Shown: positions 1 through 64,000 of the stretch, piece by piece
Layout: each line of letters opens with the position of its first letter
How positions within the stretch are numbered: position 1 is the first letter of the stretch
DNA from: Escherichia phage ETEC-TG
Direction: 5' to 3' (one strand)
Sequence record: OR786310.1
Length of the DNA stretch: 64,000 bases
Position numbers and translations under genes: made by a program
Notes under the pieces: model-generated
What the model was told of the DNA's origin: nothing
Seen by the model: the letters and a program-made list of their open reading frames with translations, nothing else
The model's database searches: none

Positions 1-117
1 CACGAGGCCAAGTTACCAAGGAGTTATAGCAATCTTCTGGTGCTTTGAAGATGGTTTTAGTCTCCACAGTAACATTCCCATTAAGTGTTGCCAATACCAC
101 CCACCCAGCTATATGGA

Positions 118-300
118 TCATAGTGCCTCCACTTTCCACGTTTTACCCTTATCAACCAAGGTCTTTGCTACAGCATACTCCTTCCCATTAACAAGGAAAT
201 AATAAACGATAAAAGATTTCCCGATTGTTACTGTCTTAGTAACCTCTACACGTTTAACACCTTGCATGTATTTTGCCTTACCGGAATAGAGTAAAATCAT
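118..300 (-). CDS. hypothetical early protein
   Basis: ORF track; part of a tightly packed leftward gene series. Confidence 0.35.
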   Translation of the reverse strand: MILLYSGKAKYMQGVKRVEVTKTVTIGKSFIVYYFLVNGKEYAVAKTLVDKGKTWKVEAL

Positions 301-578
301 TTTGCATTCCTCTTGTTGTTGATAACATCCATAGCAGTATATGGTTTATTAGTGCCATGATACTCCAGAATCATTGGAGAGCCTTCTTGCACTACTTCAA
401 AGATACCATAAACAGAACTTTCAGCAAATACCATTTGCTTCGTTCCTTCATCATTTACAACAAGAGAAAACTTCTTGCCTGTTCCGTTGAGGATCTCGTA
501 TTTCTTGCCAGCAGTGAATAATCCAGAGTACCACTCATTATCTGTTGCTTTTACACACTTCAGAAAAGTCTTGATCAT
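297..578 (-). CDS. hypothetical early protein
   Basis: ORF track; stop/start overlap with neighbours. Confidence 0.4.
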   Translation of the reverse strand: MIKTFLKCVKATDNEWYSGLFTAGKKYEILNGTGKKFSLVVNDEGTKQMVFAESSVYGIFEVVQEGSPMILEYHGTNKPYTAMDVINNKRNAK

Positions 579-928
579 TTCTTTTTGCTCCTCTTTTTAG
601 ATTTCTCATACAAACCTAACACAGCCGCTTCTTTTGCACAAGTAGGAACTGAAGTCATTCCTCTTCTTTTTGCTTCTGGCAGTTGCAAAGTCCATATTCC
701 CCACCAATAAATTTGGTCTGCCGTGAGTGGTTCAGCCATTGGATCTGCCTCCTGCTCCTCAAGACGTTGCAACGCTTCTTCAATCTTCTCGATTGGTGTG
801 TCAAAGACGAATGCCTCCGTATCAAATTTATCTTTCTTAGGAACTGATTTGGCTACTTTGAGAACCTCGTTTTTCGGTTTCTTAGTAACGTTCTTTGGCT
901 TTGATAACTTCTTCGGTGTTTTCGCCAC
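575..928 (-). CDS. hypothetical lysine-rich basic protein
   Basis: Lys-rich N- and C-termini (MAKTPKKLSKPK..., ...SKKRSKKK); coupled to flanking ORFs. Confidence 0.4.
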   Translation of the reverse strand: MAKTPKKLSKPKNVTKKPKNEVLKVAKSVPKKDKFDTEAFVFDTPIEKIEEALQRLEEQEADPMAEPLTADQIYWWGIWTLQLPEAKRRGMTSVPTCAKEAAVLGLYEKSKKRSKKK

Positions 929-1121
929 TTACTACCTCCATACGATCTAAAAAGTCATTCACAAATCTCCAGTAACGTTGACCTGTTCTAAGATCTTCAT
1001 AGATAACCACAGGATCAAACACTTTAGATATTCCGGCAGGTTTTGGAAATTCCACTACCGTATATAAACCACCTTTTGCTACACAAGAATAGGTTACGCC
1101 TGTAATTGGATAGTTGCTCAT
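882..1121 (-). CDS. hypothetical early protein
   Basis: ORF track. Confidence 0.35.
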   Translation of the reverse strand: MSNYPITGVTYSCVAKGGLYTVVEFPKPAGISKVFDPVVIYEDLRTGQRYWRFVNDFLDRMEVVSGENTEEVIKAKERY

Positions 1122-1312
1122 TTCTTTACGTACTCCATGATTGGGGTATGGTCGCCAGTAAGCGTAACACGGCTGTAGGACACATCTTGTGTCTTCAGTG
1201 TATCAATCCACTCTAAGAAGTGTTCTTTCGCTTCTGTGTAGTTCTGTGTGCCTTTAACAACGTGTATACCATCTAGAGTTACACGGAATACCATTTGAAT
1301 AACGTCTTTCAT
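1118..1312 (-). CDS. hypothetical early protein
   Basis: ORF track; 4-nt overlap with next gene. Confidence 0.35.
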   Translation of the reverse strand: MKDVIQMVFRVTLDGIHVVKGTQNYTEAKEHFLEWIDTLKTQDVSYSRVTLTGDHTPIMEYVKK

Positions 1313-1425
1313 TTCTTACCTCCTTTGTTATCAAAATAACTTACCAGAACATCGTGAACCACACACATGGCAAAAATCAGAACAATTGTTGTCAGGACCG
1401 GATTCTCACTAATTAGTGCTATCAT
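1309..1425 (-). CDS. small membrane protein (start trimmed to internal ATG)
   Basis: GGAGGTGG RBS upstream of ATG at 1425; hydrophobic helix LTTIVLIFAMCVV. Confidence 0.3.
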   Translation of the reverse strand: MIALISENPVLTTIVLIFAMCVVHDVLVSYFDNKGGKK

Positions 1426-1732
1426 CTTTAACCACCTCCAATTGCCTTTCGAGTTTGACTTTGTTTGAGAACTGATAATGACACAACTTACATTGCATGT
1501 CAACAATCTGATCGTGATTTAACCCTACAATTTTAACTTCCTTTGCACCATCCCACTCCAAATACTCAAATCCATCCAAATGATTACTCTTGTCCAACAG
1601 GAATGCTATCTGCTGCCATTCAATCTGAATGTCATTTAAATGATATGCTGCACAGAAGATATCTTCATAGTAAAAGACGATCATTGTCATTGCTTCGTCC
1701 AGCACAACTACCTCTTGTCTTGTAAATCTCAT
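1409..1732 (-). CDS. hypothetical early protein
   Basis: TAGGAGG RBS immediately upstream of start at 1732. Confidence 0.45.
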   Translation of the reverse strand: MRFTRQEVVVLDEAMTMIVFYYEDIFCAAYHLNDIQIEWQQIAFLLDKSNHLDGFEYLEWDGAKEVKIVGLNHDQIVDMQCKLCHYQFSNKVKLERQLEVVKDDSTN

Positions 1733-1907
1733 TCTAGCCTCCTAAACGCGTCTCTGACGCACTTTTTATATATAAGATGATAAATCACCTTACCTAGTAA
1801 GTAAACTTGCTCTACGAGCCTCTTATGAAGCTTGTGTTATAGGCTATACTATTGCTACCTGTTTAAGCAAGGTTTTTGCACACAGAAAATAATTTTTAAT
1901 AAAACTC

Positions 1908-1937
1908 TTGACTTTTGTGTTCGAAGTATGCTACCCT
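1908..1937 (+). promoter_or_regulatory. sigma70-like promoter candidate
   Basis: TTGACT - 18 nt - TACCCT, same architecture as other promoters in the window. Confidence 0.3.
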
Positions 1938-1984
1938 AGAAATCTATTAACGAGCGCAGCGAGTTAAGGTTTTAAGGTTGTTGA

Positions 1985-2190
1985 TGTAGTACTCTGTACT
2001 CAAGTACTGTACTCCGTACTAGATTAATAATTATTAAATATTAATAATAAATAATTATTAGATCTAACAAACAGGTACAGTGTATCAGAACTGGTACGTA
2101 CAGATCAACTTCTATCAATTAAAAATAAAATAATAAATTATTATAAATAATACTTGATCTATAGATCGGTATGAAGTACAGTACGGAACA
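1985..2190. promoter_or_regulatory. divergent control region with GTACT repeats and AT-rich/GATC palindromes (candidate ori or regulatory hub)
   Basis: 5 GTACT copies at 1989-2020, more GTAC motifs at 2073-2186, perfect palindromes ttaataattattaa and gatctatagatc; lies between leftward and rightward gene blocks. Confidence 0.4.
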
Positions 2191-2214
2191 TCTTAACAAG
2201 AATGGAGGTGTGCA

Positions 2215-2400
2215 ATGATTAGTGAGAATCCGTGCAAATGGCATCATGTGCCTATTAAAGATTGTATGTCTTGTAATCCACGTTCTATTTATAACATTGC
2301 ATCTTATGATGATGACAATGTGTTAGACGATGATGAAGGCTGGGAGGATTTAGATTGGACTGGTTATGAAACCAAAAAGGATAAAATTATTCCTGGTTGA
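2215..2400 (+). CDS. hypothetical protein, Cys-containing, acidic C-terminal half
   Basis: GGAGGTG RBS before ATG. Confidence 0.45.
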   Translation: MISENPCKWHHVPIKDCMSCNPRSIYNIASYDDDNVLDDDEGWEDLDWTGYETKKDKIIPG

Positions 2401-2437
2401 CTTAAGATATCCTTCGTGCTAAACTAGAAGTGAGGAG

Positions 2438-2689
2438 ATGCCGATCACTCCCCATTTGGGGTTCGAAGGATATATGCAAAATAGCTTTTATTTTAGGTGC
2501 CGTGCTTGTAATAGGCATTTGACAAACCACTCCAGACGTGATAAAAATGGAGTCATCAAGGAATCAGACCTCTGTTCTATTTGCACAGGTTTGGCTTTTG
2601 ATGATAGTCCCGAAAGGGTTTATCAGCATCAATGTATAACAGACGTTCTCGTGTCAAACTTGGTAGAGGACGAACAACTAACAGATTAG
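2438..2689 (+). CDS. hypothetical Cys-rich (zinc-ribbon-like) protein
   Basis: GTGAGGAG RBS; CRACNRH and CSIC cysteine pairs. Confidence 0.45.
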   Translation: MPITPHLGFEGYMQNSFYFRCRACNRHLTNHSRRDKNGVIKESDLCSICTGLAFDDSPERVYQHQCITDVLVSNLVEDEQLTD

Positions 2690-2697
2690 GAGGAACA

Positions 2698-2946
2698 ATG
2701 TCTCTATTAGAAAAACACGTGTTTGAAGATGGTAACGGCAATGCAGTTTTTCTTTTCCATCCAGAAAAATACACATCTGAAAACAATGGTACAACTTCTA
2801 TTGTAATCACTAAAGATGTTAAAGTTATTGATTTCTTGGCTCTGATGCGAGAGATGGATCTTGAAATTAATACTTTTAACGCAGAAGCTTTGGTTGTTGC
2901 TCTTCTGGAAAAGAAAGATAGTGAAGAAGTAGCAGAATATGCTTAA
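2698..2946 (+). CDS. hypothetical protein (start moved to ATG at 2698)
   Basis: AGGAGGAACA RBS directly before ATG 2698; the track start at 2632 lacks an RBS. Confidence 0.45.
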   Translation: MSLLEKHVFEDGNGNAVFLFHPEKYTSENNGTTSIVITKDVKVIDFLALMREMDLEINTFNAEALVVALLEKKDSEEVAEYA

Positions 2947-2953
2947 ATAACTA

Positions 2954-2983
2954 TTGACAAACGTATCCTTCATATGTTAGGAT
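2954..2983 (+). promoter_or_regulatory. sigma70-like extended -10 promoter
   Basis: TTGACA - 18 nt - TGtTAGGAT; recurring motif aactaTTGACAa...TATGTTA. Confidence 0.5.
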
Positions 2984-3192
2984 ACGTTCATCAAGTGTGG
3001 TAACAGGGTCGTTGACTTTTGTTAAGAGGGGCTTGCACTGCGGTAGTGTTAGAGACTACTTCTTCAGAGGTTAGCTACCAAAGAGGAAAAGGAATAGTCT
3101 CGGCTCAAGAACTTTTACGCTGAAAGTTGGGCTTGGTCTTAGAGAATGTAGCGGTTCTCTACAATCGTCAGCGTCTCTGTTACCACATTTAC

Positions 3193-3264
3193 GGCCCTGT
3201 AGCTCAATGGGAGAGCTGTCGGCTCATAACCGATAGGTAGCTGGATCGAAACCAGCCAGGGCCA
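3193..3264 (+). tRNA. tRNA-Met or Ile2 (anticodon CAT)
   Basis: Hand-folded cloverleaf: acceptor GGCCCTG/CAGGGCC, anticodon loop CT-CAT-AA, T-loop ATCGAAA, encoded CCA. Confidence 0.7.
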
Positions 3265-3269
3265 CCAAC

Positions 3270-3341
3270 GTCTTTATGGTGTAATGGATAGCACAGGAGT
3301 CTTCTAAACTCTTAGTCAAGGTTCGATTCCTTGTAAAGACA
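3270..3341 (+). tRNA. tRNA-Arg (anticodon TCT)
   Basis: Acceptor GTCTTTA/TAAAGAC, anticodon loop CT-TCT-AA, T-loop TTCGATT, CCA follows. Confidence 0.7.
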
Positions 3342-3540
3342 CCAGAACATTTTAACATGAATTAGCTCAAGTGATTTGAACCCACTACTGATCATGGTGG
3401 CAGAGAATGAGGCAAGTATGTCAGACATTATAAACAAAGGCCACGGTTATATTAGAAGACATAAATGCTCGAAGAGCACCGTTCGTGGAGAACGGGGGTT
3501 GGTGGAGTCACCATTCATGGTAAAATGTTTTAAAAAACTA

Positions 3541-3570
3541 TTGACAACTAACATTATTTTATGTTAGATT
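3541..3570 (+). promoter_or_regulatory. sigma70-like extended -10 promoter inside the tRNA cluster
   Basis: TTGACA - 18 nt - TGtTAGATT. Confidence 0.5.
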
Positions 3571-3578
3571 ATAAGTAT

Positions 3579-3666
3579 GGAAGGGCAAATCGACGTGGCG
3601 ACGAAAACGGTCTTGAAAACCGCCGAGCTTGAAAGAGCCTTGGGAGTTCGACTCTCCCTCCTTCCG
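3579..3666 (+). tRNA. tRNA-Ser (anticodon TGA), class II
   Basis: Acceptor GGAAGGG/TCCTTCC, anticodon loop CT-TGA-AA, long variable arm, T-loop TTCGACT, CCA follows. Confidence 0.65.
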
Positions 3667-3673
3667 CCAGATT

Positions 3674-3756
3674 GGTAGATTGGTGAAATGGTAGCCACGA
3701 CAGTTTGCTAAACTGTAGTCGGAAACGGCGTGTAGGTTCGAGTCCTACATCTACCG
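3674..3756 (+). tRNA. tRNA-Ser (anticodon GCT), class II
   Basis: Acceptor GGTAGAT/ATCTACC, anticodon loop TT-GCT-AA, long variable arm, T-loop TTCGAGT, CCA follows. Confidence 0.65.
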
Positions 3757-3900
3757 CCAAGTTCTTTTTAATATAGCTTACTTTAGCAGAGTAAATCTTC
3801 GGCAAGTGGCGGTAACCACTTTACCGATAACTCATAGTTAGTGGTGTGAACACTGGCTATTTTAAAAAGAATTTAAAAAGAATTTAAATATTAGTATTTA

Positions 3901-3985
3901 GGTGAGTTAATTCCGTAGGGGTAGCGGGGCAGACTGTAAATCTGTTATCATTGCGATTCGGGTGGTTCGACTCCATCACTCACCA
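3901..3985 (+). tRNA. tRNA-Tyr (anticodon GTA), class II
   Basis: Acceptor GGTGAGT/ACTCACC, anticodon loop CT-GTA-AA, long variable arm, T-loop TTCGACT, CCA follows. Confidence 0.65.
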
Positions 3986-3994
3986 CCAAATTAA

Positions 3995-4077
3995 GATGAG
4001 TTGGCTGAATGGTTTAAGCGGCGGACTGTTAATCCGTGTTCGAAAGAACGATATAGGTTCAAATCCTATACTCATCG
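3995..4077 (+). tRNA. tRNA with class II scaffold and apparent GTT (Asn) anticodon; identity uncertain
   Basis: Acceptor GATGAGT/ACTCATC, anticodon stem GCGGA/TCCGT with loop CT-GTT-AA, 15-nt variable arm with GAAA hairpin, T-loop TTCAAAT, CCA follows. Confidence 0.5.
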
Positions 4078-4170
4078 CCAGAATTATGGACTTGTAGAGT
4101 TAAGGTAAACCCCCAGTCGCCAAGAGGCTTCTGGAATTGCAGGTATCGAATCCTGCCGAGTCCCAGCTTT

Positions 4171-4242
4171 GCTCCTATAGTATAATGGCTATTACAACGG
4201 TTTTGTAATCCGTGGATCTCTGTTCGATTCAGAGTGGGAGCA
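4171..4242 (+). tRNA. tRNA-Thr (anticodon TGT)
   Basis: Acceptor GCTCCTA/TGGGAGC, anticodon loop TT-TGT-AA, T-arm CTCTG-TTCGATT-CAGAG, CCA follows. Confidence 0.65.
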
Positions 4243-4522
4243 CCAACACAACATTAAGAGCACTGTGATTGATCGTCGTATCCTGTGCACAAGGTCTGTT
4301 CGAAAGACAGTGTTCTTAGTATTGTGTTGATCACACAAAAAAAGAGTTACCTGAAACTTGACCGGAGTAGGGTTGGATGGGGCAAAAGAAGAAGCGGCTC
4401 TCCCATCGACAGCAACGAAGAATAATATTTGACTTTGGTTTTGTATTATTTTAAGTTAGCTTACCGAACGTAGGGCTAGTCACCCAACGGGATACTCGTC
4501 ACTGTCCCACTCAATAAAACTA

Positions 4523-4552
4523 TTGACAACCAATAGTAAAATGTAGTATAGT
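4523..4552 (+). promoter_or_regulatory. sigma70-like promoter upstream of tRNA-Gly
   Basis: TTGACA - 18 nt - TATAGT. Confidence 0.5.
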
Positions 4553-4563
4553 AAAGATGTAGG

Positions 4564-4634
4564 GCGTTCTTGGTGTAGCGGTAGCATTCCGTCCTTCCAA
4601 GTCGGCGGCACGAGTTCGATCCTCGTAGAACGCT
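4564..4634 (+). tRNA. tRNA-Gly (anticodon TCC)
   Basis: Acceptor GCGTTCT/AGAACGC, anticodon loop CT-TCC-AA, T-arm ACGAG-TTCGATC-CTCGT, CCA follows. Confidence 0.65.
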
Positions 4635-4735
4635 CCAAATTATTTAATAAAGGGTTGCCAGAAAACTTTCTCTTTTACTCATGGTTTTCTCCTTCTCTCA
4701 CACCTCTTCTGGTTGCCCTTCATTAAATGATTTAT

Positions 4736-4808
4736 TGGTTTGTAGTGTAGTCCGGTAGCACACGACACTTTGACTGTCGTAGGTTTGGTTCAAATCCAGA
4801 CAGACCAG
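4736..4808 (+). tRNA. tRNA-Gln (anticodon TTG)
   Basis: Acceptor TGGTTTG/CAGACCA, anticodon stem CGACA/TGTCG with loop CT-TTG-AC, T-loop TTCAAAT, CCA follows. Confidence 0.65.
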
Positions 4809-4884
4809 CCATATAACAAAGGTGAGTCACTACCTCAAGTGTGAAGTTAAAAACGAGGAGCCGCCGAACACTTTCTTTTGCGGT

Positions 4885-4958
4885 GTACCTTTAGAATGTT
4901 ATGACGGAATTTAGCTCAGTTTGGTAGAGTGTACGCTTTGGGAGCGTATTGTCGCAGG
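4885..4958 (+). tRNA. tRNA-Pro (anticodon TGG)
   Basis: Acceptor CGGAATT/AATTCCG, anticodon stem TACGC/GCGTA with loop TT-TGG-GA, T-arm GCAGG-TTCGAAT-CCTGC, CCA follows. Confidence 0.7.
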
Positions 4959-4967
4959 TTCGAATCC

Positions 4968-5038
4968 TGCAATTCCGACCAATTAAATGTTTCGTAGTTC
5001 AATGGTAGAACCCACGACTGATAATCGTGAGATACAAG
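4968..5038 (+). tRNA. tRNA-Ile (anticodon GAT)
   Basis: Acceptor TGTTTCG/CGAAACA, anticodon stem CACGA/TCGTG with loop CT-GAT-AA, T-loop TTCGATT, CCA follows. Confidence 0.7.
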
Positions 5039-5119
5039 TTCGATTCTTGTCGAAACAACCAGTTTCCCGTTAGACTTACAGGATAAGAGTTCCACAATTT
5101 ATTGTGACGCTGGTTCGAA

Positions 5120-5195
5120 TCCAGCACGGGATACATAATAGCGGGATAGAGGAGTCTGGTCGTCCTCGCCAGTTTCATATGCTGGAGATCATTGG
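5120..5195 (+). tRNA. tRNA-Met or Ile2 (anticodon CAT), mismatched 1:72 pair
   Basis: Anticodon stem CCAGT/GCTGG with loop TT-CAT-AT, T-arm ATTGG-TTCAAAT-CCAAT, acceptor 3' TCCCGCC, CCA follows; position 1 (A) does not pair with 72 (C). Confidence 0.6.
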
Positions 5196-5333
5196 TTCAA
5201 ATCCAATTCCCGCCTCCAAATATCGCTTGCCAGCGGTATCTTTGAAGACCTTGCCTGGTTCCTTCTAAGATGGAGGGGTGCGACTCCTTAACGCACAATT
5301 ATAATAAAGCATTTCAAATTAACAGTATTTATT

Positions 5334-5357
5334 AGCCTCCTTATTGGAGGCTTTTTG
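5334..5357 (+). terminator. Rho-independent terminator closing the tRNA cluster
   Basis: Hairpin AGCCTCC-ttatt-GGAGGCT followed by TTTTTG. Confidence 0.6.
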
Positions 5358-5375
5358 CTATCTATTGAATAAAAC

Positions 5376-5404
5376 TTGACTTATTATTTTTTATATGTTA
5401 AGAT
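5376..5404 (+). promoter_or_regulatory. sigma70-like extended -10 promoter
   Basis: TTGACT - 17 nt - TGtTAAGAT, followed by TAGGAGGA RBS of the 5426 gene. Confidence 0.5.
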
Positions 5405-5425
5405 AAAGTTTAGGAGGATTTTATT

Positions 5426-5722
5426 ATGCCTAAACTAAAACGTGGTCGTGGAAGACCAACAGCCGAAATGCAACAGATTTACGCAATGGATGCGGCGCAA
5501 GCAAGTGTAAAAGAATTATTTGCAGAGCATTATTTAGAAGCTATGCGGTATATTGTTGAACTTGTTAATGATAAGGATGCAGCAAAACCTCTCCGCTTCC
5601 AAGCAGCTAAAGCTATTAAAGAGCAAGTAGAAGAATGGTTAGAAGAACATTATGAAGCTATGGAAGAAGAAACCCCTGCCGTGCAGAATACAGATGACGT
5701 TCCTAAAAAGATCGTAATCTAA
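5426..5722 (+). CDS. small DNA-binding protein with AT-hook-like KRGRGRP motif (possible small terminase or regulator)
   Basis: Strong RBS and promoter; N-terminal KRGRGRP; acidic helical remainder; sits upstream of the packaging genes. Confidence 0.4.
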   Translation: MPKLKRGRGRPTAEMQQIYAMDAAQASVKELFAEHYLEAMRYIVELVNDKDAAKPLRFQAAKAIKEQVEEWLEEHYEAMEEETPAVQNTDDVPKKIVI

Positions 5723-5738
5723 TCCCTCTCCTCTCTTG

Positions 5739-5805
5739 GGGCTTTGCCCCTCCTCCTTGTTATTTTTAACACCCCTCTCCGAAAGGTTAGGGGCTTTTTT
5801 ATTTT
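5739..5805 (+). terminator. tandem hairpins with T-runs (terminator region)
   Basis: GGGGCTTTGCCCC and CCCCTCTCCGAAAGGTTAGGGG followed by CTTTTTTATTTTT. Confidence 0.5.
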
Positions 5806-5811
5806 TAATGC

Positions 5812-5841
5812 TTGCAATTGTATATCATTTTATGATAAGAT
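5812..5841 (+). promoter_or_regulatory. sigma70-like extended -10 promoter
   Basis: TTGCAA - 18 nt - TGaTAAGAT, near copy of the 5376 promoter. Confidence 0.45.
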
Positions 5842-5862
5842 CAGATATGAGGAGGATAAAAT

Positions 5863-6033
5863 ATGCGCAATTTTGTAGTTAAAAATGATTTTAACCGTTC
5901 TTCTTATCATAAAGATAAAAAGAATGATTACACACGGGCTTGGAACTTGGAGGAAGAACTTTATGATGACAGAGAAGACTTGGGAAGAGATCCTAGCGAA
6001 GGCTCAACCAATGGAAGTGAAGAAGATAGTTAA
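5863..6033 (+). CDS. hypothetical acidic protein (not in ORF track; preferred over overlapping 5885-6100)
   Basis: ATG at 5863 preceded by GAGGAGGA RBS and the 5812 promoter; my translation gives 56 aa to TAA at 6031; the 5885-6100 track ORF lacks an RBS. Confidence 0.35.
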   Translation: MRNFVVKNDFNRSSYHKDKKNDYTRAWNLEEELYDDREDLGRDPSEGSTNGSEEDS

Positions 6034-6083
6034 CAACGCCCCTTCTCTTCCTAAAATAAAATTTTATGAGGAAGTAGAAGATA

Positions 6084-6476
6084 ATGAATCTAAAGACTAA
6101 AACTGTATTAAGTTTTGTTTTAATTGTTGTTCTTATTCTTGCCGGAATGTTTGCTTATAACAAGATACGTGAGTCTGGCTACAAAGATGGTGTTGCCTAT
6201 CAAACGCAAGTATATCAAGCAGCCCAAGCAAAAGCAAAACAAGATTTTGATGTTCTTCAAAAAAGAGCAGATGAAGAAAGAGCATTATTAAATACTCAAA
6301 TAAACAACTTGTCTAAAAACAATGCACAATTAAAAGCAGATTTAGAGAAGAAGAAACAAACGATCAACGAGGATACAACGAATTATGCAAAAACTAATTC
6401 TGGCAGTATGTCTTGCTTTGCCCCTAATGATGACGGGTTGTTCATCATCAACAAAAGTTTCCCCAGTTCTTATTGA
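6084..6476 (+). CDS. type II membrane coiled-coil protein (i-spanin-like)
   Basis: N-terminal TM helix VLSFVLIVVLILAGMFAY then coiled-coil; overlapped by a lipoprotein gene in another frame. Confidence 0.4.
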   Translation: MNLKTKTVLSFVLIVVLILAGMFAYNKIRESGYKDGVAYQTQVYQAAQAKAKQDFDVLQKRADEERALLNTQINNLSKNNAQLKADLEKKKQTINEDTTNYAKTNSGSMSCFAPNDDGLFIINKSFPSSY

Positions 6477-6711
6477 TGAGTGTAAGGCTGTAGCCATAGA
6501 AAAGGTTAAAGGTCCAGATTCGGACTTGATGGATAAAGTATCGACACCTGTGCCATACACTAAAAATCAAATTGCAAAAGGGGTTAGTAGATCTGAAGTT
6601 GTTAACAACCAAACTCAAAACAATGCTCTTTGGGAGCAAGATAGACGAAAGGTTCTAGGTTTACAAACATATATTAAAACACTGCAAGAAAAAGGTATTA
6701 TTGCTGAATAA
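6385..6711 (+). CDS. lipoprotein (o-spanin-like)
   Basis: Signal peptide with lipobox LMMTGC; overlaps 3' end of 6084-6476. Confidence 0.4.
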   Translation: MQKLILAVCLALPLMMTGCSSSTKVSPVLIDECKAVAIEKVKGPDSDLMDKVSTPVPYTKNQIAKGVSRSEVVNNQTQNNALWEQDRRKVLGLQTYIKTLQEKGIIAE

Positions 6712-6720
6712 GGAGGGAAT

Positions 6721-8796
6721 GTGGCAAAGAAAAAGGCAGCAGGTAGTTTAGCTGGAGTAGATATTGAAGTAAAGGCTCAACCAGGTAAACAGACTCTTGC
6801 AATGGATTTAATGCCAGAAGTTATGATTTATGGTGGTGCCGCTGGATGTGTTTCTGCTGAAACGGAATATCTTACAAAAGATGGTTGGAGGCAGATTAGT
6901 GAATATTCGGGAGAGGATATTTACCAATACAATCCTAAGAATAAGCGTTTAGAATTGGTAACACCTTATTTTGTAGAATACGATTTAAATGGAGATAACC
7001 TATACAGAATAACAAATGGTGTAGGATTATTCCAAGAACTTAGTATGGAACACCGTTTTGTATTCTATAAGAAAAAGAAATCAAAGAAACATTTCGAGAT
7101 TCTTGTAGGAGATCTTATTGCATTACAGCAAATAGGAAAACCCCTGCAAGGTTATGTAGAAAATCCATTCGGTAAACGTGTTCCTTTTAACATACCTGGT
7201 AAAAAGAGCACTTACTTAAAAATACACGAGGTTATTTCAACAGATGATAAGAAATATTGTTTTGAGACTCCAAGCAGCTATATTGTCTTTAGACGTGGCG
7301 ATCACTGCTTCGTTACTGGGAATAGCGGCAAGTCTCGTCTGCTATTGCTGAAAGCTTTAAAATACGCCTACAAAGACCCTTTGTTTGGTGGAATACTTTT
7401 CCGTAAGAACACCACTGCTCACCGTAAACCAGGTGGTCTGTTTACAGAAGCAAAACGTTTGTATCTTCCTTTACAACCACATGTAAAAGAAAGTACAATG
7501 GATATCATTTTTGAAGCCACTGGTGGTGGAACCCTCAAATTTGACCATTTGGAAAATGATAACGTAACAGCAGAAACAAACCATCAGGGTACACAGTATT
7601 CAATGGTAGGTTTTGACGAGTTAACCCACTTCACACAATATGAAATGCTCTATCTTCTGGGACGTATGCGTTCAGAGTCAGAAACAAGTTTCATGTTGTG
7701 CACATGTAACCCTGACGCAGATAGTTGGGTTTTGAATTGGGTGTTACCTTATCTTGATGAGGGTGGTTATCCTAGAGAAGATATGTGTGGTAAACAAAAA
7801 TATTTCATCATTGTTAACGATGAACCTGTTTTTGCTGACACACCTGAAGAACTGAAAGAAAAATATCCAGAAAACTGTTTCATGGAAAACCCTAATACAG
7901 GGGAGACAGTTGTTATTGAACCACAAACTTTCGTATTTATTGGTGGGACAATATTTGATAACCCAGAACTCATTAGGCTTAACCCTAATTACTTAGCACA
8001 GCTTAAATCACAAACAGCTATCAAAAGAGCACAGCTTCTGGACGGTTGTTGGTTTGCACGTATCCAGAAAGAATCTTTCTTTCAACGTGAATGGTTACAT
8101 AAAATATCTTATAAAGATGTTCCTAACAATCTTAAACTAATGCGAGCATGGGATAAAGCTGTTTCAGTTCCTACAGAAACTTACCGTTATCCAGACTATA
8201 CAACATCTGTCAAAATGGGTAAAGACCAAGATGGTAATATCTACATCTTTGGCGACTATGATTATGATGCTGTGGATGAGAAAAGTAAAATTTTCGGAAG
8301 GTTTCGAAGACTACCTGGGGAAAGGGATAACCTGATTCTAAATCAATGTAAGATTGATGGACCAGAAGTTACAGTAGTGCTTCCTAAAGACCCATCTGGT
8401 GCTGGGACAATAGAATACACAGAGTCTGCAAAGAAACTTATTCTAGAGGGTTTTGTTGTTAAACCAGATGCTATGCCAGGCAACAAGAAAAAACTTCAGC
8501 GTTTTATGCCTTTTAGTAGTGCGTGTCAAAACGGCTTTGTTTATATTGTTGAAGATTCTTTCCCTAATGTGGAAACTTTAACCCACTTTTATAAAGAATT
8601 GGAATCTTTCAATGGTGAAAGATCTACAGCCACTATTAAAGATGACATTCCCGATGCTGCTGCCTCTTGTTTTAATACTCTGTCAAAAGAGAATACTTTC
8701 AAAGCAGTAGCAATCCCTACAACAACAAATGCTCCTACAGGATACAGTAGAATGAACAGCGGATTTCACCAACCGTATAGTGTCCGTAAAAGATAA
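6721..8796 (+). CDS. terminase large subunit, interrupted by a putative mini-intein
   Basis: GTG start after AGGAGGG RBS; removing the insert reconstitutes Walker A YGGAAG|SGKS; Walker B-like MVGFDE; directly upstream of portal. Confidence 0.65.
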   Translation: MAKKKAAGSLAGVDIEVKAQPGKQTLAMDLMPEVMIYGGAAGCVSAETEYLTKDGWRQISEYSGEDIYQYNPKNKRLELVTPYFVEYDLNGDNLYRITNGVGLFQELSMEHRFVFYKKKKSKKHFEILVGDLIALQQIGKPLQGYVENPFGKRVPFNIPGKKSTYLKIHEVISTDDKKYCFETPSSYIVFRRGDHCFVTGNSGKSRLLLLKALKYAYKDPLFGGILFRKNTTAHRKPGGLFTEAKRLYLPLQPHVKESTMDIIFEATGGGTLKFDHLENDNVTAETNHQGTQYSMVGFDELTHFTQYEMLYLLGRMRSESETSFMLCTCNPDADSWVLNWVLPYLDEGGYPREDMCGKQKYFIIVNDEPVFADTPEELKEKYPENCFMENPNTGETVVIEPQTFVFIGGTIFDNPELIRLNPNYLAQLKSQTAIKRAQLLDGCWFARIQKESFFQREWLHKISYKDVPNNLKLMRAWDKAVSVPTETYRYPDYTTSVKMGKDQDGNIYIFGDYDYDAVDEKSKIFGRFRRLPGERDNLILNQCKIDGPEVTVVLPKDPSGAGTIEYTESAKKLILEGFVVKPDAMPGNKKKLQRFMPFSSACQNGFVYIVEDSFPNVETLTHFYKELESFNGERSTATIKDDIPDAAASCFNTLSKENTFKAVAIPTTTNAPTGYSRMNSGFHQPYSVRKR
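6847..7323 (+). other. putative mini-intein (159 aa, Cys43 to Asn201) in the terminase P-loop
   Basis: Begins CVSAETEYLTKDGW, internal S-x-x-H block (LSMEHRF), ends ...FVTGN with +1 Ser; no endonuclease domain. Confidence 0.55.
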
Positions 8797-8799
8797 TTG

Positions 8800-8828
8800 T
8801 TGACAAAAGTCACTTTAAAGTGTATTAT
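8800..8828 (+). promoter_or_regulatory. sigma70-like promoter upstream of portal gene
   Basis: TTGACA - 17 nt - TATTAT. Confidence 0.45.
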
Positions 8829-8897
8829 AACTAGATAGGTGAGGTTGTATATAATACAGCCTTGCCTTAACGATTTTATACCTGACTGGAGGAACAA

Positions 8898-10463
8898 GTG
8901 TCAACAGGAAAAAGAACGTACACTAAAAAGTCAGAATACTGGGACAAAGGTGCTGCAAATAAAGCTGCTCTCTCTCCAACAAAAGAAGCAGAGAAAGAGA
9001 AAACGTTACTCCTGTCACCTGAAATAGGAACGATCGGATTAAACTCAATCAAAGCATTTACGAATTTCATGCAACCTTATGAGACTCGTTTCCCAGAATG
9101 TATTCGCACTTTTAAAGAGATGGGTGAAGACCCTGATGTAGCTACTGCTCTTGACGCTACATATATCTTTGTAGATAGAGCATTCTTTGATTTCAAGATA
9201 AAATACAATGTAAACTCGGCAAAGTCAAGAAAAGCTGCTAAGTTTATTGATTACATGTTACGCAATATGCAAGCCCCTCTACGTCAATATGTTAGATCAC
9301 TTTTGACATATAAGCAATATGGTTTTGCATTCGCAGAGAAAGTTTATGAGTTGGATGAAGATCCTAAAAGTCCTTACTTTGGGTATTGGCGATTAACCAA
9401 ACTGGCTTTTAGACCACAAGACACCCTTCACATGGCTCAACCTTTTACATATTCGGCAGACGGACGTTCTATTCTATCTGTTAACCAGAATATCACCAAT
9501 ACGATGTTAGCTCCAGGCAATACAACTTTAGAAACTGGTATTAAAGAAATTCCTTTCAGTAAAGTTTTATTTGTTGGTAGCAACATTACAGAGAATAACC
9601 CATTAGGAGTTAGTCCGCTTTTAGCTGTATATCGTAGCTGGCGTGAAAAATCTCTTATTCAGGAATTTGAGGTTATTGGGGTATCTAAAGATTTAGGCGG
9701 TATGCCAGTTCTTAAGGTTCCAAGTGACATTCTAAACAGGGCATCTTTAGATCCTGCGGGGGATGAAGCACAATCTCTTCGAGTTCTCCAAGCCAACATC
9801 GCTAACCTGCACTCTGGTGAGCAAGCCTACATGGTGTTGCCTTCAGACGTTTATGAAGGCACAGTGATGCGTCAATACGATCTTGTATTCCAAGGTGTTG
9901 ATGGCACGGGTAAACAGTTTGACACTCAAGCACTAATCAAACAACGTAAACTGGATATTTATAACCGCTTTGGTGCGGGTGTGTTGATTATGGGTGATGG
10001 TGACGCAGGAAGTTTTGCGCTTTCTGACAACAAACAAACACTATTGTCTCATTTTATTGAGCGAGATGTAGATATTGTTGTAGAAGCTATAAACTCTCAA
10101 CTGATCCCTCAAACACTACGACTAAACAATATCTTCCTTTCTGATGAAGATATGCCTAAATTTGTCAGTGGTGAAATGGGTGATCCTGATATTGAAGTAA
10201 ATGCTAAAGCTATTCAGCAGTTGGTAGCCTCTGGTGCAATACCTTTAACCCCAGAAGTTATTAACGAGTTTCTTGAAAAAATTGGTTTTGAATATCGCAT
10301 CCCTGATGATATTGTTGCCAATAAAGAGAAATTCTTTGAATTCATGGATAACTATATGCCTGACAAAACTTCACGATCAGGAGATGGTTTAGCTACAGCG
10401 GGAACTGGAACGTCTGATACTGTTTCTGCTCTAGATCCTTCAGCACAAAACCTGTCGAATTAA
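8898..10463 (+). CDS. portal protein (putative)
   Basis: 521 aa, immediately downstream of terminase, GGAGGA RBS with GTG start. Confidence 0.55.
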   Translation: MSTGKRTYTKKSEYWDKGAANKAALSPTKEAEKEKTLLLSPEIGTIGLNSIKAFTNFMQPYETRFPECIRTFKEMGEDPDVATALDATYIFVDRAFFDFKIKYNVNSAKSRKAAKFIDYMLRNMQAPLRQYVRSLLTYKQYGFAFAEKVYELDEDPKSPYFGYWRLTKLAFRPQDTLHMAQPFTYSADGRSILSVNQNITNTMLAPGNTTLETGIKEIPFSKVLFVGSNITENNPLGVSPLLAVYRSWREKSLIQEFEVIGVSKDLGGMPVLKVPSDILNRASLDPAGDEAQSLRVLQANIANLHSGEQAYMVLPSDVYEGTVMRQYDLVFQGVDGTGKQFDTQALIKQRKLDIYNRFGAGVLIMGDGDAGSFALSDNKQTLLSHFIERDVDIVVEAINSQLIPQTLRLNNIFLSDEDMPKFVSGEMGDPDIEVNAKAIQQLVASGAIPLTPEVINEFLEKIGFEYRIPDDIVANKEKFFEFMDNYMPDKTSRSGDGLATAGTGTSDTVSALDPSAQNLSN

Positions 10464-10492
10464 AAATATTTAATATTTTTTAATTTTTCTAT

Positions 10493-10520
10493 TGACAAAA
10501 CAACAAATATCCTGTAGACT
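10493..10520 (+). promoter_or_regulatory. sigma70-like promoter
   Basis: TTGACA - 16 nt - TAGACT. Confidence 0.4.
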
Positions 10521-10556
10521 AAGATTTATGGGATATCTGTTTTTAAGAGGTTTCAA

Positions 10557-11036
10557 ATGGAACTCAATAAAGATACACTGTGGGAACTCTTCAAAACCTT
10601 CGCTGGTTTTAAAGAGAATTCTGAATCCCAACAAGATTCTATACCATCTCAAAAACCTGAAACTCTAGTCAAACAAAATAAATTTGATGAAGAAAAGATG
10701 CAGGTTATTGAGGTCTTGTATTGTCCACCTGAAGAAGACGATCTCCACGGAGAGCGCATGTCTGATTTGGAAATCAGGAAGATGGTTGACAACTTCAATG
10801 AGAATATTACCAATATTAGCGGTAATCTTGGTCATATGAAGAACACCGATAAGTTTGCTCCAATTAAAGCTTGGGTAAATGAAGTCGATTGTTACATTGG
10901 TGACGAACTCGTTGTGGAAGGAACTCCCCTCGTTAAAATCCAATTCAACGACCCTGAATTATATCAAGCTCGTAAAGACGGCGTTCTTAAAGGTTTGAGT
11001 ATAGGCGCAATGGGCGTTAAAGTCAAGAAGGACTAA
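10557..11036 (+). CDS. head morphogenesis protein (unknown function)
   Basis: Position between portal and scaffold. Confidence 0.35.
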   Translation: MELNKDTLWELFKTFAGFKENSESQQDSIPSQKPETLVKQNKFDEEKMQVIEVLYCPPEEDDLHGERMSDLEIRKMVDNFNENITNISGNLGHMKNTDKFAPIKAWVNEVDCYIGDELVVEGTPLVKIQFNDPELYQARKDGVLKGLSIGAMGVKVKKD

Positions 11037-11038
11037 TC

Positions 11039-12154
11039 GTGGCAAATACATATTTAACTAACGTAGACTTTTCAGGAAAAGCTACGGAAGAGTCACTAGG
11101 TGCTCATATTGCTTACACTTTTGATTTTCAAGGTGGAGCGGCATCTGGTTATAATACCCCCCTTTTATTTAAGTCAGACGGATCTCCAGACATAACTTTT
11201 GAAAAGTTAGAAGCTCTCACTAAAATGGGAGAAGATGTTACAGAGTTACGTAAAAGCTATATTCAACAAGTGATGGATCGCATTTCTGAAAAAGTGCGTG
11301 AAAAATTTGAAGCTGGTTGGGATTGGGTTTACGTTATTGATGCTGACTTCGATGCGAACGTTGCAATTTTCTGTTCAGATAACGGTATGTTCTCTGTTGG
11401 CTTTAAAGTTGACGGACTGAATGTTGAAGTTGAAGAGGTTGCTAAACCTGTTGTTCGTGTTACTGATTATCAAGTTGTTGATGGTGATGTAATGATCTCC
11501 ATTGATTTCTTTGAGGACGTTTTAGACGATGCTTTGAGTAATCTCGTTAAGAGTTCCTTGAAACAAAGTCAAGTTAAAGATTATTTAGTGAAAGCTCACG
11601 CTAAAGCTAATACAAACTCTGTGGATGCAGAGGCTAACCCCGCAGGTGATAAATCTGCAAACACAACTGGAATCAATAAAGGAGAAACCCCTTTGGAAAA
11701 TATCAACAAAGAAGAATTCCTGAAATCTGCTGAATTCCAAGAACTGATGAAAGCACAGATCGCTGAAGCTGTAGAAAAAGCAGCAGCAGATGCACGTGCA
11801 GCCGCAGAACTTGAAGCACAGGAAAAAATCGCTAAGGCAGAACAGGAAGCAGAAGAACTTCGTAAAGCTGAACAAGCTCGTATCGAAGAAGAATATACAA
11901 CTGTTGTTAAATCCTATTCTTTCGTAGAAGAAGACAAAGTTGAAGCTCTCGTTAAATATCTGGTAGACAATAAAGATATCGCTGAAACTATCGTCAAAGC
12001 ATTCGAAAAAGCACGTGCAGAAGTGGACGCAGTTAAGAAAGAATTTGGAACAGAACGTGGTGTTGACGTGATCAATACTCAACCTGTAGCTAAATCTTCT
12101 TCTGAACTGATTAGTCAGAAAGCTGCTGAACTTAAAAAAGCCCAGAAACAATAA
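11039..12154 (+). CDS. scaffolding protein (putative)
   Basis: Long Ala/Glu/Lys-rich coiled-coil (AEAVEKAAADARAAAELEAQEKIAKAEQEAEELRKAEQARIEEE); just upstream of capsid genes. Confidence 0.5.
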   Translation: MANTYLTNVDFSGKATEESLGAHIAYTFDFQGGAASGYNTPLLFKSDGSPDITFEKLEALTKMGEDVTELRKSYIQQVMDRISEKVREKFEAGWDWVYVIDADFDANVAIFCSDNGMFSVGFKVDGLNVEVEEVAKPVVRVTDYQVVDGDVMISIDFFEDVLDDALSNLVKSSLKQSQVKDYLVKAHAKANTNSVDAEANPAGDKSANTTGINKGETPLENINKEEFLKSAEFQELMKAQIAEAVEKAAADARAAAELEAQEKIAKAEQEAEELRKAEQARIEEEYTTVVKSYSFVEEDKVEALVKYLVDNKDIAETIVKAFEKARAEVDAVKKEFGTERGVDVINTQPVAKSSSELISQKAAELKKAQKQ

Positions 12155-12173
12155 TCTTAGGAGATTAAATTAA

Positions 12174-12572
12174 ATGGCTAAAGGAATTACTTTATCTAAC
12201 TCTCGCCAGGAATTCGGACACCTGGTTCTGGGTGGAGTGTTTAGCTCTGACCTTGGACACTGTGTACGTGAAGTTAACCTGGTTAAAACAGCAACCATGA
12301 AAATTGGTTCTATCCTGAAAGCTGACAACACTGAAGCTGCTAAAGCTGAAGCTGCCGATGCTGCTAAAGTTCTGATTTGGACTGATGCTCTGTTCGGTAT
12401 TGACGATGTAGCAGTAGGTGACACTTTCACCGCAGTTGTTGGCGTACGTGATCTTACTCTGAACCGCTTTGCAGTATACTACAAAGATGGCTCCCTTGTA
12501 GATGAAGCTGGCGTAGCAGCACTGGAAACACATGATCTGAAACTGACCGAAAAAGTCGTTTTCACTTCTTAA
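12174..12572 (+). CDS. head decoration or minor capsid protein (putative)
   Basis: 132 aa, strong RBS, host-like high-expression codon usage, adjacent to major capsid gene. Confidence 0.4.
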   Translation: MAKGITLSNSRQEFGHLVLGGVFSSDLGHCVREVNLVKTATMKIGSILKADNTEAAKAEAADAAKVLIWTDALFGIDDVAVGDTFTAVVGVRDLTLNRFAVYYKDGSLVDEAGVAALETHDLKLTEKVVFTS

Positions 12573-12593
12573 TTTTAATAGGAGATTAATATA

Positions 12594-13595
12594 ATGCCAG
12601 CAGTAATTTTAGATCAGGTTGTAGATTTCAGCCCTATGATCGAACTTCAGGATTCCCCTGATACACTGATTGCCAGCCTGAATCTGTTCAGTGTTGACTA
12701 TCATTCAACTACCGCTATTGAAATCGGTAAAGAAAAAGCTGAAGATGCTCTGATCTCCGCTCGTGAGCGTGGTGGTGAGCGTAACTTCCTGAGCATGAAA
12801 AATCCAGAACTGAAAGCGTTCCGCATTCCGTTCTTCCCTCTGGATAAAAACATCAAAGCTCAAGATATTCAATCTTTCCGTAGCTTTGCAATGGCAGGAA
12901 TCAATGACTCTCTGCGCACAGACGCTGAAGTTGTTAACCGCTATATGTCCCAGATTCTGCGTGACGTAGCAAAAACCAAAGAGAAAATCTTTGCAGAAGC
13001 AGTTATGGGTCGTGCCTATAACGGCGTAGGTGGTGCAGCTAACTCTGCATACAACTGGTATACCGAATGGGGTGCTACCCAGAAATCTGTTGCTGTAGAC
13101 TTTGCTTCTACCACTGTTTCTCCAGCAGCCACTATCGAGAAAGAAGCTCGTGCTTACATCATCGATACTAAACAAGATGGCTCTACCGCTACTCGTATCG
13201 TAGCTCTGTGTTCTCGTGAATTTTTCGCATCTCTGGTTAACTCTCCATTTGTTCGCCAGGCATATCAGTATTTCCAGGGAACTCCTAACCTTCTGCGTGA
13301 TCGCCTTAGCGGTAACATGGATGTTCAGGTGTTCGAATGGAACGGTGTAACTTACATTGAAGATATCCACGGTAACATCCCTGCTGGTGAAGCATATGTT
13401 CTGCCTATGGGTATCGAAGGTATGTTCCAGGCGCACTACGCTCCTGCGGATACTCCAGAACTGGCTAACACCCAGGCTCGTGAACTGTATACCTTCATGA
13501 TCAGCCAGCACCGCACTATTCAGCTTCAGTCTGAATTCTCGCTGCTCGCAGTTAACACCCGTCCAGAACTGGTAGTTAAACTGACTACGGCTTAA
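12594..13595 (+). CDS. major capsid protein (putative)
   Basis: 333 aa, strong AGGAGAT RBS, strong codon bias, followed by a terminator, downstream of scaffold. Confidence 0.6.
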   Translation: MPAVILDQVVDFSPMIELQDSPDTLIASLNLFSVDYHSTTAIEIGKEKAEDALISARERGGERNFLSMKNPELKAFRIPFFPLDKNIKAQDIQSFRSFAMAGINDSLRTDAEVVNRYMSQILRDVAKTKEKIFAEAVMGRAYNGVGGAANSAYNWYTEWGATQKSVAVDFASTTVSPAATIEKEARAYIIDTKQDGSTATRIVALCSREFFASLVNSPFVRQAYQYFQGTPNLLRDRLSGNMDVQVFEWNGVTYIEDIHGNIPAGEAYVLPMGIEGMFQAHYAPADTPELANTQARELYTFMISQHRTIQLQSEFSLLAVNTRPELVVKLTTA

Positions 13596-13615
13596 TAGAA
13601 CTCTGTTAAGATTAG

Positions 13616-13647
13616 AGGCTCGTCCGTGATGGGCGAGCCTTTTCTGT
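13616..13647 (+). terminator. Rho-independent terminator after capsid gene
   Basis: Hairpin AGGCTCGTCC-gtgat-GGGCGAGCCT followed by TTTCTGTTT. Confidence 0.55.
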
Positions 13648-13679
13648 TTACAATAAGAGTTTACAACGAGGAGATTGAT

Positions 13680-14024
13680 ATGTCAAACCCAGAATTGAAA
13701 CGTTACTTTAGTTATCACGAAATGATTCGTGATTTCGAATCGCTTTCACCACTGATCGATGCTGATAAAACATTAGTATCTGCGCCACCAATGTCTTTCT
13801 ATCTGAAAGATGGTCGTATTGCATTAGGTGGAAACTTCATTCACTTCCTCACGCGTTTGAGAGAAGAAACAGGTATTCTTGTGCATCCTTTTGCAAGTGA
13901 AGAACACATGGGTTACTATCTTGTAAGTTACGAAGACTATGCACCTGTAAAAATCAAAGAAGAAGTTTTAAAAGTAGAAGCGGTAGACACTCCAGCTAAA
14001 AAACGTTCCCTTCGTAAAAAATAA
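13680..14024 (+). CDS. head-tail connector/completion protein (putative; start moved to ATG 13680)
   Basis: GAGGAGATTGAT RBS before ATG 13680; the track start lies inside the terminator hairpin. Confidence 0.4.
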   Translation: MSNPELKRYFSYHEMIRDFESLSPLIDADKTLVSAPPMSFYLKDGRIALGGNFIHFLTRLREETGILVHPFASEEHMGYYLVSYEDYAPVKIKEEVLKVEAVDTPAKKRSLRKK

Positions 14025-14033
14025 GGTGGGCTT

Positions 14034-14582
14034 ATGCTGAATGCGGTAGAGTTGGCACCACTGATCCGAATTCTTGTTTATAACCCTTCTCAAGAAGTAT
14101 TGCCAGATGCAATGCTGATTCAGATCATCCAAACTTGGATTGATATTATAGGGAATGAAGATAAGGATAAGTGTGCAGTATTGTGGAACAGCTTGATTTC
14201 TGTTTTAGAGTATTTATGGAACAACGATGTTCTTAACAATAGTACTCAAACAGGAGGAGCTATGTCCCGCAGAGAAAAGATGGGTGAAGTCGAAGTTGAA
14301 GTTAAATTTAACAACGGTCAAGTAACTTATAAGTCTCCGTGGGAAGATATCTATCATAACTATTTAAATGGTCTTATGGTCATTCCTGGGTGCACGGCAG
14401 GACGAGGGGCAACCAGTAAAGTTCTTATTGGCGGTGTTGATGCTCGTGAGATTGATCGAGTAAACAGCGATCCTAACTCTGTGAATGGTCTTGGTAATGT
14501 TGCAAGTGTTGATCGTAATACCCGCAACGTTAATTATTTGCGAAATTACGGACCTGTTTCTTTTTATCGTAGGGACAAATAA
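14034..14582 (+). CDS. head-tail joining protein (putative)
   Basis: Position in morphogenesis operon. Confidence 0.35.
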   Translation: MLNAVELAPLIRILVYNPSQEVLPDAMLIQIIQTWIDIIGNEDKDKCAVLWNSLISVLEYLWNNDVLNNSTQTGGAMSRREKMGEVEVEVKFNNGQVTYKSPWEDIYHNYLNGLMVIPGCTAGRGATSKVLIGGVDAREIDRVNSDPNSVNGLGNVASVDRNTRNVNYLRNYGPVSFYRRDK

Positions 14583-15070
14583 TGGAAAGTGAGATCTTAC
14601 CAGGTGACGATACAGATTGGGAAACCATTATCAAAAAGATGATGGACCTTGAACAAGTTCAAATCGAAGCTGGTTTTTTAACAAACAAAAGGCATCCTGA
14701 ATCAGATCTCACTATTCCTGCAATAGCAGCTATTCAACAATATGGTAATGAAACAAATAACATACCTGCTCGTCCTTTTATAACAGATGGTGCTGTTATC
14801 TCACAGAACAATATCGCTAAAAAGATGAAGCAGGTTTTTGCAAATTACCTAATGAACAATGTCGGATTAGCTGTTTTTGAGCCTATAGCGAGAGCCTCTA
14901 GAGAAGGAATAGCTCAAGCGATTGCAATGCAACGTTATCGTCCTTTATCTCCTGTGACAATTAAGATACGACAAGATAAAGGCAACTATTCTAATCATAT
15001 CTTAATAGATACGGCATATATGATAAATGCAATCGAAACAAAAATCACAAAAAGCAAGTCTAAAAAATAA
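14582..15070 (+). CDS. head-tail joining protein (putative)
   Basis: Start overlaps the upstream stop; position. Confidence 0.35.
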   Translation: MESEILPGDDTDWETIIKKMMDLEQVQIEAGFLTNKRHPESDLTIPAIAAIQQYGNETNNIPARPFITDGAVISQNNIAKKMKQVFANYLMNNVGLAVFEPIARASREGIAQAIAMQRYRPLSPVTIKIRQDKGNYSNHILIDTAYMINAIETKITKSKSKK

Positions 15071-15071
15071 C

Positions 15072-15100
15072 TTGCATAAACTTTGTTTTTGATGTATACT
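15072..15100 (+). promoter_or_regulatory. sigma70-like promoter
   Basis: TTGCAT - 17 nt - TATACT preceded by TG. Confidence 0.4.
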
Positions 15101-15115
15101 AAAAAGGAGATACAA

Positions 15116-15532
15116 GTGTTACTAGATCAATTTACTCTCCTTGATCTAACTGAATACCAAGGTCGTAGACGAGTCTACAAAGAGGCAGTTGGTTCAGTTA
15201 TTGCTAACTTAGAAAGTAGTGTAGAATATGAACCATTTACTATTGAAGCGGCAAGCTTACAACCGATATCTGGTAAAACACTGAATGCACTACCTGAAGG
15301 TTACAGATCTAAGGCTCAATATAGTTTCTGGACTAAAACAGAAATGAAGGGGTTACAACAAGGAACAGAACAGTTATCAGATCAGATATTGATAGATGGT
15401 AAATGGTATTCTGTTTATTCCCTTAAAGATTGGACCAGAACATCTTTCTTAGTCCATCATCACTGTGTTGCGATATTAGACGATCAAAACAACTCCTGGT
15501 CTTATGGAACAGAAGGAGGAAACTTTGGCTAA
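15116..15532 (+). CDS. tail completion protein (putative; GTG start at 15116)
   Basis: AAGGAG RBS then GTG at 15116; the track start at 15083 lies inside the promoter. Confidence 0.35.
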   Translation: MLLDQFTLLDLTEYQGRRRVYKEAVGSVIANLESSVEYEPFTIEAASLQPISGKTLNALPEGYRSKAQYSFWTKTEMKGLQQGTEQLSDQILIDGKWYSVYSLKDWTRTSFLVHHHCVAILDDQNNSWSYGTEGGNFG

Positions 15533-16163
15533 TATTTACCAACAAATAGAAGCATACGAAAATGCCATCTACTTAAATATAGGTGGCTTCCTTCAAGAAT
15601 TAGTGGGGTTGCCAGTCTATGTTATGGATAAGCCATTCATTAAACCGGATACTCCTTACCTAGCACTACGTATTATCACTTCCAGCGATTCTGGAGGTTG
15701 GTCTTACCGAAGCTCTATTCAAAATGATATGTATTCCTACGAGATGGATAATACCTACGAGATTGAACTTGTAGCCTATCGTGGAAGACCTACCACTTTG
15801 ATGAGCTATGTTCTGGCTGCTCTCCGTGGTGCAGAGGAATTAAAATACAAACATCTCTATTCTAAAGGTCTTGGTTTTTTAGGAGCCTCTAATATAGCTC
15901 AAGCCAATACAATTGTAGACGGAGATAAGACTGAATTAAGAGCGCGTATGGTTATGACGTTCAACACTCGTATGAGTATTGAAGATATTGCTACTACACC
16001 AATAGAAGCAATCAACATGCACATCCGTTCATTCAGAGATAGTTACAATGATCCTATCCCTTTAGATTTAATTCTAAACAGGGTTTATGCAATTACTTTG
16101 GTTCCAGGCGAATACTCGTCAGTTAATCAAAATGGATCATTATTTAACAACCCTACCGAATAA
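15504..16163 (+). CDS. tail completion / sheath stabiliser protein (putative)
   Basis: Position immediately before the sheath-sized gene. Confidence 0.35.
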   Translation: MEQKEETLANIYQQIEAYENAIYLNIGGFLQELVGLPVYVMDKPFIKPDTPYLALRIITSSDSGGWSYRSSIQNDMYSYEMDNTYEIELVAYRGRPTTLMSYVLAALRGAEELKYKHLYSKGLGFLGASNIAQANTIVDGDKTELRARMVMTFNTRMSIEDIATTPIEAINMHIRSFRDSYNDPIPLDLILNRVYAITLVPGEYSSVNQNGSLFNNPTE

Positions 16164-16197
16164 ACTCATTGGAATTAAGTTTCTAACAGGAGCATAA

Positions 16198-17571
16198 ATG
16201 GCAACTTTTCGTGAAAAGGTAGCAACCGTAACTTTACTGTATGGTGCTACATCAATTCGTGAAACCCAGTTCGATATTCCCCTGATCCTTACAGGTCAGA
16301 ACGTAACTGGCGAAGCGATTCAATATTACTCTTCTTCCGATGCACTTTTGGAAGCAGGTTATGGATTAAATGATCCAGCGTATATTATGGCAGTCAAACT
16401 GTTTAACGGTTTGTTCCCACCAGATCAAGTCATGGTTGGTAAGCGTGAAGTTACAAACTTTACTCTAACTCCAATCGTAGAAGATAGTGCAACTTACACA
16501 ATTACCATCAAAAATGGTACCAAGAAAAAAGAATTTAAATTCATTGCTGATGACACTGCAACTGCACAAGAGATTGTAGTTGGTCTGACTGAAATGATCA
16601 ATGCAGATCTTGTTTATGGCCCACTGTTTACAGTAGCTAACAACGGCGCTGCAATGACTTTCACTCCAGTAGAAGGTAAGTTTGGTTCTATTGACAGCAC
16701 AGGTTTCACTCAAGAAACTGTCTATGCTAATGCTATTACGGAAGATATTGCTGCTCTGCATGATATTGATAGTAGCTGGTTCTGGACCCTTTCAGATTCC
16801 CATGAAACAGAAGATGTTCTAGCTTTGGCTGCATGGGTAGAAGAGAATGATAAAGTTTACTTCTTCTCTAGCTCTGAACCTGGAATTAAAACGAAAGCAG
16901 AAGATAACGTTCTGGAACGACTGAATGACCTCGGTTATAATAACACTTGCTTTGCTTTGTGGATGACCGATGCAGATTCTGTATTCCCAGAAGCAGCAGT
17001 TGTTGGTGCAATCTGTTCTCGTCAGCCTGGTTTAACTACTCTTCACGGTAAAACACTGGTAGGTGTAGAGATCGAGAAACTGGATCAGACTTCGGAAAAC
17101 AATATTGTTCAACAGAACGGTAACATCTATCGTAAAGAGCATGGAACTCTGTTCTATCGTGATGGATTGATGGTTAGCGGTTTCTTTGTTGACTATGTTG
17201 TTCATGCTTTGTGGTTTAAAGCTCGCACAGAAGAATCACTGTTTACACTGTTTAAACAACAGTCTATGCTGGGTGGTGGTGTTCGTGCTACTTCAAACGG
17301 TCTGGCTTTGATTCGACAAGCTGTTCTGGCTAACCCGATCCAAGTAGGTATCCTCAACGGTTCCATCGCTAATGAAGTTGTTACTTCTGAAGAGACTGGT
17401 TTGCGTGTCGATCTGAAACCTATTGTTTATATTCCTTCTCGTGCTGATATGACTGATGCGCAAATCAATGCTCGTCTGGTCGATGGAATGAAGATTGAAT
17501 ATGTTTACGCTGGCTTCTTCCATTACGTTAAAGTTCAGGTCAACGTCCTGACTAACCGTACTGCAAACTAA
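16198..17571 (+). CDS. tail sheath protein (putative)
   Basis: 457 aa, strong codon bias, followed by hairpin then the tube-sized gene and chaperone/tape-measure set. Confidence 0.5.
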   Translation: MATFREKVATVTLLYGATSIRETQFDIPLILTGQNVTGEAIQYYSSSDALLEAGYGLNDPAYIMAVKLFNGLFPPDQVMVGKREVTNFTLTPIVEDSATYTITIKNGTKKKEFKFIADDTATAQEIVVGLTEMINADLVYGPLFTVANNGAAMTFTPVEGKFGSIDSTGFTQETVYANAITEDIAALHDIDSSWFWTLSDSHETEDVLALAAWVEENDKVYFFSSSEPGIKTKAEDNVLERLNDLGYNNTCFALWMTDADSVFPEAAVVGAICSRQPGLTTLHGKTLVGVEIEKLDQTSENNIVQQNGNIYRKEHGTLFYRDGLMVSGFFVDYVVHALWFKARTEESLFTLFKQQSMLGGGVRATSNGLALIRQAVLANPIQVGILNGSIANEVVTSEETGLRVDLKPIVYIPSRADMTDAQINARLVDGMKIEYVYAGFFHYVKVQVNVLTNRTAN

Positions 17572-17572
17572 T

Positions 17573-17600
17573 ACGGCGGGGGTTAAGCCCCCGTTATCAA
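17573..17600 (+). terminator. hairpin terminator/attenuator after sheath gene
   Basis: ACGGCGGGGG-ttaa-GCCCCCGT followed by A/T-rich tract. Confidence 0.45.
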
Positions 17601-17617
17601 AATAAAGAGGATCTATA

Positions 17618-18097
17618 ATGGATAAAATGCTTACTGGCGTAATGGCCTACGACCCATCTCAAGTTATCCTTTCATTAGGTGGTTGGGAACCGTGGGGTTT
17701 TGCGGCTGATACTAAAATCGTTATTGCTAAATCTAACGATATTATCAACCCTTATTCAGGGACTGATGGTGACGTTTCACTAGCTTTGAGTCGTAACCGT
17801 TTGGGAACACTCACAATGTCTTTGCAACGCACATCTCCAGCTAACGAAGTACTTGCAACATATGCACAAACAATGTATTCTACTCGTCAAGTAGCATTCA
17901 GCGTTTACTTGGAAGACCCACGTGGCTATTACATTAGCACGATTGGATGGATTCAAAGTCAGCCTGAAGATACTATTGGCGAAATGATTACAGAGAACCA
18001 ATGGGTTATTGGTCTTAAAGATGCAAGCCTTCTGCGTAATGAAGTTGGTGTAGGTTTGAGCACCCTTAACTCAATCTCTGCTCTGACAATTCAATAA
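17618..18097 (+). CDS. tail tube protein (putative)
   Basis: 159 aa, position between sheath and chaperone genes, terminator downstream. Confidence 0.5.
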   Translation: MDKMLTGVMAYDPSQVILSLGGWEPWGFAADTKIVIAKSNDIINPYSGTDGDVSLALSRNRLGTLTMSLQRTSPANEVLATYAQTMYSTRQVAFSVYLEDPRGYYISTIGWIQSQPEDTIGEMITENQWVIGLKDASLLRNEVGVGLSTLNSISALTIQ

Positions 18098-18104
18098 TAA
18101 ATAA

Positions 18105-18126
18105 AGGGCAGAAATGCCCTTTTTAT
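18105..18126 (+). terminator. Rho-independent terminator
   Basis: AGGGCA-gaaa-TGCCCT followed by TTTTTATC. Confidence 0.6.
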
Positions 18127-18142
18127 CATTAGAGAGGAAAAT

Positions 18143-18625
18143 ATGTCACAAGAACAAGATAACACAATTCAAAAATATGCTCGACCAGAAGAAGTAGTTG
18201 AGATTCCGTTAGATGGAAACAGATCTGTTACTTTCCGTATTATGAAGTGGAGTCCATCTAAAGTGTTTGACAGGATTCCAGAATTGGGTAGTGTTCTGGT
18301 TGTTCCTATGACTATGTACAGCACAGCAACAATGTCCGCAGACGAAGACCTTGAGTCACGTATTGCTATGGCACTGATCCAACTTTTTGCAGGTTTGGAA
18401 GAAAAGAATTTAACTGTCTTTTTGCGTAAAATTTTAGATGAGGTTTATACTCAAGACGGTTATAACGTTGCAGAAAATTTTGATGAATTATTTATGGCTC
18501 ACCCAGAACTAGTGTTAGATCTTACTGCTAAAGTTCTGGAGGTAAACTACGGCCCTTTTTTCAAACGAGGTTTCGGAAAACTGTTCACACAGCTTCAGGC
18601 GATGACGAGTTTAGCAGCAAATTAA
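18143..18625 (+). CDS. tail assembly chaperone (G-like)
   Basis: Immediately upstream of the tape measure; contains slippery heptamer T_TTT_TTC. Confidence 0.55.
   Translation: MSQEQDNTIQKYARPEEVVEIPLDGNRSVTFRIMKWSPSKVFDRIPELGSVLVVPMTMYSTATMSADEDLESRIAMALIQLFAGLEEKNLTVFLRKILDEVYTQDGYNVAENFDELFMAHPELVLDLTAKVLEVNYGPFFKRGFGKLFTQLQAMTSLAAN
18556..18562 (+). other. candidate -1 programmed ribosomal frameshift site (T TTT TTC)
   Basis: Heptamer in the zero frame of 18143-18625; the -1 frame is open from 18532 to 18891. Confidence 0.5.
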
Positions 18626-18672
18626 CACCTGCGATTGAACATGCTATCGACACAGCAACGAAAACCCTTACT

Positions 18673-18891
18673 TTGAAGTGGTATGAGGTTATTCTTTGCA
18701 AAGTCGTTAAAGATACCTCGGAAACACTGAAAACATTGGATAACTACGGTGTAGATTATCTTTTAAAACTATATGAGTATTTAACATACGAAGAGTATGT
18801 TGAAGCCATGTATGTTAAAGACACTTCAATAAAGAGAAAACATCAAAACCAGACAAATAAAATGTCAGATTTGTTTAAGAAACTTGTTTAA
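18673..18891 (+). CDS. -1 frame extension of tail assembly chaperone (GT-like product)
   Basis: Open frame continuous with the -1 frame of the upstream chaperone; no convincing independent RBS. Confidence 0.45.
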   Translation: MKWYEVILCKVVKDTSETLKTLDNYGVDYLLKLYEYLTYEEYVEAMYVKDTSIKRKHQNQTNKMSDLFKKLV

Positions 18892-18911
18892 TCCAACACG
18901 AGGAACATACT

Positions 18912-20900
18912 TTGTTAGAAATTAACGCCTCCAAAATTAGTAACGTGGTTACGTTTAAGGTGGACAAGAACAGTCTCAAGGAAGCAAAAGATGCCGTGTT
19001 GAGTGTTCAGAAGTTTGCAAATAAAATGCAACCCACTATGAACATGACCAAGTTTAGACAACAAATGAAAGAGATTGAGCGTGAACTTAAGAAAGCTCAA
19101 ACTCAAAGTCAAAAACCTATGCGAGCACCTACTCCCGCTGGAGCGGGTGCTCCTGTAGGTGGATCTGGCAGACCAAGAACTCCTAAAACCCCGCAAGGAA
19201 GAGAAGAAGAAAAAGCTCGTAAAGCGGCTGAACGCGAAGCTAAAGCAGCAGCACGTAGGGAAGACTTAGGTAATCTTCGTTTGCAAAACTTTAACTACCG
19301 AGCAAAAGCATTTAGTAAAGCCAGCCCTGGCGCTATGCAAGAAGCTAGAGACGTTATGGGTAAAGCTGTAGAGCAATACAAAAAGGGTGAAATAACTCTT
19401 CAACGTATGAACCAAGCTCTTGCTCACCAGTTAGATGCCTTACGCAGATCTCATCGTGAAAAGAATGCTGAAATAGAAGACGAGGTTCGCGGTCGTCGCC
19501 GTATTCGTAGAGAGCTAGAAGCAGAAGCTAAAATGCGTATACGTATGCGAAATCGTGAACTTAGAGATATAGAACGCAACCGTAAGCGTGAATTAGCTCA
19601 ACAAAAACGTGATCGTGATCGTCGATATGGACAATTAAAAGAAGGTGCAGCAGGTCTTAATCCACGTATGATTGCATCCTCTTTGATAGGTGCTGGGCTG
19701 TTTGCAGGTGGTTCTGTAGTTGGTAACACGTTGATGAATACTAACGAAAGAATTAAACTTGTAAGTCGTGGCGCTGAAAACGTTCAGACAAACGCCAACG
19801 CTATTTTGGCAATGACAGCTTGGGGTGAACAGAACGGTGTAGACTCTGCAAATATTATTAAATCAATAGATAATATTAAAGACGTTCGTGAACGTCTTGG
19901 TAATACAGTTTTAGCCTCAAAATGGAATGAGAAAGAAGGGAAGTGGAAAGGCGGTGATAATGGCATAAATGACATTATGAACTTGTTTGGATGGAATCCA
20001 GAACAGCTTAAACCTTTACAGAACGACCCTTTAGCTTTTATTCAGGCTACTGTTAATGAAGGTGAGCGTCGAGGTATGAACTCTGCTCAAATCGGGCGAC
20101 TTCTTGAAAACCTTGGTGACGACCTTATGCACTACCAGCGCATGTTTAGTAAAAACGGCGAAGGGTATAATGAGGTATTGAAAATGCTTCAAAGAACAGG
20201 TGCAACATTAACTCAAGAACAAATAGATGCTTCTAAAGAGTTTACTCGTTTTGCTGCAACAGTTCAGCTTGTAGGTCAAGGTATGCAGAACCATTTCTTA
20301 GAGGGTTTTGTGAAAGCCTTACCTAAAGATGATTCTTGGTTGGATAACGTTAAAGTGCTAGATCAGTTTGCCAAAGATTTAGGTGAAGAACTTGGTAAAA
20401 CAACAGTTCAACTTGGTGGTTTTGCTAAAGAATTGGGAGATGGTTTCGGATCTTTTACCAATTGGCTTAAAGAAACATTCCCAGATACCTTCGGAGACAA
20501 CACAGATCCTAATAAATCTATGGTACAAAAAGCATACGAGGCAACGCAAAGTGGAGACAGTAACCCTGTAGCAGATTGGTTGTACAATTTAACAGGTATT
20601 GATACACAAGATATTGGTCGTATGTGGAGAGGAGAACAAACAAGGACACGTGCTTTTGGATTTGGTAATCCTCTTGAAGATTTACGTGAATCAGCCTATA
20701 CACCTAACGTAAGTTTGGCTCGTAATCAACCTGTTGTTGAGAATACGGTAGCAATACCAAGTGATCTTATCAAAGTTACGATCAGCCCTTCTTCCGAGTT
20801 TGGAAATATTCTTGATGCAAGAATTCAAAATAGCGGAAATAGCATTTTCCAACGTTTGTCTCTTTCAACTCTAAGTGGACAATCTAACACTGGTGGTTAA
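18912..20900 (+). CDS. tail tape measure protein
   Basis: 662 aa, Arg/Lys/Glu-rich helical N-half, follows chaperone pair, terminator downstream. Confidence 0.65.
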   Translation: MLEINASKISNVVTFKVDKNSLKEAKDAVLSVQKFANKMQPTMNMTKFRQQMKEIERELKKAQTQSQKPMRAPTPAGAGAPVGGSGRPRTPKTPQGREEEKARKAAEREAKAAARREDLGNLRLQNFNYRAKAFSKASPGAMQEARDVMGKAVEQYKKGEITLQRMNQALAHQLDALRRSHREKNAEIEDEVRGRRRIRRELEAEAKMRIRMRNRELRDIERNRKRELAQQKRDRDRRYGQLKEGAAGLNPRMIASSLIGAGLFAGGSVVGNTLMNTNERIKLVSRGAENVQTNANAILAMTAWGEQNGVDSANIIKSIDNIKDVRERLGNTVLASKWNEKEGKWKGGDNGINDIMNLFGWNPEQLKPLQNDPLAFIQATVNEGERRGMNSAQIGRLLENLGDDLMHYQRMFSKNGEGYNEVLKMLQRTGATLTQEQIDASKEFTRFAATVQLVGQGMQNHFLEGFVKALPKDDSWLDNVKVLDQFAKDLGEELGKTTVQLGGFAKELGDGFGSFTNWLKETFPDTFGDNTDPNKSMVQKAYEATQSGDSNPVADWLYNLTGIDTQDIGRMWRGEQTRTRAFGFGNPLEDLRESAYTPNVSLARNQPVVENTVAIPSDLIKVTISPSSEFGNILDARIQNSGNSIFQRLSLSTLSGQSNTGG

Positions 20901-20906
20901 TAAAAT

Positions 20907-20932
20907 ACCTCGCTTCGGCGGGGTTTTTTCGT
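20907..20932 (+). terminator. Rho-independent terminator (UUCG tetraloop)
   Basis: CCTCGC-ttcg-GCGGGG followed by TTTTTTCG. Confidence 0.65.
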
Positions 20933-20938
20933 TTCCCT

Positions 20939-20968
20939 TGACACGAAGTTTCTATATGTGTTACAATA
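20939..20968 (+). promoter_or_regulatory. sigma70-like extended -10 promoter for the baseplate operon
   Basis: TTGACA - 18 nt - TGtTACAAT. Confidence 0.5.
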
Positions 20969-21026
20969 ATCAATATGGGAAGATCTTGCATCTTCCTTTT
21001 GGCATTATCATTACTACGAGGTTATC

Positions 21027-21728
21027 ATGGCAGCAATGACTCCACAACAGTCGGTGAGAGCCGTCTATAAGGCAGAACAGGAAATCAACTCTACCGAGAA
21101 TAAAAATACCTCGGCATCTACTGTAAAGGGTGATAATGGTTTCTGCATTTTAGCAAGTGTTTATAATAGTTCAAGTGATCAATACATTCAAAACTTTAAA
21201 GCAATTACTTTCGATTCAGTCCCTGAAATAGGTGTAACTCGTGAGGCAGATGTTACAAGTTTTCCAGTAGAATCAGGATCGGATGTAAGCGACCACGTTC
21301 AAATAAAAAACAACAGATTTAAACTTTCAGGTATAATTACCGAAACACCAATTCGGCTTATGCGAGATCAATTATACAGTGCAGGTGTAAATGGGGCAAG
21401 GATTTCTCAAGCAATAGAATATCTAGATCAAATATTTGAGTCAAGACAACCAATAGTTCTTTTGACAGAACACAGAACTTTTGAAAATGTTATTCTCAAA
21501 GGTTATTCATATGATTATAAATCTGAATTTGCTATGCAATTTGATTTAGAGTTTGAACAAATCCGTCTCGTTTCTAAGGCCACTACTAACGCTATTGCTG
21601 TAAAAACAGCACCAAATAAGTCAACTGGTGGTGATGTGAAAGGTCAAGTTGCTTCTAATGGTCCTAAGTCAGATATTACAGTAAGAACTGCTGAAGCTAC
21701 TAATACCCCAACAAACAATGGAGGTTAA
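21027..21728 (+). CDS. distal tail / baseplate protein (putative)
   Basis: Position downstream of tape measure. Confidence 0.35.
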   Translation: MAAMTPQQSVRAVYKAEQEINSTENKNTSASTVKGDNGFCILASVYNSSSDQYIQNFKAITFDSVPEIGVTREADVTSFPVESGSDVSDHVQIKNNRFKLSGIITETPIRLMRDQLYSAGVNGARISQAIEYLDQIFESRQPIVLLTEHRTFENVILKGYSYDYKSEFAMQFDLEFEQIRLVSKATTNAIAVKTAPNKSTGGDVKGQVASNGPKSDITVRTAEATNTPTNNGG

Positions 21729-21730
21729 TA

Positions 21731-22144
21731 GTGACAACTTATTCTAAAACAACAAGGTCTACAAGTAATACTGGCTACAGTGCAGTTTATCTGGAGGACC
21801 ATTCTACTTATTTTGCATGGTATCTGAAAACTGAAGAGTACCCCGATCAAACATATACAGTTACATTGGATGGAGTTGATTATGACATTCGTTTAAGGTG
21901 GAACACTAGGGACGAATCTTGGCAATGTCAAATGGGATTATCTGGAGATGATCCGAGTATAAGTTTCAAAGTTACAAATGGTTTAGATCTTCTTAAACCT
22001 TATAAATATCTTGAAAGTGTACCAGATGGTCAATTGTATATAGTAGATACAGTTAAGATTAATGGTCGTCCTGGGTATACAACTACAGGTCGAGATAAAC
22101 GTTTTGTATTGGTTTATATTGATAACAAACCTAATCAGGCGTAA
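21731..22144 (+). CDS. baseplate assembly protein (putative)
   Basis: Position. Confidence 0.3.
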   Translation: MTTYSKTTRSTSNTGYSAVYLEDHSTYFAWYLKTEEYPDQTYTVTLDGVDYDIRLRWNTRDESWQCQMGLSGDDPSISFKVTNGLDLLKPYKYLESVPDGQLYIVDTVKINGRPGYTTTGRDKRFVLVYIDNKPNQA

Positions 22145-22153
22145 GGAGATAAT

Positions 22154-23164
22154 ATGGCAGAAAGAGAGTATACAAAAGCTCCTGCCCCTAATTTAAACAG
22201 GGCATACAAATTATTAATTGGTTCTGCCACAAACACAATACAGAAGAGAACTAAGAACTCGGCATTTAAATCTACAGTAGATTTGGATACCAAGTTAGGG
22301 ACAACAGAAAAATCCTCTTCTAATTTGTATTTGTTGCAAGACCATCAAATAACCTTCAGTATTAAGAAAGATAATAACAAAGATCCTAACCAAGCAGAGA
22401 TTGTAGTTTATAACCTTTCAGATGATACTGTTAACTATATAAACCGTGGTATCCGAAATAACTTGGCTGTTGCTTTAGCGGTAGGATACGAAGGTGAAGA
22501 GTTGGTTATGATCTTCAAAGGAACTATCCAGTGGGTTAGTGATACTTTTGACTCGGTAGACAGGAAAACCACTTTACACTGTTTGGATGGTGGTATTAAC
22601 ATTGCAGAAGCAAGAACAAGCCGCAGTTACCCAAAAGGAACTAAAATCAAACGTGTTGTGACAGATTTGGTAAAGGATTTAGGGACTACAGAAGGTAATA
22701 TACATGTAGACAATGACCAAACCCTATCTTCAGCAACAGCTATGTGTGGGAACACTTCACATTACCTAGAACATATTTGTAAGAGTATTGATCACAATGT
22801 GTCAATACAAGACGGATCTGTTTATGTTACTCCACGTTCCCAAATGTCTAGTGCACGTAGCGCCTACATTAGTCCTGAAACTGGTTTAATAGGAAGCCCA
22901 GAACCATTCCACAACGATATTAAACCTACTAAAAAAGTTACCAAATCCTCTAAGAAGGCAAAGAAACCTACAGATGGTGTTAAATTTAAATGCCAAATGA
23001 ATGGTGCAATCTTACCAGAAAAAACAATCTGGTTAAAAAGCCGAGATTATGATGGTCCATTTAAAGTAGTCTCTGTTTCCCACAATGGGGATAAAGAAGG
23101 TAAAGAGTGGGTTACTGAAGTGGAATGTGTATCCGTGTCTGAAATAATGACTAAGGAGAAATAA
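22154..23164 (+). CDS. baseplate hub protein (putative)
   Basis: Position before spike-like gene. Confidence 0.35.
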   Translation: MAEREYTKAPAPNLNRAYKLLIGSATNTIQKRTKNSAFKSTVDLDTKLGTTEKSSSNLYLLQDHQITFSIKKDNNKDPNQAEIVVYNLSDDTVNYINRGIRNNLAVALAVGYEGEELVMIFKGTIQWVSDTFDSVDRKTTLHCLDGGINIAEARTSRSYPKGTKIKRVVTDLVKDLGTTEGNIHVDNDQTLSSATAMCGNTSHYLEHICKSIDHNVSIQDGSVYVTPRSQMSSARSAYISPETGLIGSPEPFHNDIKPTKKVTKSSKKAKKPTDGVKFKCQMNGAILPEKTIWLKSRDYDGPFKVVSVSHNGDKEGKEWVTEVECVSVSEIMTKEK

Positions 23165-23898
23165 TGGACGCATTAAATTTTGTCACAGCAATGCGTGGCT
23201 TAATGACAGAACAATTGGCAGAAGTCCATACAGCCCTGCCAGTCCGTGTGACTGGCGTTAATTATGGTGCTAAAACTGTCACTTTAGAATCTATTGTTAA
23301 AAACACACGATCTAGTGAAGATGAAATAGATTACCCTACTTTTGAAGATGTTCCTTTTATGGTTAATGGGGGTGGGACAGGAAGAATCTCATTCCCTATT
23401 AAAGCTGGCGATTTAGGAACTGTTATATTTTCTGAAAGAGATCCTTCTAATGCACTGCAAACTAGTGGAGAAACCTCTTCATCATCCACTTTTATGCAGC
23501 CTTGTGGATTATACCCTATTTGTTTTATTCCCAAAATAGCTACAGGAACAGATTCAACAGAAGCTGTAGATTCTGAAAAGGTAGTTATTTCTAATAACAA
23601 AAACACGTACGCTTCTTTCGACCCTACAGGTAATATTTCAATATGGAATAGTCAAGGGATGAAAATAGATATTACTACCTCCGGTATTACTATTACAGAT
23701 GGCACAGGAACTTTGGATCTAAAAGGTGGTAATTTAACTTTCAAAGGCGGCGTGGCAGATATCAATGGTCTTAAAATAGATCAGAACGGTTTGATGACAG
23801 ATGGTAATGGCATCGGATTCCATACTCACACGCACACGGTTCGTAACATTCAGAGCGGTAACTCAAGTGCCGAGTCCTTAAAACCAACAGGAGCCTAA
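23164..23898 (+). CDS. baseplate central spike protein (gpV-like, putative)
   Basis: C-terminal HTHTHT histidine motif (GIGFHTHTHTV) typical of spike tips; position before gpW-like gene. Confidence 0.45.
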   Translation: MDALNFVTAMRGLMTEQLAEVHTALPVRVTGVNYGAKTVTLESIVKNTRSSEDEIDYPTFEDVPFMVNGGGTGRISFPIKAGDLGTVIFSERDPSNALQTSGETSSSSTFMQPCGLYPICFIPKIATGTDSTEAVDSEKVVISNNKNTYASFDPTGNISIWNSQGMKIDITTSGITITDGTGTLDLKGGNLTFKGGVADINGLKIDQNGLMTDGNGIGFHTHTHTVRNIQSGNSSAESLKPTGA

Positions 23899-23899
23899 C

Positions 23900-24526
23900 A
23901 TGGGAATCCCTTTTGACTTAAAACTTGGACCAAACAACGACCTCATCATGGATGATGGGGATTTGGTCCTCACTACAACCAGAACAGAAATTGCAGCACA
24001 AACTCTTGGGATAACTCTGAACACGTATCGTGGGGAGTGGTTTTTAAATACTAACTTCGGTGTTCCTTACTTACAAGAGATTATTGGTGTTGCTAGAAAG
24101 AAAGATATTGTAGACAGAATATTTTTAGCAGAGATTGCCAAAAACGTTTACATAGATACAATAAACAGTTATAAATCTGCTTATGACATGGACCAACGTT
24201 ATTATTCAATGACAGTTATGGTCACAGTTGGAGCAGATACAGTAACATCTATATTCAATACTCAACCTTCTGAAGAGTTTATTTACCCTGAAGCTGGTGA
24301 AGACAATGCAGCGATCATTTGTGAAGCTTACAGTATTGTTGAGAATTCGAATAGACTTTATCGCTTTATCAACTTTGTTGGTTTGCCACGTGATACCTAC
24401 TCTACTTGGTGGAATGAATGGTCTACAGAGTCAGCAGTGGAAAGAATCATGGTTAACGAAAAAGGTGATGCATTAGCTACAAACAATGACTTCGGTATAA
24501 CAGCTATGACAGGAGTAGAAGAGTAA
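23900..24526 (+). CDS. baseplate wedge protein (gpW/gp25-like N-terminal domain)
   Basis: N-terminal pattern DLxxDDGDLxL...EIAAQ...TxRGEWFLN..FGVPYLQEIIG resembles gpW/gp25 family. Confidence 0.5.
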   Translation: MGIPFDLKLGPNNDLIMDDGDLVLTTTRTEIAAQTLGITLNTYRGEWFLNTNFGVPYLQEIIGVARKKDIVDRIFLAEIAKNVYIDTINSYKSAYDMDQRYYSMTVMVTVGADTVTSIFNTQPSEEFIYPEAGEDNAAIICEAYSIVENSNRLYRFINFVGLPRDTYSTWWNEWSTESAVERIMVNEKGDALATNNDFGITAMTGVEE

Positions 24527-24999
24527 TGGCAGATTTAACTACGATCAAAATTTCTGATCTTACACAAACAACCTCTGTGTCTGATACAGATTTCTTTGTA
24601 ACAGATCAGGCTGGAATAACAAAGAAAACTTCTTTGAAAGTGCTGTTGAGTGGTGCAGGGGTAACTAGAAACCGTCTGAATGCACGGGGAACAGTAACTA
24701 GCACCTTGGCATTAGATATTAGTTCAGCAGAATATTTTTCTGCAACTTTATCTTCTGCAACGTGCACAATTAGTTTTACTAATATTCCAGTAGCAACAAA
24801 TGCAGTTTTAAACTTTACTTTAGCTTTGCGTCAAGGAAGTGGTGCAAATAAAGTCGTATGGCCTTCTTCTGTAAAATGGAGTTTTGGTCGCCCCCCAGTT
24901 TTGAGTTATCGTCAAGGTGCAACAGACACTTTTGAGTTTATCAGTTATGATAATGGAGCAACTTGGACAGGTAGCTTAGTTTTAGCAGGAGTTATTTAA
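24526..24999 (+). CDS. baseplate protein (unknown)
   Basis: Coupled start/stop with neighbours. Confidence 0.3.
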   Translation: MADLTTIKISDLTQTTSVSDTDFFVTDQAGITKKTSLKVLLSGAGVTRNRLNARGTVTSTLALDISSAEYFSATLSSATCTISFTNIPVATNAVLNFTLALRQGSGANKVVWPSSVKWSFGRPPVLSYRQGATDTFEFISYDNGATWTGSLVLAGVI

Positions 25000-27875
25000 T
25001 GTCAAGAGTTAAGCACAATATTGACAACACGTTTCAGTTGATTGAAGGGTTGGTTCAGTTTTTGGAAAGAAATACTGGTCTTACCATAGATCCTACGGTT
25101 CAGCACTACATTATCAACCCACAAAACGTATTGGCGAACAACAGACACTTTATTAACTGGACAGCGCAGGAAGGGCAACCAAACGGTGACGCTACTACCG
25201 AAGGTCAATCTGTGCTTATCACTGGTTTTGCTTATGCATATTTGGCTACAGGAGATAAAAAATATCTTGAATCTGCCGAGAAGTATTGGCAAGCCTATAT
25301 AGATCACTTCTTCGGGGGCCAACCTATTCCTGATCCTCCAGCTAAGTATCGTCCCAACTGGATCATCAATGGTAAAGAACCACGTTTAGCACACTACCCT
25401 CTCACAGATGATGGGTATCCTACGCACGGTGGGTTCAAAGGTAGCATGATGACTTGGATTAACGGAAGGACTGTTATTCCTAAAGGTGCGCCACATTGGG
25501 GAGAATACTTAGATAAAGCTTGGTTTGCTTTCAATGGTAATCTTGGTTGGAACTCTGTTAACGCAACAGTGTATGCAACTAACCCAGATGGTTCAACCAA
25601 CTGGAAAGAATATGGAGATCAGTGGGACGTTGAATGGATTATAGATCGTCTAGGACGTAAAGTTGATTGGGATGGTAACATTTTATCCACTGGGCATAGC
25701 TTTGCAGAATATGGAACAGTGCAACTTAAAAACGCTTCTGTGAACGGAGACTATAAATTCAACTACGCTACATGCAATCCTGTAGAACACGGTGGATATC
25801 TGCTTAAGCGTAATGAGATGTGGCATAACCGTCCTGTAAACGTTCCGGTAGAGTTAGGTTATCAAGACAATGCTTCCGATGCTGAAACGTGGTGGTGTGA
25901 TGCAAACTACTTGATGTATCAGATCACAGGAGAGAGAAAATACTGGCTTTGCTGGCAATCTTCTTTATTGTTGTGTCAAGACTACTCAAACATCGATATG
26001 TTTGATAAATTCTTCCGTAGATCTACGACAGCAATAATTCCTTTTACAGATGGTATCTCGTATGATTACTCATACCCATCTACAGCAATACCTAAATATT
26101 CTCGTGACGAGTTAGGATACACAGTAATTCGCCAAGATGTTGCAGCACAAACAACTCTAGAACAACAGGCAGTTTGGTTCAGAGTGGATCAGAATTCAAA
26201 ACTGCGTATTGAGTTTCAAGGCGTAGATGATGCAGGGGAAGGTGTTCTTTTCCGTCCAGAGTTAGAATTAAGCAAGACTAAGAGTGAAACAGACACAGTG
26301 ACATATCGTTGTGGCTTACCTCTTGGTGCAGCTAATATGACTAAGATGGATATACCTTTATCCAGTTTTATGCGCACTGAACCTCCTGGAGGTGGTGTAT
26401 ATATTATTGCTGAACCTAGAATCATTGTTGACTGGGGAAGCAATACTGTGATACAATATAAATATGCAACTGGTATTGCTGGGACAAATAGTGATCAGAT
26501 AGTTTCTGCTAATATGGATTCAGATGGTGGTTTTACTATTGGGTTTTGGTTAACACCAACTAAAACAACCAATTTAAAATCTATTACGTATCGTTCATAC
26601 GCAGATGATTTTAACATCACTATTACGGATTCCGCAGGTTGGAGATGGTGGGCCATGTTAGAAAAAACAAATTCTGCATGGGTTACTAAAGCTTTAAGTC
26701 CTGCTGATTTCAAATTAAGTACTTGGCAACCTAATCACAATGACACAGAGACAAAACCTTCGTCAATAAACCTGACTGCTGTTGATCAGATGAACATTGC
26801 ATTGGATTCTGAACCTGCAAATGGCTTGACAGGGGCAATCGACTTTTATTGCGTTAACGATATCCCATCTTTGTATTCTTCAGCCGCTGGTGATGATTAC
26901 ACAATGTATTTCAGGGTTACAGTTTCATCTGAAAATCCTTATACAGCAAAACTTGGAGATTGTACAATACTGGACTACAAACTTGACAGTTTGAATTATA
27001 CTCCAGGAATCATCCCATTTTCCAATATTAGTGATCCTAATACAGCATTATATGACGGTTGGCGTGGTATTCCTTACCCAGGTTATCAATACCCATCCTT
27101 ATATTGTTTTAAAGGGAGAGATATTGACTGGGTTCGTATGAACAACAGTATAGACTTTTTATATGATTCACAAATGTGGTTTTATAATAAGTTTGCCCCT
27201 GTAATGCCTGGGCCAATGGCACAAGCTTATGTTTGGGATCGTTGGGATGCTCATAAATATGGAAACAAAAATGAGTTCACAATGTATCATTGGAACGATA
27301 AAGCTTGGGATGGTTATGAAGCAAGAGCATTCTTCTGTGCGTGTCATACGGTATACGAACTAAAGCGACGAGGAGCCGAAGTTCCTGAAAAACTTTTAAC
27401 AGTTTGTAAAAACTGGATCAACTACCTGAAGTGGTTCCAAGATAACAACGAAGGAAGAACACCAACAATATTTTATCCCAACGGAGAAGTGGCTGCGCCT
27501 GTAGATGACTTTACAAGTCACATGTCTGCGCTCTTTATGGCGGGATGTGCTATAATGGGGATGGCTGGATATGATTCAGAAATTCCTAACATTAGAATAG
27601 TAGCAGATCGCTGTTTTGAACTTATTCAGGAAAACTATATTGTTCTTGGTCCTAATCACGTCATGAATGGTTGTTGGAGTGCTGCTCCTAGACCAGACAG
27701 TGATAACGGAGTCTTCTTTGGCTTCCACGCTGGAGAGTTGTTACGTGGTTTTGGGTTGTATGCTTTATACAAAAAACTTAATCCCCAAAATGCATTACCT
27801 GTTTTGGATTCGAGCAATATTCCTGCACTTACTGTTTTGACAATGGCAAACATTAGTGTGGACGTTACCGAGTAA
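24999..27875 (+). CDS. large baseplate/tail fibre-associated structural protein
   Basis: 958 aa in baseplate operon. Confidence 0.35.
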   Translation: MSRVKHNIDNTFQLIEGLVQFLERNTGLTIDPTVQHYIINPQNVLANNRHFINWTAQEGQPNGDATTEGQSVLITGFAYAYLATGDKKYLESAEKYWQAYIDHFFGGQPIPDPPAKYRPNWIINGKEPRLAHYPLTDDGYPTHGGFKGSMMTWINGRTVIPKGAPHWGEYLDKAWFAFNGNLGWNSVNATVYATNPDGSTNWKEYGDQWDVEWIIDRLGRKVDWDGNILSTGHSFAEYGTVQLKNASVNGDYKFNYATCNPVEHGGYLLKRNEMWHNRPVNVPVELGYQDNASDAETWWCDANYLMYQITGERKYWLCWQSSLLLCQDYSNIDMFDKFFRRSTTAIIPFTDGISYDYSYPSTAIPKYSRDELGYTVIRQDVAAQTTLEQQAVWFRVDQNSKLRIEFQGVDDAGEGVLFRPELELSKTKSETDTVTYRCGLPLGAANMTKMDIPLSSFMRTEPPGGGVYIIAEPRIIVDWGSNTVIQYKYATGIAGTNSDQIVSANMDSDGGFTIGFWLTPTKTTNLKSITYRSYADDFNITITDSAGWRWWAMLEKTNSAWVTKALSPADFKLSTWQPNHNDTETKPSSINLTAVDQMNIALDSEPANGLTGAIDFYCVNDIPSLYSSAAGDDYTMYFRVTVSSENPYTAKLGDCTILDYKLDSLNYTPGIIPFSNISDPNTALYDGWRGIPYPGYQYPSLYCFKGRDIDWVRMNNSIDFLYDSQMWFYNKFAPVMPGPMAQAYVWDRWDAHKYGNKNEFTMYHWNDKAWDGYEARAFFCACHTVYELKRRGAEVPEKLLTVCKNWINYLKWFQDNNEGRTPTIFYPNGEVAAPVDDFTSHMSALFMAGCAIMGMAGYDSEIPNIRIVADRCFELIQENYIVLGPNHVMNGCWSAAPRPDSDNGVFFGFHAGELLRGFGLYALYKKLNPQNALPVLDSSNIPALTVLTMANISVDVTE

Positions 27876-27883
27876 GGGGTAAA

Positions 27884-30037
27884 ATGAAACAAGCTATATT
27901 TACTGTCACGCGAGACAAGAGAGTAAATGCGAGTTCATTTAACTACACGACTGTTGACGGAACAGCAGTCGCTGGTAGAGATTATATTGCAAAATCGGGA
28001 ACACTTGTGTTCCCTGATGATGCTGATTCTGCTACTATTGTGGTTGAAGTATTTGAACGACCAAAGAACTCAATAGATCTTAACTTCTCCCTCCAAGTTT
28101 CAGGGATTAGTCAAAATAACATGATGGTTGAAACAACCATCAATTGTATTATAACTACTATCCAAGAAAATACTACTCCAATAACTTGGACTACAAAAGA
28201 CGTTAAAATGTTCTCTCCTATGTATTGGACAATAGATTCTCAAGCAACGGAAAGTTGTTCTATTGTATCTCATGGAGACTCTTTTACTGCAAGATTTGTA
28301 AACAGAACAACAGCAGGTTTGGCAGGGGTTATCTGGAGCACAGTTGACAAATATGACCATAAAGGTGTTGGGTATTTGCCTCACACAGATTTAAGTTCAG
28401 AGAAACTTTGGTTTAAAATGGAAATTAGTCAAAACATGCCAGGTTTTAAAGAAGAACCTTTGGTGCCGACTTTGACTGTAACTCTCCTGGATAAAAGTGT
28501 TCATTATGTCAGTTTAGGATTCTACGCTTCAGATATTTCAGAAGATGGTAAAACAGCCACAATAAAGTTAGATTTTGGTAATATCTTTTCTGGCCCTAAT
28601 AATGATATTCCTTTGGATATGAGTGCTGTAGATAATATTTTCTTCTCTTTGATTACAGCAAGGTATGAAAAAATAGAAGAGGTTGTACCTATTGACAGTC
28701 AAGAGGCTTGGTTTACTTTCACTCTTCTTGAACCTACTTCTGGTTACAGTATGATGAAAGTCAGCAACCTTGTCCAGCCTGAACATGATATTCGCATGTG
28801 CACATCTTATGATGATATGTATAACCTGACTCCAGAGAGAGTTATTTATAATACATATGCACTAGGTTATCGTGGAATGATTAACCATTACAACGGAATG
28901 TCTCACTATTATGAGTTCTCATGGAACGGAACATCTTGGGCTTTAAATAGATCTGTTTTCCTGAATCCGGCTACAGAAGCTTGGCTAAATAGTTTCCATT
29001 CTATAGCAAACGAGAAGGGCTACACGATAATGAACTCTTTAAGTTTTGAATTGATGAGCACAGTTTGTCCTGTAGAATGGGTCCAGCATGATTGGAACGA
29101 TGCTCTTGCAGCAACAGGGTATGAACCTCCTAGTTATGTGTTGTCTCCAACTATTGACGAAGGTATGGAATATTTGCAAAATGTTATTAACAAAATAGCA
29201 TCTATTTCGCAAGCTAATAATATTCCAGTTGTCATTCAAATTGGTGAGCCTTGGTGGTGGTATAATACAGCAAGTAAAATGCCTTGCATATATGATTACA
29301 CTACCAAACTGGCATTCAACACAGAAACAGGCTTATTTGCACAAGATGCAGGAACAATAGATAATTATAAAACAGGAACACCGTTTGACGAATACTATGC
29401 ATTTTTGTCTCGTAAACTAGGGTTAAGAGTTACAAAGTTTGCAACAGACACTAGAGCAACTTATCCAGGAGCTAAAGTAACATTGCTGCCATTCTTACCA
29501 TCAATTATCGGCAATGGTTTAATGGAGAAAGTTAACTTTCCGTCTGATTACTACATTCCTGAAGCTTTTGATTTTTATTGTTCAGAGTGTTACGACTGGC
29601 TTCTGGAAGGTAAAATGATGAAAGCATTTGATGCAATTACCATACCACATGAAAAATTAGGTTTTGAATATTCTGATATTCACTATCTTGCAGGTTTTGT
29701 TCCAGATGCTACTCTTGCACCTTTGTATGGCTTTGATCCTGAATCAAACTACCGCACGTATCTTTGGAAAATGATTATAGGTAACATAGTGTTGAACGCC
29801 AATAAGTTCAATGGACTTACACAATATATATGGGCCTATCCTCAAATAATGCACGATTCTATCACGGTAGTTAATTCTCAATCCCAAGTTTTCTATATGG
29901 GTAACGTGCCTTTGAACGCTTATTTACAGGATATCACTCTTAAACAGGTAAATGTTGAGATTGCCACCATAAGTGGAATTACATTAGCCACTAAATCTGG
30001 AGAAGATTTAGTAACAACACAAAAATTTTATATATAG
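27884..30037 (+). CDS. tail-associated protein with N-terminal Calx-beta-like domain
   Basis: N-terminus NYTTVDGTAVAGRDYIAKSGTLVF matches Calx-beta signature by eye. Confidence 0.4.
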   Translation: MKQAIFTVTRDKRVNASSFNYTTVDGTAVAGRDYIAKSGTLVFPDDADSATIVVEVFERPKNSIDLNFSLQVSGISQNNMMVETTINCIITTIQENTTPITWTTKDVKMFSPMYWTIDSQATESCSIVSHGDSFTARFVNRTTAGLAGVIWSTVDKYDHKGVGYLPHTDLSSEKLWFKMEISQNMPGFKEEPLVPTLTVTLLDKSVHYVSLGFYASDISEDGKTATIKLDFGNIFSGPNNDIPLDMSAVDNIFFSLITARYEKIEEVVPIDSQEAWFTFTLLEPTSGYSMMKVSNLVQPEHDIRMCTSYDDMYNLTPERVIYNTYALGYRGMINHYNGMSHYYEFSWNGTSWALNRSVFLNPATEAWLNSFHSIANEKGYTIMNSLSFELMSTVCPVEWVQHDWNDALAATGYEPPSYVLSPTIDEGMEYLQNVINKIASISQANNIPVVIQIGEPWWWYNTASKMPCIYDYTTKLAFNTETGLFAQDAGTIDNYKTGTPFDEYYAFLSRKLGLRVTKFATDTRATYPGAKVTLLPFLPSIIGNGLMEKVNFPSDYYIPEAFDFYCSECYDWLLEGKMMKAFDAITIPHEKLGFEYSDIHYLAGFVPDATLAPLYGFDPESNYRTYLWKMIIGNIVLNANKFNGLTQYIWAYPQIMHDSITVVNSQSQVFYMGNVPLNAYLQDITLKQVNVEIATISGITLATKSGEDLVTTQKFYI

Positions 30038-30045
30038 GAGTAAAA

Positions 30046-32298
30046 ATGTCAACTACAATTACTAATTTACCCGAAACATCAAAAGTTAATGGTTCTGATT
30101 ACCTGGTTTTAGACCAACCTGATAAGACTGTTAAAAGCACAGTTTCCAACTTTCTTACTGACACTGGGGTGGTTTTAGCCACCCAGTTGAAAGATACAGA
30201 TGGAGCTACCAAGTATCCAGAACTTCAGATTGCACGCTGGCGAGACGAGGGAGATATCAGAGGGTGGGGCACGGAAACAAACGGTGATGTTACCGAAGCA
30301 ATCATTGAGGCGGTAGCGGCGACAAGCGGCACTATCATTGTGCCACCTGGTGACTATGTTGCCACACCTACGCTGGCCGAAGTTCCGGCTGTGCTGAAAT
30401 TGCTGTCCCGCGCTGATTTTCGTGGCAGGTTGACCATTAATCTGCCAGCTGGGACGGTCAATCTGAACGAGCAGACAGTCATAAATTCTAACAGGAGTAA
30501 TCTGTGCAAGGTCATTGGCGTAGCGCTAAACACGAGCGTTACAGGGCTTGTTTCTGTAGCTGGGTCAAGCAAGCAATATTCGATAACTCTGTCCCTGGCA
30601 GATGCCTCGCAGGTGTCAGTCGGTGACTATGCCATCTTCAGGCACGATCTGACGGGAACTGGTTTTTTCCACATACACTGCGGGGGCTGGCGGGTAACGG
30701 CTGTGTCCGGCAATAACGTGACCGTGCTCAACACATGCGTCTTGGATTCATTCCCTTCGTCAACCGTTACCGGTGGATCAGTCTCCATTATCAAGTCCGT
30801 TCTGAAATACACCGGCTGTGATGGGATTAGACCGGAGGGCGGCGACTGTATCGGAATTATTGATAATGTCGCCATCGTGGGTGATTACAACCTTGCTACC
30901 GGCGCAGGGACAATCGGTGCTCACGGCGTAATATCCTCAACACCCGTAGTAGTCACCGACGCCGCCAACGCATCCAACAACGTAGCGAATATGGCGGCAG
31001 CGCTGGCCCTGGGACGAAATATTGCAATCAGTGCCTGGGGTGAGCAAGGGCTGGCAGTGTCGGGTCGCTCTGCGCTTGTGTGTAACTTCATCGCATCCTG
31101 TGCCAACCGTAAGCGTGGTATTTATGCGGAAGGTGCTCATATACGCGGGAAATTTATGATCGCCTCCGGAAACGGAGAGGACGGCATTATTTCAGATACC
31201 ACTGGATTTGTGCAGGCTGCATATGCCGTTTGCTCGGGTAACGGATTAAACGGGTTCTGGTCAACAAACCTCTCTCTTATTGCGGCGGCAAGGGGAGTGG
31301 CTTGCTGTAACAAAACAAATGGTGTGGAGGCAAGGGGGCAGACAAGGCTCGCATTTGATCTCGGCCTTTCCTACGGAAACGTTCTAAACGGTGTCAGCGC
31401 CTCTGATGGGGGCATGATTGACTTTGATGGCGGCATGTCAAGAGACAATCTCGTTGACGGGATCGCAGCGACATACAATGCAGTAGTTGACGCGAACAAC
31501 GCCTCCAGTACCACCAATGGTCGTTACGGTACTAACGTGACCTCCGCGTGCATTATCATTTCAGGGACTGGTACTATATCTGGGAATACAGGGGCGGATG
31601 TTCGTGATAACGGCAATGGGATGGTTGTCCGACCAGACGGCACGATCTACCCATTCACTGGGGTCGCACAGGGTAATCTGTCGCTAAGAAACACCGTCAG
31701 CGGCGCGGGGGTTGACATTGTTCCTACAAGTATAGGTGACTTAATTCTGAGCTTTAAAAACTCAGCAGGCGGAACGCTTAACCCGTTATACAACTTCAAA
31801 GCCGACGGTACTCAGTACCCTCAAAATGACGCGACGCAAAGCCTTGGGCGTGCCGCTAACCGATACAATGTCGGTTTCTTCGCTGGCGGAACACAGTCAA
31901 CTTCAGATGCCACACTTAAAGACCCTATCCGGGAGTTCAATCAGGCCGAACTTAATGCAGCAATGCGAATCGCAAAAATGCTGGGTTTCTGGACATGGCT
32001 GGATGATGCCGGAAAACGGCTTCATGCAGGGACAACAGTGCAAGCGGTACTGGAGGTGCTGGAAGAAGAGGGACTCGACTGGCGTAACTATGGTTTCATC
32101 GGATTTGATGAGTGGGATGATGAATATATCCCAGTAACCATTGAGGTAGATGGCGAAGTCGTTGAAACAGGGGAAACGAAATTAGTGCGTGAGGCTGGTT
32201 CTGTCTGGCAACTGCGCGATCAGGAATTTGACCGTTTCGTTATGCGTGGACTTTCTGAAAGGCTGAGTATTATAGAAAGTAAGCTGGATTTACTGTAA
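30046..32298 (+). CDS. tailspike / receptor-binding protein with C-terminal intramolecular chaperone domain
   Basis: Gly/Asn/Val-rich beta-helix-like repeats; STSDATLKDPIREF (S620-D621) resembles the S74 chaperone autocleavage motif; body is GC-rich relative to the genome. Confidence 0.5.
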   Translation: MSTTITNLPETSKVNGSDYLVLDQPDKTVKSTVSNFLTDTGVVLATQLKDTDGATKYPELQIARWRDEGDIRGWGTETNGDVTEAIIEAVAATSGTIIVPPGDYVATPTLAEVPAVLKLLSRADFRGRLTINLPAGTVNLNEQTVINSNRSNLCKVIGVALNTSVTGLVSVAGSSKQYSITLSLADASQVSVGDYAIFRHDLTGTGFFHIHCGGWRVTAVSGNNVTVLNTCVLDSFPSSTVTGGSVSIIKSVLKYTGCDGIRPEGGDCIGIIDNVAIVGDYNLATGAGTIGAHGVISSTPVVVTDAANASNNVANMAAALALGRNIAISAWGEQGLAVSGRSALVCNFIASCANRKRGIYAEGAHIRGKFMIASGNGEDGIISDTTGFVQAAYAVCSGNGLNGFWSTNLSLIAAARGVACCNKTNGVEARGQTRLAFDLGLSYGNVLNGVSASDGGMIDFDGGMSRDNLVDGIAATYNAVVDANNASSTTNGRYGTNVTSACIIISGTGTISGNTGADVRDNGNGMVVRPDGTIYPFTGVAQGNLSLRNTVSGAGVDIVPTSIGDLILSFKNSAGGTLNPLYNFKADGTQYPQNDATQSLGRAANRYNVGFFAGGTQSTSDATLKDPIREFNQAELNAAMRIAKMLGFWTWLDDAGKRLHAGTTVQAVLEVLEEEGLDWRNYGFIGFDEWDDEYIPVTIEVDGEVVETGETKLVREAGSVWQLRDQEFDRFVMRGLSERLSIIESKLDLL

Positions 32299-32364
32299 TT
32301 AAGAGCCGCTATCTCCTACTATGATGGCGGCAACCTTAAAATATTTACGTGGGGGAGCCACCTA

Positions 32365-32607
32365 ATGAGAAAATTTTTAATAGGTATGTTTTGTACATAT
32401 CCTGATAATAAAGTCAGTTCTACGAAAGTCTGGAACGCTGTAGGTATGTCGGTTATGACAGGCATGTTTATCTTTTTAGGAATAGAAAAAGAAATTCCTG
32501 AATGGATGGGTTGGGCTTTTGTTTTCATGATAACTCCTTCTCGCCTCATGAAAAATCTTATTGATTTACGCTGGGGCAGATCACAATCTACCAAAGAGGA
32601 TGACTAA
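32365..32607 (+). CDS. small membrane protein, holin-like (two TM segments)
   Basis: 80 aa, two hydrophobic helices, charged C-terminus RWGRSQSTKEDD, GGGGGA RBS. Confidence 0.35.
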   Translation: MRKFLIGMFCTYPDNKVSSTKVWNAVGMSVMTGMFIFLGIEKEIPEWMGWAFVFMITPSRLMKNLIDLRWGRSQSTKEDD

Positions 32608-34094
32608 TGGACGAATATGGTTTGACAGATGCGGGATTTGTAATCCCGACTTTTGACGATGTTTTAAACAACTACATGACAGCAGTAAAAAACACATTTG
32701 GTGCAGATGCAGCCACTTCGGAAGATACTGTGATCGGACAACTGTTTAGAATAATTGCATACACAGATTACACATTGTGGGAAGGTATGCAAGGTGTTTA
32801 TAATACTCAAACACTAGATGGTGCAGAAGGTATTTATCTTGACGAAATCTTTTCTAAACGCGGTTTCTATCGAGCAGGGGCAGCAGCAAGTACAGGGTAT
32901 GCCTATGTTAAGAGTAATAACAAAGCAGCTTGGACTTATGAGTTAGGCACAGATATTTACTTCAACTCTGATAGTGATATGAACTACTATGTTAGCACAC
33001 CAACTATGTTGAATGCTAAGATTGCAGCTTATCAAATCTCCCGTGCTAATGCAACAGCTACAGGTGTTCCAAATATTACTTTTTATGCACAAAGTGCGGT
33101 AGATGGAGGATTAAACAGTAAAACACTTGCACCTGGTTCTTCTACATTTATAACCGATCTTGAAACTTTTATCAAGGCGAATTTAACAGAAGCTGATCGT
33201 AGTCTTGTATTTTCTGATTCAGGTAACTTGTCAATTGGTTTTACTTCTTTAACCAGTGATACTCCAGTGGGACTAGTAACTCCTATCAAATTTTATGCCA
33301 GTGTTCCAGTTGGAACCAAATGGAGTGAAATTCCAGTAGTTGCAGCAGAGAAAGGATACAATCCTGTTGGTGTGGAGTCTATTACAGGGATATCTTCTAC
33401 CTTTACAGGTTATCTTGACAGTGGTAACTTTTATTCGTTTTCTCCTGGTCGGGATGTTGAGACAGACGCAGAATTCCGCTCTCGTTTCAATGACAACGTT
33501 GATGAAGCTAACGCAGGGACACGAGCAGCTATTGTGAAAGCTCTGTTACTTACAGATGGTGTCACTAAGGTGAAGATTTATGATAACCCTACGTTACATG
33601 ATCAAGAACACGCTCCGGCTATGACTTTCCAGACTATAGTGTATGGTGGCAGTGCAGAAGAAATTGCAAATGTTATCTATAAAACCAAACCAATCAACAC
33701 TTTGACACACGGAACAACTAACATAACAGTTACAACAGAAGATGGAGGACAAGAAATTATTCGCTTCTCTCCTGGTGCTTCTGCTATGTATTCCGTAAAA
33801 CTTGTTTATCAAACTGTCAACGGAACAACTTTAAGTGGAACAGAAAAACAAAACATCGTAGAAGCTTTACAAAACCTGCAAGCTTACTTTGAGTTAGGTT
33901 CTTCAGTAACAAACGATCAAATCAAAGGTGTTATTTATGCAGCACTTGCTTTTGGACGCTTGACTTCTCTTCGTGTTTATGTTAAACTTAATACTGAGGA
34001 TGACAGTAAATATACAGAGAATAATATAGTTCCTGCTTATAATGTTGTCCCTTCTTTTGACCTTGATAACATTTCTTACGAGTATGGAGTGTAA
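32607..34094 (+). CDS. baseplate J-like protein (putative)
   Basis: 495 aa, position, stop/start coupling. Confidence 0.4.
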   Translation: MDEYGLTDAGFVIPTFDDVLNNYMTAVKNTFGADAATSEDTVIGQLFRIIAYTDYTLWEGMQGVYNTQTLDGAEGIYLDEIFSKRGFYRAGAAASTGYAYVKSNNKAAWTYELGTDIYFNSDSDMNYYVSTPTMLNAKIAAYQISRANATATGVPNITFYAQSAVDGGLNSKTLAPGSSTFITDLETFIKANLTEADRSLVFSDSGNLSIGFTSLTSDTPVGLVTPIKFYASVPVGTKWSEIPVVAAEKGYNPVGVESITGISSTFTGYLDSGNFYSFSPGRDVETDAEFRSRFNDNVDEANAGTRAAIVKALLLTDGVTKVKIYDNPTLHDQEHAPAMTFQTIVYGGSAEEIANVIYKTKPINTLTHGTTNITVTTEDGGQEIIRFSPGASAMYSVKLVYQTVNGTTLSGTEKQNIVEALQNLQAYFELGSSVTNDQIKGVIYAALAFGRLTSLRVYVKLNTEDDSKYTENNIVPAYNVVPSFDLDNISYEYGV

Positions 34095-34096
34095 AA

Positions 34097-34726
34097 ATGG
34101 CAGTGAGTGTTGACCATGTAACAACTTGGGCCAGTATCAATGAAGATGTTAAAAACCTTCTGATTGAAGATTTTAAATCTTCTCCTAACATTGTCAAGCT
34201 CCTCTACATCGTATCCAGTGAAAAGCAAAAGATAGATCAGGCAATGATCTATCTTGCTAAACACCGCTTGATCTCTACAGCCACAGGCAAATACCTAGAT
34301 ATTCTAGGGGAAGAAATGGGGATCGAACGTAATGGCTCTGATGATGAAGAGTATAGAACAATATTAAAAATCAGGGCTTACCGCGTAGCCTCATCGGGGA
34401 CTCGTGGTGACATAATTGATATCTTCGCCCGTTTCACAGGAACAGAGCGTGAAACGCTTAATACTTACGTAGGTTTGAATAAAACCTTTGATGTGTTTTT
34501 CTACAACCTGTGTCTTCAATCTGATCAAGCTTTAGAGCAGTTGCTAAGTGTTTTCCCTATTATTAGTAGCTACCGTCTTGGAGCAAAAGCAGGATCAGCT
34601 TTTGGTTTTAGTTCTTATTATGCTACCAAACCGCCTCATGGTATTGGTGGTTTAGGTTCCCTGTACATGGAATCTACTGGGGATGAAACAGGACGCATGT
34701 GTACGCTTCTCAAGCAAATAGATTAA
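34097..34726 (+). CDS. baseplate/tail fibre assembly protein (putative)
   Basis: Position. Confidence 0.3.
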   Translation: MAVSVDHVTTWASINEDVKNLLIEDFKSSPNIVKLLYIVSSEKQKIDQAMIYLAKHRLISTATGKYLDILGEEMGIERNGSDDEEYRTILKIRAYRVASSGTRGDIIDIFARFTGTERETLNTYVGLNKTFDVFFYNLCLQSDQALEQLLSVFPIISSYRLGAKAGSAFGFSSYYATKPPHGIGGLGSLYMESTGDETGRMCTLLKQID

Positions 34727-34735
34727 GGAGTTTAA

Positions 34736-35797
34736 ATGGCGAAGCCAATATATTATCCTGACTGGGCTACACAAACTGTAACGCTCCCAGGAACTTTAAA
34801 CACAAACAAAATTAGACCTAAAGAAACGATCCGCACAGTTGGTATGGATTATGGTCAAATCATGACTTGCGAAGAAATGAACTGGATTCTTAATAATATC
34901 GGTTTATGGATTCGCTATTTGGTGGATGACTTTCTTCCAACTTTACCTAATACCTACTTGCCTTTAGTGGGAACTAAGATTACAATGGCAGGTGATGCTA
35001 CTGGTGAGGCTACTTGGAACGGTAACAAAGAAGTTACTTTATCTATCCAGGTTCAAGATAACAGTCATAATCACTTGTCGGCAAACATTACAGATGCCAC
35101 TAGTTCAACAGTAACACCAAACGTGCTGGTAAAACGTGATGCGGGTGGTGCTATTTATGGTGGCGATGTTTATGTTAACGGTACTTCCACAACAGATCCT
35201 GCAACACTGTTCTTCAAAAACTTTGCAGGACAAACAAATGGTGAGATTTCTGCCGAGTATCAAAGCGGAGGTCAGCTTTATATTTATCGTAGAAATCCTA
35301 GCACAGGTAGTGTATCGGCAGGTGTTCGTTTATATGATGCAGGTTATGTTCTAATAGATAATCCAAGATCAAACAGTGGACAAGATACTTCTAACGGAAA
35401 TGCTTTAGTTCGTTTAGATTATCTGAACTCTCGTTTGACTTCCCTTCAGAACACATTGCAGACGAATATTAACACTGTTCAAAACAACTTGAATAATGTT
35501 AACAACAACCTCTCTTCTCGTATAAACAATGTAGAAAGTAATCATCAAAGTCAGATTACAAATAACTACAACTATGCTAACGGAACCTTTGTAAGAGATA
35601 TTCGTTATACTAGCCAAGGTGTGTATTATCCACCAGGGAACGAGGTTTCTTGGACTTATATCTGTTCTTCTGGTTATGTTCTTTCTGGTATTATCGTACA
35701 GGAAACAGGACGTAGCTCTGCGGATAACATCGGTGGGGTTTACTTCAAACGCCTCCAGCGCAACGTTAACGGAAACTGGTACGATATTGGAGGCTAA
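34736..35797 (+). CDS. tail fibre protein (putative)
   Basis: Asn/Gly/Thr/Ser-rich with NNLNNVNNNL repeats. Confidence 0.4.
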   Translation: MAKPIYYPDWATQTVTLPGTLNTNKIRPKETIRTVGMDYGQIMTCEEMNWILNNIGLWIRYLVDDFLPTLPNTYLPLVGTKITMAGDATGEATWNGNKEVTLSIQVQDNSHNHLSANITDATSSTVTPNVLVKRDAGGAIYGGDVYVNGTSTTDPATLFFKNFAGQTNGEISAEYQSGGQLYIYRRNPSTGSVSAGVRLYDAGYVLIDNPRSNSGQDTSNGNALVRLDYLNSRLTSLQNTLQTNINTVQNNLNNVNNNLSSRINNVESNHQSQITNNYNYANGTFVRDIRYTSQGVYYPPGNEVSWTYICSSGYVLSGIIVQETGRSSADNIGGVYFKRLQRNVNGNWYDIGG

Positions 35798-36343
35798 ATG
35801 ATATTTACAAACTTTAAAAAATATATTCCTGAAGACCCTGAACTAAAAGAATTGGTAGAAGCAGAGAACATTCTTTTTCTTCGTTGCGATCAAGGTTACG
35901 ATTGGTATGATTTACGTAGCACAGAATTCAATAACGATAAAATGAAAGTCGTTTTTGATGATCAAAATCGTATTGTGTTTTGGAATACTGATCCTACACT
36001 ACTTTGCCCTGAAGATCTTTCTATAGCACAAGTAGATTTTAATATAGATACTTTTGAGGATATTAGGAACAAGGTTCTGGATTTAGAAACCTTAACTCTT
36101 AAGGATAAAGAGTATTCCCGTGAAGAGTTGATGACACAAGCTAGTGCAAAAATTCGCTCTTTACAAGAAACAGCGGTAGCACTTATAACACCTTTACAGT
36201 ATGCTAAAGATTTAGAAATGGCTACTGAAGACGAATTAGCTTATCTTAAAAATCTTCAAGTTTATGTAGTTAAACTAAATCGTGTTCCGCTTCAAAAAGA
36301 CTATCCTTACGCTATAGATTGGCCTACATTACCGACAGAATAA
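35798..36343 (+). CDS. tail fibre assembly protein (putative)
   Basis: 181 aa immediately downstream of fibre gene. Confidence 0.35.
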   Translation: MIFTNFKKYIPEDPELKELVEAENILFLRCDQGYDWYDLRSTEFNNDKMKVVFDDQNRIVFWNTDPTLLCPEDLSIAQVDFNIDTFEDIRNKVLDLETLTLKDKEYSREELMTQASAKIRSLQETAVALITPLQYAKDLEMATEDELAYLKNLQVYVVKLNRVPLQKDYPYAIDWPTLPTE

Positions 36344-36352
36344 GGGATCACT

Positions 36353-36688
36353 ATGGAATTTCAAGAAGCATGGGGACTTGCAAAGGATGCAATAATCCCT
36401 TTAATCGGAGTCATCTGGTTCTTTTTCAAACAAAAAATGGATAAATTCGGCTCTGATCTTGAGGAAATGGAGGAGAAAAGTCGAGAGCTAGAGAAGAAGT
36501 TGGTCTTTGTTGAATCAACTTACGCAACTAAAGCCGAACTTACCCAGATGCTAAATCAAATTAACTCTACATTAATGGCAAATAACAACACCCTTGAGCA
36601 AAAAATTGAAAAGATTATGGACCTCAAGAATGCGACTATCCAAATGATGCTAGATGACATAGTTAAACGTACACAGAATAAGGGGTAA
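36353..36688 (+). CDS. membrane-anchored coiled-coil protein
   Basis: N-terminal hydrophobic helix IIPLIGVIWFFF then coiled-coil. Confidence 0.3.
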   Translation: MEFQEAWGLAKDAIIPLIGVIWFFFKQKMDKFGSDLEEMEEKSRELEKKLVFVESTYATKAELTQMLNQINSTLMANNNTLEQKIEKIMDLKNATIQMMLDDIVKRTQNKG

Positions 36689-36691
36689 TTA

Positions 36692-39600
36692 ATGGCAACA
36701 TTCCCAACATATCCAGCAACGTCTCTCGAACAGGGCGTAGACCTGGTTATTTTCTCATCTAACCAACTCCATGATGTTATTAATGGAAGTGCTACAGAGA
36801 GTATTGAAACAGAATCAGGGTTGATACCAACCCTGAGAAAAGCCCTTGTTGACAACTTTTTCTTTAAAAGCCCATTGGATTGGGCGCAAGGCACAAACGA
36901 AACAGTTTTTAACCAACTTCGTTATTTCCAGAATGGAGTATTGAGCGGTTATTACTATGCTCCTAACGCTACATTGGTTAACCCAATCCCTATGCAAGGG
37001 ACTCCAGTAGGAGATAACAACTGGGTATTGTGGGGACTGAAAACAGAACAATTAGCAACAGAAGTCACCCCGTGGGTATACTCTGGTGCAACTGGTTATG
37101 AAACAGTAATTAGTCCTCCTTACATCTTTGATAGTGCTATTGTTACGATCAATGGTGTTATTCAGGTTCTGGGGGAAGCTTTCCGTATAGAAGACAGTAA
37201 GATCATCTTATCTGAACCTTTGGGACACGATCCTGCAACAGGACTGCCAAACAAGCTTTTTGCTTATATTGGTAAAATCGTAGCTTCAGCAGATACAGAT
37301 CCTAATCTAGAGAACCGTCTTGTTAGTTTAGAAACAAAAACGGAAGAACTAACAGAAAGCATGGATAAAGTCCCTCTGCAAGCTATTGCTCGTAAGTATG
37401 GTTTGTTAGATGATGAGGTGGCTTACGCAACAGCAGGTCAATCGTTAACAGGGATTAAAGCTCTGTATGATCCGGTAGCACAGTCTTCCTACACATTACC
37501 TCCTAACATCACAGGAACTTTAACATCCTTATCTGTTTCTGGAGTAATGACTTATTCTGGAGGATCTGTAGACCTTTCTGCACTGGCTGTTGAGCGTGGA
37601 CAGTTTGTTCATTTGCCTACAAGCTTTGGTAATAACGTAACTCTGACAGCTAAAAATCAGACGATTGGACGTGGTGCTGGTCGTTATCGTTGGGCTGGAA
37701 GTTTACCAAAAAGTATTTTGGCCTCTGATACATTGGAGACAAGCGGAGGATTAGGTCCAAATGCATGGGTTCTGACTAATACAGAAGGACTGTTAACCCC
37801 TCGTGGTGGAACATACAACGATCTATTCGATGTTGTCTACTTGTCAGAATTTGCTAACAATACAACTACCTATACCACACCAGAAGCAGCTTTCCAGGCG
37901 GCACTGTTAGCAGCAAAAGCTTCGAAAAGCAAGATTCTCGATGCTTACGGTTGCGACATGACTTTCACGACAAGCTCTTTTGATATTCAAGATATCACTT
38001 TGCGTGGTGGTGTGTTCCGTGGTCAACGCGACTATCGTGTGCAGAATGCTACAGTAGAAGGCACAACTTTCCGTAACTCTCGTGTTATGTATTGGGGTGG
38101 TGCTGTGCGCATGTTCGATTGTTTGTGGGACGGTGCTCCTCGCGCAGGTCAAGTTGGTAGCTTGGTATTCCAAGGCAACCCAATATCAGGTACTTTTGAA
38201 ATTGATAATTGTACTTTTAAAAACGGGTTATATGGCATTCTTCAACAAGGAACAGGGGAACCAGTAACACGCGGTGTCTTCCGTAACCTTACCTTCATGG
38301 ACATGCAAGGTGATGCAATAGAACTGAACGTCATCAATAAACATTATGACGATGGTTGTGTGATTGAGAATATTTACCTGTCTAATATCGATGGGACTAA
38401 CGCTCCTATTCCTCTGTCCAACTGGGGTATCGGTATCGGTGTAGCTGGTAAAGGACCATATGGTTACGGAATCCCTGATGATCAATATTGTAAGAACATT
38501 ACAATTCGTAACGTTTTTGCAAAACGTTGTCGTCAGATTGTCCACGTAGAAGTTGGTCGTAATATCTCTATCGAAAACATTCATGGCGATCCAGATCAAA
38601 CCGTATCTGTTGGGACAGGTTTGGCAACTGGCGCAGTTGTAATGTATGGAAGTAAAGACTTTACGATTGATGGTGTTTATGGAGAGCCTAAAACAGACGG
38701 TAGCACACTTGCAAGTAATATCCGTATGATTTACTTGGAGTGGGGAACTAACGCAGTTCTGGATGAAGAGGGTAATCCGGTAGTTCCGGCACAAGGCAGA
38801 CCTTCAAACCCATGCTTTAACTATTCTGTTCGTAACATTCACACCAAAACTGGGCGTGTTTTTGCGGGAGTTTCCGCTGGGCCAGGTTATGAAAACAGAG
38901 TTAGCTTTGAAAATATTCGTTGCGCTGCCTTGCAGTTGTTCGGTATAGCTTCTTGGCTTTCAATGTCTAACATCACCTGTAATATCTTCGATTGTGTTGG
39001 TCAACCTGAATCTGGTCCAGGGACATTTTATGATGGATTCTTCCGTAGAGAAAAATCTGTTCTTGAAATGGTTAACGTAAACTGTTACCCAGATGGCAAG
39101 ACGATGGTTACTGGTCGTCCACAGTGGAGCCGTTGCCGTTACTCGGATATTCATCGTGTCAACTGTAATGTTGAAGCTAATATGTATACCAATATCGCAG
39201 GTGGTATTGGAGCTATTGTAGGGACAACGGGCAAAGTTTATTACTTAGAGCCTAATCCTAGTCGAAACATTGATGGAATGCATTTCCCAACAGGGAAAGA
39301 GTTTGACAAAGGGGATATGATAGTCAAGGCGGATAATACGTTCTTCCTTGTAACAACAAGTGGGGCATATATTCCAGATATCCCAGCTTTCGGTATTCGA
39401 GCTACACAGGCAGGAGATACCTTCCTGACACAGAACTTGACTCCTAACGGGACAGCAACAAATGCTTCTTGGTTGTATCATTACCCTCTGTCAGCAGGGA
39501 CACGTATCCGTATTCCTGGCGCTGGTGTAGGTGGAGCAGATTTGGACACAGTTATTACTCGTGCACCTTATCAAGATAATGATACGTGGACTAACCCAGT

Positions 39601-39745
39601 TAAAATAGACATTGCAGATCCAATTGTAACGCCTACAAGTGCTGGAGTTAGAATTAAAACCATACCTAATGATTCCAGTAATGTTTCTGTAGGTAATACT
39701 GCGGTTATTCGCCCAACGCCAGTAGTAGATGTGCCAACAACCTAA
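36692..39745 (+). CDS. tailspike / tail fibre protein (large)
   Basis: 1017 aa, beta-helix-like composition in the tail fibre region. Confidence 0.45.
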   Translation: MATFPTYPATSLEQGVDLVIFSSNQLHDVINGSATESIETESGLIPTLRKALVDNFFFKSPLDWAQGTNETVFNQLRYFQNGVLSGYYYAPNATLVNPIPMQGTPVGDNNWVLWGLKTEQLATEVTPWVYSGATGYETVISPPYIFDSAIVTINGVIQVLGEAFRIEDSKIILSEPLGHDPATGLPNKLFAYIGKIVASADTDPNLENRLVSLETKTEELTESMDKVPLQAIARKYGLLDDEVAYATAGQSLTGIKALYDPVAQSSYTLPPNITGTLTSLSVSGVMTYSGGSVDLSALAVERGQFVHLPTSFGNNVTLTAKNQTIGRGAGRYRWAGSLPKSILASDTLETSGGLGPNAWVLTNTEGLLTPRGGTYNDLFDVVYLSEFANNTTTYTTPEAAFQAALLAAKASKSKILDAYGCDMTFTTSSFDIQDITLRGGVFRGQRDYRVQNATVEGTTFRNSRVMYWGGAVRMFDCLWDGAPRAGQVGSLVFQGNPISGTFEIDNCTFKNGLYGILQQGTGEPVTRGVFRNLTFMDMQGDAIELNVINKHYDDGCVIENIYLSNIDGTNAPIPLSNWGIGIGVAGKGPYGYGIPDDQYCKNITIRNVFAKRCRQIVHVEVGRNISIENIHGDPDQTVSVGTGLATGAVVMYGSKDFTIDGVYGEPKTDGSTLASNIRMIYLEWGTNAVLDEEGNPVVPAQGRPSNPCFNYSVRNIHTKTGRVFAGVSAGPGYENRVSFENIRCAALQLFGIASWLSMSNITCNIFDCVGQPESGPGTFYDGFFRREKSVLEMVNVNCYPDGKTMVTGRPQWSRCRYSDIHRVNCNVEANMYTNIAGGIGAIVGTTGKVYYLEPNPSRNIDGMHFPTGKEFDKGDMIVKADNTFFLVTTSGAYIPDIPAFGIRATQAGDTFLTQNLTPNGTATNASWLYHYPLSAGTRIRIPGAGVGGADLDTVITRAPYQDNDTWTNPVKIDIADPIVTPTSAGVRIKTIPNDSSNVSVGNTAVIRPTPVVDVPTT

Positions 39746-39806
39746 TGGAATAGAGGGGGATTCCCCCTCTTCTTCCAATAGAATGGTCTAATGATAGGAG
39801 AGATAA

Positions 39807-41831
39807 ATGAATTTAACAAGACCTAATAGTGCGATAGCCGATCTGGTAGAAGCTACTTATCGAAAACGTCGCAGCTTTGAGGCAGGTTTTACATTACGTA
39901 ATTCCCGTGAAGTTTTGCTGTTAGCAGCAGAAGGGAATTATTACCAATGGAAAGGAACTTTTCCTAAAGTTGTTCCAGCAAACTCTACGCCAGCCACCAC
40001 AGGTGGTATTTCTTCCCTTGCATGGCAAAGTGTTGGGACTGCTGATGATATAGCAATTATCAATGCCAAGTTTACGGCAATGCAGCAACAGATTGATGAT
40101 CTGTCGGAAACAATACCTGAAGCTGGTAAATCGGCTTATCAGATCGCACTTGATAATGGTTTTGTTGGAACAGAAGCACAATGGCTTGCTTCTTTGAAAG
40201 GGGATACTGGTGCTCAACTTAATATTAAAGGATCATTAGCAAACACTAGTGAACTACCATCCACAGGTAACGTTGCAGGGGATGGTTATATCGTAGGTGA
40301 TGTAATCTACGCTTGGGATGGTTCTGTTTGGAAACTTATTTCTTCTCTTGGGCCAGAAGGTAAATCAGCTTACGAGGTATGGTTGGCAGATGGTAATACA
40401 GGATCTGTTTATGATTTTCTTACCTCTATAAAAGGTGATAAAGGTGATGTTGGTCCTACAGGGCCACAGGGAGCACCTGGTGTTAACGCCAACGGTTTTG
40501 ATTATCGTGGGGATTTGCCTTCTACAAGTAACTTACCACAACCAAACTCTGAAAACGTAAGTCAAGCTTATTCTATCAATGGTAATCTTTATGTCTCTAA
40601 TGGGACAGCTTGGGTCAACATGGGTAATATTGTTGGTCCTCAAGGTCCACAAGGTGAGGCAGGTAAAGACGGTCTTGATGGAACAGATGGAGATGAAGGG
40701 AAATCTGCATATCAAAGTTGGCTGGATGCTGGTAATGAAGGGACAGAAGTAGATTTTATTGCCTCACTTAAAGGTCCAAAAGGAGACAAAGGTGATCAAG
40801 GAGAGCGAGGTCCACAAGGTGAACTAGGTCCACAAGGACCAGTGGGTGCAACAGGATCAGGCTTAGATATTATCGGGGTTCTGAACAGTGAAGCTGAACT
40901 TCCTCCTACCGGAGAAGTAGGTGATGCATATAAAATTAATAATGATTTATATGTTTGGGTTCAAGATGCTACGGAATGGATGAATGTTGGCAGTCTTGGA
41001 GGAACATCAATTACAGCTAAAGGTCATGTTCCGAACAGTGAAGCTCTCCCTGTTTATAATAACTATGGCGATGCCTACTTAACTGAAGACACTAGTAATC
41101 TTTACATCTATACCTACGATCAAGACACCAATTCCGCATCTTTTGTTGACATGGGAAGTATTAAAGGCGACAAAGGTGAAAAAGGGGATAAAGGAGATAA
41201 GGGTGATCCTGGAACAAACGGAACCAACGGTACTGATGGGACCAACGGTAAGGACGGCGCACAGTGGTTTGTAGCAACAACTAATCCAGTTGCAGGAGAC
41301 GGTGTTATCAATGATTACGCCTTCAATACTACCACTGGAGCAGTGTTTAAGAAAACAGATTCTTCTACGTGGACGCTTATAGGCACTCTTCCTAGTATAC
41401 CAGAAGCCCCTCAAGACGGCTTGACGTATGGTCGGTCTGATGGAAACTGGATCGAAATATCAGGATCAGATCCTACGGAAGCTATAACACCAACTAGAGT
41501 TACAGCAGGTTTCATGGAACTTGAAACAACTGCTGCCAACTCTGGAGCATCTTGGACTCCTTCTGGAACTTCCAATATGTATGTTGTTACAGTAACTGAT
41601 GCTCTGACAGTTGGAGCATGGCCTGGTGTCACTGGCTCTACAAAACCTAAAGCGTTTTCAGCAATGATTTATTTGATTCAAGATACAACGGGACACACGG
41701 TTACACTAGATGCGTCTTATGGAGCACTAAATGATACAGAAATAGCAACTGCTGCTAACGCAGTAACAATTTTGCAATTAACGTATCCTGGTGTGGGTGA
41801 TATCGTGGACATGGTTGTTGTAACACGATAA
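39807..41831 (+). CDS. tail fibre protein with collagen-like and phage-fibre repeats
   Basis: G-x-x runs (GDKGEKGDKGDKGDPGTNGTNGTDGTNGKDG); three copies of GKSAYxxWLxxGxxGTExxxxxSLKG. Confidence 0.6.
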   Translation: MNLTRPNSAIADLVEATYRKRRSFEAGFTLRNSREVLLLAAEGNYYQWKGTFPKVVPANSTPATTGGISSLAWQSVGTADDIAIINAKFTAMQQQIDDLSETIPEAGKSAYQIALDNGFVGTEAQWLASLKGDTGAQLNIKGSLANTSELPSTGNVAGDGYIVGDVIYAWDGSVWKLISSLGPEGKSAYEVWLADGNTGSVYDFLTSIKGDKGDVGPTGPQGAPGVNANGFDYRGDLPSTSNLPQPNSENVSQAYSINGNLYVSNGTAWVNMGNIVGPQGPQGEAGKDGLDGTDGDEGKSAYQSWLDAGNEGTEVDFIASLKGPKGDKGDQGERGPQGELGPQGPVGATGSGLDIIGVLNSEAELPPTGEVGDAYKINNDLYVWVQDATEWMNVGSLGGTSITAKGHVPNSEALPVYNNYGDAYLTEDTSNLYIYTYDQDTNSASFVDMGSIKGDKGEKGDKGDKGDPGTNGTNGTDGTNGKDGAQWFVATTNPVAGDGVINDYAFNTTTGAVFKKTDSSTWTLIGTLPSIPEAPQDGLTYGRSDGNWIEISGSDPTEAITPTRVTAGFMELETTAANSGASWTPSGTSNMYVVTVTDALTVGAWPGVTGSTKPKAFSAMIYLIQDTTGHTVTLDASYGALNDTEIATAANAVTILQLTYPGVGDIVDMVVVTR

Positions 41832-41835
41832 CAGA

Positions 41836-41859
41836 AGCCCCGAAAGGGGCTTTCTTTTT
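41836..41859 (+). terminator. Rho-independent terminator (GNRA tetraloop)
   Basis: GCCCC-gaaa-GGGGC followed by TTTCTTTTT. Confidence 0.65.
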
Positions 41860-41872
41860 ATGGAGGGTTTAA

Positions 41873-44545
41873 ATGTTTCCAATTCCAATATTTACTATTA
41901 TGACCAGCACTGGTGTCGTTCCTCTGCCAGCGGGTATTGTTAAAAAAGTAATCACTTTAGATTACCCAGATAATGCTGGTAATTCTAACAGCAGTTTAGC
42001 AATTTTGCTTAATGATGGTAGATTGTTTACTCAAGGCGCAAACCTTTTTGGTGAGATTGCAGATGGAACTCGTAGTGCACGATTCAATAATTTCCACTTA
42101 GCTTCTACTGTAGTAGCGGATGTGTTTACCGCAGATCGTTGTTTTGTTATTAAAACTAACAGCGGGGGATGGCAATATTCAGGATTGACAGCAGGGTTGG
42201 TAGGATCTATAGCAGCAGGTGGTACGGATGCATGTGTAACTACTTGGACCAGCTTTCCATCTGTAATAACAGGGACTATCTCTTTAGCCAATCTTAAAGA
42301 GGTTAAAGGAGGGTATAACAATACTCTTTGGTTAATGAATAGCGGTGTTCTTTATGGATCGGGTCAAAACACAGTAGGCAGTTTAGGTGCAAGCACTACT
42401 AACGAAGTTTCTACTCCCCGTCAGATAACAAGTTCAGCAGTTGCTTTTGATGCAGGTTATAACCAATGCTCTTATGTCAACAATGCGGGAACCTTGCGTG
42501 TTTGTGGAGCTAGTAAAGGTTTAGCAGGTAATAATAACACAACAACCGCTTTTGTCAATGCCACGATATCCACTACTGAAACAGTGTATGTCAAAGATTA
42601 CATCAATACAGTTTCCCAGACAATAGTTGTAGGAGATACCTCCGGTGGCGCGGGTACAGTAAACTACTTATATGTTAGATCTAATACAGAAACAACCTAC
42701 ACTAAACTGGACACCTTTGCAGCAGGTTTCTCAACATGGAAATTTCCACCAAGCCGCCACTCTTTTTTCGTTGGGATCAATAATTCCTTGTGGGCTATTG
42801 GTAAGAACTACACTGCAAACTTAGGTTTGGGATATGATTCTGCGAGCGGAGATCCACTCCAAGTGGGAAAACCAGTTAAACCTGAAGGAGTGGGTTCCTG
42901 GGATATAAACAAGCTCACAAGCGTTCATACGTTGAATATGGATATTACTAACCAATTAGGTTATCAAGGAACCTTTTTCGTTTATAACGGGGATATGTAT
43001 TATTCCGGTATTTGGAAAGATGGGAAAGCCTCGTATCTGTTCAATAGTGGTCTAAACTATAATAAATTCACACCAATAGCAAGCTCCGTGATTACGGGGG
43101 ATGTTCTGGCAACTGGCTTAACTACAGATTCTTTAGGAATTTGTATTGTAGGTGGAACTAAACAGTTGACACATTCTGTTAGCCCGGAAGGAGGTAAACT
43201 TTTCAATATTAAATACACTTCTTCTGTCCCTGCAAACATGACAATATCATCTACTGGTTTAATGACTTTCCATGCAGAAGGTGGTTTTGATGCAGGTATG
43301 ACAGCCTTAAACGCTGAAGGAACAACTTTATCAGATACCTCTGGAGGATATGCTTCAACATTGAGTGTTTACACCCCTAGCTTATCTGCGATGGATGTAG
43401 GAACAACACAAACAATGGTAGCAGAAATAACGCCAACAGGAGCAGCAAGCTTACCTGGTATGGTTGTTGAGTATACAACTACAGATCCTAATGTTGCTAC
43501 AGTAGATCCTACAACTGGTGTAATAACTGGTGTTGGTGATGGTGGTTGTAGAATTGGTTGCACAGCTACATATCAAGGTGTTGTTACCGCTTCTGATAGT
43601 TCTTATTTAACGGTGAACGCTGTTGCGGGAAAGGAGTTAGCTCCATCTCCGAGTAGTAGTTTAACGGTTCTAAACGGATATTTCAACCACTCGGCAGATG
43701 GGGCAATTACGTTCCCAATTTTATCGGGTACTGTCACACCAGCTAACTTTGTAGTTAAGGTGGATGACGTTGTAATACCTTCAAATAAAGTAATATTTAG
43801 AAATAAAGCTTTCTCTACAGTGGATAGTTATCCAGCAGGAGAATATAGACTGGCTATTGAATTTGCAAGTGCTTCAGTAGTGAATAGTGTTGATGTGTCT
43901 ATGGAAGCAAATCCAGATCTTTTAGAATTATGGGGCGGCAACAGAATTGGTTATTCTACAAGCCCAGCCTCACAATTCTTAAAAGGTTGTGCTAACTTAA
44001 GACGAATAACTTCTGATTGTTTTAGTAACACATCTTACACCGGAACATCTATAAGTGGTATCTTCTCTGGCTGTACAAGTTTGACAGCTATCCCTGAAGG
44101 ATTATTCAGTGATGCTTTATTTCCTTCAATGACAACAATGTCAAGCACGTTTGAAGGTTGTACATCTTTAACATCTATTCCTTCAGATTTATTTAAAAAT
44201 CTATCAAAAGTTACAAGATATTCTTACACCTTTAAAGATTGCACCTCTCTTGCAGAAGTTCCAGCAGGAATGTTTGATAATATTCCAACGAAAGTGACCT
44301 CTTTAACAGCTACATTCCAAGGTTGTTTAGCACTTACAGATTTTAATAAAATCTTTAATGACAACCCAGGGTTAACTGTTTGTGGTAAACGTGGAGCATT
44401 ATCTTCTTTCTTTAGTGGATGCACAAATCTTACAGGAACAGGAACAACATTAACAAATACATTAGGCGGAGTAGCTAATAGTTACCTATTCAGGTATTGC
44501 ACAAAACTTTCTGATTATAACAATATTCCTTCGGGTTATAAATAA
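41873..44545 (+). CDS. tail fibre/adhesin-like protein with C-terminal BspA-type leucine-rich repeats
   Basis: Seven approx 24-aa repeats F-x-G-C-T-S-L-T-x-I-P in the last approx 190 aa. Confidence 0.5.
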   Translation: MFPIPIFTIMTSTGVVPLPAGIVKKVITLDYPDNAGNSNSSLAILLNDGRLFTQGANLFGEIADGTRSARFNNFHLASTVVADVFTADRCFVIKTNSGGWQYSGLTAGLVGSIAAGGTDACVTTWTSFPSVITGTISLANLKEVKGGYNNTLWLMNSGVLYGSGQNTVGSLGASTTNEVSTPRQITSSAVAFDAGYNQCSYVNNAGTLRVCGASKGLAGNNNTTTAFVNATISTTETVYVKDYINTVSQTIVVGDTSGGAGTVNYLYVRSNTETTYTKLDTFAAGFSTWKFPPSRHSFFVGINNSLWAIGKNYTANLGLGYDSASGDPLQVGKPVKPEGVGSWDINKLTSVHTLNMDITNQLGYQGTFFVYNGDMYYSGIWKDGKASYLFNSGLNYNKFTPIASSVITGDVLATGLTTDSLGICIVGGTKQLTHSVSPEGGKLFNIKYTSSVPANMTISSTGLMTFHAEGGFDAGMTALNAEGTTLSDTSGGYASTLSVYTPSLSAMDVGTTQTMVAEITPTGAASLPGMVVEYTTTDPNVATVDPTTGVITGVGDGGCRIGCTATYQGVVTASDSSYLTVNAVAGKELAPSPSSSLTVLNGYFNHSADGAITFPILSGTVTPANFVVKVDDVVIPSNKVIFRNKAFSTVDSYPAGEYRLAIEFASASVVNSVDVSMEANPDLLELWGGNRIGYSTSPASQFLKGCANLRRITSDCFSNTSYTGTSISGIFSGCTSLTAIPEGLFSDALFPSMTTMSSTFEGCTSLTSIPSDLFKNLSKVTRYSYTFKDCTSLAEVPAGMFDNIPTKVTSLTATFQGCLALTDFNKIFNDNPGLTVCGKRGALSSFFSGCTNLTGTGTTLTNTLGGVANSYLFRYCTKLSDYNNIPSGYK

Positions 44546-44578
44546 GAAAAGGAGCCATTTGGCTCCTTTCTTTTATAA
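44546..44578. terminator. bidirectional terminator between convergent late and replication operons
   Basis: AAAAGGAGCC-attt-GGCTCCTTTCTTTT with A-run upstream and T-run downstream. Confidence 0.65.
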
Positions 44579-44601
44579 AAACTCTTTATAGATCAATAAG
44601 A

Positions 44602-45489
44602 TCAGAATGGAATATCATCATCGAAGTCCATTGGAGGTTCTTCTTGATTACTTGGAGTTGGTTCTGGTTGTGGTTCAGGTTTTTTAACTTCTTTCTTCTC
44701 TTCTTTCTTAGGTTGTTCTGCGGAACCACGAATGGCAGCAGCAACTTTATCAGACAAAGCTAGAACTTTACGAGCAGAGTCAATCAAATCTTCTACAGAT
44801 ACAGTCTTAATGGTATGGTCTTTACAAGCATTGAGGATAGCGTGACCAACAGATGCCCCAAGATCATAATCATTAATGTCAACGCCACGAGATTCAGCAA
44901 TTTCCGATTTCAGCGTGACAGTTGCAGATTGAACAACCCCAGCGATATCGAAAGCATCACCTTTAACACCATTACGAATCAGTTCCAGTGCACCATTTAC
45001 TGCGTGACCAGTTTCCAGACCTACAGTATCACGTTTTTTATAGGACTGCTTAGGAGCAGCATCGTTGGAACCTTTATTGCCAGAAGATTTGTTAGACTTC
45101 TGAACACCATCGGTAGACAATACTGTAATACGAGATTTTTTAGTATTGTAGTAAGTTTTACCGCCTTTATTATCAACGCGATCAATATCAATACTTACTT
45201 CTACACCTTTTTCAATAGTGATCCAATTATCACCTTCTTTGACTTGCAGGTTTTCATAACCTTCTTTCAGTTCAATGTCACCAAGAGAAATCCAAACACC
45301 TTTCTCATCTGGTTTAGCACCTTTCTCTTTCAGAACAAGAGAAGCTCGGTGAGTTGAAACAATCGTTTTTCCTTCCCAATGAAAAGTTTTAGGTTCAGCG
45401 AATTTATCCAGTTTAACGTAGTCTACGATACCAGTTGCATAAGTTACGGTTTTGCCTTTACGATCAGTTTCAGTATTAATTACGGACAT
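44602..45489 (-). CDS. SSB-like protein with host-type C-terminal tip
   Basis: C-terminus ...PPMDFDDDIPF matches the E. coli SSB tail; heads the replication block; N-terminal body not recognisably bacterial SSB. Confidence 0.55.
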   Translation of the reverse strand: MSVINTETDRKGKTVTYATGIVDYVKLDKFAEPKTFHWEGKTIVSTHRASLVLKEKGAKPDEKGVWISLGDIELKEGYENLQVKEGDNWITIEKGVEVSIDIDRVDNKGGKTYYNTKKSRITVLSTDGVQKSNKSSGNKGSNDAAPKQSYKKRDTVGLETGHAVNGALELIRNGVKGDAFDIAGVVQSATVTLKSEIAESRGVDINDYDLGASVGHAILNACKDHTIKTVSVEDLIDSARKVLALSDKVAAAIRGSAEQPKKEEKKEVKKPEPQPEPTPSNQEEPPMDFDDDIPF

Positions 45490-45505
45490 TATTATCTCCT
45501 CTACA

Positions 45506-45898
45506 TTACATTAATTTTGCACAGAAAGAGCGGAGTCTTTCCATATCATCTTGCTCTAACAGGTATTTACCTTTACCTATTCCAACTCCAATTTCACCAT
45601 TAGGGAAATGAACTATTTGCACTGGAAAACCTCCGAGTTTAATTGTGGCAGCTTTGCCTTCTTCGTCTATAACGTTTCGGATTGTATCTTGCAGTGAAAT
45701 GAATTCTTTGTTTGTAACAGTGGTTTCAATTATTTCAGATGTTTCAACACGAGCAGTTAGCTTCTTGTTTCCACCTTGAATAACCAAAATTTGAAAATAA
45801 AAAGAGTTGTCAAGACCTACAACATTTTTCTCAACTAGTGTCAAACTGGTATAGTTTCCATAAACAGTTTCAACAGCTATCTTAGAACGTTCAGTCAT
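45506..45898 (-). CDS. hypothetical protein
   Basis: Minus-strand promoter candidate upstream (TTGACA - 18 nt - TAGGAT at approx 45900-45940). Confidence 0.4.
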   Translation of the reverse strand: MTERSKIAVETVYGNYTSLTLVEKNVVGLDNSFYFQILVIQGGNKKLTARVETSEIIETTVTNKEFISLQDTIRNVIDEEGKAATIKLGGFPVQIVHFPNGEIGVGIGKGKYLLEQDDMERLRSFCAKLM

Positions 45899-45943
45899 TG
45901 AATGCTATCCTATCATAAAATGTTTAATATTGTCAAGCTTTAA

Positions 45944-46537
45944 TTACCAAGGAATATCCTCTTCTTCCAATCTGGTATCTACTTGAGGTGGACGTGGAAC
46001 CTTAACCTCTTTCACAAAACGAAGATATGGGAAACGTGTAGCAATTTTAATAACGTGTTTGGCATCTTCTCTAACGTCTTTGTGCAAGAAGCAGATCCCT
46101 GTTTCCAAGGTTGTTTCAAAATCTTTAGAATAATAACAATCCTTCCCATCAAATGCAGCCTGGCAGATGGACAGATCGAACTCATTTAGAAAGGTTGTCA
46201 TTACGCTTGGTTCCATAATCATAAGGTTGCAAAGCTGACCATCACGTTCAAACTCAAAAACGTGTTTAAGACCAGTAACACCTTCATAATTGTCAGAAGC
46301 CTCTTTGTTTCCTAGTTTACGAATATTGGTTCCCATTAAAGCAGATGCAATTAATCCTTGTATTTGTTCTTCAGTCCGATGTGCAGGAAGGGATGTATAG
46401 AAATCAAGATCACGTCCAGCAATATCAAGAATACGCCAATCACGAACAGCACCGCCAGCCAAGACAGAATTAGGATCAGCGATCTTTAATACGGTAAGAA
46501 TTTCTTTGGCAATATTGATTTGTTTTGATTTAGTCAT
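45944..46537 (-). CDS. minimal pol-beta-type nucleotidyltransferase (CCA-adding-enzyme-like head motif)
   Basis: N-terminal LAGGAVRDWRILDIAGRDLDF resembles GGAVRD...DxD of class II tRNA nucleotidyltransferases; 197 aa is far shorter than canonical enzymes. Confidence 0.4.
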   Translation of the reverse strand: MTKSKQINIAKEILTVLKIADPNSVLAGGAVRDWRILDIAGRDLDFYTSLPAHRTEEQIQGLIASALMGTNIRKLGNKEASDNYEGVTGLKHVFEFERDGQLCNLMIMEPSVMTTFLNEFDLSICQAAFDGKDCYYSKDFETTLETGICFLHKDVREDAKHVIKIATRFPYLRFVKEVKVPRPPQVDTRLEEEDIPW

Positions 46538-46748
46538 TGATACGCTCCACAGTTACTTTTACAACATCATCCATATTAATCTCATCCCCCAAGACCTCAA
46601 TAACACCTTCCTCATAAAGTCGAGCACATTCTTCCCACACTTCAGCTTCCGTCATTCCACCTGCAATCTTATTTGCAAGACCTTTAATAACATCTTCATT
46701 TTGTTCATCAACAAGAATTGAAACATTAAAGCTCACTAATTTACGCAT
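46530..46748 (-). CDS. hypothetical protein
   Basis: Start/stop coupling. Confidence 0.35.
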   Translation of the reverse strand: MRKLVSFNVSILVDEQNEDVIKGLANKIAGGMTEAEVWEECARLYEEGVIEVLGDEINMDDVVKVTVERIND

Positions 46749-46925
46749 TGTTTTCTCCTTATACTTCTAAACGGAAAGTTTCTTTAGATACAAAATCGTA
46801 TCCACCTTTTTCAAGCCAGTCATTGTAAACCTCATCGGCTTGAGACTCTATCATAAAATACCGAGTGGTAATTTCGTCTCCGACAATACGCACAATTTTA
46901 TAGCAAATCATGATACCATTTCCCA

Positions 46926-47117
46926 TTAATCTTCCTCCAGATCAATTTCATTATAACAATGTATGCAGAAACCATCATTGTGCATATGTTGTTCATAAGA
47001 CATATCTTTACCACAAGACCAACAACGGATATCCCCATCATCCCATTCACGTTCTTCTTCACCTTCAAATTCATCTGGTAGGTAAGGCATACCAAGACAA
47101 TCTAAATCGTAATGCAT
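46926..47117 (-). CDS. small Cys-rich zinc-ribbon-like protein
   Basis: CWSCG ... CIHCY cysteine pairs; AGGAGGA RBS. Confidence 0.4.
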   Translation of the reverse strand: MHYDLDCLGMPYLPDEFEGEEEREWDDGDIRCWSCGKDMSYEQHMHNDGFCIHCYNEIDLEED

Positions 47118-47130
47118 ATCTCCTCCTATA

Positions 47131-47148
47131 AAGGGGCCGAAGCCCCTT
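47131..47148 (-). other. intergenic stem-loop (GGGGC-UUCG-GCCCC on the transcript)
   Basis: Perfect hairpin between DNA polymerase stop and next RBS; UUCG tetraloop on minus strand. Confidence 0.45.
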
Positions 47149-47165
47149 ATAAAACAATGAGTTAA

Positions 47166-49763
47166 CTAGTGACAGGACGCCCAGGAATTACCCACATCGT
47201 ATCCGGCAGTAAGCTGAACGTTAAGATTGTAAAATTCTCCAGCCTTAGTAACAGCTAAAGCAGCAAGTTCACCTGCCCGACTATAGGCTGTAAACCATCC
47301 ACCTTTGGGAGATTCATGAATGTTAGCCCAAATTTGCCCTGTCTCTTTTTCCTTATTATGCTTCCATTCTTCGACTTTAGCAAGGCATTCTTTATCAATT
47401 TTCTTTTGTTCTTCAGGATCGTCTACTTTCTTCCAACCTAATGATTCGGGTGAAAACCATTTGAATTCTACAAGGTTACGAGAAACTTCAAGCTGGGCTT
47501 CATCGTGGTATGCAATCATTTGTTGCACGAAGTCTTTATTCTTCCAGTCATCTTTAAAGAAGTCAACACTTAGCCCTTCTTCTTCGATCATGTCGTCATA
47601 AATAACCATTGCACGTTTAGCACAAATAACCCCACCACTTTGGAACAGAGAGTTAAGAATCGCGTGAGCAGAACGAGTAGGAACCTTACGACCGTCAATA
47701 CCCAAAACATATTGTTTACCAGTCTTAACCCAGAAATCGTTTAAACGTTCTTTAAGACGCGCCAATGGAAATGCAGCTTCCCAGAAAGCATCGAACACCA
47801 ATTGACCTGTAAACTTGTCGCTACCAATTGTTTTAGCAACCTTGTCGGCTTGTGCACCATAAGTAATACCATACTTAACAGATTTAGCAGGACTACGTTC
47901 AAATTTACGTCCAATAGTTTCAGTGATACGTTTTGCCATCATTGTGTGAACATCGTTAGGTTTCTCTAACAACAGAGCGTTACAATATTCGTGTGGCTCC
48001 GGCTCGTACCGCCAACAGTAGTGTGATTCAATTTTTGCTTCCAAAGAGTCGAAGTCGTAGCCAATCTGGAAGTACTTAGGAACCTCTACACCAAACAAGT
48101 TACGCATCTCCCATCCAAACAAAGATGTGACACGAGGAATATTAGCTACAGACCTATGCTTCATACGAGAGGTTGCAGCATCACATGTAGCTGCTGGGGT
48201 AGGAATACGACCATCCGCCCTTACTGCGGCTAAGAAACCTTTATCATATTCTTGATCTTCCTCATCTTCTTCCCAATCAGCACCACCGCCTAAAATAGAA
48301 TTCCTACGATGCTTATACGTTAAGTATTCTACAATCTGTGTAGCATAAGGGAATTTCTCACCTAAAGCTTGCAGGTTAGGACAGATTTCTTTTTCCTGAC
48401 CTTTGGTAAAACATGGGTTAGTCAATACTTTAAGACCGCGACCCTTACCTTTTGCTATACGCTCTTGAATCTTCCTCTCCAAGGTTTCCGGTGTGCACTC
48501 CAGATGATCACAACGATCCTGACAAAAATTAGAAGACAGAGTTTGCTCAACGTAAGCTCGAATACCTTTCTGAAGTTCTTCCTCGCTCTTTTTAATCTTG
48601 GTGCCAGATTTAAGAGTCAAGTCTTTATCTTTATATTCAGACGGTACCCAACCTAATCCTACAAGCCAGTTTTTAATATGGGTAGTATCGTTCAATGTTG
48701 CAGGGATATTAGGATCACACAAAGGCTCATCTGCTGCAACTGGTAGTTTCCACTCTTTCCCCAACATAACTAACCACCAATCGCCATTCCTCTCTTCCAA
48801 ATGACCATCATGTTTCTTAGCAAAATTGATCATATGGTTAGTTGGCTCTAAGTTCTTTTTAATTTGCAACTTAGGTGGAATAAAAGCCTTAAGATAACCT
48901 TTTGTTGCTGGTTTAGGTGGCAAAATAGGCTCAACGAGTAAACGAAGACGCTCCATTTCTGCATCCAAAAAAGCAAGGTTCTCTTCTGCTTGCTTCATGT
49001 TAAAAGCAAACCCACGGTGTTCCTGGCGTGTAATAATGTCTGCTACACGTTGTTCAAGTTCAAATGGACCTTCCCATTTATCATAATCACCCCATTCTTC
49101 CATAAGGTAATTATATACGCTCGTATTGGCTTTGTTGTCATAGATACAGTAATAAAGCATATCAGCAGCAAAAGTCTTAAATCGATCTTCTTCTGGAACC
49201 TCTTTACGAAAATCTATTTTTACATCACCCCCTGCCTTTCGAGAAAGTGCTGCCAAGCTATGTCCTGATTTGCCCTCAATCTTTCGATCTGGGTTTAACA
49301 CTTTACTCAAAATCAAGGAGTCAATAAGTTTTACCTTATTTTTACCCCACGTATTATATTTAACACTGTAATCTAAACCATAAAACAGTTTTGTAGCCAA
49401 CCAGTCATAGTTGATACCGTTGTGAGCCACAGCCATTTCAACCAGATATTCAGGCTTATCTTTAAAATAACCTTCATGATTAATAAAGTCTGGGAAATCT
49501 TTTAGTTGAAAATGTGTGTAATCTTGCGCCACATACTCTTTAAGAACATATGTGTATTTACCATCTGACTCTTCATAAGGACGCCCATCAAAGATGTATT
49601 TAGGGCCATCGTGGAAAGCTACTATTTCTCCTGTTTCATGGTTCTCTAAGACAATACAGTGCATTTGAAATGTGTCTTTGAGACGATAAGGACTAGCTAA
49701 ATAATCGATAGTGTCATTATTCAACAATCCGTTTGCTTCAATATCCCATGTAAACTTACTCAC
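47166..49763 (-). CDS. DNA polymerase, family A, with 3'-5' exonuclease domain
   Basis: Exo I motif FTWDIEANGL; motif A DFDSLEAKIE; motif B RSPAKSVKYGITYG; motif C IAYHDEAQ. Confidence 0.85.
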   Translation of the reverse strand: MSKFTWDIEANGLLNNDTIDYLASPYRLKDTFQMHCIVLENHETGEIVAFHDGPKYIFDGRPYEESDGKYTYVLKEYVAQDYTHFQLKDFPDFINHEGYFKDKPEYLVEMAVAHNGINYDWLATKLFYGLDYSVKYNTWGKNKVKLIDSLILSKVLNPDRKIEGKSGHSLAALSRKAGGDVKIDFRKEVPEEDRFKTFAADMLYYCIYDNKANTSVYNYLMEEWGDYDKWEGPFELEQRVADIITRQEHRGFAFNMKQAEENLAFLDAEMERLRLLVEPILPPKPATKGYLKAFIPPKLQIKKNLEPTNHMINFAKKHDGHLEERNGDWWLVMLGKEWKLPVAADEPLCDPNIPATLNDTTHIKNWLVGLGWVPSEYKDKDLTLKSGTKIKKSEEELQKGIRAYVEQTLSSNFCQDRCDHLECTPETLERKIQERIAKGKGRGLKVLTNPCFTKGQEKEICPNLQALGEKFPYATQIVEYLTYKHRRNSILGGGADWEEDEEDQEYDKGFLAAVRADGRIPTPAATCDAATSRMKHRSVANIPRVTSLFGWEMRNLFGVEVPKYFQIGYDFDSLEAKIESHYCWRYEPEPHEYCNALLLEKPNDVHTMMAKRITETIGRKFERSPAKSVKYGITYGAQADKVAKTIGSDKFTGQLVFDAFWEAAFPLARLKERLNDFWVKTGKQYVLGIDGRKVPTRSAHAILNSLFQSGGVICAKRAMVIYDDMIEEEGLSVDFFKDDWKNKDFVQQMIAYHDEAQLEVSRNLVEFKWFSPESLGWKKVDDPEEQKKIDKECLAKVEEWKHNKEKETGQIWANIHESPKGGWFTAYSRAGELAALAVTKAGEFYNLNVQLTAGYDVGNSWASCH

Positions 49764-50557
49764 TATTCCTCCTTTCTAATGTTCTCCAGAACCCACTGAA
49801 GTTCTTTTAAACTTAAACTTCTTACTCCCGCAGTTTTACTAGCTTCAGTTTTAAGTAACGGGTAAGCCTCAATGATACGCGTTTTAAGATCAGAAGTCAA
49901 GGCTTTTAAAAAATAGGTAGATGCTTCAGATAAAGAATCTTCTTCTGATAACACTTTACCTGCACTTGCTCCCGCTCTCCTAACGGCTATATCGTAGTCT
50001 TTACTGTTACCTAATACGAATAGTCGATTCTCTCCTAAAACAACGGGAGAACGCTTCTTGTTGCGTTTAATCCATATCTGGAATACACAAGGAACATCCC
50101 AAGGTTCTCCATGAAGAATAAAAGATCCTTTTGGACATTCTTCTTCGTAAAGAAGATGCATGTGGGGATTTAGTTTGTGTGCAAAAAAGATTTTTTGAAA
50201 TGTGCGAGGCAAGATAAAACAAATACCACCTTCGTTATCCAACATTTCAGCACAATGGTTAAAGAACTTAATGGCAAGACTGGCATTTTTTCCAAACGGA
50301 GGATTACCGACAAAAGCAGTTACACTACCAACAGACTCAACAGATTGAGCTAAAAAATCTGCCTCAATACAATCTTCAAACTTAGGGTCAATATCAAAAG
50401 AAGTTATGTTTTTAAAACAAGAAGAGAAAGCTCCTTCTCCCGCAGATGGTTCTACGTAGTTAGCTTCCTCTCCAAAAATTTCTTTGATCTTATCACATAA
50501 GAACCCCGCATAAGCGGGGTTAGTGTAATATTGATCAAGTATGTTCAACTTGCTCAA
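49763..50557 (-). CDS. N6-adenine (amino-type) DNA methyltransferase, orphan
   Basis: SAM-binding motif VEPSAGEGAF and catalytic motif VGNPPFGK; no adjacent restriction endonuclease. Confidence 0.75.
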   Translation of the reverse strand: MSKLNILDQYYTNPAYAGFLCDKIKEIFGEEANYVEPSAGEGAFSSCFKNITSFDIDPKFEDCIEADFLAQSVESVGSVTAFVGNPPFGKNASLAIKFFNHCAEMLDNEGGICFILPRTFQKIFFAHKLNPHMHLLYEEECPKGSFILHGEPWDVPCVFQIWIKRNKKRSPVVLGENRLFVLGNSKDYDIAVRRAGASAGKVLSEEDSLSEASTYFLKALTSDLKTRIIEAYPLLKTEASKTAGVRSLSLKELQWVLENIRKEE

Positions 50558-50566
50558 TAGTCCTCC

Positions 50567-50998
50567 TTAGTTGTTAGCGAACTCAATAGTGAGGTCAACT
50601 TTACCATCATCAGAAATAACCATGTTTTTAGTATTTTTAAAGATGATATCTACTTTACCTTCACTTACACGACAGAATGCAACACCATCTGCAACTTTAT
50701 CGATATAATATTTGTAAGAAAGAATACCCACTTTACTACGACCAGCACCTTTTGTGAAAGAAGGGCTTACATCGAAACGGAAACCTTTAGAAGAAACAAC
50801 ACGGTAAGAACGTCCAGTTGGGATATGTTCAATAACAGAAACATTGTTCTCAACAACTTTTACAGCAAACTCTTCAGGATGATCCTCAACAATCATATGT
50901 GGGATGGCAAATGCCAACGCTTGTTTGTGTTTAATAACACCAGCACCCAGAGCACCAGCAGCTTTAACTTTTGCATTCAGATCGATTGTCATACGCAT
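50567..50998 (-). CDS. hypothetical protein
   Basis: ORF track; between methyltransferase and primase-helicase. Confidence 0.4.
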   Translation of the reverse strand: MRMTIDLNAKVKAAGALGAGVIKHKQALAFAIPHMIVEDHPEEFAVKVVENNVSVIEHIPTGRSYRVVSSKGFRFDVSPSFTKGAGRSKVGILSYKYYIDKVADGVAFCRVSEGKVDIIFKNTKNMVISDDGKVDLTIEFANN

Positions 50999-51076
50999 TT
51001 TTACTTCTCCTCTTGTTTGGTTGATGAGACAAGTATAAGTCCCTTCCGCAAAGTTGTCAACAGGTATTTTTAATAA

Positions 51077-51092
51077 AAGGGCCGAAGCCCTT
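51077..51092 (-). other. intergenic stem-loop (GGGC-UUCG-GCCC on the transcript)
   Basis: Near copy of the 47131 hairpin, directly after the primase-helicase stop. Confidence 0.45.
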
Positions 51093-52869
51093 AATAGTTG
51101 CTATCCGTAGGCAAATTAGCAGGATTGTTGAAATACTGCTCTTTGTCATGCAGAGTTGCAGTTCTAATGTCATAGTAAAACTGCCCTGCCGGACCAGTTT
51201 CCGAGAACTCACGGTTTTTTAGGATAAAGCAATGAGTCGTATTGCGTTCTACAGGGTCTTCAGCGGCTTTATCTCGTTCCAAAGCCAAGGTAATACCAGC
51301 GCCTTTAGCCAAGAAACTACTACCCATTGCATCGTCCTCTGTTAAGTGTTCATTGCCACCATTAGCCGATTTCTTAACGTGTGAGATGACGATAATAGTT
51401 ATAGCGTACTCTTTCATGATGCGCTTCAACCATGTTGCTAACTCTTCCTGGGCTTGAACATCCATACCAGAAAGCAAATCAGAATAAGGGTCGATAACAA
51501 GAATTGTTACTCCAAAATAGATGATCATCTCCAAAACTTTTTCTTTGATAGACTCCACATCTGCTCCACGATCATCACACACATAAAAACGTGGTGATCC
51601 ATCTTCTCTTTCGTAAAAATCTAGGATTTTTTCTTTATTCTCTTCCAAGATTTGAAATTTCTCTTCCGGTGTTTTCCTGTGTAGAGGAATATGCAGGAAC
51701 GAGGACAACAGGTTACGAGAATATTTCTTATAAGTTGCTTCCAAGGACAGAATACCCAAGGTATGTTCTGGGTGAGCAACAATAATATGTTTGGTGATCT
51801 CGTTCACCATCAAAGTTTTACCGATACTGGTCTTTGCCAGGATCACTGTAATCTCTTCCTCTACTAAACCACCACCCAGCATATTTGCAGCAACACGCAT
51901 AAAAGGAGGCAAGGTAATCATCTTGGATTCCAAGCATTCTAATGCAGCTTCATACAAGACATTAGAAGCATAAACACCTGCTGGGGTGTATAGACGAGCA
52001 CTCCAAAAAGCTTTTACGAAATCTTTTGCACGACCTTCTTCCAGATACTGATTGGCATCCTTAAGATCCATCTGCATACGGTAGACTTTGTTACGGGGCA
52101 GCACCTTAACAATATTTTCAAATGCCTCATTACCTGCTTTGTCATTATCCATGCAAACAATAATCTTCTTAAATTTTTCAAAGAAAGGATATTGTGCCTG
52201 AACTTGTTTATACATACTGGTTTCACCAGTTGTGCCACTAACTACTGCTGGAAGTTCATATTTGTTGTCCAAGTTTTCAGACAACATTTGATAAGCTGCC
52301 AGAGCATCGTGTTCACCACCTGTAATTACCACAGTATGAGAACGGTCTGCAAAACGAATTTGTCCAAAAAGATCTACATCTTTACCTACTTGACCAATAG
52401 GTTTACTGAAATCTTTAGGATGAATACGACGCTTAAAACCAACCAATTCTTTACCGATGGTAGTCGGATATAAACAACTTTCTACTACCATCTGATCCCC
52501 TTCCTGACGGTATTCATAACGAACACCATAGAAAGATGAAACTTTTTCTTTAATGCCTCGATAACCACGTGGGTTGGTTGATGTTTCTTGAACAATTTTA
52601 CGATGAATCTGTTTATTAAATTCCGAACCCACAATCTCCTCCTCTTCTTCTAAAACTTCACCATTTTCTCGTAACCATTCTACGCTAGGAATAGTGTATT
52701 CACACGCAAAGCACTTAGCACCTTTATGCTCTCCATTAGAATCTAATCCATAAACCATCAGGTTATTACGAGAGCGATCCTTGCCATTTTTCATGCAGCG
52801 CGGACAACCTGTATGCCCTTCCTTGCTAAGATCAACATCAAATCCATATTTAGTTATAATGTGCGACAC
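51091..52869 (-). CDS. primase-helicase (zinc-binding primase fused to DnaB-like helicase)
   Basis: N-terminal CPRCMKNG ... CFACEY zinc motif; Walker A ILAKTSIGKT; Walker B-like VIDPYSD. Confidence 0.75.
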   Translation of the reverse strand: MSHIITKYGFDVDLSKEGHTGCPRCMKNGKDRSRNNLMVYGLDSNGEHKGAKCFACEYTIPSVEWLRENGEVLEEEEEIVGSEFNKQIHRKIVQETSTNPRGYRGIKEKVSSFYGVRYEYRQEGDQMVVESCLYPTTIGKELVGFKRRIHPKDFSKPIGQVGKDVDLFGQIRFADRSHTVVITGGEHDALAAYQMLSENLDNKYELPAVVSGTTGETSMYKQVQAQYPFFEKFKKIIVCMDNDKAGNEAFENIVKVLPRNKVYRMQMDLKDANQYLEEGRAKDFVKAFWSARLYTPAGVYASNVLYEAALECLESKMITLPPFMRVAANMLGGGLVEEEITVILAKTSIGKTLMVNEITKHIIVAHPEHTLGILSLEATYKKYSRNLLSSFLHIPLHRKTPEEKFQILEENKEKILDFYEREDGSPRFYVCDDRGADVESIKEKVLEMIIYFGVTILVIDPYSDLLSGMDVQAQEELATWLKRIMKEYAITIIVISHVKKSANGGNEHLTEDDAMGSSFLAKGAGITLALERDKAAEDPVERNTTHCFILKNREFSETGPAGQFYYDIRTATLHDKEQYFNNPANLPTDSNY

Positions 52870-52881
52870 TTTGTTCTCCTG

Positions 52882-53160
52882 TTAAAATGGTTCGTTAGTC
52901 TCCATCATATATTCTGCTTCTAGTTCTTCCATATGCTTTCTAAATTGGAAAGCAATTTCTGCTACAGTTACATTTAAATCTTTTTCAAAAACTTCTGTAG
53001 AGCCTTCATAAAAACGAATACCGTCAATTAAAAGCCCTCCGTGGTAATCCCAATCACTTTCACGAGAAAGCGGGTTAGGCTCTTCATAATAGTAATCCAC
53101 CTCCACAACTAAGGCTTTCCCGTTACAAGTGGTGTATTCAAAATCAAAAGTGTTAATCAT
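52882..53160 (-). CDS. hypothetical protein
   Basis: ORF track. Confidence 0.35.
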   Translation of the reverse strand: MINTFDFEYTTCNGKALVVEVDYYYEEPNPLSRESDWDYHGGLLIDGIRFYEGSTEVFEKDLNVTVAEIAFQFRKHMEELEAEYMMETNEPF

Positions 53161-54104
53161 TATAGCTCCTCAAATAAAAGTCTACGACGCTCATTCAACA
53201 CATCAATGTGATAATGAGTCCTGACATACTTAGCTAATGCTAATCCTTTCTCCATGCAAACATCGGGAGCACTTAATAAGTATTCCGTAATATCTTTCCA
53301 CTCGGAAGGTGTTTCAGCAAAGAATAACAAATCTTTAAACTCTTGCGTATGATAATTCTCACGAGGAGAACAGATCAAAGGTAAACCCTTAGCACCTGCC
53401 TCAAGAATTTTAAGATTGCTTTTTGCATTATTAAACACGTTATCAATCAATGGCGCAAGACTGATTTGATGACCATCGTAAGATTCCATGTAGTTGGCAT
53501 ATGGTCTTACACCTTCATAAACACAAGTTGGTGCTACATTTTCTCTGATTACAGACCATTCACGACTACTTAAAACTTCAGAATCCCTACGAAAACCACA
53601 TATTGTAAGATCTTTACCAAAATCGGGCAAGATAGCCAAGTCTTGTTTATGTGTTTCACTTCCAGCCCAGACTAATGGAGTTTTGGAGTAGCGATCACGG
53701 GTCAACACAAATTGACCTTCATCGTAAGGAAGTCCATTAGGGATTATGTGCACATTATCATTGTATTGTGAAAGTTCAACTTGCAAAGCAGGTGTCGTAG
53801 TTGTAACAAGATCGCTGTGCTCTAAAAACCATTTTAAATGTTCACGAATACCTGATTCAAAAATACCTTCTAACATGTGTCCTTTTGGAATAACTAAAGA
53901 GTCATCCAAATCCATAACCATTTTAAAGCCTAGGTTTTTAAGGGCTAAAAAGCCCTGTTTACCTTTTGTTGGCACCCCGTTAAAAACGAAAACGTTGTGT
54001 TTAGGTTGTGAAGAGAACTGCCTTGAGTAAGGCAGCACTACCCTATGGAAATCGCAAACACTATAATTGATTCCGTTACGATTGTCAAGAATTATTTGTC
54101 CCAT
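53160..54104 (-). CDS. glycosyltransferase, GT-B type (paralog 1)
   Basis: C-terminal KSNLKILEAGAKGLPLICS resembles the GT1/GT4 nucleotide-sugar motif; paralogous to 54112-55059. Confidence 0.45.
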   Translation of the reverse strand: MGQIILDNRNGINYSVCDFHRVVLPYSRQFSSQPKHNVFVFNGVPTKGKQGFLALKNLGFKMVMDLDDSLVIPKGHMLEGIFESGIREHLKWFLEHSDLVTTTTPALQVELSQYNDNVHIIPNGLPYDEGQFVLTRDRYSKTPLVWAGSETHKQDLAILPDFGKDLTICGFRRDSEVLSSREWSVIRENVAPTCVYEGVRPYANYMESYDGHQISLAPLIDNVFNNAKSNLKILEAGAKGLPLICSPRENYHTQEFKDLLFFAETPSEWKDITEYLLSAPDVCMEKGLALAKYVRTHYHIDVLNERRRLLFEEL

Positions 54105-54111
54105 ACTTCAC

Positions 54112-55059
54112 CTACAAACTTTCAATAACCTGGCGTCGCAACTCATTTGCATCTGCCAGATTATAATGTGTTCGAACATGTTCAGCCAAGAACAAGCCAC
54201 GATCTTCCCGATAGTTTGGATTGCGAAGAAGCTTAACAATTTCGTAATGCCATTCTGCTTTGTTCTCTGCGTAAGCAACAGCACGAGCATCTACAGGGTT
54301 AAAATAAGGTAATACTTTAGAACAAACAATCGGAATACCTTTTGCTCCAGCTTCCAGGATTTTGAGATTACTTTTACAATTATTAAAATCATTATCTACC
54401 AAAGGAGCTATAGCAATAGCATGACTTTCGTAAACACTCATGTAATTATCTAAATCTTTTACAGCGGCTTTATATTTGGCATTTGGTAAATTTCTGCGAA
54501 TCTTAATCCATTCTTGTCCCGTGATGCTCTGTGATGCTTCATATCCCGCAATAGTAAGAAGTTCATCATCGAAAGTATTAGAGACTAGTCGTAAATCTGG
54601 TTCGTGACTAGCACCGCCAGCCCATACAACAGGGGTACCGGATGAACGATCATTTGACAAAGTGAATTGTCCACTATCAAAAGGAAGTGCATTTCGGATC
54701 ACAACAACATTCCTATTTAAGTGACGGATCTTATATGCCAAATATTCTGTAGTCACAATAACCACATCAGCAAGCTTAACCATAGCTACAATAGCATGAG
54801 TGTTTGACTCGTATAGATTTGCTAAATAATGTTCTGGATTAAGTTGGTAGAAATCATCTAAATCTACAACAATCTTAACACCTTGACGTTTCAAAGATAA
54901 AACGTATTCTGCACCTTTAGAGTGGATACGGTTAAACACAACAACATCTTTCTTAGGTTGAAGATTATGGTTGTTAAATGGCATAACAATACGATGATAG
55001 TCACAACCGCTGTGAGGTTTTGCATCAATTTTTAGTTTAGACCATTTTTTATTTGACAT
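54112..55059 (-). CDS. glycosyltransferase, GT-B type (paralog 2)
   Basis: KSNLKILEAGAKGIPIVCS; shares CDYHR, DLDD and WAG motifs with paralog 1. Confidence 0.45.
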   Translation of the reverse strand: MSNKKWSKLKIDAKPHSGCDYHRIVMPFNNHNLQPKKDVVVFNRIHSKGAEYVLSLKRQGVKIVVDLDDFYQLNPEHYLANLYESNTHAIVAMVKLADVVIVTTEYLAYKIRHLNRNVVVIRNALPFDSGQFTLSNDRSSGTPVVWAGGASHEPDLRLVSNTFDDELLTIAGYEASQSITGQEWIKIRRNLPNAKYKAAVKDLDNYMSVYESHAIAIAPLVDNDFNNCKSNLKILEAGAKGIPIVCSKVLPYFNPVDARAVAYAENKAEWHYEIVKLLRNPNYREDRGLFLAEHVRTHYNLADANELRRQVIESL

Positions 55060-55732
55060 GTGCTAGTGCCTCCTCATAGGAAATTCGGATTTTCCCATTT
55101 TTAATATCCTCTAAAGATGCTTTATATTCTTCCCAGTTAATCCCGATAGCAGCTTCTTTCTCTTCTTTTGTCAGATTAGCAAAAGGCATAGGATTGTTTC
55201 CAAAAACATCGTCTGGGTGGATATAAGCCATGATACGAAGTGGACAAGGTGTTGCCTGAATACCATGATTCAAACCAGCAGCTTGTAAACGGTGTCCCCA
55301 TTCAGCATCTTCAAAACCATAACCATGAGTGTAAGGACGGAAATAACCCATCTTCTCAACAACGGCACGAGAATACATTGCAAATTGACACATTGCAAGT
55401 TCCCAGAGAATAACTTCTCCTTTGCTTCCAACAACTTTATCTTTGAAGTACTCCGGCATACCAAAGAAATCCCATCCTCCAGAAACAGCTTGATCTACAA
55501 AGTATGTTTCCCATCCTTCCATGACTGGGTAGCAATCGTCGTCAAAAATAAACCAATAATCATAACCTTCTTCATAAAACTGGTGCATAAGTTCATTCCT
55601 GGCATAAGCTACACCTTTACGATCTGGATCGTTGAATACTCGAAAATCTGCACGTGGATCTGTTACAAGGTAGTCTTTAAGTGGACGGACACCTACAGTG
55701 ATAACACCCACTCCGATTTTAATATTTTCCAT
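55049..55732 (-). CDS. glycosyltransferase, GT-A fold (family 2-like)
   Basis: YARNELMHQFYEEGYDYWFIFDDDCYP (DxD motif) and GFEDAEWGHRL second motif. Confidence 0.5.
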   Translation of the reverse strand: MENIKIGVGVITVGVRPLKDYLVTDPRADFRVFNDPDRKGVAYARNELMHQFYEEGYDYWFIFDDDCYPVMEGWETYFVDQAVSGGWDFFGMPEYFKDKVVGSKGEVILWELAMCQFAMYSRAVVEKMGYFRPYTHGYGFEDAEWGHRLQAAGLNHGIQATPCPLRIMAYIHPDDVFGNNPMPFANLTKEEKEAAIGINWEEYKASLEDIKNGKIRISYEEALAHVK

Positions 55733-55740
55733 TTTCTCTC

Positions 55741-56304
55741 CTAAATAGTTTTACTGTGATCGTGACAGTGTAATAAATGATGTATAGACCGTTGAGGATT
55801 TGTTTGACCTAATCTGTAAATGTGAAACAGATACATTCCCCGCATCAATCCTAACCTCTTTCCTTTTTCATGTAAAGTGTGAGAGAAAATTAAGTCGAAT
55901 TGGATAGATTTTTCTTCGAAAGGAATTTCATTCCACAATGATTTTCTAAAAAGCAAAAAGAAACCTGCCAGAGGTGTTCCGAAAGGAACTTCTTCAACAC
56001 TCACTTTATGATATTCTCTTGCAATCTTAGCATATTCTATATGGTTTAGAATATCTGGATCATCGTTAATTTGGTTAGAGAAAAGCTGATAACCACTGCC
56101 TAACCTGTTACAAGTTGCACCTATTACATCAAAAGGCGGGTTTGACATAACAAGCTCTTCAAGCATAGATGGTTGATCAGGTAGGAGGAACATTGTATCG
56201 GTATCTCTTAAACACACCCAACTATCATCTGGAAGAACGGCAATGGCTTCATTGATAGCCTTGCCGATATTTCCTGTCAGATAGGGAGTAATATAATAAA
56301 TCAT
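55741..56304 (-). CDS. nucleotide-sugar transferase-like protein (GT-A-like, DxD)
   Basis: N-terminal ITPY...GNIGKAINEAIAVLPDDSWVCLRDTDT pattern. Confidence 0.35.
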   Translation of the reverse strand: MIYYITPYLTGNIGKAINEAIAVLPDDSWVCLRDTDTMFLLPDQPSMLEELVMSNPPFDVIGATCNRLGSGYQLFSNQINDDPDILNHIEYAKIAREYHKVSVEEVPFGTPLAGFFLLFRKSLWNEIPFEEKSIQFDLIFSHTLHEKGKRLGLMRGMYLFHIYRLGQTNPQRSIHHLLHCHDHSKTI

Positions 56305-56321
56305 TCTCCCCCTCCGTTATA

Positions 56322-56513
56322 TTAACTGTCGGCTACAATCCCGCGTTTAATCATTTCCTGTTGGATTTGGATGACACGATCTCGTGCTTCCATGTATTCT
56401 TTAAAAGATTCTTGAAGATGGTCACGAGCTACGTCTCGTAGCTTAATCAGTTTGTCGTTTGTCACTTCTTGAAGAGAGATTTCGCCAGTTTCATTGGTCC
56501 CAAGCGTTTTCAT
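56322..56513 (-). CDS. hypothetical small protein
   Basis: ORF track. Confidence 0.3.
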   Translation of the reverse strand: MKTLGTNETGEISLQEVTNDKLIKLRDVARDHLQESFKEYMEARDRVIQIQQEMIKRGIVADS

Positions 56514-56721
56514 TTACAACCTCCTTAATAGCTACTGCACAGTTCTTACAAATACATTGACCTTTGTTCTTAGAAATTTCAATGTAAGGTTCATTTTCGT
56601 TTTCTCCGCGTCGTGAGTCGTATATTACTGTATTGAAGCAGACAACGCAAATGTTTTTAATAACGACATATTTTTGCACTTTCTGTTTAGTGCGAAAATT
56701 GACTTCAATGACTTCTCCCAT
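56491..56721 (-). CDS. small Cys-rich protein (start trimmed to ATG at 56721)
   Basis: GGGGAGA RBS; ATGA start/stop overlap with upstream gene; CVVC and CICKNC motifs. Confidence 0.35.
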   Translation of the reverse strand: MGEVIEVNFRTKQKVQKYVVIKNICVVCFNTVIYDSRRGENENEPYIEISKNKGQCICKNCAVAIKEVVNENAWDQ

Positions 56722-57005
56722 CAGTGAATCTCCCCTAAAATGTTGTTTTGAGACATTACTGCGGAGCATTCTACAGCATCATGAGTCCTTGCAAAACGCT
56801 CCCACAATACAGCATCTACTTTAAGAACCATACAAGGATAAATACTGTCGTTGATCATGTCAATGCTATATTTATCTACATCCTTTTCATCTTCCATAAA
56901 CAAAGTAGCATATGCTTCTAAATGCTTACGGGTGTAGTATACATCCTCTTCAGTAAGACCGACAACCAGGTAACTTGCTACAACAACAGTATTATCTTCT
57001 TGCAT
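56721..57005 (-). CDS. hypothetical protein (start trimmed to ATG at 57005)
   Basis: GGGGAG RBS; start follows the SleB-like gene stop. Confidence 0.35.
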   Translation of the reverse strand: MQEDNTVVVASYLVVGLTEEDVYYTRKHLEAYATLFMEDEKDVDKYSIDMINDSIYPCMVLKVDAVLWERFARTHDAVECSAVMSQNNILGEIH

Positions 57006-57006
57006 T

Positions 57007-57528
57007 TTAACTCCCCTTTGGTAGATAGAAACCATGCACTTTATCTCGATAAACAAGACGCATATCACGTTCCCAGTGTGTCCTTATATTCCGTTTCTTG
57101 AAGTATAGAGCACCTTTAGTAACATCTAAAACAGACCGCAATTCAGGAAAATGTTTCTCTAAATAAAGTAAACGCTCCGCTATTGCTTTTGCTTCTTGCC
57201 ACTTATCTTTCTCTGTTACGTTAAAAGTTTTCGCATATGAGAATTGCCCTTTCTGGAACAAGACTCCTCTGACTGTGTTAGGGAAGTAGGTATCATTTCT
57301 TCTGTTGATTACCACATTCCCAACGGCATTCATTCCTTTTTTACCCAGACCTCGACCTTCTGCGTAAATTGCACAAGCTAATAGAATTTTATCATTATAT
57401 TGCTTTGTACATTTGTGAACTACTTTAGCGGTTTTTACGTTTGCAGCTTCGGCTTTCGCCACAACAGGTGTAAATGTAAAAGCAGTTAAGGATAGTAACG
57501 CAACTGTTACAAAGTTTTTTATCAGCAA
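57007..57528 (-). CDS. SleB/CwlJ-type cell wall hydrolase with N-terminal signal/anchor (candidate endolysin)
   Basis: Hydrophobic N-terminus; LLACAIYAEGRG motif of SleB-type hydrolases; TTG start after AGGAGG RBS. Confidence 0.6.
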   Translation of the reverse strand: MLIKNFVTVALLSLTAFTFTPVVAKAEAANVKTAKVVHKCTKQYNDKILLACAIYAEGRGLGKKGMNAVGNVVINRRNDTYFPNTVRGVLFQKGQFSYAKTFNVTEKDKWQEAKAIAERLLYLEKHFPELRSVLDVTKGALYFKKRNIRTHWERDMRLVYRDKVHGFYLPKGS

Positions 57529-57560
57529 ATTTTGCCTCCTTTTTAAGTTAACGAATTTCT

Positions 57561-57589
57561 AGTATAACACGATAGAGGCTTTATTGCAA
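57561..57589 (-). promoter_or_regulatory. sigma70-like extended -10 promoter (minus strand)
   Basis: On the transcript strand TTGCAA - 17 nt - TGtTATACT, upstream of the hydrolase RBS. Confidence 0.45.
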
Positions 57590-57609
57590 GAGGGGGATTT
57601 CTCCCCCTC
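57590..57609 (-). other. GAGGGGGA/TCCCCCTC stem-loop downstream of TerD gene
   Basis: Perfect 8-bp G/C stem; similar hairpin at 39752-39770. Confidence 0.4.
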
Positions 57610-57627
57610 AAAATCATTTGTTAATTA

Positions 57628-58230
57628 TTATGGACATTCATACCATTCTTTTTTACCACCGAAGGCCATCACCACATCGCAAATATCCAGACCAGCTTTA
57701 CCTACACCATATGCTTTCAGCTTCCATTCCCCATCTTCACGAACCAAGGAAGCCACGTGGCAGATTGTGTTACCAGCTACTTCAGGAGCCAGGAAGTCAA
57801 AATCCAGAATTTCCACATTGCGTTCGGAGTCAAAGATTTTAAGCATACCTTCAGAAGCATGACCAAAACGTTTCAGACCTGTATCATCATCAATGGTCAG
57901 AACAAAGGCAATCTCTTGTGCATCAGGAGAGATTTTAGCCAGAGTAATATCAATCTGCTCCATGCTGCCAGTCCCATCACGAACATCGTCACCAGCGAAG
58001 GTAGAACGTTCAGGATCAAACTTGTTAGCGTAGCAAACCAGATGACGTGCAGACAGCATTTCAGGATTGCCAGCGGCATTATGACGACAAACCAGTGCAC
58101 TTACATCCAGATCCAGTTTAGAATCAGATTTCCAAGAGAATTCCAGGCGCAGTTCTTTCAGAGCCGGAGCAACTTTCTTCAGGGAAATTTTTTCGCTAGA
58201 GCCTTTTTTCAGGGAAATTTTATCAGTCAT
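57628..58230 (-). CDS. terD: TerD-family protein (tellurium resistance / stress protein domain)
   Basis: Aligns by eye to E. coli TerD: N-terminal ISLKK repeats, DLDVSALVC, FVLTIDD, GEWKLKAYGVG; host-like codon usage. Confidence 0.75.
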   Translation of the reverse strand: MTDKISLKKGSSEKISLKKVAPALKELRLEFSWKSDSKLDLDVSALVCRHNAAGNPEMLSARHLVCYANKFDPERSTFAGDDVRDGTGSMEQIDITLAKISPDAQEIAFVLTIDDDTGLKRFGHASEGMLKIFDSERNVEILDFDFLAPEVAGNTICHVASLVREDGEWKLKAYGVGKAGLDICDVVMAFGGKKEWYECP

Positions 58231-58245
58231 CTTTTGTCTCCTCTA

Positions 58246-58515
58246 TTATTTAAGTGTAATACCAGTTACAGTCAATTCTACTTCCAAAAGCTTAGATGTG
58301 TTTTGGATTGATACTAATTGTGCATGATGGTTTAGTTCTACAGCGGAATAATCATTCTCCCCATCGTCTACTTTTAAATAAACAATGATTTCACTAAGGT
58401 CTAAACCATTTTCGTCAAATGCATTTTCATAGACGAAAGTATCTCCTACATCCAAATCTTTAATGGTAAGGCATCGTTTATTTACTTTTTGCTCATCAAT
58501 TTCGAAGTTTAACAC
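58246..58515 (-). CDS. small conserved protein, paralog of 59537-59815
   Basis: Shares DLDVGDTF and TVTGITLK motifs with the paralog. Confidence 0.4.
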   Translation of the reverse strand: MLNFEIDEQKVNKRCLTIKDLDVGDTFVYENAFDENGLDLSEIIVYLKVDDGENDYSAVELNHHAQLVSIQNTSKLLEVELTVTGITLK

Positions 58516-58744
58516 TTCTTCCTCCTAATGTTATCTCCGGTTTGTATATACGAAGAATTATAGCATTTTCATTTTCTTTGTCAACCCATTCTTCATAATC
58601 GGGCCATACATGAATCTCTACTCTACTTACAATATCTTCCATTCGCACAGTCCCAATGAAATACTCTTTGAGACTGCGCATAATGAAAGCTTCTCTCTCG
58701 CGCCAATAATTTTCTACGACTTGAGAGGCAAGCTCGTCGATCAT
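58496..58744 (-). CDS. hypothetical small protein
   Basis: ORF track; coupled to neighbours. Confidence 0.3.
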   Translation of the reverse strand: MIDELASQVVENYWREREAFIMRSLKEYFIGTVRMEDIVSRVEIHVWPDYEEWVDKENENAIILRIYKPEITLGGRSVKLRN

Positions 58745-59535
58745 TTTTTAGCACCTACTTTAACAACCCACTCTCCGAACTCTTCAGATAAAAGTTTGTC
58801 ATAAAGCTCTGAATCTGTCAAGTCTAAATCTTTAATGCCAATAAAACCAACATTATCATAAGCATTTGCCAGTTCTTTCAGGAAGCCAAACTTCTCATTA
58901 CCAACGCCAACCATGAACCAATAAATAGGTTTATTCTTATTCTCTTCAATAAGACGACGAACAGCACTAGGATCACCATTCTCACCATCCGTCTGGAAGA
59001 ATACAACACCAGGGGTAACGTCAGCACCTGGTTCAGATACAGCTACAACTTTTTCACGCTCTACAGACACTGTTTCAGTTTTACCAAGCAGACGATTAAA
59101 GAAGCCTTTCTTTGGAGCCTCCTCTTGTACCACTTGTTTAGTGGTAATATATTTGGTAACAGTGCCAAAATACTCATCGTAGATATCTGCCATTACAGGG
59201 GCGTAATTTGTTCCACCTCCGATACGAACATTGCGCATACATTTACCAACATAGTCATCGTAAACGTCTGCTGTTGCTGGAGTAAGCTCTTGGGAACTCG
59301 TATTAAAGGCCCACATATCAATTTGTTGATTATCGTCGAACAGCATACCAAAAGGAAGCAGTTTACCTACAAAATCACTCACTACCCCACTAGAATATAG
59401 ACCATGCATACTACCAGAAATATCTAGAGCACATGCTACACGAAGAACAATCTTACCTTCATTCAGGTTCTTATTCTTTTTCAGAGAGAAAGCAAGGTTT
59501 TCTTGACGTTTTTTCAGGCTGATTTTCTCGGACAT
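58741..59535 (-). CDS. vWA-domain protein with TerD-like N-terminal ISLKK segment (TerY-like)
   Basis: MIDAS motif DISGSM, downstream GGGTNY and TDGENGD; N-terminus MSEKISLKK parallels TerD N-terminus. Confidence 0.6.
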   Translation of the reverse strand: MSEKISLKKRQENLAFSLKKNKNLNEGKIVLRVACALDISGSMHGLYSSGVVSDFVGKLLPFGMLFDDNQQIDMWAFNTSSQELTPATADVYDDYVGKCMRNVRIGGGTNYAPVMADIYDEYFGTVTKYITTKQVVQEEAPKKGFFNRLLGKTETVSVEREKVVAVSEPGADVTPGVVFFQTDGENGDPSAVRRLIEENKNKPIYWFMVGVGNEKFGFLKELANAYDNVGFIGIKDLDLTDSELYDKLLSEEFGEWVVKVGAKK

Positions 59536-59536
59536 A

Positions 59537-59815
59537 TTATTTCTCCTTCTTAAGTGTAATATTGGTAACTTCTAAATCTACTTCCACCATATTTGTATCT
59601 GGTGGGATGCAATGAGTATAGCCTCGTTGTGCTAGTGATCCATTAATACAAATCGCACTGTTTGTGGAATTTTTAATGAACACCAAGTTATGGTAGGTAT
59701 CCAACCCTGCGTCTTTATAGGCATCATAATACATGAATGTGGCCCCTACGTCAAGATCTTCGAAAGCAATAGGTAAATCCTGACTTTTTTCTTCTTGAAT
59801 ATTGAATCTAAACAT
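59537..59815 (-). CDS. small conserved protein, paralog of 58246-58515 (start at ATG 59815)
   Basis: GAGGAGG RBS before the internal Met; DLDVGATF and VDLEVTNITLKK align with paralog. Confidence 0.4.
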   Translation of the reverse strand: MFRFNIQEEKSQDLPIAFEDLDVGATFMYYDAYKDAGLDTYHNLVFIKNSTNSAICINGSLAQRGYTHCIPPDTNMVEVDLEVTNITLKKEK

Positions 59816-60371
59816 GCATACCTCCTCTACCAATTTTGAAGCCCAAATCGTAAGCTTCCTTAGTGATCTTTTGTAACTCACTTATAGGAAGTGTTACAAG
59901 AGGATCATCTTCTTCAATTTCCATCTTGTCATCTTCTGTTTCAATGAGAGTATTATGCACTTTGTGATAAGGGTTGTCAACACGTTTAAACTTATTCTTT
60001 TCTGTGCTGAAAAAACAATCTGGATCTTCTTCACCATCACCCCAACCTTGGTTAGGATCTCCGTCAGATTGTTCTGTAGGGATTTCACCTGTAAAGTACT
60101 CTTCCAGCACCATAGCAATACCGTCCCTTGGATTTGAGGAATGCATTAAATCACAAACCTTACCCCAATCCATAGCCCATTCGAACCGTTCACGAACGCC
60201 ATTTTCATCCTCCTTTCCAGAGAAAACACAACCATAACTATCATAGTTGCCATACATCTCTTCAATAACAACACCGTCCTTCAAAAGAAAGAGATAACAA
60301 GGTGATCCGTCGAAAGAAGTAGAAAGGGCAGCTTTGCCCGATTCTTTGCACAAAAAGCTAAAACAACCCAT
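59808..60371 (-). CDS. hypothetical protein (acidic, Cys-containing)
   Basis: ORF track; in the Ter-like operon. Confidence 0.35.
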   Translation of the reverse strand: MGCFSFLCKESGKAALSTSFDGSPCYLFLLKDGVVIEEMYGNYDSYGCVFSGKEDENGVRERFEWAMDWGKVCDLMHSSNPRDGIAMVLEEYFTGEIPTEQSDGDPNQGWGDGEEDPDCFFSTEKNKFKRVDNPYHKVHNTLIETEDDKMEIEEDDPLVTLPISELQKITKEAYDLGFKIGRGGMHV

Positions 60372-60769
60372 TACAAACCCTCCTTCAGATTATCAAGAGC
60401 TACAGTGGTTTCACAAAATTCTCCATAAGCTTTATGATGTTCCAGAAAAGCTTCGGGTCCACCCCAGTCATTATCTTGTGTATTCCAGCCATCTATAAAA
60501 GCATCTTCAATGATTGTGATCAGTTCCTGTCGAGTCAACGTAATGGTATCAGGTTTCTGCGTAGTTTCCACACGGAACCCTGGTTCTTCATAAAAACCTT
60601 TAGTTATAATGGATTCTAACTCTTCTGCATCACAGAGGAAGTAGCCACAAAGATAACACCAACCGTCATCATCTTTCATTACTTCATAAACTTCACCACT
60701 TGCCAAATTAGTGAAAAGAGTAGGGTTTGTTACTGTAAGTTTTAAAAGAATACCTGTTGGATTATACAT
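60371..60769 (-). CDS. hypothetical protein
   Basis: ORF track. Confidence 0.35.
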   Translation of the reverse strand: MYNPTGILLKLTVTNPTLFTNLASGEVYEVMKDDDGWCYLCGYFLCDAEELESIITKGFYEEPGFRVETTQKPDTITLTRQELITIIEDAFIDGWNTQDNDWGGPEAFLEHHKAYGEFCETTVALDNLKEGL

Positions 60770-60934
60770 CTTCTTCCTCCTCTAAAATATGGAACCCGTA
60801 ATTACAATAATCCTGAAAGGTTTCGTGTGCAAGATCTTCTATATCCTCTTGAGACATATCATCTTCAATTTCGATATCCACAACCTCATTGCATCCACAC
60901 CAAGCAGTTTCAATATTCACTCGTAATATTTTCA

Positions 60935-61132
60935 TTACTCCTCCTCCTCATTGAAGTCAATATCTGCAAGGAGTTCGAATTTACGGAAGTTACGACAACC
61001 TTCATAAATATAACAATCACGACAAACTGCTAGAACACTTGGGGGATATATGCCTCCCATCGGTGCGAATCGTTTTTCGTCATCATAACGGACACCAATG
61101 TCTTCATCAATTATATAGATACGGATTCTCAT
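60935..61132 (-). CDS. small Cys-rich protein
   Basis: CRDCYIYEGC motif; acidic C-terminus. Confidence 0.3.
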   Translation of the reverse strand: MRIRIYIIDEDIGVRYDDEKRFAPMGGIYPPSVLAVCRDCYIYEGCRNFRKFELLADIDFNEEEE

Positions 61133-62241
61133 TTACCAAGCCCTCGTTTCACAGCAGCTACCATCCCGTCTTCCAGAGATTGAACTTCATTAATATAATC
61201 AACACGAGCAGCACGGGCTTCCGTATTGATGCGGTTAGTTTCTTCCAGCATCTTAACCAAGTTTTCCTGATCGTGACGCAGAGTTTCAATATCCAACACT
61301 TGACGGTTAGCCAGTGCTGCTGCTTCGATCTGATTCTGTGTGGCAAGATCGCTACCCAGTTTAATTGCCAGGTTAAATTCATCAAGAACGTTATTCTGCG
61401 TCTCTGCTGCTTTCATTTGACGTAAGCTCTCGATATACATTGAGAAGTTAGCAGAGTAAGCAGGAATAACATTATTTACTATGTTACGCGCAGATCGCAT
61501 TAAGCTTGCAGAAACTTTTTGCATACCTTGTACACGCGGTCCCATTTGGACACACAGTAGGCGCAATGCTTTTAAATCTGCAATACGAATCTCCAGAAGA
61601 TCCAAAGTATCTCGGATCACTTGTCGCTGTTCTACTGCATCTTCTGGAAGAGCAGCCAAAGCTTGTTCTTCTTTTTCATAGGTTGCTGTTAGAAGCTGCA
61701 TATCTCGGTTCAAACTTGCAGCATATTGTCCAATAGCTTGATGTAGCTTTTCAAGATATACCAAGGAATCTTCTTCTTTGCGAATATCCATTTGAAGGTT
61801 CTTTACCAACTCTTCAATACGGTTATTAACATTATCAAACTCCCCGAACAGGTCTTCTTTCATACCCATAACTTTTTTAATGAGTTTAGTAATACCCTTG
61901 CTTTGTTTAATAGAGTTTGGATCAAGTTGTTTTGCCTGTTTAATCAAAGCTGTAAGTCGTTCACTCATCTGATCGCCTTGATTACTACGTTGATGTTTTA
62001 ACACCTCGGCATTCAAGGAACGCAAGGTTGTTCCTGCCTCTGCCCCAATCTCTTCAATCTCTTGTCGGGTCATAGAAGGCAAAACTGGAACTTCTTGCGG
62101 TGCCGCTGGTGCATAAACAGGACTGGCATCTAACACGCTTGGAGCGAATACAGATTTACTTGCATCTGTTGTTGCAGCGAATACACTCATTTCAGACTTC
62201 TTCTGACCACCAGTAGCTGCTTTTAAAAATGGACTTGTCAT
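61129..62241 (-). CDS. TelA/KlaB-like helical protein (tentative)
   Basis: 370 aa, predominantly helical, same operon as TerD and vWA proteins; family assignment from size, composition and context only. Confidence 0.35.
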   Translation of the reverse strand: MTSPFLKAATGGQKKSEMSVFAATTDASKSVFAPSVLDASPVYAPAAPQEVPVLPSMTRQEIEEIGAEAGTTLRSLNAEVLKHQRSNQGDQMSERLTALIKQAKQLDPNSIKQSKGITKLIKKVMGMKEDLFGEFDNVNNRIEELVKNLQMDIRKEEDSLVYLEKLHQAIGQYAASLNRDMQLLTATYEKEEQALAALPEDAVEQRQVIRDTLDLLEIRIADLKALRLLCVQMGPRVQGMQKVSASLMRSARNIVNNVIPAYSANFSMYIESLRQMKAAETQNNVLDEFNLAIKLGSDLATQNQIEAAALANRQVLDIETLRHDQENLVKMLEETNRINTEARAARVDYINEVQSLEDGMVAAVKRGLGK

Positions 62242-62828
62242 TCTTCATTCTCCTCTTCTGCATCTCTTATATATGGTGAAACACCGTACTCTTTAGCTAC
62301 TTTAACCCAATCATCCCATTTATACAACCATAATTTTCCTTCAGTTCCTTCTTTATCTGATTTCAACCACATGTTAGGTTGCTTGCCTGGGTACATGCGA
62401 TTAGGTTTACGATTATAACCTCTAACACATCTTGTCGCAAACCTATCTACCAGAACAAGAACATATTTATACTCGTGGTTCAACGGCTCTTTGGAAGTGG
62501 CTTTAGGATTAGCCCCTAACTCTGCTGCCAGTTTTTGCCAATGAGCACCGTGCCTACTAAACTTACCCATACAACCATCAATAGCGTGAGCAATTTCGTG
62601 CTTCATTGTATCCACGATCATATCTCTTGTAGAGTTCTTATGCAAGTGCCAATTTACAACAACAATTTTATCTCGGTAGTTGCACCAACCGAAAGAGTTA
62701 TTCACTTTGTTTCTAACACAAGCTTTATATCCTGCTTCACGTAACATGTTGTAGTAAACAGGAAAATCTTCTTTTATTTCCTGCATCACTTCCCACCACA
62801 AGAGTTGCAAGTCTCTCTCGGTATGCAT
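62238..62828 (-). CDS. zinc metallopeptidase-like protein (HExxH, SprT-like)
   Basis: TMKHEIAHAIDG...H motif; acidic C-terminus. Confidence 0.4.
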   Translation of the reverse strand: MHTERDLQLLWWEVMQEIKEDFPVYYNMLREAGYKACVRNKVNNSFGWCNYRDKIVVVNWHLHKNSTRDMIVDTMKHEIAHAIDGCMGKFSRHGAHWQKLAAELGANPKATSKEPLNHEYKYVLVLVDRFATRCVRGYNRKPNRMYPGKQPNMWLKSDKEGTEGKLWLYKWDDWVKVAKEYGVSPYIRDAEEENEE

Positions 62829-62830
62829 AC

Positions 62831-63424
62831 TTACACCTTAAAAGCGAAATGCGTGGTCGTGGCTTCAAAATCAGGGCCAGATAAACTTGCACTGAAATCT
62901 GAAATATTTGTAATTAAAAAGCTTTTATGCATACCTAACACAGCCACGCTTTCAATATCTTCTACTAACATTTCAATCATGTTAGAAACATGGCTGAACG
63001 TATAGTTTTGTTTTTTGATGGTGTAGAAAGAAAGATTCCCACCTGCTGTATAAGATACTTCTTCAAAATCTTTAATCGTATACTGTGTCCCATCAGTAAA
63101 GAAAATGGTAGCTTTATTAGTAGCACGTTTCTTGTTTTTTGGTCCTTTTTTACGCTTATTGCGAGTAGGAAAACCATTTGGAAATACCGTAGCTACAAAT
63201 TCTTCAGGAGAAACCTCCTTACCGAAATCATAACCATAAGAAACAGCATCTATAAACTCGTCGTCTTCATTTTTAAAATAATGAAAATAGGGCCAATTTG
63301 AGAGATTATCGAGCATCTTATGCTCATCCACAGCAGAGAACGTATCCCTCAAAGCGCGTGTAATTTGCAAAGCATTAGGCAAACTTTTAACACCTGTAAT
63401 GGAAGTACGGATAGAAATTGTCAT
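62831..63424 (-). CDS. hypothetical protein
   Basis: ORF track. Confidence 0.35.
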   Translation of the reverse strand: MTISIRTSITGVKSLPNALQITRALRDTFSAVDEHKMLDNLSNWPYFHYFKNEDDEFIDAVSYGYDFGKEVSPEEFVATVFPNGFPTRNKRKKGPKNKKRATNKATIFFTDGTQYTIKDFEEVSYTAGGNLSFYTIKKQNYTFSHVSNMIEMLVEDIESVAVLGMHKSFLITNISDFSASLSGPDFEATTTHFAFKV

Positions 63425-63438
63425 TGTTTTTCTCCTTA

Positions 63439-63876
63439 TTAACGTCGCTTGCTACGAGATGAACTCTTTTTACTTAAAGGGCTATTGTAAGATTTACGAG
63501 TTGTATAGCTACTATTTGTTTTAAAAGTTTGTCTCGGCTTTTCATAAGTTTTTATCTCTTGTTTAGGCTTACCATAAAAATTAGTTTTCGGTTTAGGTGT
63601 ATTATAATGCTTATTAATAATCGTTCTGTTATCGTTATAATCCCCACTGCTACGATTACTACCGCCACTCATCATATGCCCTAACAACATACCTGTAGCA
63701 AACTCACCAACACCGCTACTACTAGAACCGCCACCATTGTTGATAATAGTTGTATCTCCGTCAGATCCTTGTTGAGCGTATTGTTGAGGAGGTTGTTGGT
63801 ATTGTGCAGGATTTGTTTCATCCTCGCAAGCTGTTAAAAAGATACAACCAATTAAAATCAGGGCTAGTTTTTTCAT
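63439..63876 (-). CDS. lipoprotein with glycine-zipper region (start at ATG 63876)
   Basis: Signal peptide MKKLALILIGCIFLTAC with lipobox; Gly/Ser-rich GGGSSSSGVGEFATGMLLGHMMSGG; basic C-terminus. Confidence 0.5.
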   Translation of the reverse strand: MKKLALILIGCIFLTACEDETNPAQYQQPPQQYAQQGSDGDTTIINNGGGSSSSGVGEFATGMLLGHMMSGGSNRSSGDYNDNRTIINKHYNTPKPKTNFYGKPKQEIKTYEKPRQTFKTNSSYTTRKSYNSPLSKKSSSRSKRR

Positions 63877-64000
63877 ATTTGCTTTCCTCGTTTTGGCTAT
63901 TAATACATCTGTGTTTGAAATCTCCAGAGAAGCAATAAAGTTGCTCTCCATCTCGGTATAAACTCACTTTACTGCCGTTGATTACGCTTGTCAATACAAA

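Follow-up and report, generated by a model that had tools for sequence, protein, structure and literature searches.

The downstream half of a nearly complete Ter stress-response system in a lytic Phapecoctavirus, with a predicted separate transcription unit for TerD

The lytic phage considered here encodes a TerD-family protein, a vWA protein of the TerF type whose MIDAS is intact, and a TelA-family protein. With near certainty, their region makes up the downstream half of a Ter stress-response system that is nearly complete and long resident in lytic phages of the subfamily Stephanstirmvirinae. The window, that is, the whole 64-kb stretch of DNA that was analysed, comes from a Phapecoctavirus (phAPEC8-like) of this subfamily and is 99.6% identical to phage dw-ec. 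A preliminary description had named four genes of the region (TerD, vWA, TelA, SprT-like). All four lie on the minus strand at the coordinates reported there, and all were matched in profile-HMM searches, with Pfam scores above the curated cut-offs. The features are as follows.

57007..57528, minus: SleB-type cell-wall hydrolase (Pfam PF07486, E 1.9e-17)
57589-57561, minus: promoter-like site TTGCAA-17-TATACT, after the hairpin and ahead of the SleB-like gene
57590..57609, minus: perfect 8-bp G+C-rich hairpin, GAGGGGGA-gaaa-TCCCCCTC, read from the sequence
57628..58230, minus: TerD-family protein, 200 aa (Pfam PF02342, 98.9 bits, E 3.2e-28)
58246..58515, minus: phrog_11278 copy B, 89 aa (PHROG E 7e-45; dN/dS 0.19)
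58496..58744, minus: 82-aa ORF, phrog_22387, Phapecoctavirus-specific; its 3' part holds the predicted TerD promoter
58557..58584, minus: perfect sigma-70 consensus promoter TTGACA-16-TATAAT with TGn extended -10
58741..59535, minus: vWA-TerF-like protein, 264 aa (Pfam PF10138, 130 bits, E 1.6e-37)
59537..59815, minus: phrog_11278 copy A, 92 aa, counted from M23 of a longer ORF (PHROG E 7e-50)
59808..60371, minus: 187-aa protein, phrog_14928
59952..59980, minus: sigma-70-like promoter TTGACA-17-CATAAT (11/12), upstream of phrog_11278 copy A and vWA
60371..61132, minus: three small ORFs of 132, 57 and 65 aa, between TelA and the 187-aa gene
61129..62241, minus: TelA-family protein, 370 aa (Pfam PF05816, 115.7 bits, E 3.2e-33)
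62238..62828, minus: SprT-like zincin, 196 aa (Pfam PF10263, 36.7 bits, E 4.2e-9)
62831..63424, minus: 197-aa ORF, phrog_27550, the first window gene of the tightly packed block
63439..63876, minus: predicted lipoprotein, 145 aa, with MKKLALILIGCIFLTAC lipobox, from translation

From 63424 down to 57628 the spacing between genes is -20 to +15 nt throughout, as expected for the contiguous leftward operon described earlier. The block does adjoin replication genes: its neighbours are nrdDG on one side, as seen in relatives, and the primase/helicase, methylase and polymerase genes on the other. The range 57628-62828 given for the module contains the genes ascribed to it but not its full extent, as the module is larger and continues beyond the window end. 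In close relatives the same leftward block proceeds past this point, where it encodes TerC, a PRTase of the Ter type, a HAD hydrolase and a Macro domain, which makes the Ter system near-complete; the presence of TerC, which is outside the window, is judged from these relatives. In SKA64 (98.8% identical), TerC (E 1e-38), PRTase_3 PF15610 (E 8e-42), a Macro match and a weak HAD match were observed. The ORF scan did not reveal TerB, which Ter systems usually contain, and PADLOC defence models had no matches to any ORF here. The flanks of the module are envelope-related, with the lipoprotein, the signal-bearing SleB hydrolase and four glycosyltransferases. The lipoprotein gene separates the TelA block from TerC, which is off-window, and SKA64 carries an annotated CDS of equal length (145 aa). 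The SleB-type hydrolase has an N-terminal signal-like hydrophobic segment (KD19 1.94 at residue 6), and its gene is a conserved neighbour downstream of TerD in all subfamily loci.

TerD and TelA are present in approximately 131 of approximately 132 genomes of the subfamily: 131 phage records each were found for TerD (at least 80% identity) and TelA (at least 60% identity), the denominator being 132 records with the subfamily capsid at no less than 80% identity. TerD, TelA and vWA are under strong purifying selection (dN/dS 0.03-0.12, 0.01-0.10 and 0.07-0.14, respectively; 0.01-0.14 overall). The DNA identity between Phapecoctavirus members is 98-99.6% over the whole 5.2 kb. The gene order in phi92-like phages is equal to that in the present phage, and the genes of published Stephanstirmvirinae (phAPEC8, phi92, ZCKP1, SKA64, Paula) do not differ substantively from those considered here.

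The set has not gone unnoticed: GenBank records with 98-99% identity to the window already annotate its genes, under the labels "tellurite resistance", "TelA-like", "TerD family" and "SprT-like". Phage-borne Ter genes have also been reported previously: they were discussed for lytic phage ZCKP1 (PMC6141743), phage phiKp34 (PMC8386662) and phi92/vKMB37 (PMC11162368), and for jumbo and "related smaller tailed phages", where superinfection exclusion was proposed (Iyer et al. 2021, PMC7824862). The new observations are a predicted transcription unit of TerD itself (a unique perfect sigma-70 promoter and a hairpin after the stop codon), its capsid-level codon adaptation and shortened Ca2+-loop, and the lack of Ter specificity of both the SprT gene and the 187-aa ORF. 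Published Stephanstirmvirinae records do not mention the TerD promoter/terminator unit, the codon bias, the phrog_11278 paralogues or the shortened loop.

The vWA and TerD genes each stand behind a conserved predicted promoter of the host type (sigma-70), and TerD forms a predicted unit of its own. The TTGACA-16-TATAAT promoter is embedded in the 82-aa ORF and would drive phrog_11278 copy B and TerD. It is the only match to the perfect consensus in 64 kb, with 0.13 expected by chance, and is conserved in SKA64, ECO340P2 and the diverged phiWec181; in Paula, TTGACT-16-TAAAAT occurs immediately upstream of the TerD gene. The hairpin begins 18 nt past the TerD stop codon and probably marks the end of the unit. 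At the equivalent position, Paula has a canonical terminator GCGCCC-ttcg-GGGCGC followed by a T-run. The candidate promoter at 59952..59980 is also found in Paula, and is kept in the intergenic space of phiWec181 though the hosting ORF is absent there. Sigma-70-like sites in general are enriched within 52-64 kb (51 found, 33.9 +/- 5.5 expected).

The TerD protein is predicted to be soluble, with no TM segment, and can be aligned along its entire length with the solved structure of Klebsiella TerD (PDB 2KXT, E 1.5e-15), with identity of only about 30%. Its acidic Ca2+-loop is shortened (GDDVRDGTG---SMEQ). In the loop alignment this TerD lineage has three residues fewer and lacks three acidic residues, and thus canonical metal binding is uncertain. 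The high-expression codon usage noted for TerD was confirmed: its CAI of 0.545 is the highest in the module and ranks third in the window, whose 74 genes average 0.286 (sd 0.089). Only the major head protein (0.575) and the head decoration protein (0.569) score slightly higher; the tail sheath (0.42) scores lower. Similarly, TerD of the phi92-like phage Paula has CAI 0.529 against a locus mean of 0.301. Recent transfer was considered as the source of this host-like bias and rejected, since GC3 (0.36) is typical for the phage and the 5.2-kb region has no matches among 5,426 complete E. coli genomes.

In the vWA-TerF-like protein, the MIDAS (D38-x-S40-x-S42, T109, D183) is intact, as had been proposed. 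Out of 62 homologues found, its conservation was judged over 16 (29-75% identity), in which these residues are invariant or nearly so. The protein is not of the TerY-like type suggested earlier, but of the TerF C-terminal type. The TerY-P defence triad (TerY vWA, kinase, phosphatase) resembles the phage locus in having a vWA protein from a Ter neighbourhood and a link to phage defence; however, there was no PADLOC TerY-P match, and the block showed neither a kinase nor a phosphatase partner. The N-terminus contains an [IV]SLxK...SLxK motif, and an insert of about 45 residues carries a conserved KKGFF motif. The "ISLKK" N-terminus, described as TerD-like, proved to be the conserved N-terminal motif of PF10138. 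A TerD domain remnant was rejected, as the counterpart of the motif in TerF-type fusion proteins is, by alignment, the linker between TerD and vWA. The gene has CAI rank 9 of 74.

The TelA gene also matches PHROG 5890 "tellurite resistance". The model of the protein (AF2, pLDDT 75) is all-alpha with long helices, a disordered N-terminus of about 55 residues and no TM segment. The fold search gave non-specific matches, and therefore lends no structural support to any particular membrane mechanism. The stop codon of the SprT-like gene overlaps the TelA start by 4 nt. Its product has the HExxH motif HEIAH (residues 77-81) and a weak NCBIfam SprT match, and its dN/dS is 0-0.04. The gene was found in 05F01, but is absent at the equivalent position in phi92-like phages, Paula included. 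It is an accessory neighbour and not a core Ter component, and so the Ter-like set that the preliminary description placed in a lytic phage, here a myophage, holds for TerD, vWA and TelA, but not for SprT as a consistent member.

Bacterial ter clusters terZABCDEF (IncHI2 plasmid R478, the E. coli O157 island, Klebsiella virulence plasmids) share with the phage module TerD, TerC, the TerF-type vWA domain and the associated PRTase and HAD. However, the phage has one TerD instead of the TerZ/A/D/E/F paralogues, its vWA protein is stand-alone whereas the bacterial TerF-type vWA is fused to TerD, TelA is included, no TerB was found, the Ca2+-loop is shortened and the carrier is a lytic phage. The envelope-stress operon yceCDEFGH of B. 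subtilis encodes the TerD paralogues YceC/D/E, the TerC-family protein MeeF/YceF and the TelA-family protein YceH. It is similar to the phage module in combining TerD, TerC and TelA, and some phage records label the phage TerD "YceD / general stress protein 16U". The phage adds the TerF-type vWA protein and the PRTase/HAD/Macro genes, sequence identity is low, and the regulation differs, with predicted phage early promoters as against stress sigma factors for yceCDEFGH.

The four-gene core of TelA, vWA-TerF-like, TerC/DUF475 and TerD is shared with unrelated large lytic phages: the Otagovirus phiPsa374 group (phiPsa267), Caulobacter/Brevundimonas jumbo phages (CcrSC) and Acinetobacter phage ME3; it was also observed in a prophage-like Neobacillus element. 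TelA of these other lytic phages has only 22-25% identity to the present one. Their core is compact and contiguous; in the present phage its genes are distributed over about 9 kb, with lineage-specific ORFs (the phrog_11278 pair, SprT, the 187-aa gene, the lipoprotein) in between.

We infer the physiological role of the module by analogy. Bacterial ter clusters inhibit phages and make cells resistant to pore-forming colicins, and for this reason we propose envelope protection: the near-complete Ter system may shield the envelope of the infected cell (superinfection exclusion), which we tentatively consider the most likely explanation (probability about 0.45). The R478 ter cluster provides resistance to tellurite, phages and pore-forming colicins (Whelan 1995, as cited in PMC8386662), and terC of K. 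pneumoniae has a part in resistance to phages, Zn and Mn (PMC12054061). The Ter genes would be transcribed early by the host RNA polymerase. TerC would sit in the inner membrane, and the soluble TerD, vWA and TelA would assemble on its cytoplasmic face, with TerD very abundant, the vWA protein capable of metal-dependent binding via its MIDAS, and TelA as a long helical partner. This assembly might alter divalent-cation handling and the envelope state, and the inner membrane would be guarded until lysis against secondary insults, chiefly superinfecting phages and pore formers. The envelope-related flanks of the module are in keeping with this reading; against it count the lack of PADLOC defence matches and of TerB among the scanned ORFs, the shortened Ca2+-loop of TerD, the off-window position of TerC and the non-specific fold matches of TelA. 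Another possibility, which we consider rather unlikely, is counter-defence, as raised in the preliminary description: as bacterial Ter acts against pore-forming colicins, the complex would preserve an intact, energised inner membrane in the face of abortive-infection effectors that permeabilise membranes. The pore-forming colicin resistance cited above is consistent with it, predicted early and strong expression would suit pre-emptive protection, and phages that infect many wild E. coli strains carry the module universally and under purifying selection. However, these features fit superinfection exclusion equally, and no similarity to known anti-defence proteins was found. A role in metal homeostasis is likewise doubtful. 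A TerC-centred complex would export or chaperone Mn2+/Zn2+/Ca2+, with TerD and vWA as cytoplasmic metal-binding partners; exported envelope enzymes of phage or host, e.g. the secreted SleB-type hydrolase, would thereby be metalated, or metal intoxication averted during nucleotide-metabolism reprogramming. Indeed, TerC-family proteins including MeeF/YceF metalate exoenzymes during secretion (PMC10550928), K. pneumoniae terC provides Zn and Mn resistance, the vWA MIDAS is intact, and the conserved downstream neighbour of TerD is a signal-bearing hydrolase. On the other hand, the Ca2+-loop is degenerate in this TerD lineage, capsid-level TerD expression is left without a reason, and the repeated retention of TelA with the set in unrelated lytic phages is unexplained.

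PRTase_3, HAD and Macro could also synthesise or break down a compound resembling a nucleoside or ADP-ribose, with abundant TerD as its binder (sensor or sponge) and vWA and TelA as effectors. These genes are in the same leftward block in relatives (PRTase_3 E 8e-42), PRPP synthetase and NAMPT genes adjoin the Neobacillus Ter core and occur about 3.3 kb upstream of TelA in phiPsa267, TerB and TerD were described as ligand sensors (Iyer et al. 2021, PMC7824862), and a very high predicted TerD level and altered metal loop would suit a stoichiometric binder. This seems improbable, as no TerD of any source has a known ligand and the Ter regions of 05F01, CcrSC and phiPsa267 have no PRTase and HAD; thus the Ter core works without them. 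Finally, it is very improbable that these are passenger genes, relics of an old bacterial transfer with no role in lytic growth. The phages do plate on E. coli K-12 in the laboratory and the literature reports no phenotype for these genes, but the dN/dS values, the nearly universal presence in the subfamily, the conserved candidate promoters, the strong codon adaptation, the low identity to bacterial TerD and the lack of E. coli genome matches to the region all argue against it.

The conservation of the 132-, 57- and 65-aa ORFs across the subfamily is variable; the 57-aa ORF scores 23.2 bits against DUF7167, just under the 24.4-bit cut-off. The 187-aa protein has a conserved N-terminal domain of about 115 aa with MGCFSxxC and DPNQGWG motifs. 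Its ORF is interleaved in the module yet is not Ter-specific: it is absent from phiWec181, and the family occurs elsewhere in phage early regions without Ter genes. The phrog_11278 copies are paralogues. Copy A ends 1 nt ahead of the vWA start and occurs in every Stephanstirmvirinae locus examined, with family HMM matches confined to this subfamily. Copy B, immediately upstream of TerD, was found in the same family HMM search in Phapecoctavirus only.

The leftward block of minus-strand genes at about 57628-63424 of Escherichia phage ETEC-TG is almost certainly a phage-resident Ter system. The preliminary description had placed TerD, vWA, TelA and HExxH peptidase genes at 57628-62828 and suggested a takeover or counter-defence function; the observation is real and correctly located, and its interpretation is reasonable, but not new.

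Genes of the Ter-like block in the window, with dN/dS values from pairwise Nei-Gojobori comparisons with the relatives ECO340P2, phiWec181 and Paula
62238-62828, minus strand, SprT-like peptidase, dN/dS 0-0.04
61129-62241, minus strand, TelA, dN/dS 0.01-0.10
59808-60371, minus strand, 187-aa ORF (phrog_14928)
59537-59815, minus strand, phrog_11278 small protein, copy A
58741-59535, minus strand, vWA protein, dN/dS 0.07-0.14
58496-58744, minus strand, 82-aa ORF
58246-58515, minus strand, phrog_11278 small protein, copy B
57628-58230, minus strand, TerD, dN/dS 0.03-0.12

All four proposed families were matched by Pfam profiles. The TerD protein matches PF02342 (98.9 bits, cut-off 25.3, E 3e-28), and its alignment with the solved structures of TerD, PDB 2KXT and 3IBZ, spans the whole protein. 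The vWA protein matches the vWA-TerF-like family PF10138 (130 bits, E 2e-37), and its MIDAS is intact as claimed: among 16 homologues with 29-75% identity, D38, S42, T109 and D183 do not vary at all and S40 hardly varies. The TelA match (PF05816, 115.7 bits, E 3e-33) covers profile positions 13-327 of 332. The HExxH protein is SprT-like (PF10263, 36.7 bits, cut-off 25.6, E 4e-9), with HEIAH at residues 77-81 followed by SRHGAHW, which would supply the downstream histidine ligand. Since it scores only 21 bits against the NCBIfam SprT equivalog, far below the cut-off of 175, it is a member of the family rather than an orthologue of E. coli SprT. The NCBIfam search of the module added nothing else, and a PDB sequence search with the vWA and TelA proteins gave no matches. 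The genes from 63424 down to 57628 abut or overlap (-20 to +15 nt), each preceded by a Shine-Dalgarno box, in agreement with the proposed leftward operon.

Two details had to be revised, both concerning the vWA protein. It had been called TerY-like; it is of the TerF C-terminal type, and no PADLOC model, TerY-P or other, matches it. Its ISLKK N-terminus had been taken for TerD-like; it is instead the conserved PF10138 N-terminal motif [IV]SLxK...SLxK, with L7, K9, L18 and K20 nearly invariant, which in TerF-type fusion proteins falls within the linker after the TerD domain. The motif is similar to the first strand of TerD, yet it is not a TerD remnant. The block also differs from the TerY-P anti-phage system, in which a TerY-type vWA protein is accompanied by a Ser/Thr kinase and a PP2C phosphatase: no Pfam domains of kinases or phosphatases were found in the block, and ten ORFs of the module scanned with PADLOC matched no defence system in a meaningful way.

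By the Anantharaman-Iyer-Aravind scheme (TerD, TerC, TelA, vWA), the module counts as a near-complete Ter system, and it is larger than 57628-62828. In phage SKA64, which is 98.8% identical, the leftward block continues past the position of the window end with TerC, Macro, PRTase and HAD genes, followed by nrdG and nrdD. The TerC-family membrane protein (PF03741, E 1e-38) is encoded about 2 kb beyond this point on the same strand; Paula and phiWec181 likewise carry TerC, and 05F01 has it as DUF475. The PRTase_3 protein (PF15610, a Ter-associated family) has E 7.7e-42 and the Macro-domain protein E 7e-5, while the HAD match is weak (E 4e-4, under the cut-off). The PRTase and HAD enzymes are absent from the 05F01 locus. 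No TerB domain was found among 28 ORFs of the block scanned with Pfam. TerB is common, but not universal, in Ter systems.

On the other side of TerD, the proximity to replication genes was confirmed: downstream lie a signal-bearing SleB-type hydrolase, four glycosyltransferases, a primase/helicase, a Dam-type methylase and DNA polymerase. The hydrolase gene (57007-57528, minus strand) has a TTG start, a signal-peptide-like N-terminus and its own promoter-like site, and is a conserved neighbour directly after the TerD terminator in all members of the subfamily. The four consecutive glycosyltransferase genes (53160-56304, minus strand; two GT1 WbuB-like, one GT2, one unclassified) separate the Ter block from the primase/helicase gene; their products may act on cell-surface polysaccharide or on phage DNA. 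The TelA block is separated from the off-window TerC gene by the gene of a predicted lipoprotein (63439-63876, minus strand). This protein has the lipobox LTAC after MKKLALILIGCIF, a Gly/Ser-rich middle part and a C-terminus that is basic and repeat-like. Among phage lipoproteins, factors for superinfection exclusion are frequent.

Ter genes of phages from this group are already annotated in GenBank records and discussed in publications. In the ZCKP1 paper, 'four genes related to tellurite resistance' are mentioned, with resistance to colicins and protection from superinfection as suggested roles (PMC6141743), and terC, a terF-type vWA gene, terD and telA are listed for phiKp34 (PMC8386662). 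Such genes are also noted in a paper on phi92/vKMB37 (PMC11162368). Ter systems of jumbo phages and of 'related smaller tailed phages' were described by Iyer et al. 2021, who proposed a role in competition with superinfecting phages (PMC7824862). Literature searches for transcriptomic, proteomic, genetic or other experimental data on phage Ter genes found none. What is new here are the expression signals of TerD, that is, its promoter, hairpin and codon architecture.

The 5.2-kb region of the locus shares 99.6% identity with Escherichia phage dw-ec and 98-99% with some 60 further genomes of Phapecoctavirus, among them phAPEC8, ZCKP1 and SKA64; identity to phi92-like Justusliebigvirus and Klebsiella relatives is 60-90%. 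Taxonomically, the matches fall into Caudoviricetes, Stephanstirmvirinae. No match was found in 5,426 complete E. coli genomes, as would be expected if the phage is strictly lytic; this also speaks against an origin from the host in recent times. Separate searches of phage records retrieved 132 with the major head protein (at least 80% identity), 131 with TerD (at least 80%) and 131 with TelA (at least 60%), so that the counts demonstrate near-universality rather than a record-by-record match. TerD, TelA and vWA are under strong purifying selection. The four-gene core TelA, vWA, TerC/DUF475, TerD is also found in Otagovirus phiPsa267 and Caulobacter phage CcrSC. The nearest 'bacterial' vWA homologue, from Neobacillus (38% identity), belongs to a prophage-like region where the genes are arranged as TerD-vWA-TerC-Prs-NAMPT.

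The synteny comparison across the subfamily (Paula, 05F01, phiWec181, ECO340P2) yields a constant core of TerC (DUF475 in 05F01), TelA, the phrog_11278 small protein, vWA, TerD and the SleB hydrolase. The phrog_11278 gene always stops about 1 nt before vWA, and Phapecoctavirus genomes have a second, paralogous copy directly upstream of TerD. A search for this family in association with Ter genes outside the subfamily found none; it was seen in Stephanstirmvirinae only. The SprT gene is present in Phapecoctavirus and 05F01, and does not occur at the corresponding position in Paula. The 187-aa gene was considered as a new Ter component and rejected: it is missing in phiWec181, and three distant members of its family (224 representative clusters, 424 matches) are located in early regions of phages where Ter genes are lacking. 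The fold of the 187-aa protein is well predicted, and comparison with PDB and BFVD gave no informative neighbour. Because of this inconsistent presence and, for the 187-aa gene, the distant relatives lacking Ter genes, both genes are treated as neighbours rather than Ter components. In phi92-like phages, TerD is followed by a second gene of 200 aa; the idea that this is a TerD paralogue was rejected, as it has no Pfam match and only 14% identity.

The strongest expression signals surround TerD. The sequence TTGACA-N16-TATAAT at 58584-58557 (minus strand) is the sole perfect match in 64 kb, with 0.13 expected by chance. This candidate promoter has a TGn extended -10 element and lies within the 82-aa ORF, upstream of phrog_11278 copy B and TerD. 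It is retained in SKA64, ECO340P2 and phiWec181, the ORF that harbours it being just 61% identical in the latter. A perfect 8-bp G+C-rich hairpin lies 18 nt past the TerD stop codon and is followed by a promoter-like site before the hydrolase gene. The TerD gene of Paula has TTGACT-16-TAAAAT on one side and a canonical terminator on the other. A second candidate promoter, TTGACA-17-CATAAT at 59980-59952, precedes phrog_11278 copy A and vWA, and is retained in Paula and in the intergenic space of phiWec181. Overall, 51 sigma-70-like matches, mostly on the minus strand, were found at 52000-64000, compared to 33.9 +/- 5.5 in shuffled sequences, which is consistent with transcription of this region by the host polymerase.

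The high-expression codon usage ascribed to TerD was also observed: its CAI is 0.545 (+2.9 sd), third among 74 genes, with vWA ninth, using Sharp-Li E. coli weights. The head and decoration proteins rank first, a reasonable internal control. In the loci of Paula and 05F01, TerD ranks first and second, respectively. That the bias stems from a recent transfer out of the host was rejected, given the GC3 of 0.36, about 30% identity to bacterial TerD and the lack of matches in E. coli genomes. Taken from these signals, expression of TerD is probably early, driven by the host polymerase and very high.

No transmembrane segments were found in TerD, vWA or TelA, so that TerC would have to provide any anchoring in the membrane. 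The AF2 model of TelA is predicted to be all-alpha with very long helices, and its structural neighbours are generic coiled-coil proteins, nothing specific. The canonical Ca2+-binding acidic loop of TerD is reported to be GDN(R/L)TG(E/A)GDGDDE (Pan et al. 2011). As judged from alignment, TerDs of the subfamily keep the DLD motif, and their acidic loop, GDDVRDGTG---SMEQ in ETEC-TG, is three residues shorter with three acidic positions replaced; the canonical loop is intact in TerDs from other phages and from bacteria.

The best-supported reading is that an early-made, membrane-associated, metal-dependent complex protects the envelope of the infected cell. Such protection would amount to superinfection exclusion, and in a related way the cell would tolerate pore formers. 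That the Ter genes are mere passengers is very unlikely, as both purifying selection and the expression signals speak against it. A role in metal homeostasis or metalation is possible, though we consider it unlikely; TerC proteins metalate exoenzymes (PMC10550928), and terC of Klebsiella contributes to zinc, manganese, tellurite and phage resistance (PMC12054061). Tolerance of membrane-targeting abortive-infection effectors is likewise possible but unlikely. A more specific and still less probable scheme is a pre-emptive device against abortive infection: host-type promoters would act within minutes of infection, TerD would reach a capsid-like level, and the complex would keep the inner membrane sealed and energised when attacked by colicins, superinfecting phages or defence effectors that form pores. 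The lineage-specific TerD with its truncated metal loop, together with its phrog_11278 partners, would have been re-tuned for this role.

A metabolite-linked sensor or sponge function of TerD is a long shot. Phosphoribosyl-transfer enzymes repeatedly occur near phage Ter cores (our loci L001, 17115-19078, off-window in SKA64; L004, 9600-11928; L007, 1-3714): PRTase_3, HAD and Macro in phAPEC8-like phages, PRPP synthetase and NAMPT in the prophage-like Neobacillus element and Pseudomonas phage phiPsa267. Through these neighbours, Ter may be linked to NAD or ADP-ribose-type metabolism.

Ter and TelA systems have clear phenotypes towards phages, colicins and tellurite, and the question of their mechanism is about thirty years old; to our knowledge, E. 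coli K-12, the usual laboratory host, has no ter cluster of its own. Hence the effect of the Ter complex on the cell can be asked directly. A lytic subfamily with a compact Ter system in essentially every genome, under strong purifying selection and with TerD apparently at capsid level, provides a clean and tractable setting, and the remaining interest lies in the Ter mechanism and the expression architecture of TerD. If superinfection exclusion or tolerance of membrane defences proved true, these genes would represent a new class of phage-encoded protective systems, with a bearing on the host range of therapeutic phAPEC8- and phi92-like phages.

Two other features of the window are of note. 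A tail-fibre or tail-spike gene (30046-32298, plus strand, 750 aa) has about 52% G+C, versus about 38% in the rest of the phage, and a C-terminal Peptidase_S74 intramolecular-chaperone domain; it looks like a horizontally acquired receptor-binding module. A cluster of ten tRNA genes (Met x2, Arg-TCT, Ser-GCT, Asn, Thr-TGT, Gly-TCC, Gln-TTG, Pro-TGG, Ile-GAT) is located at 3193-5218 on the plus strand.
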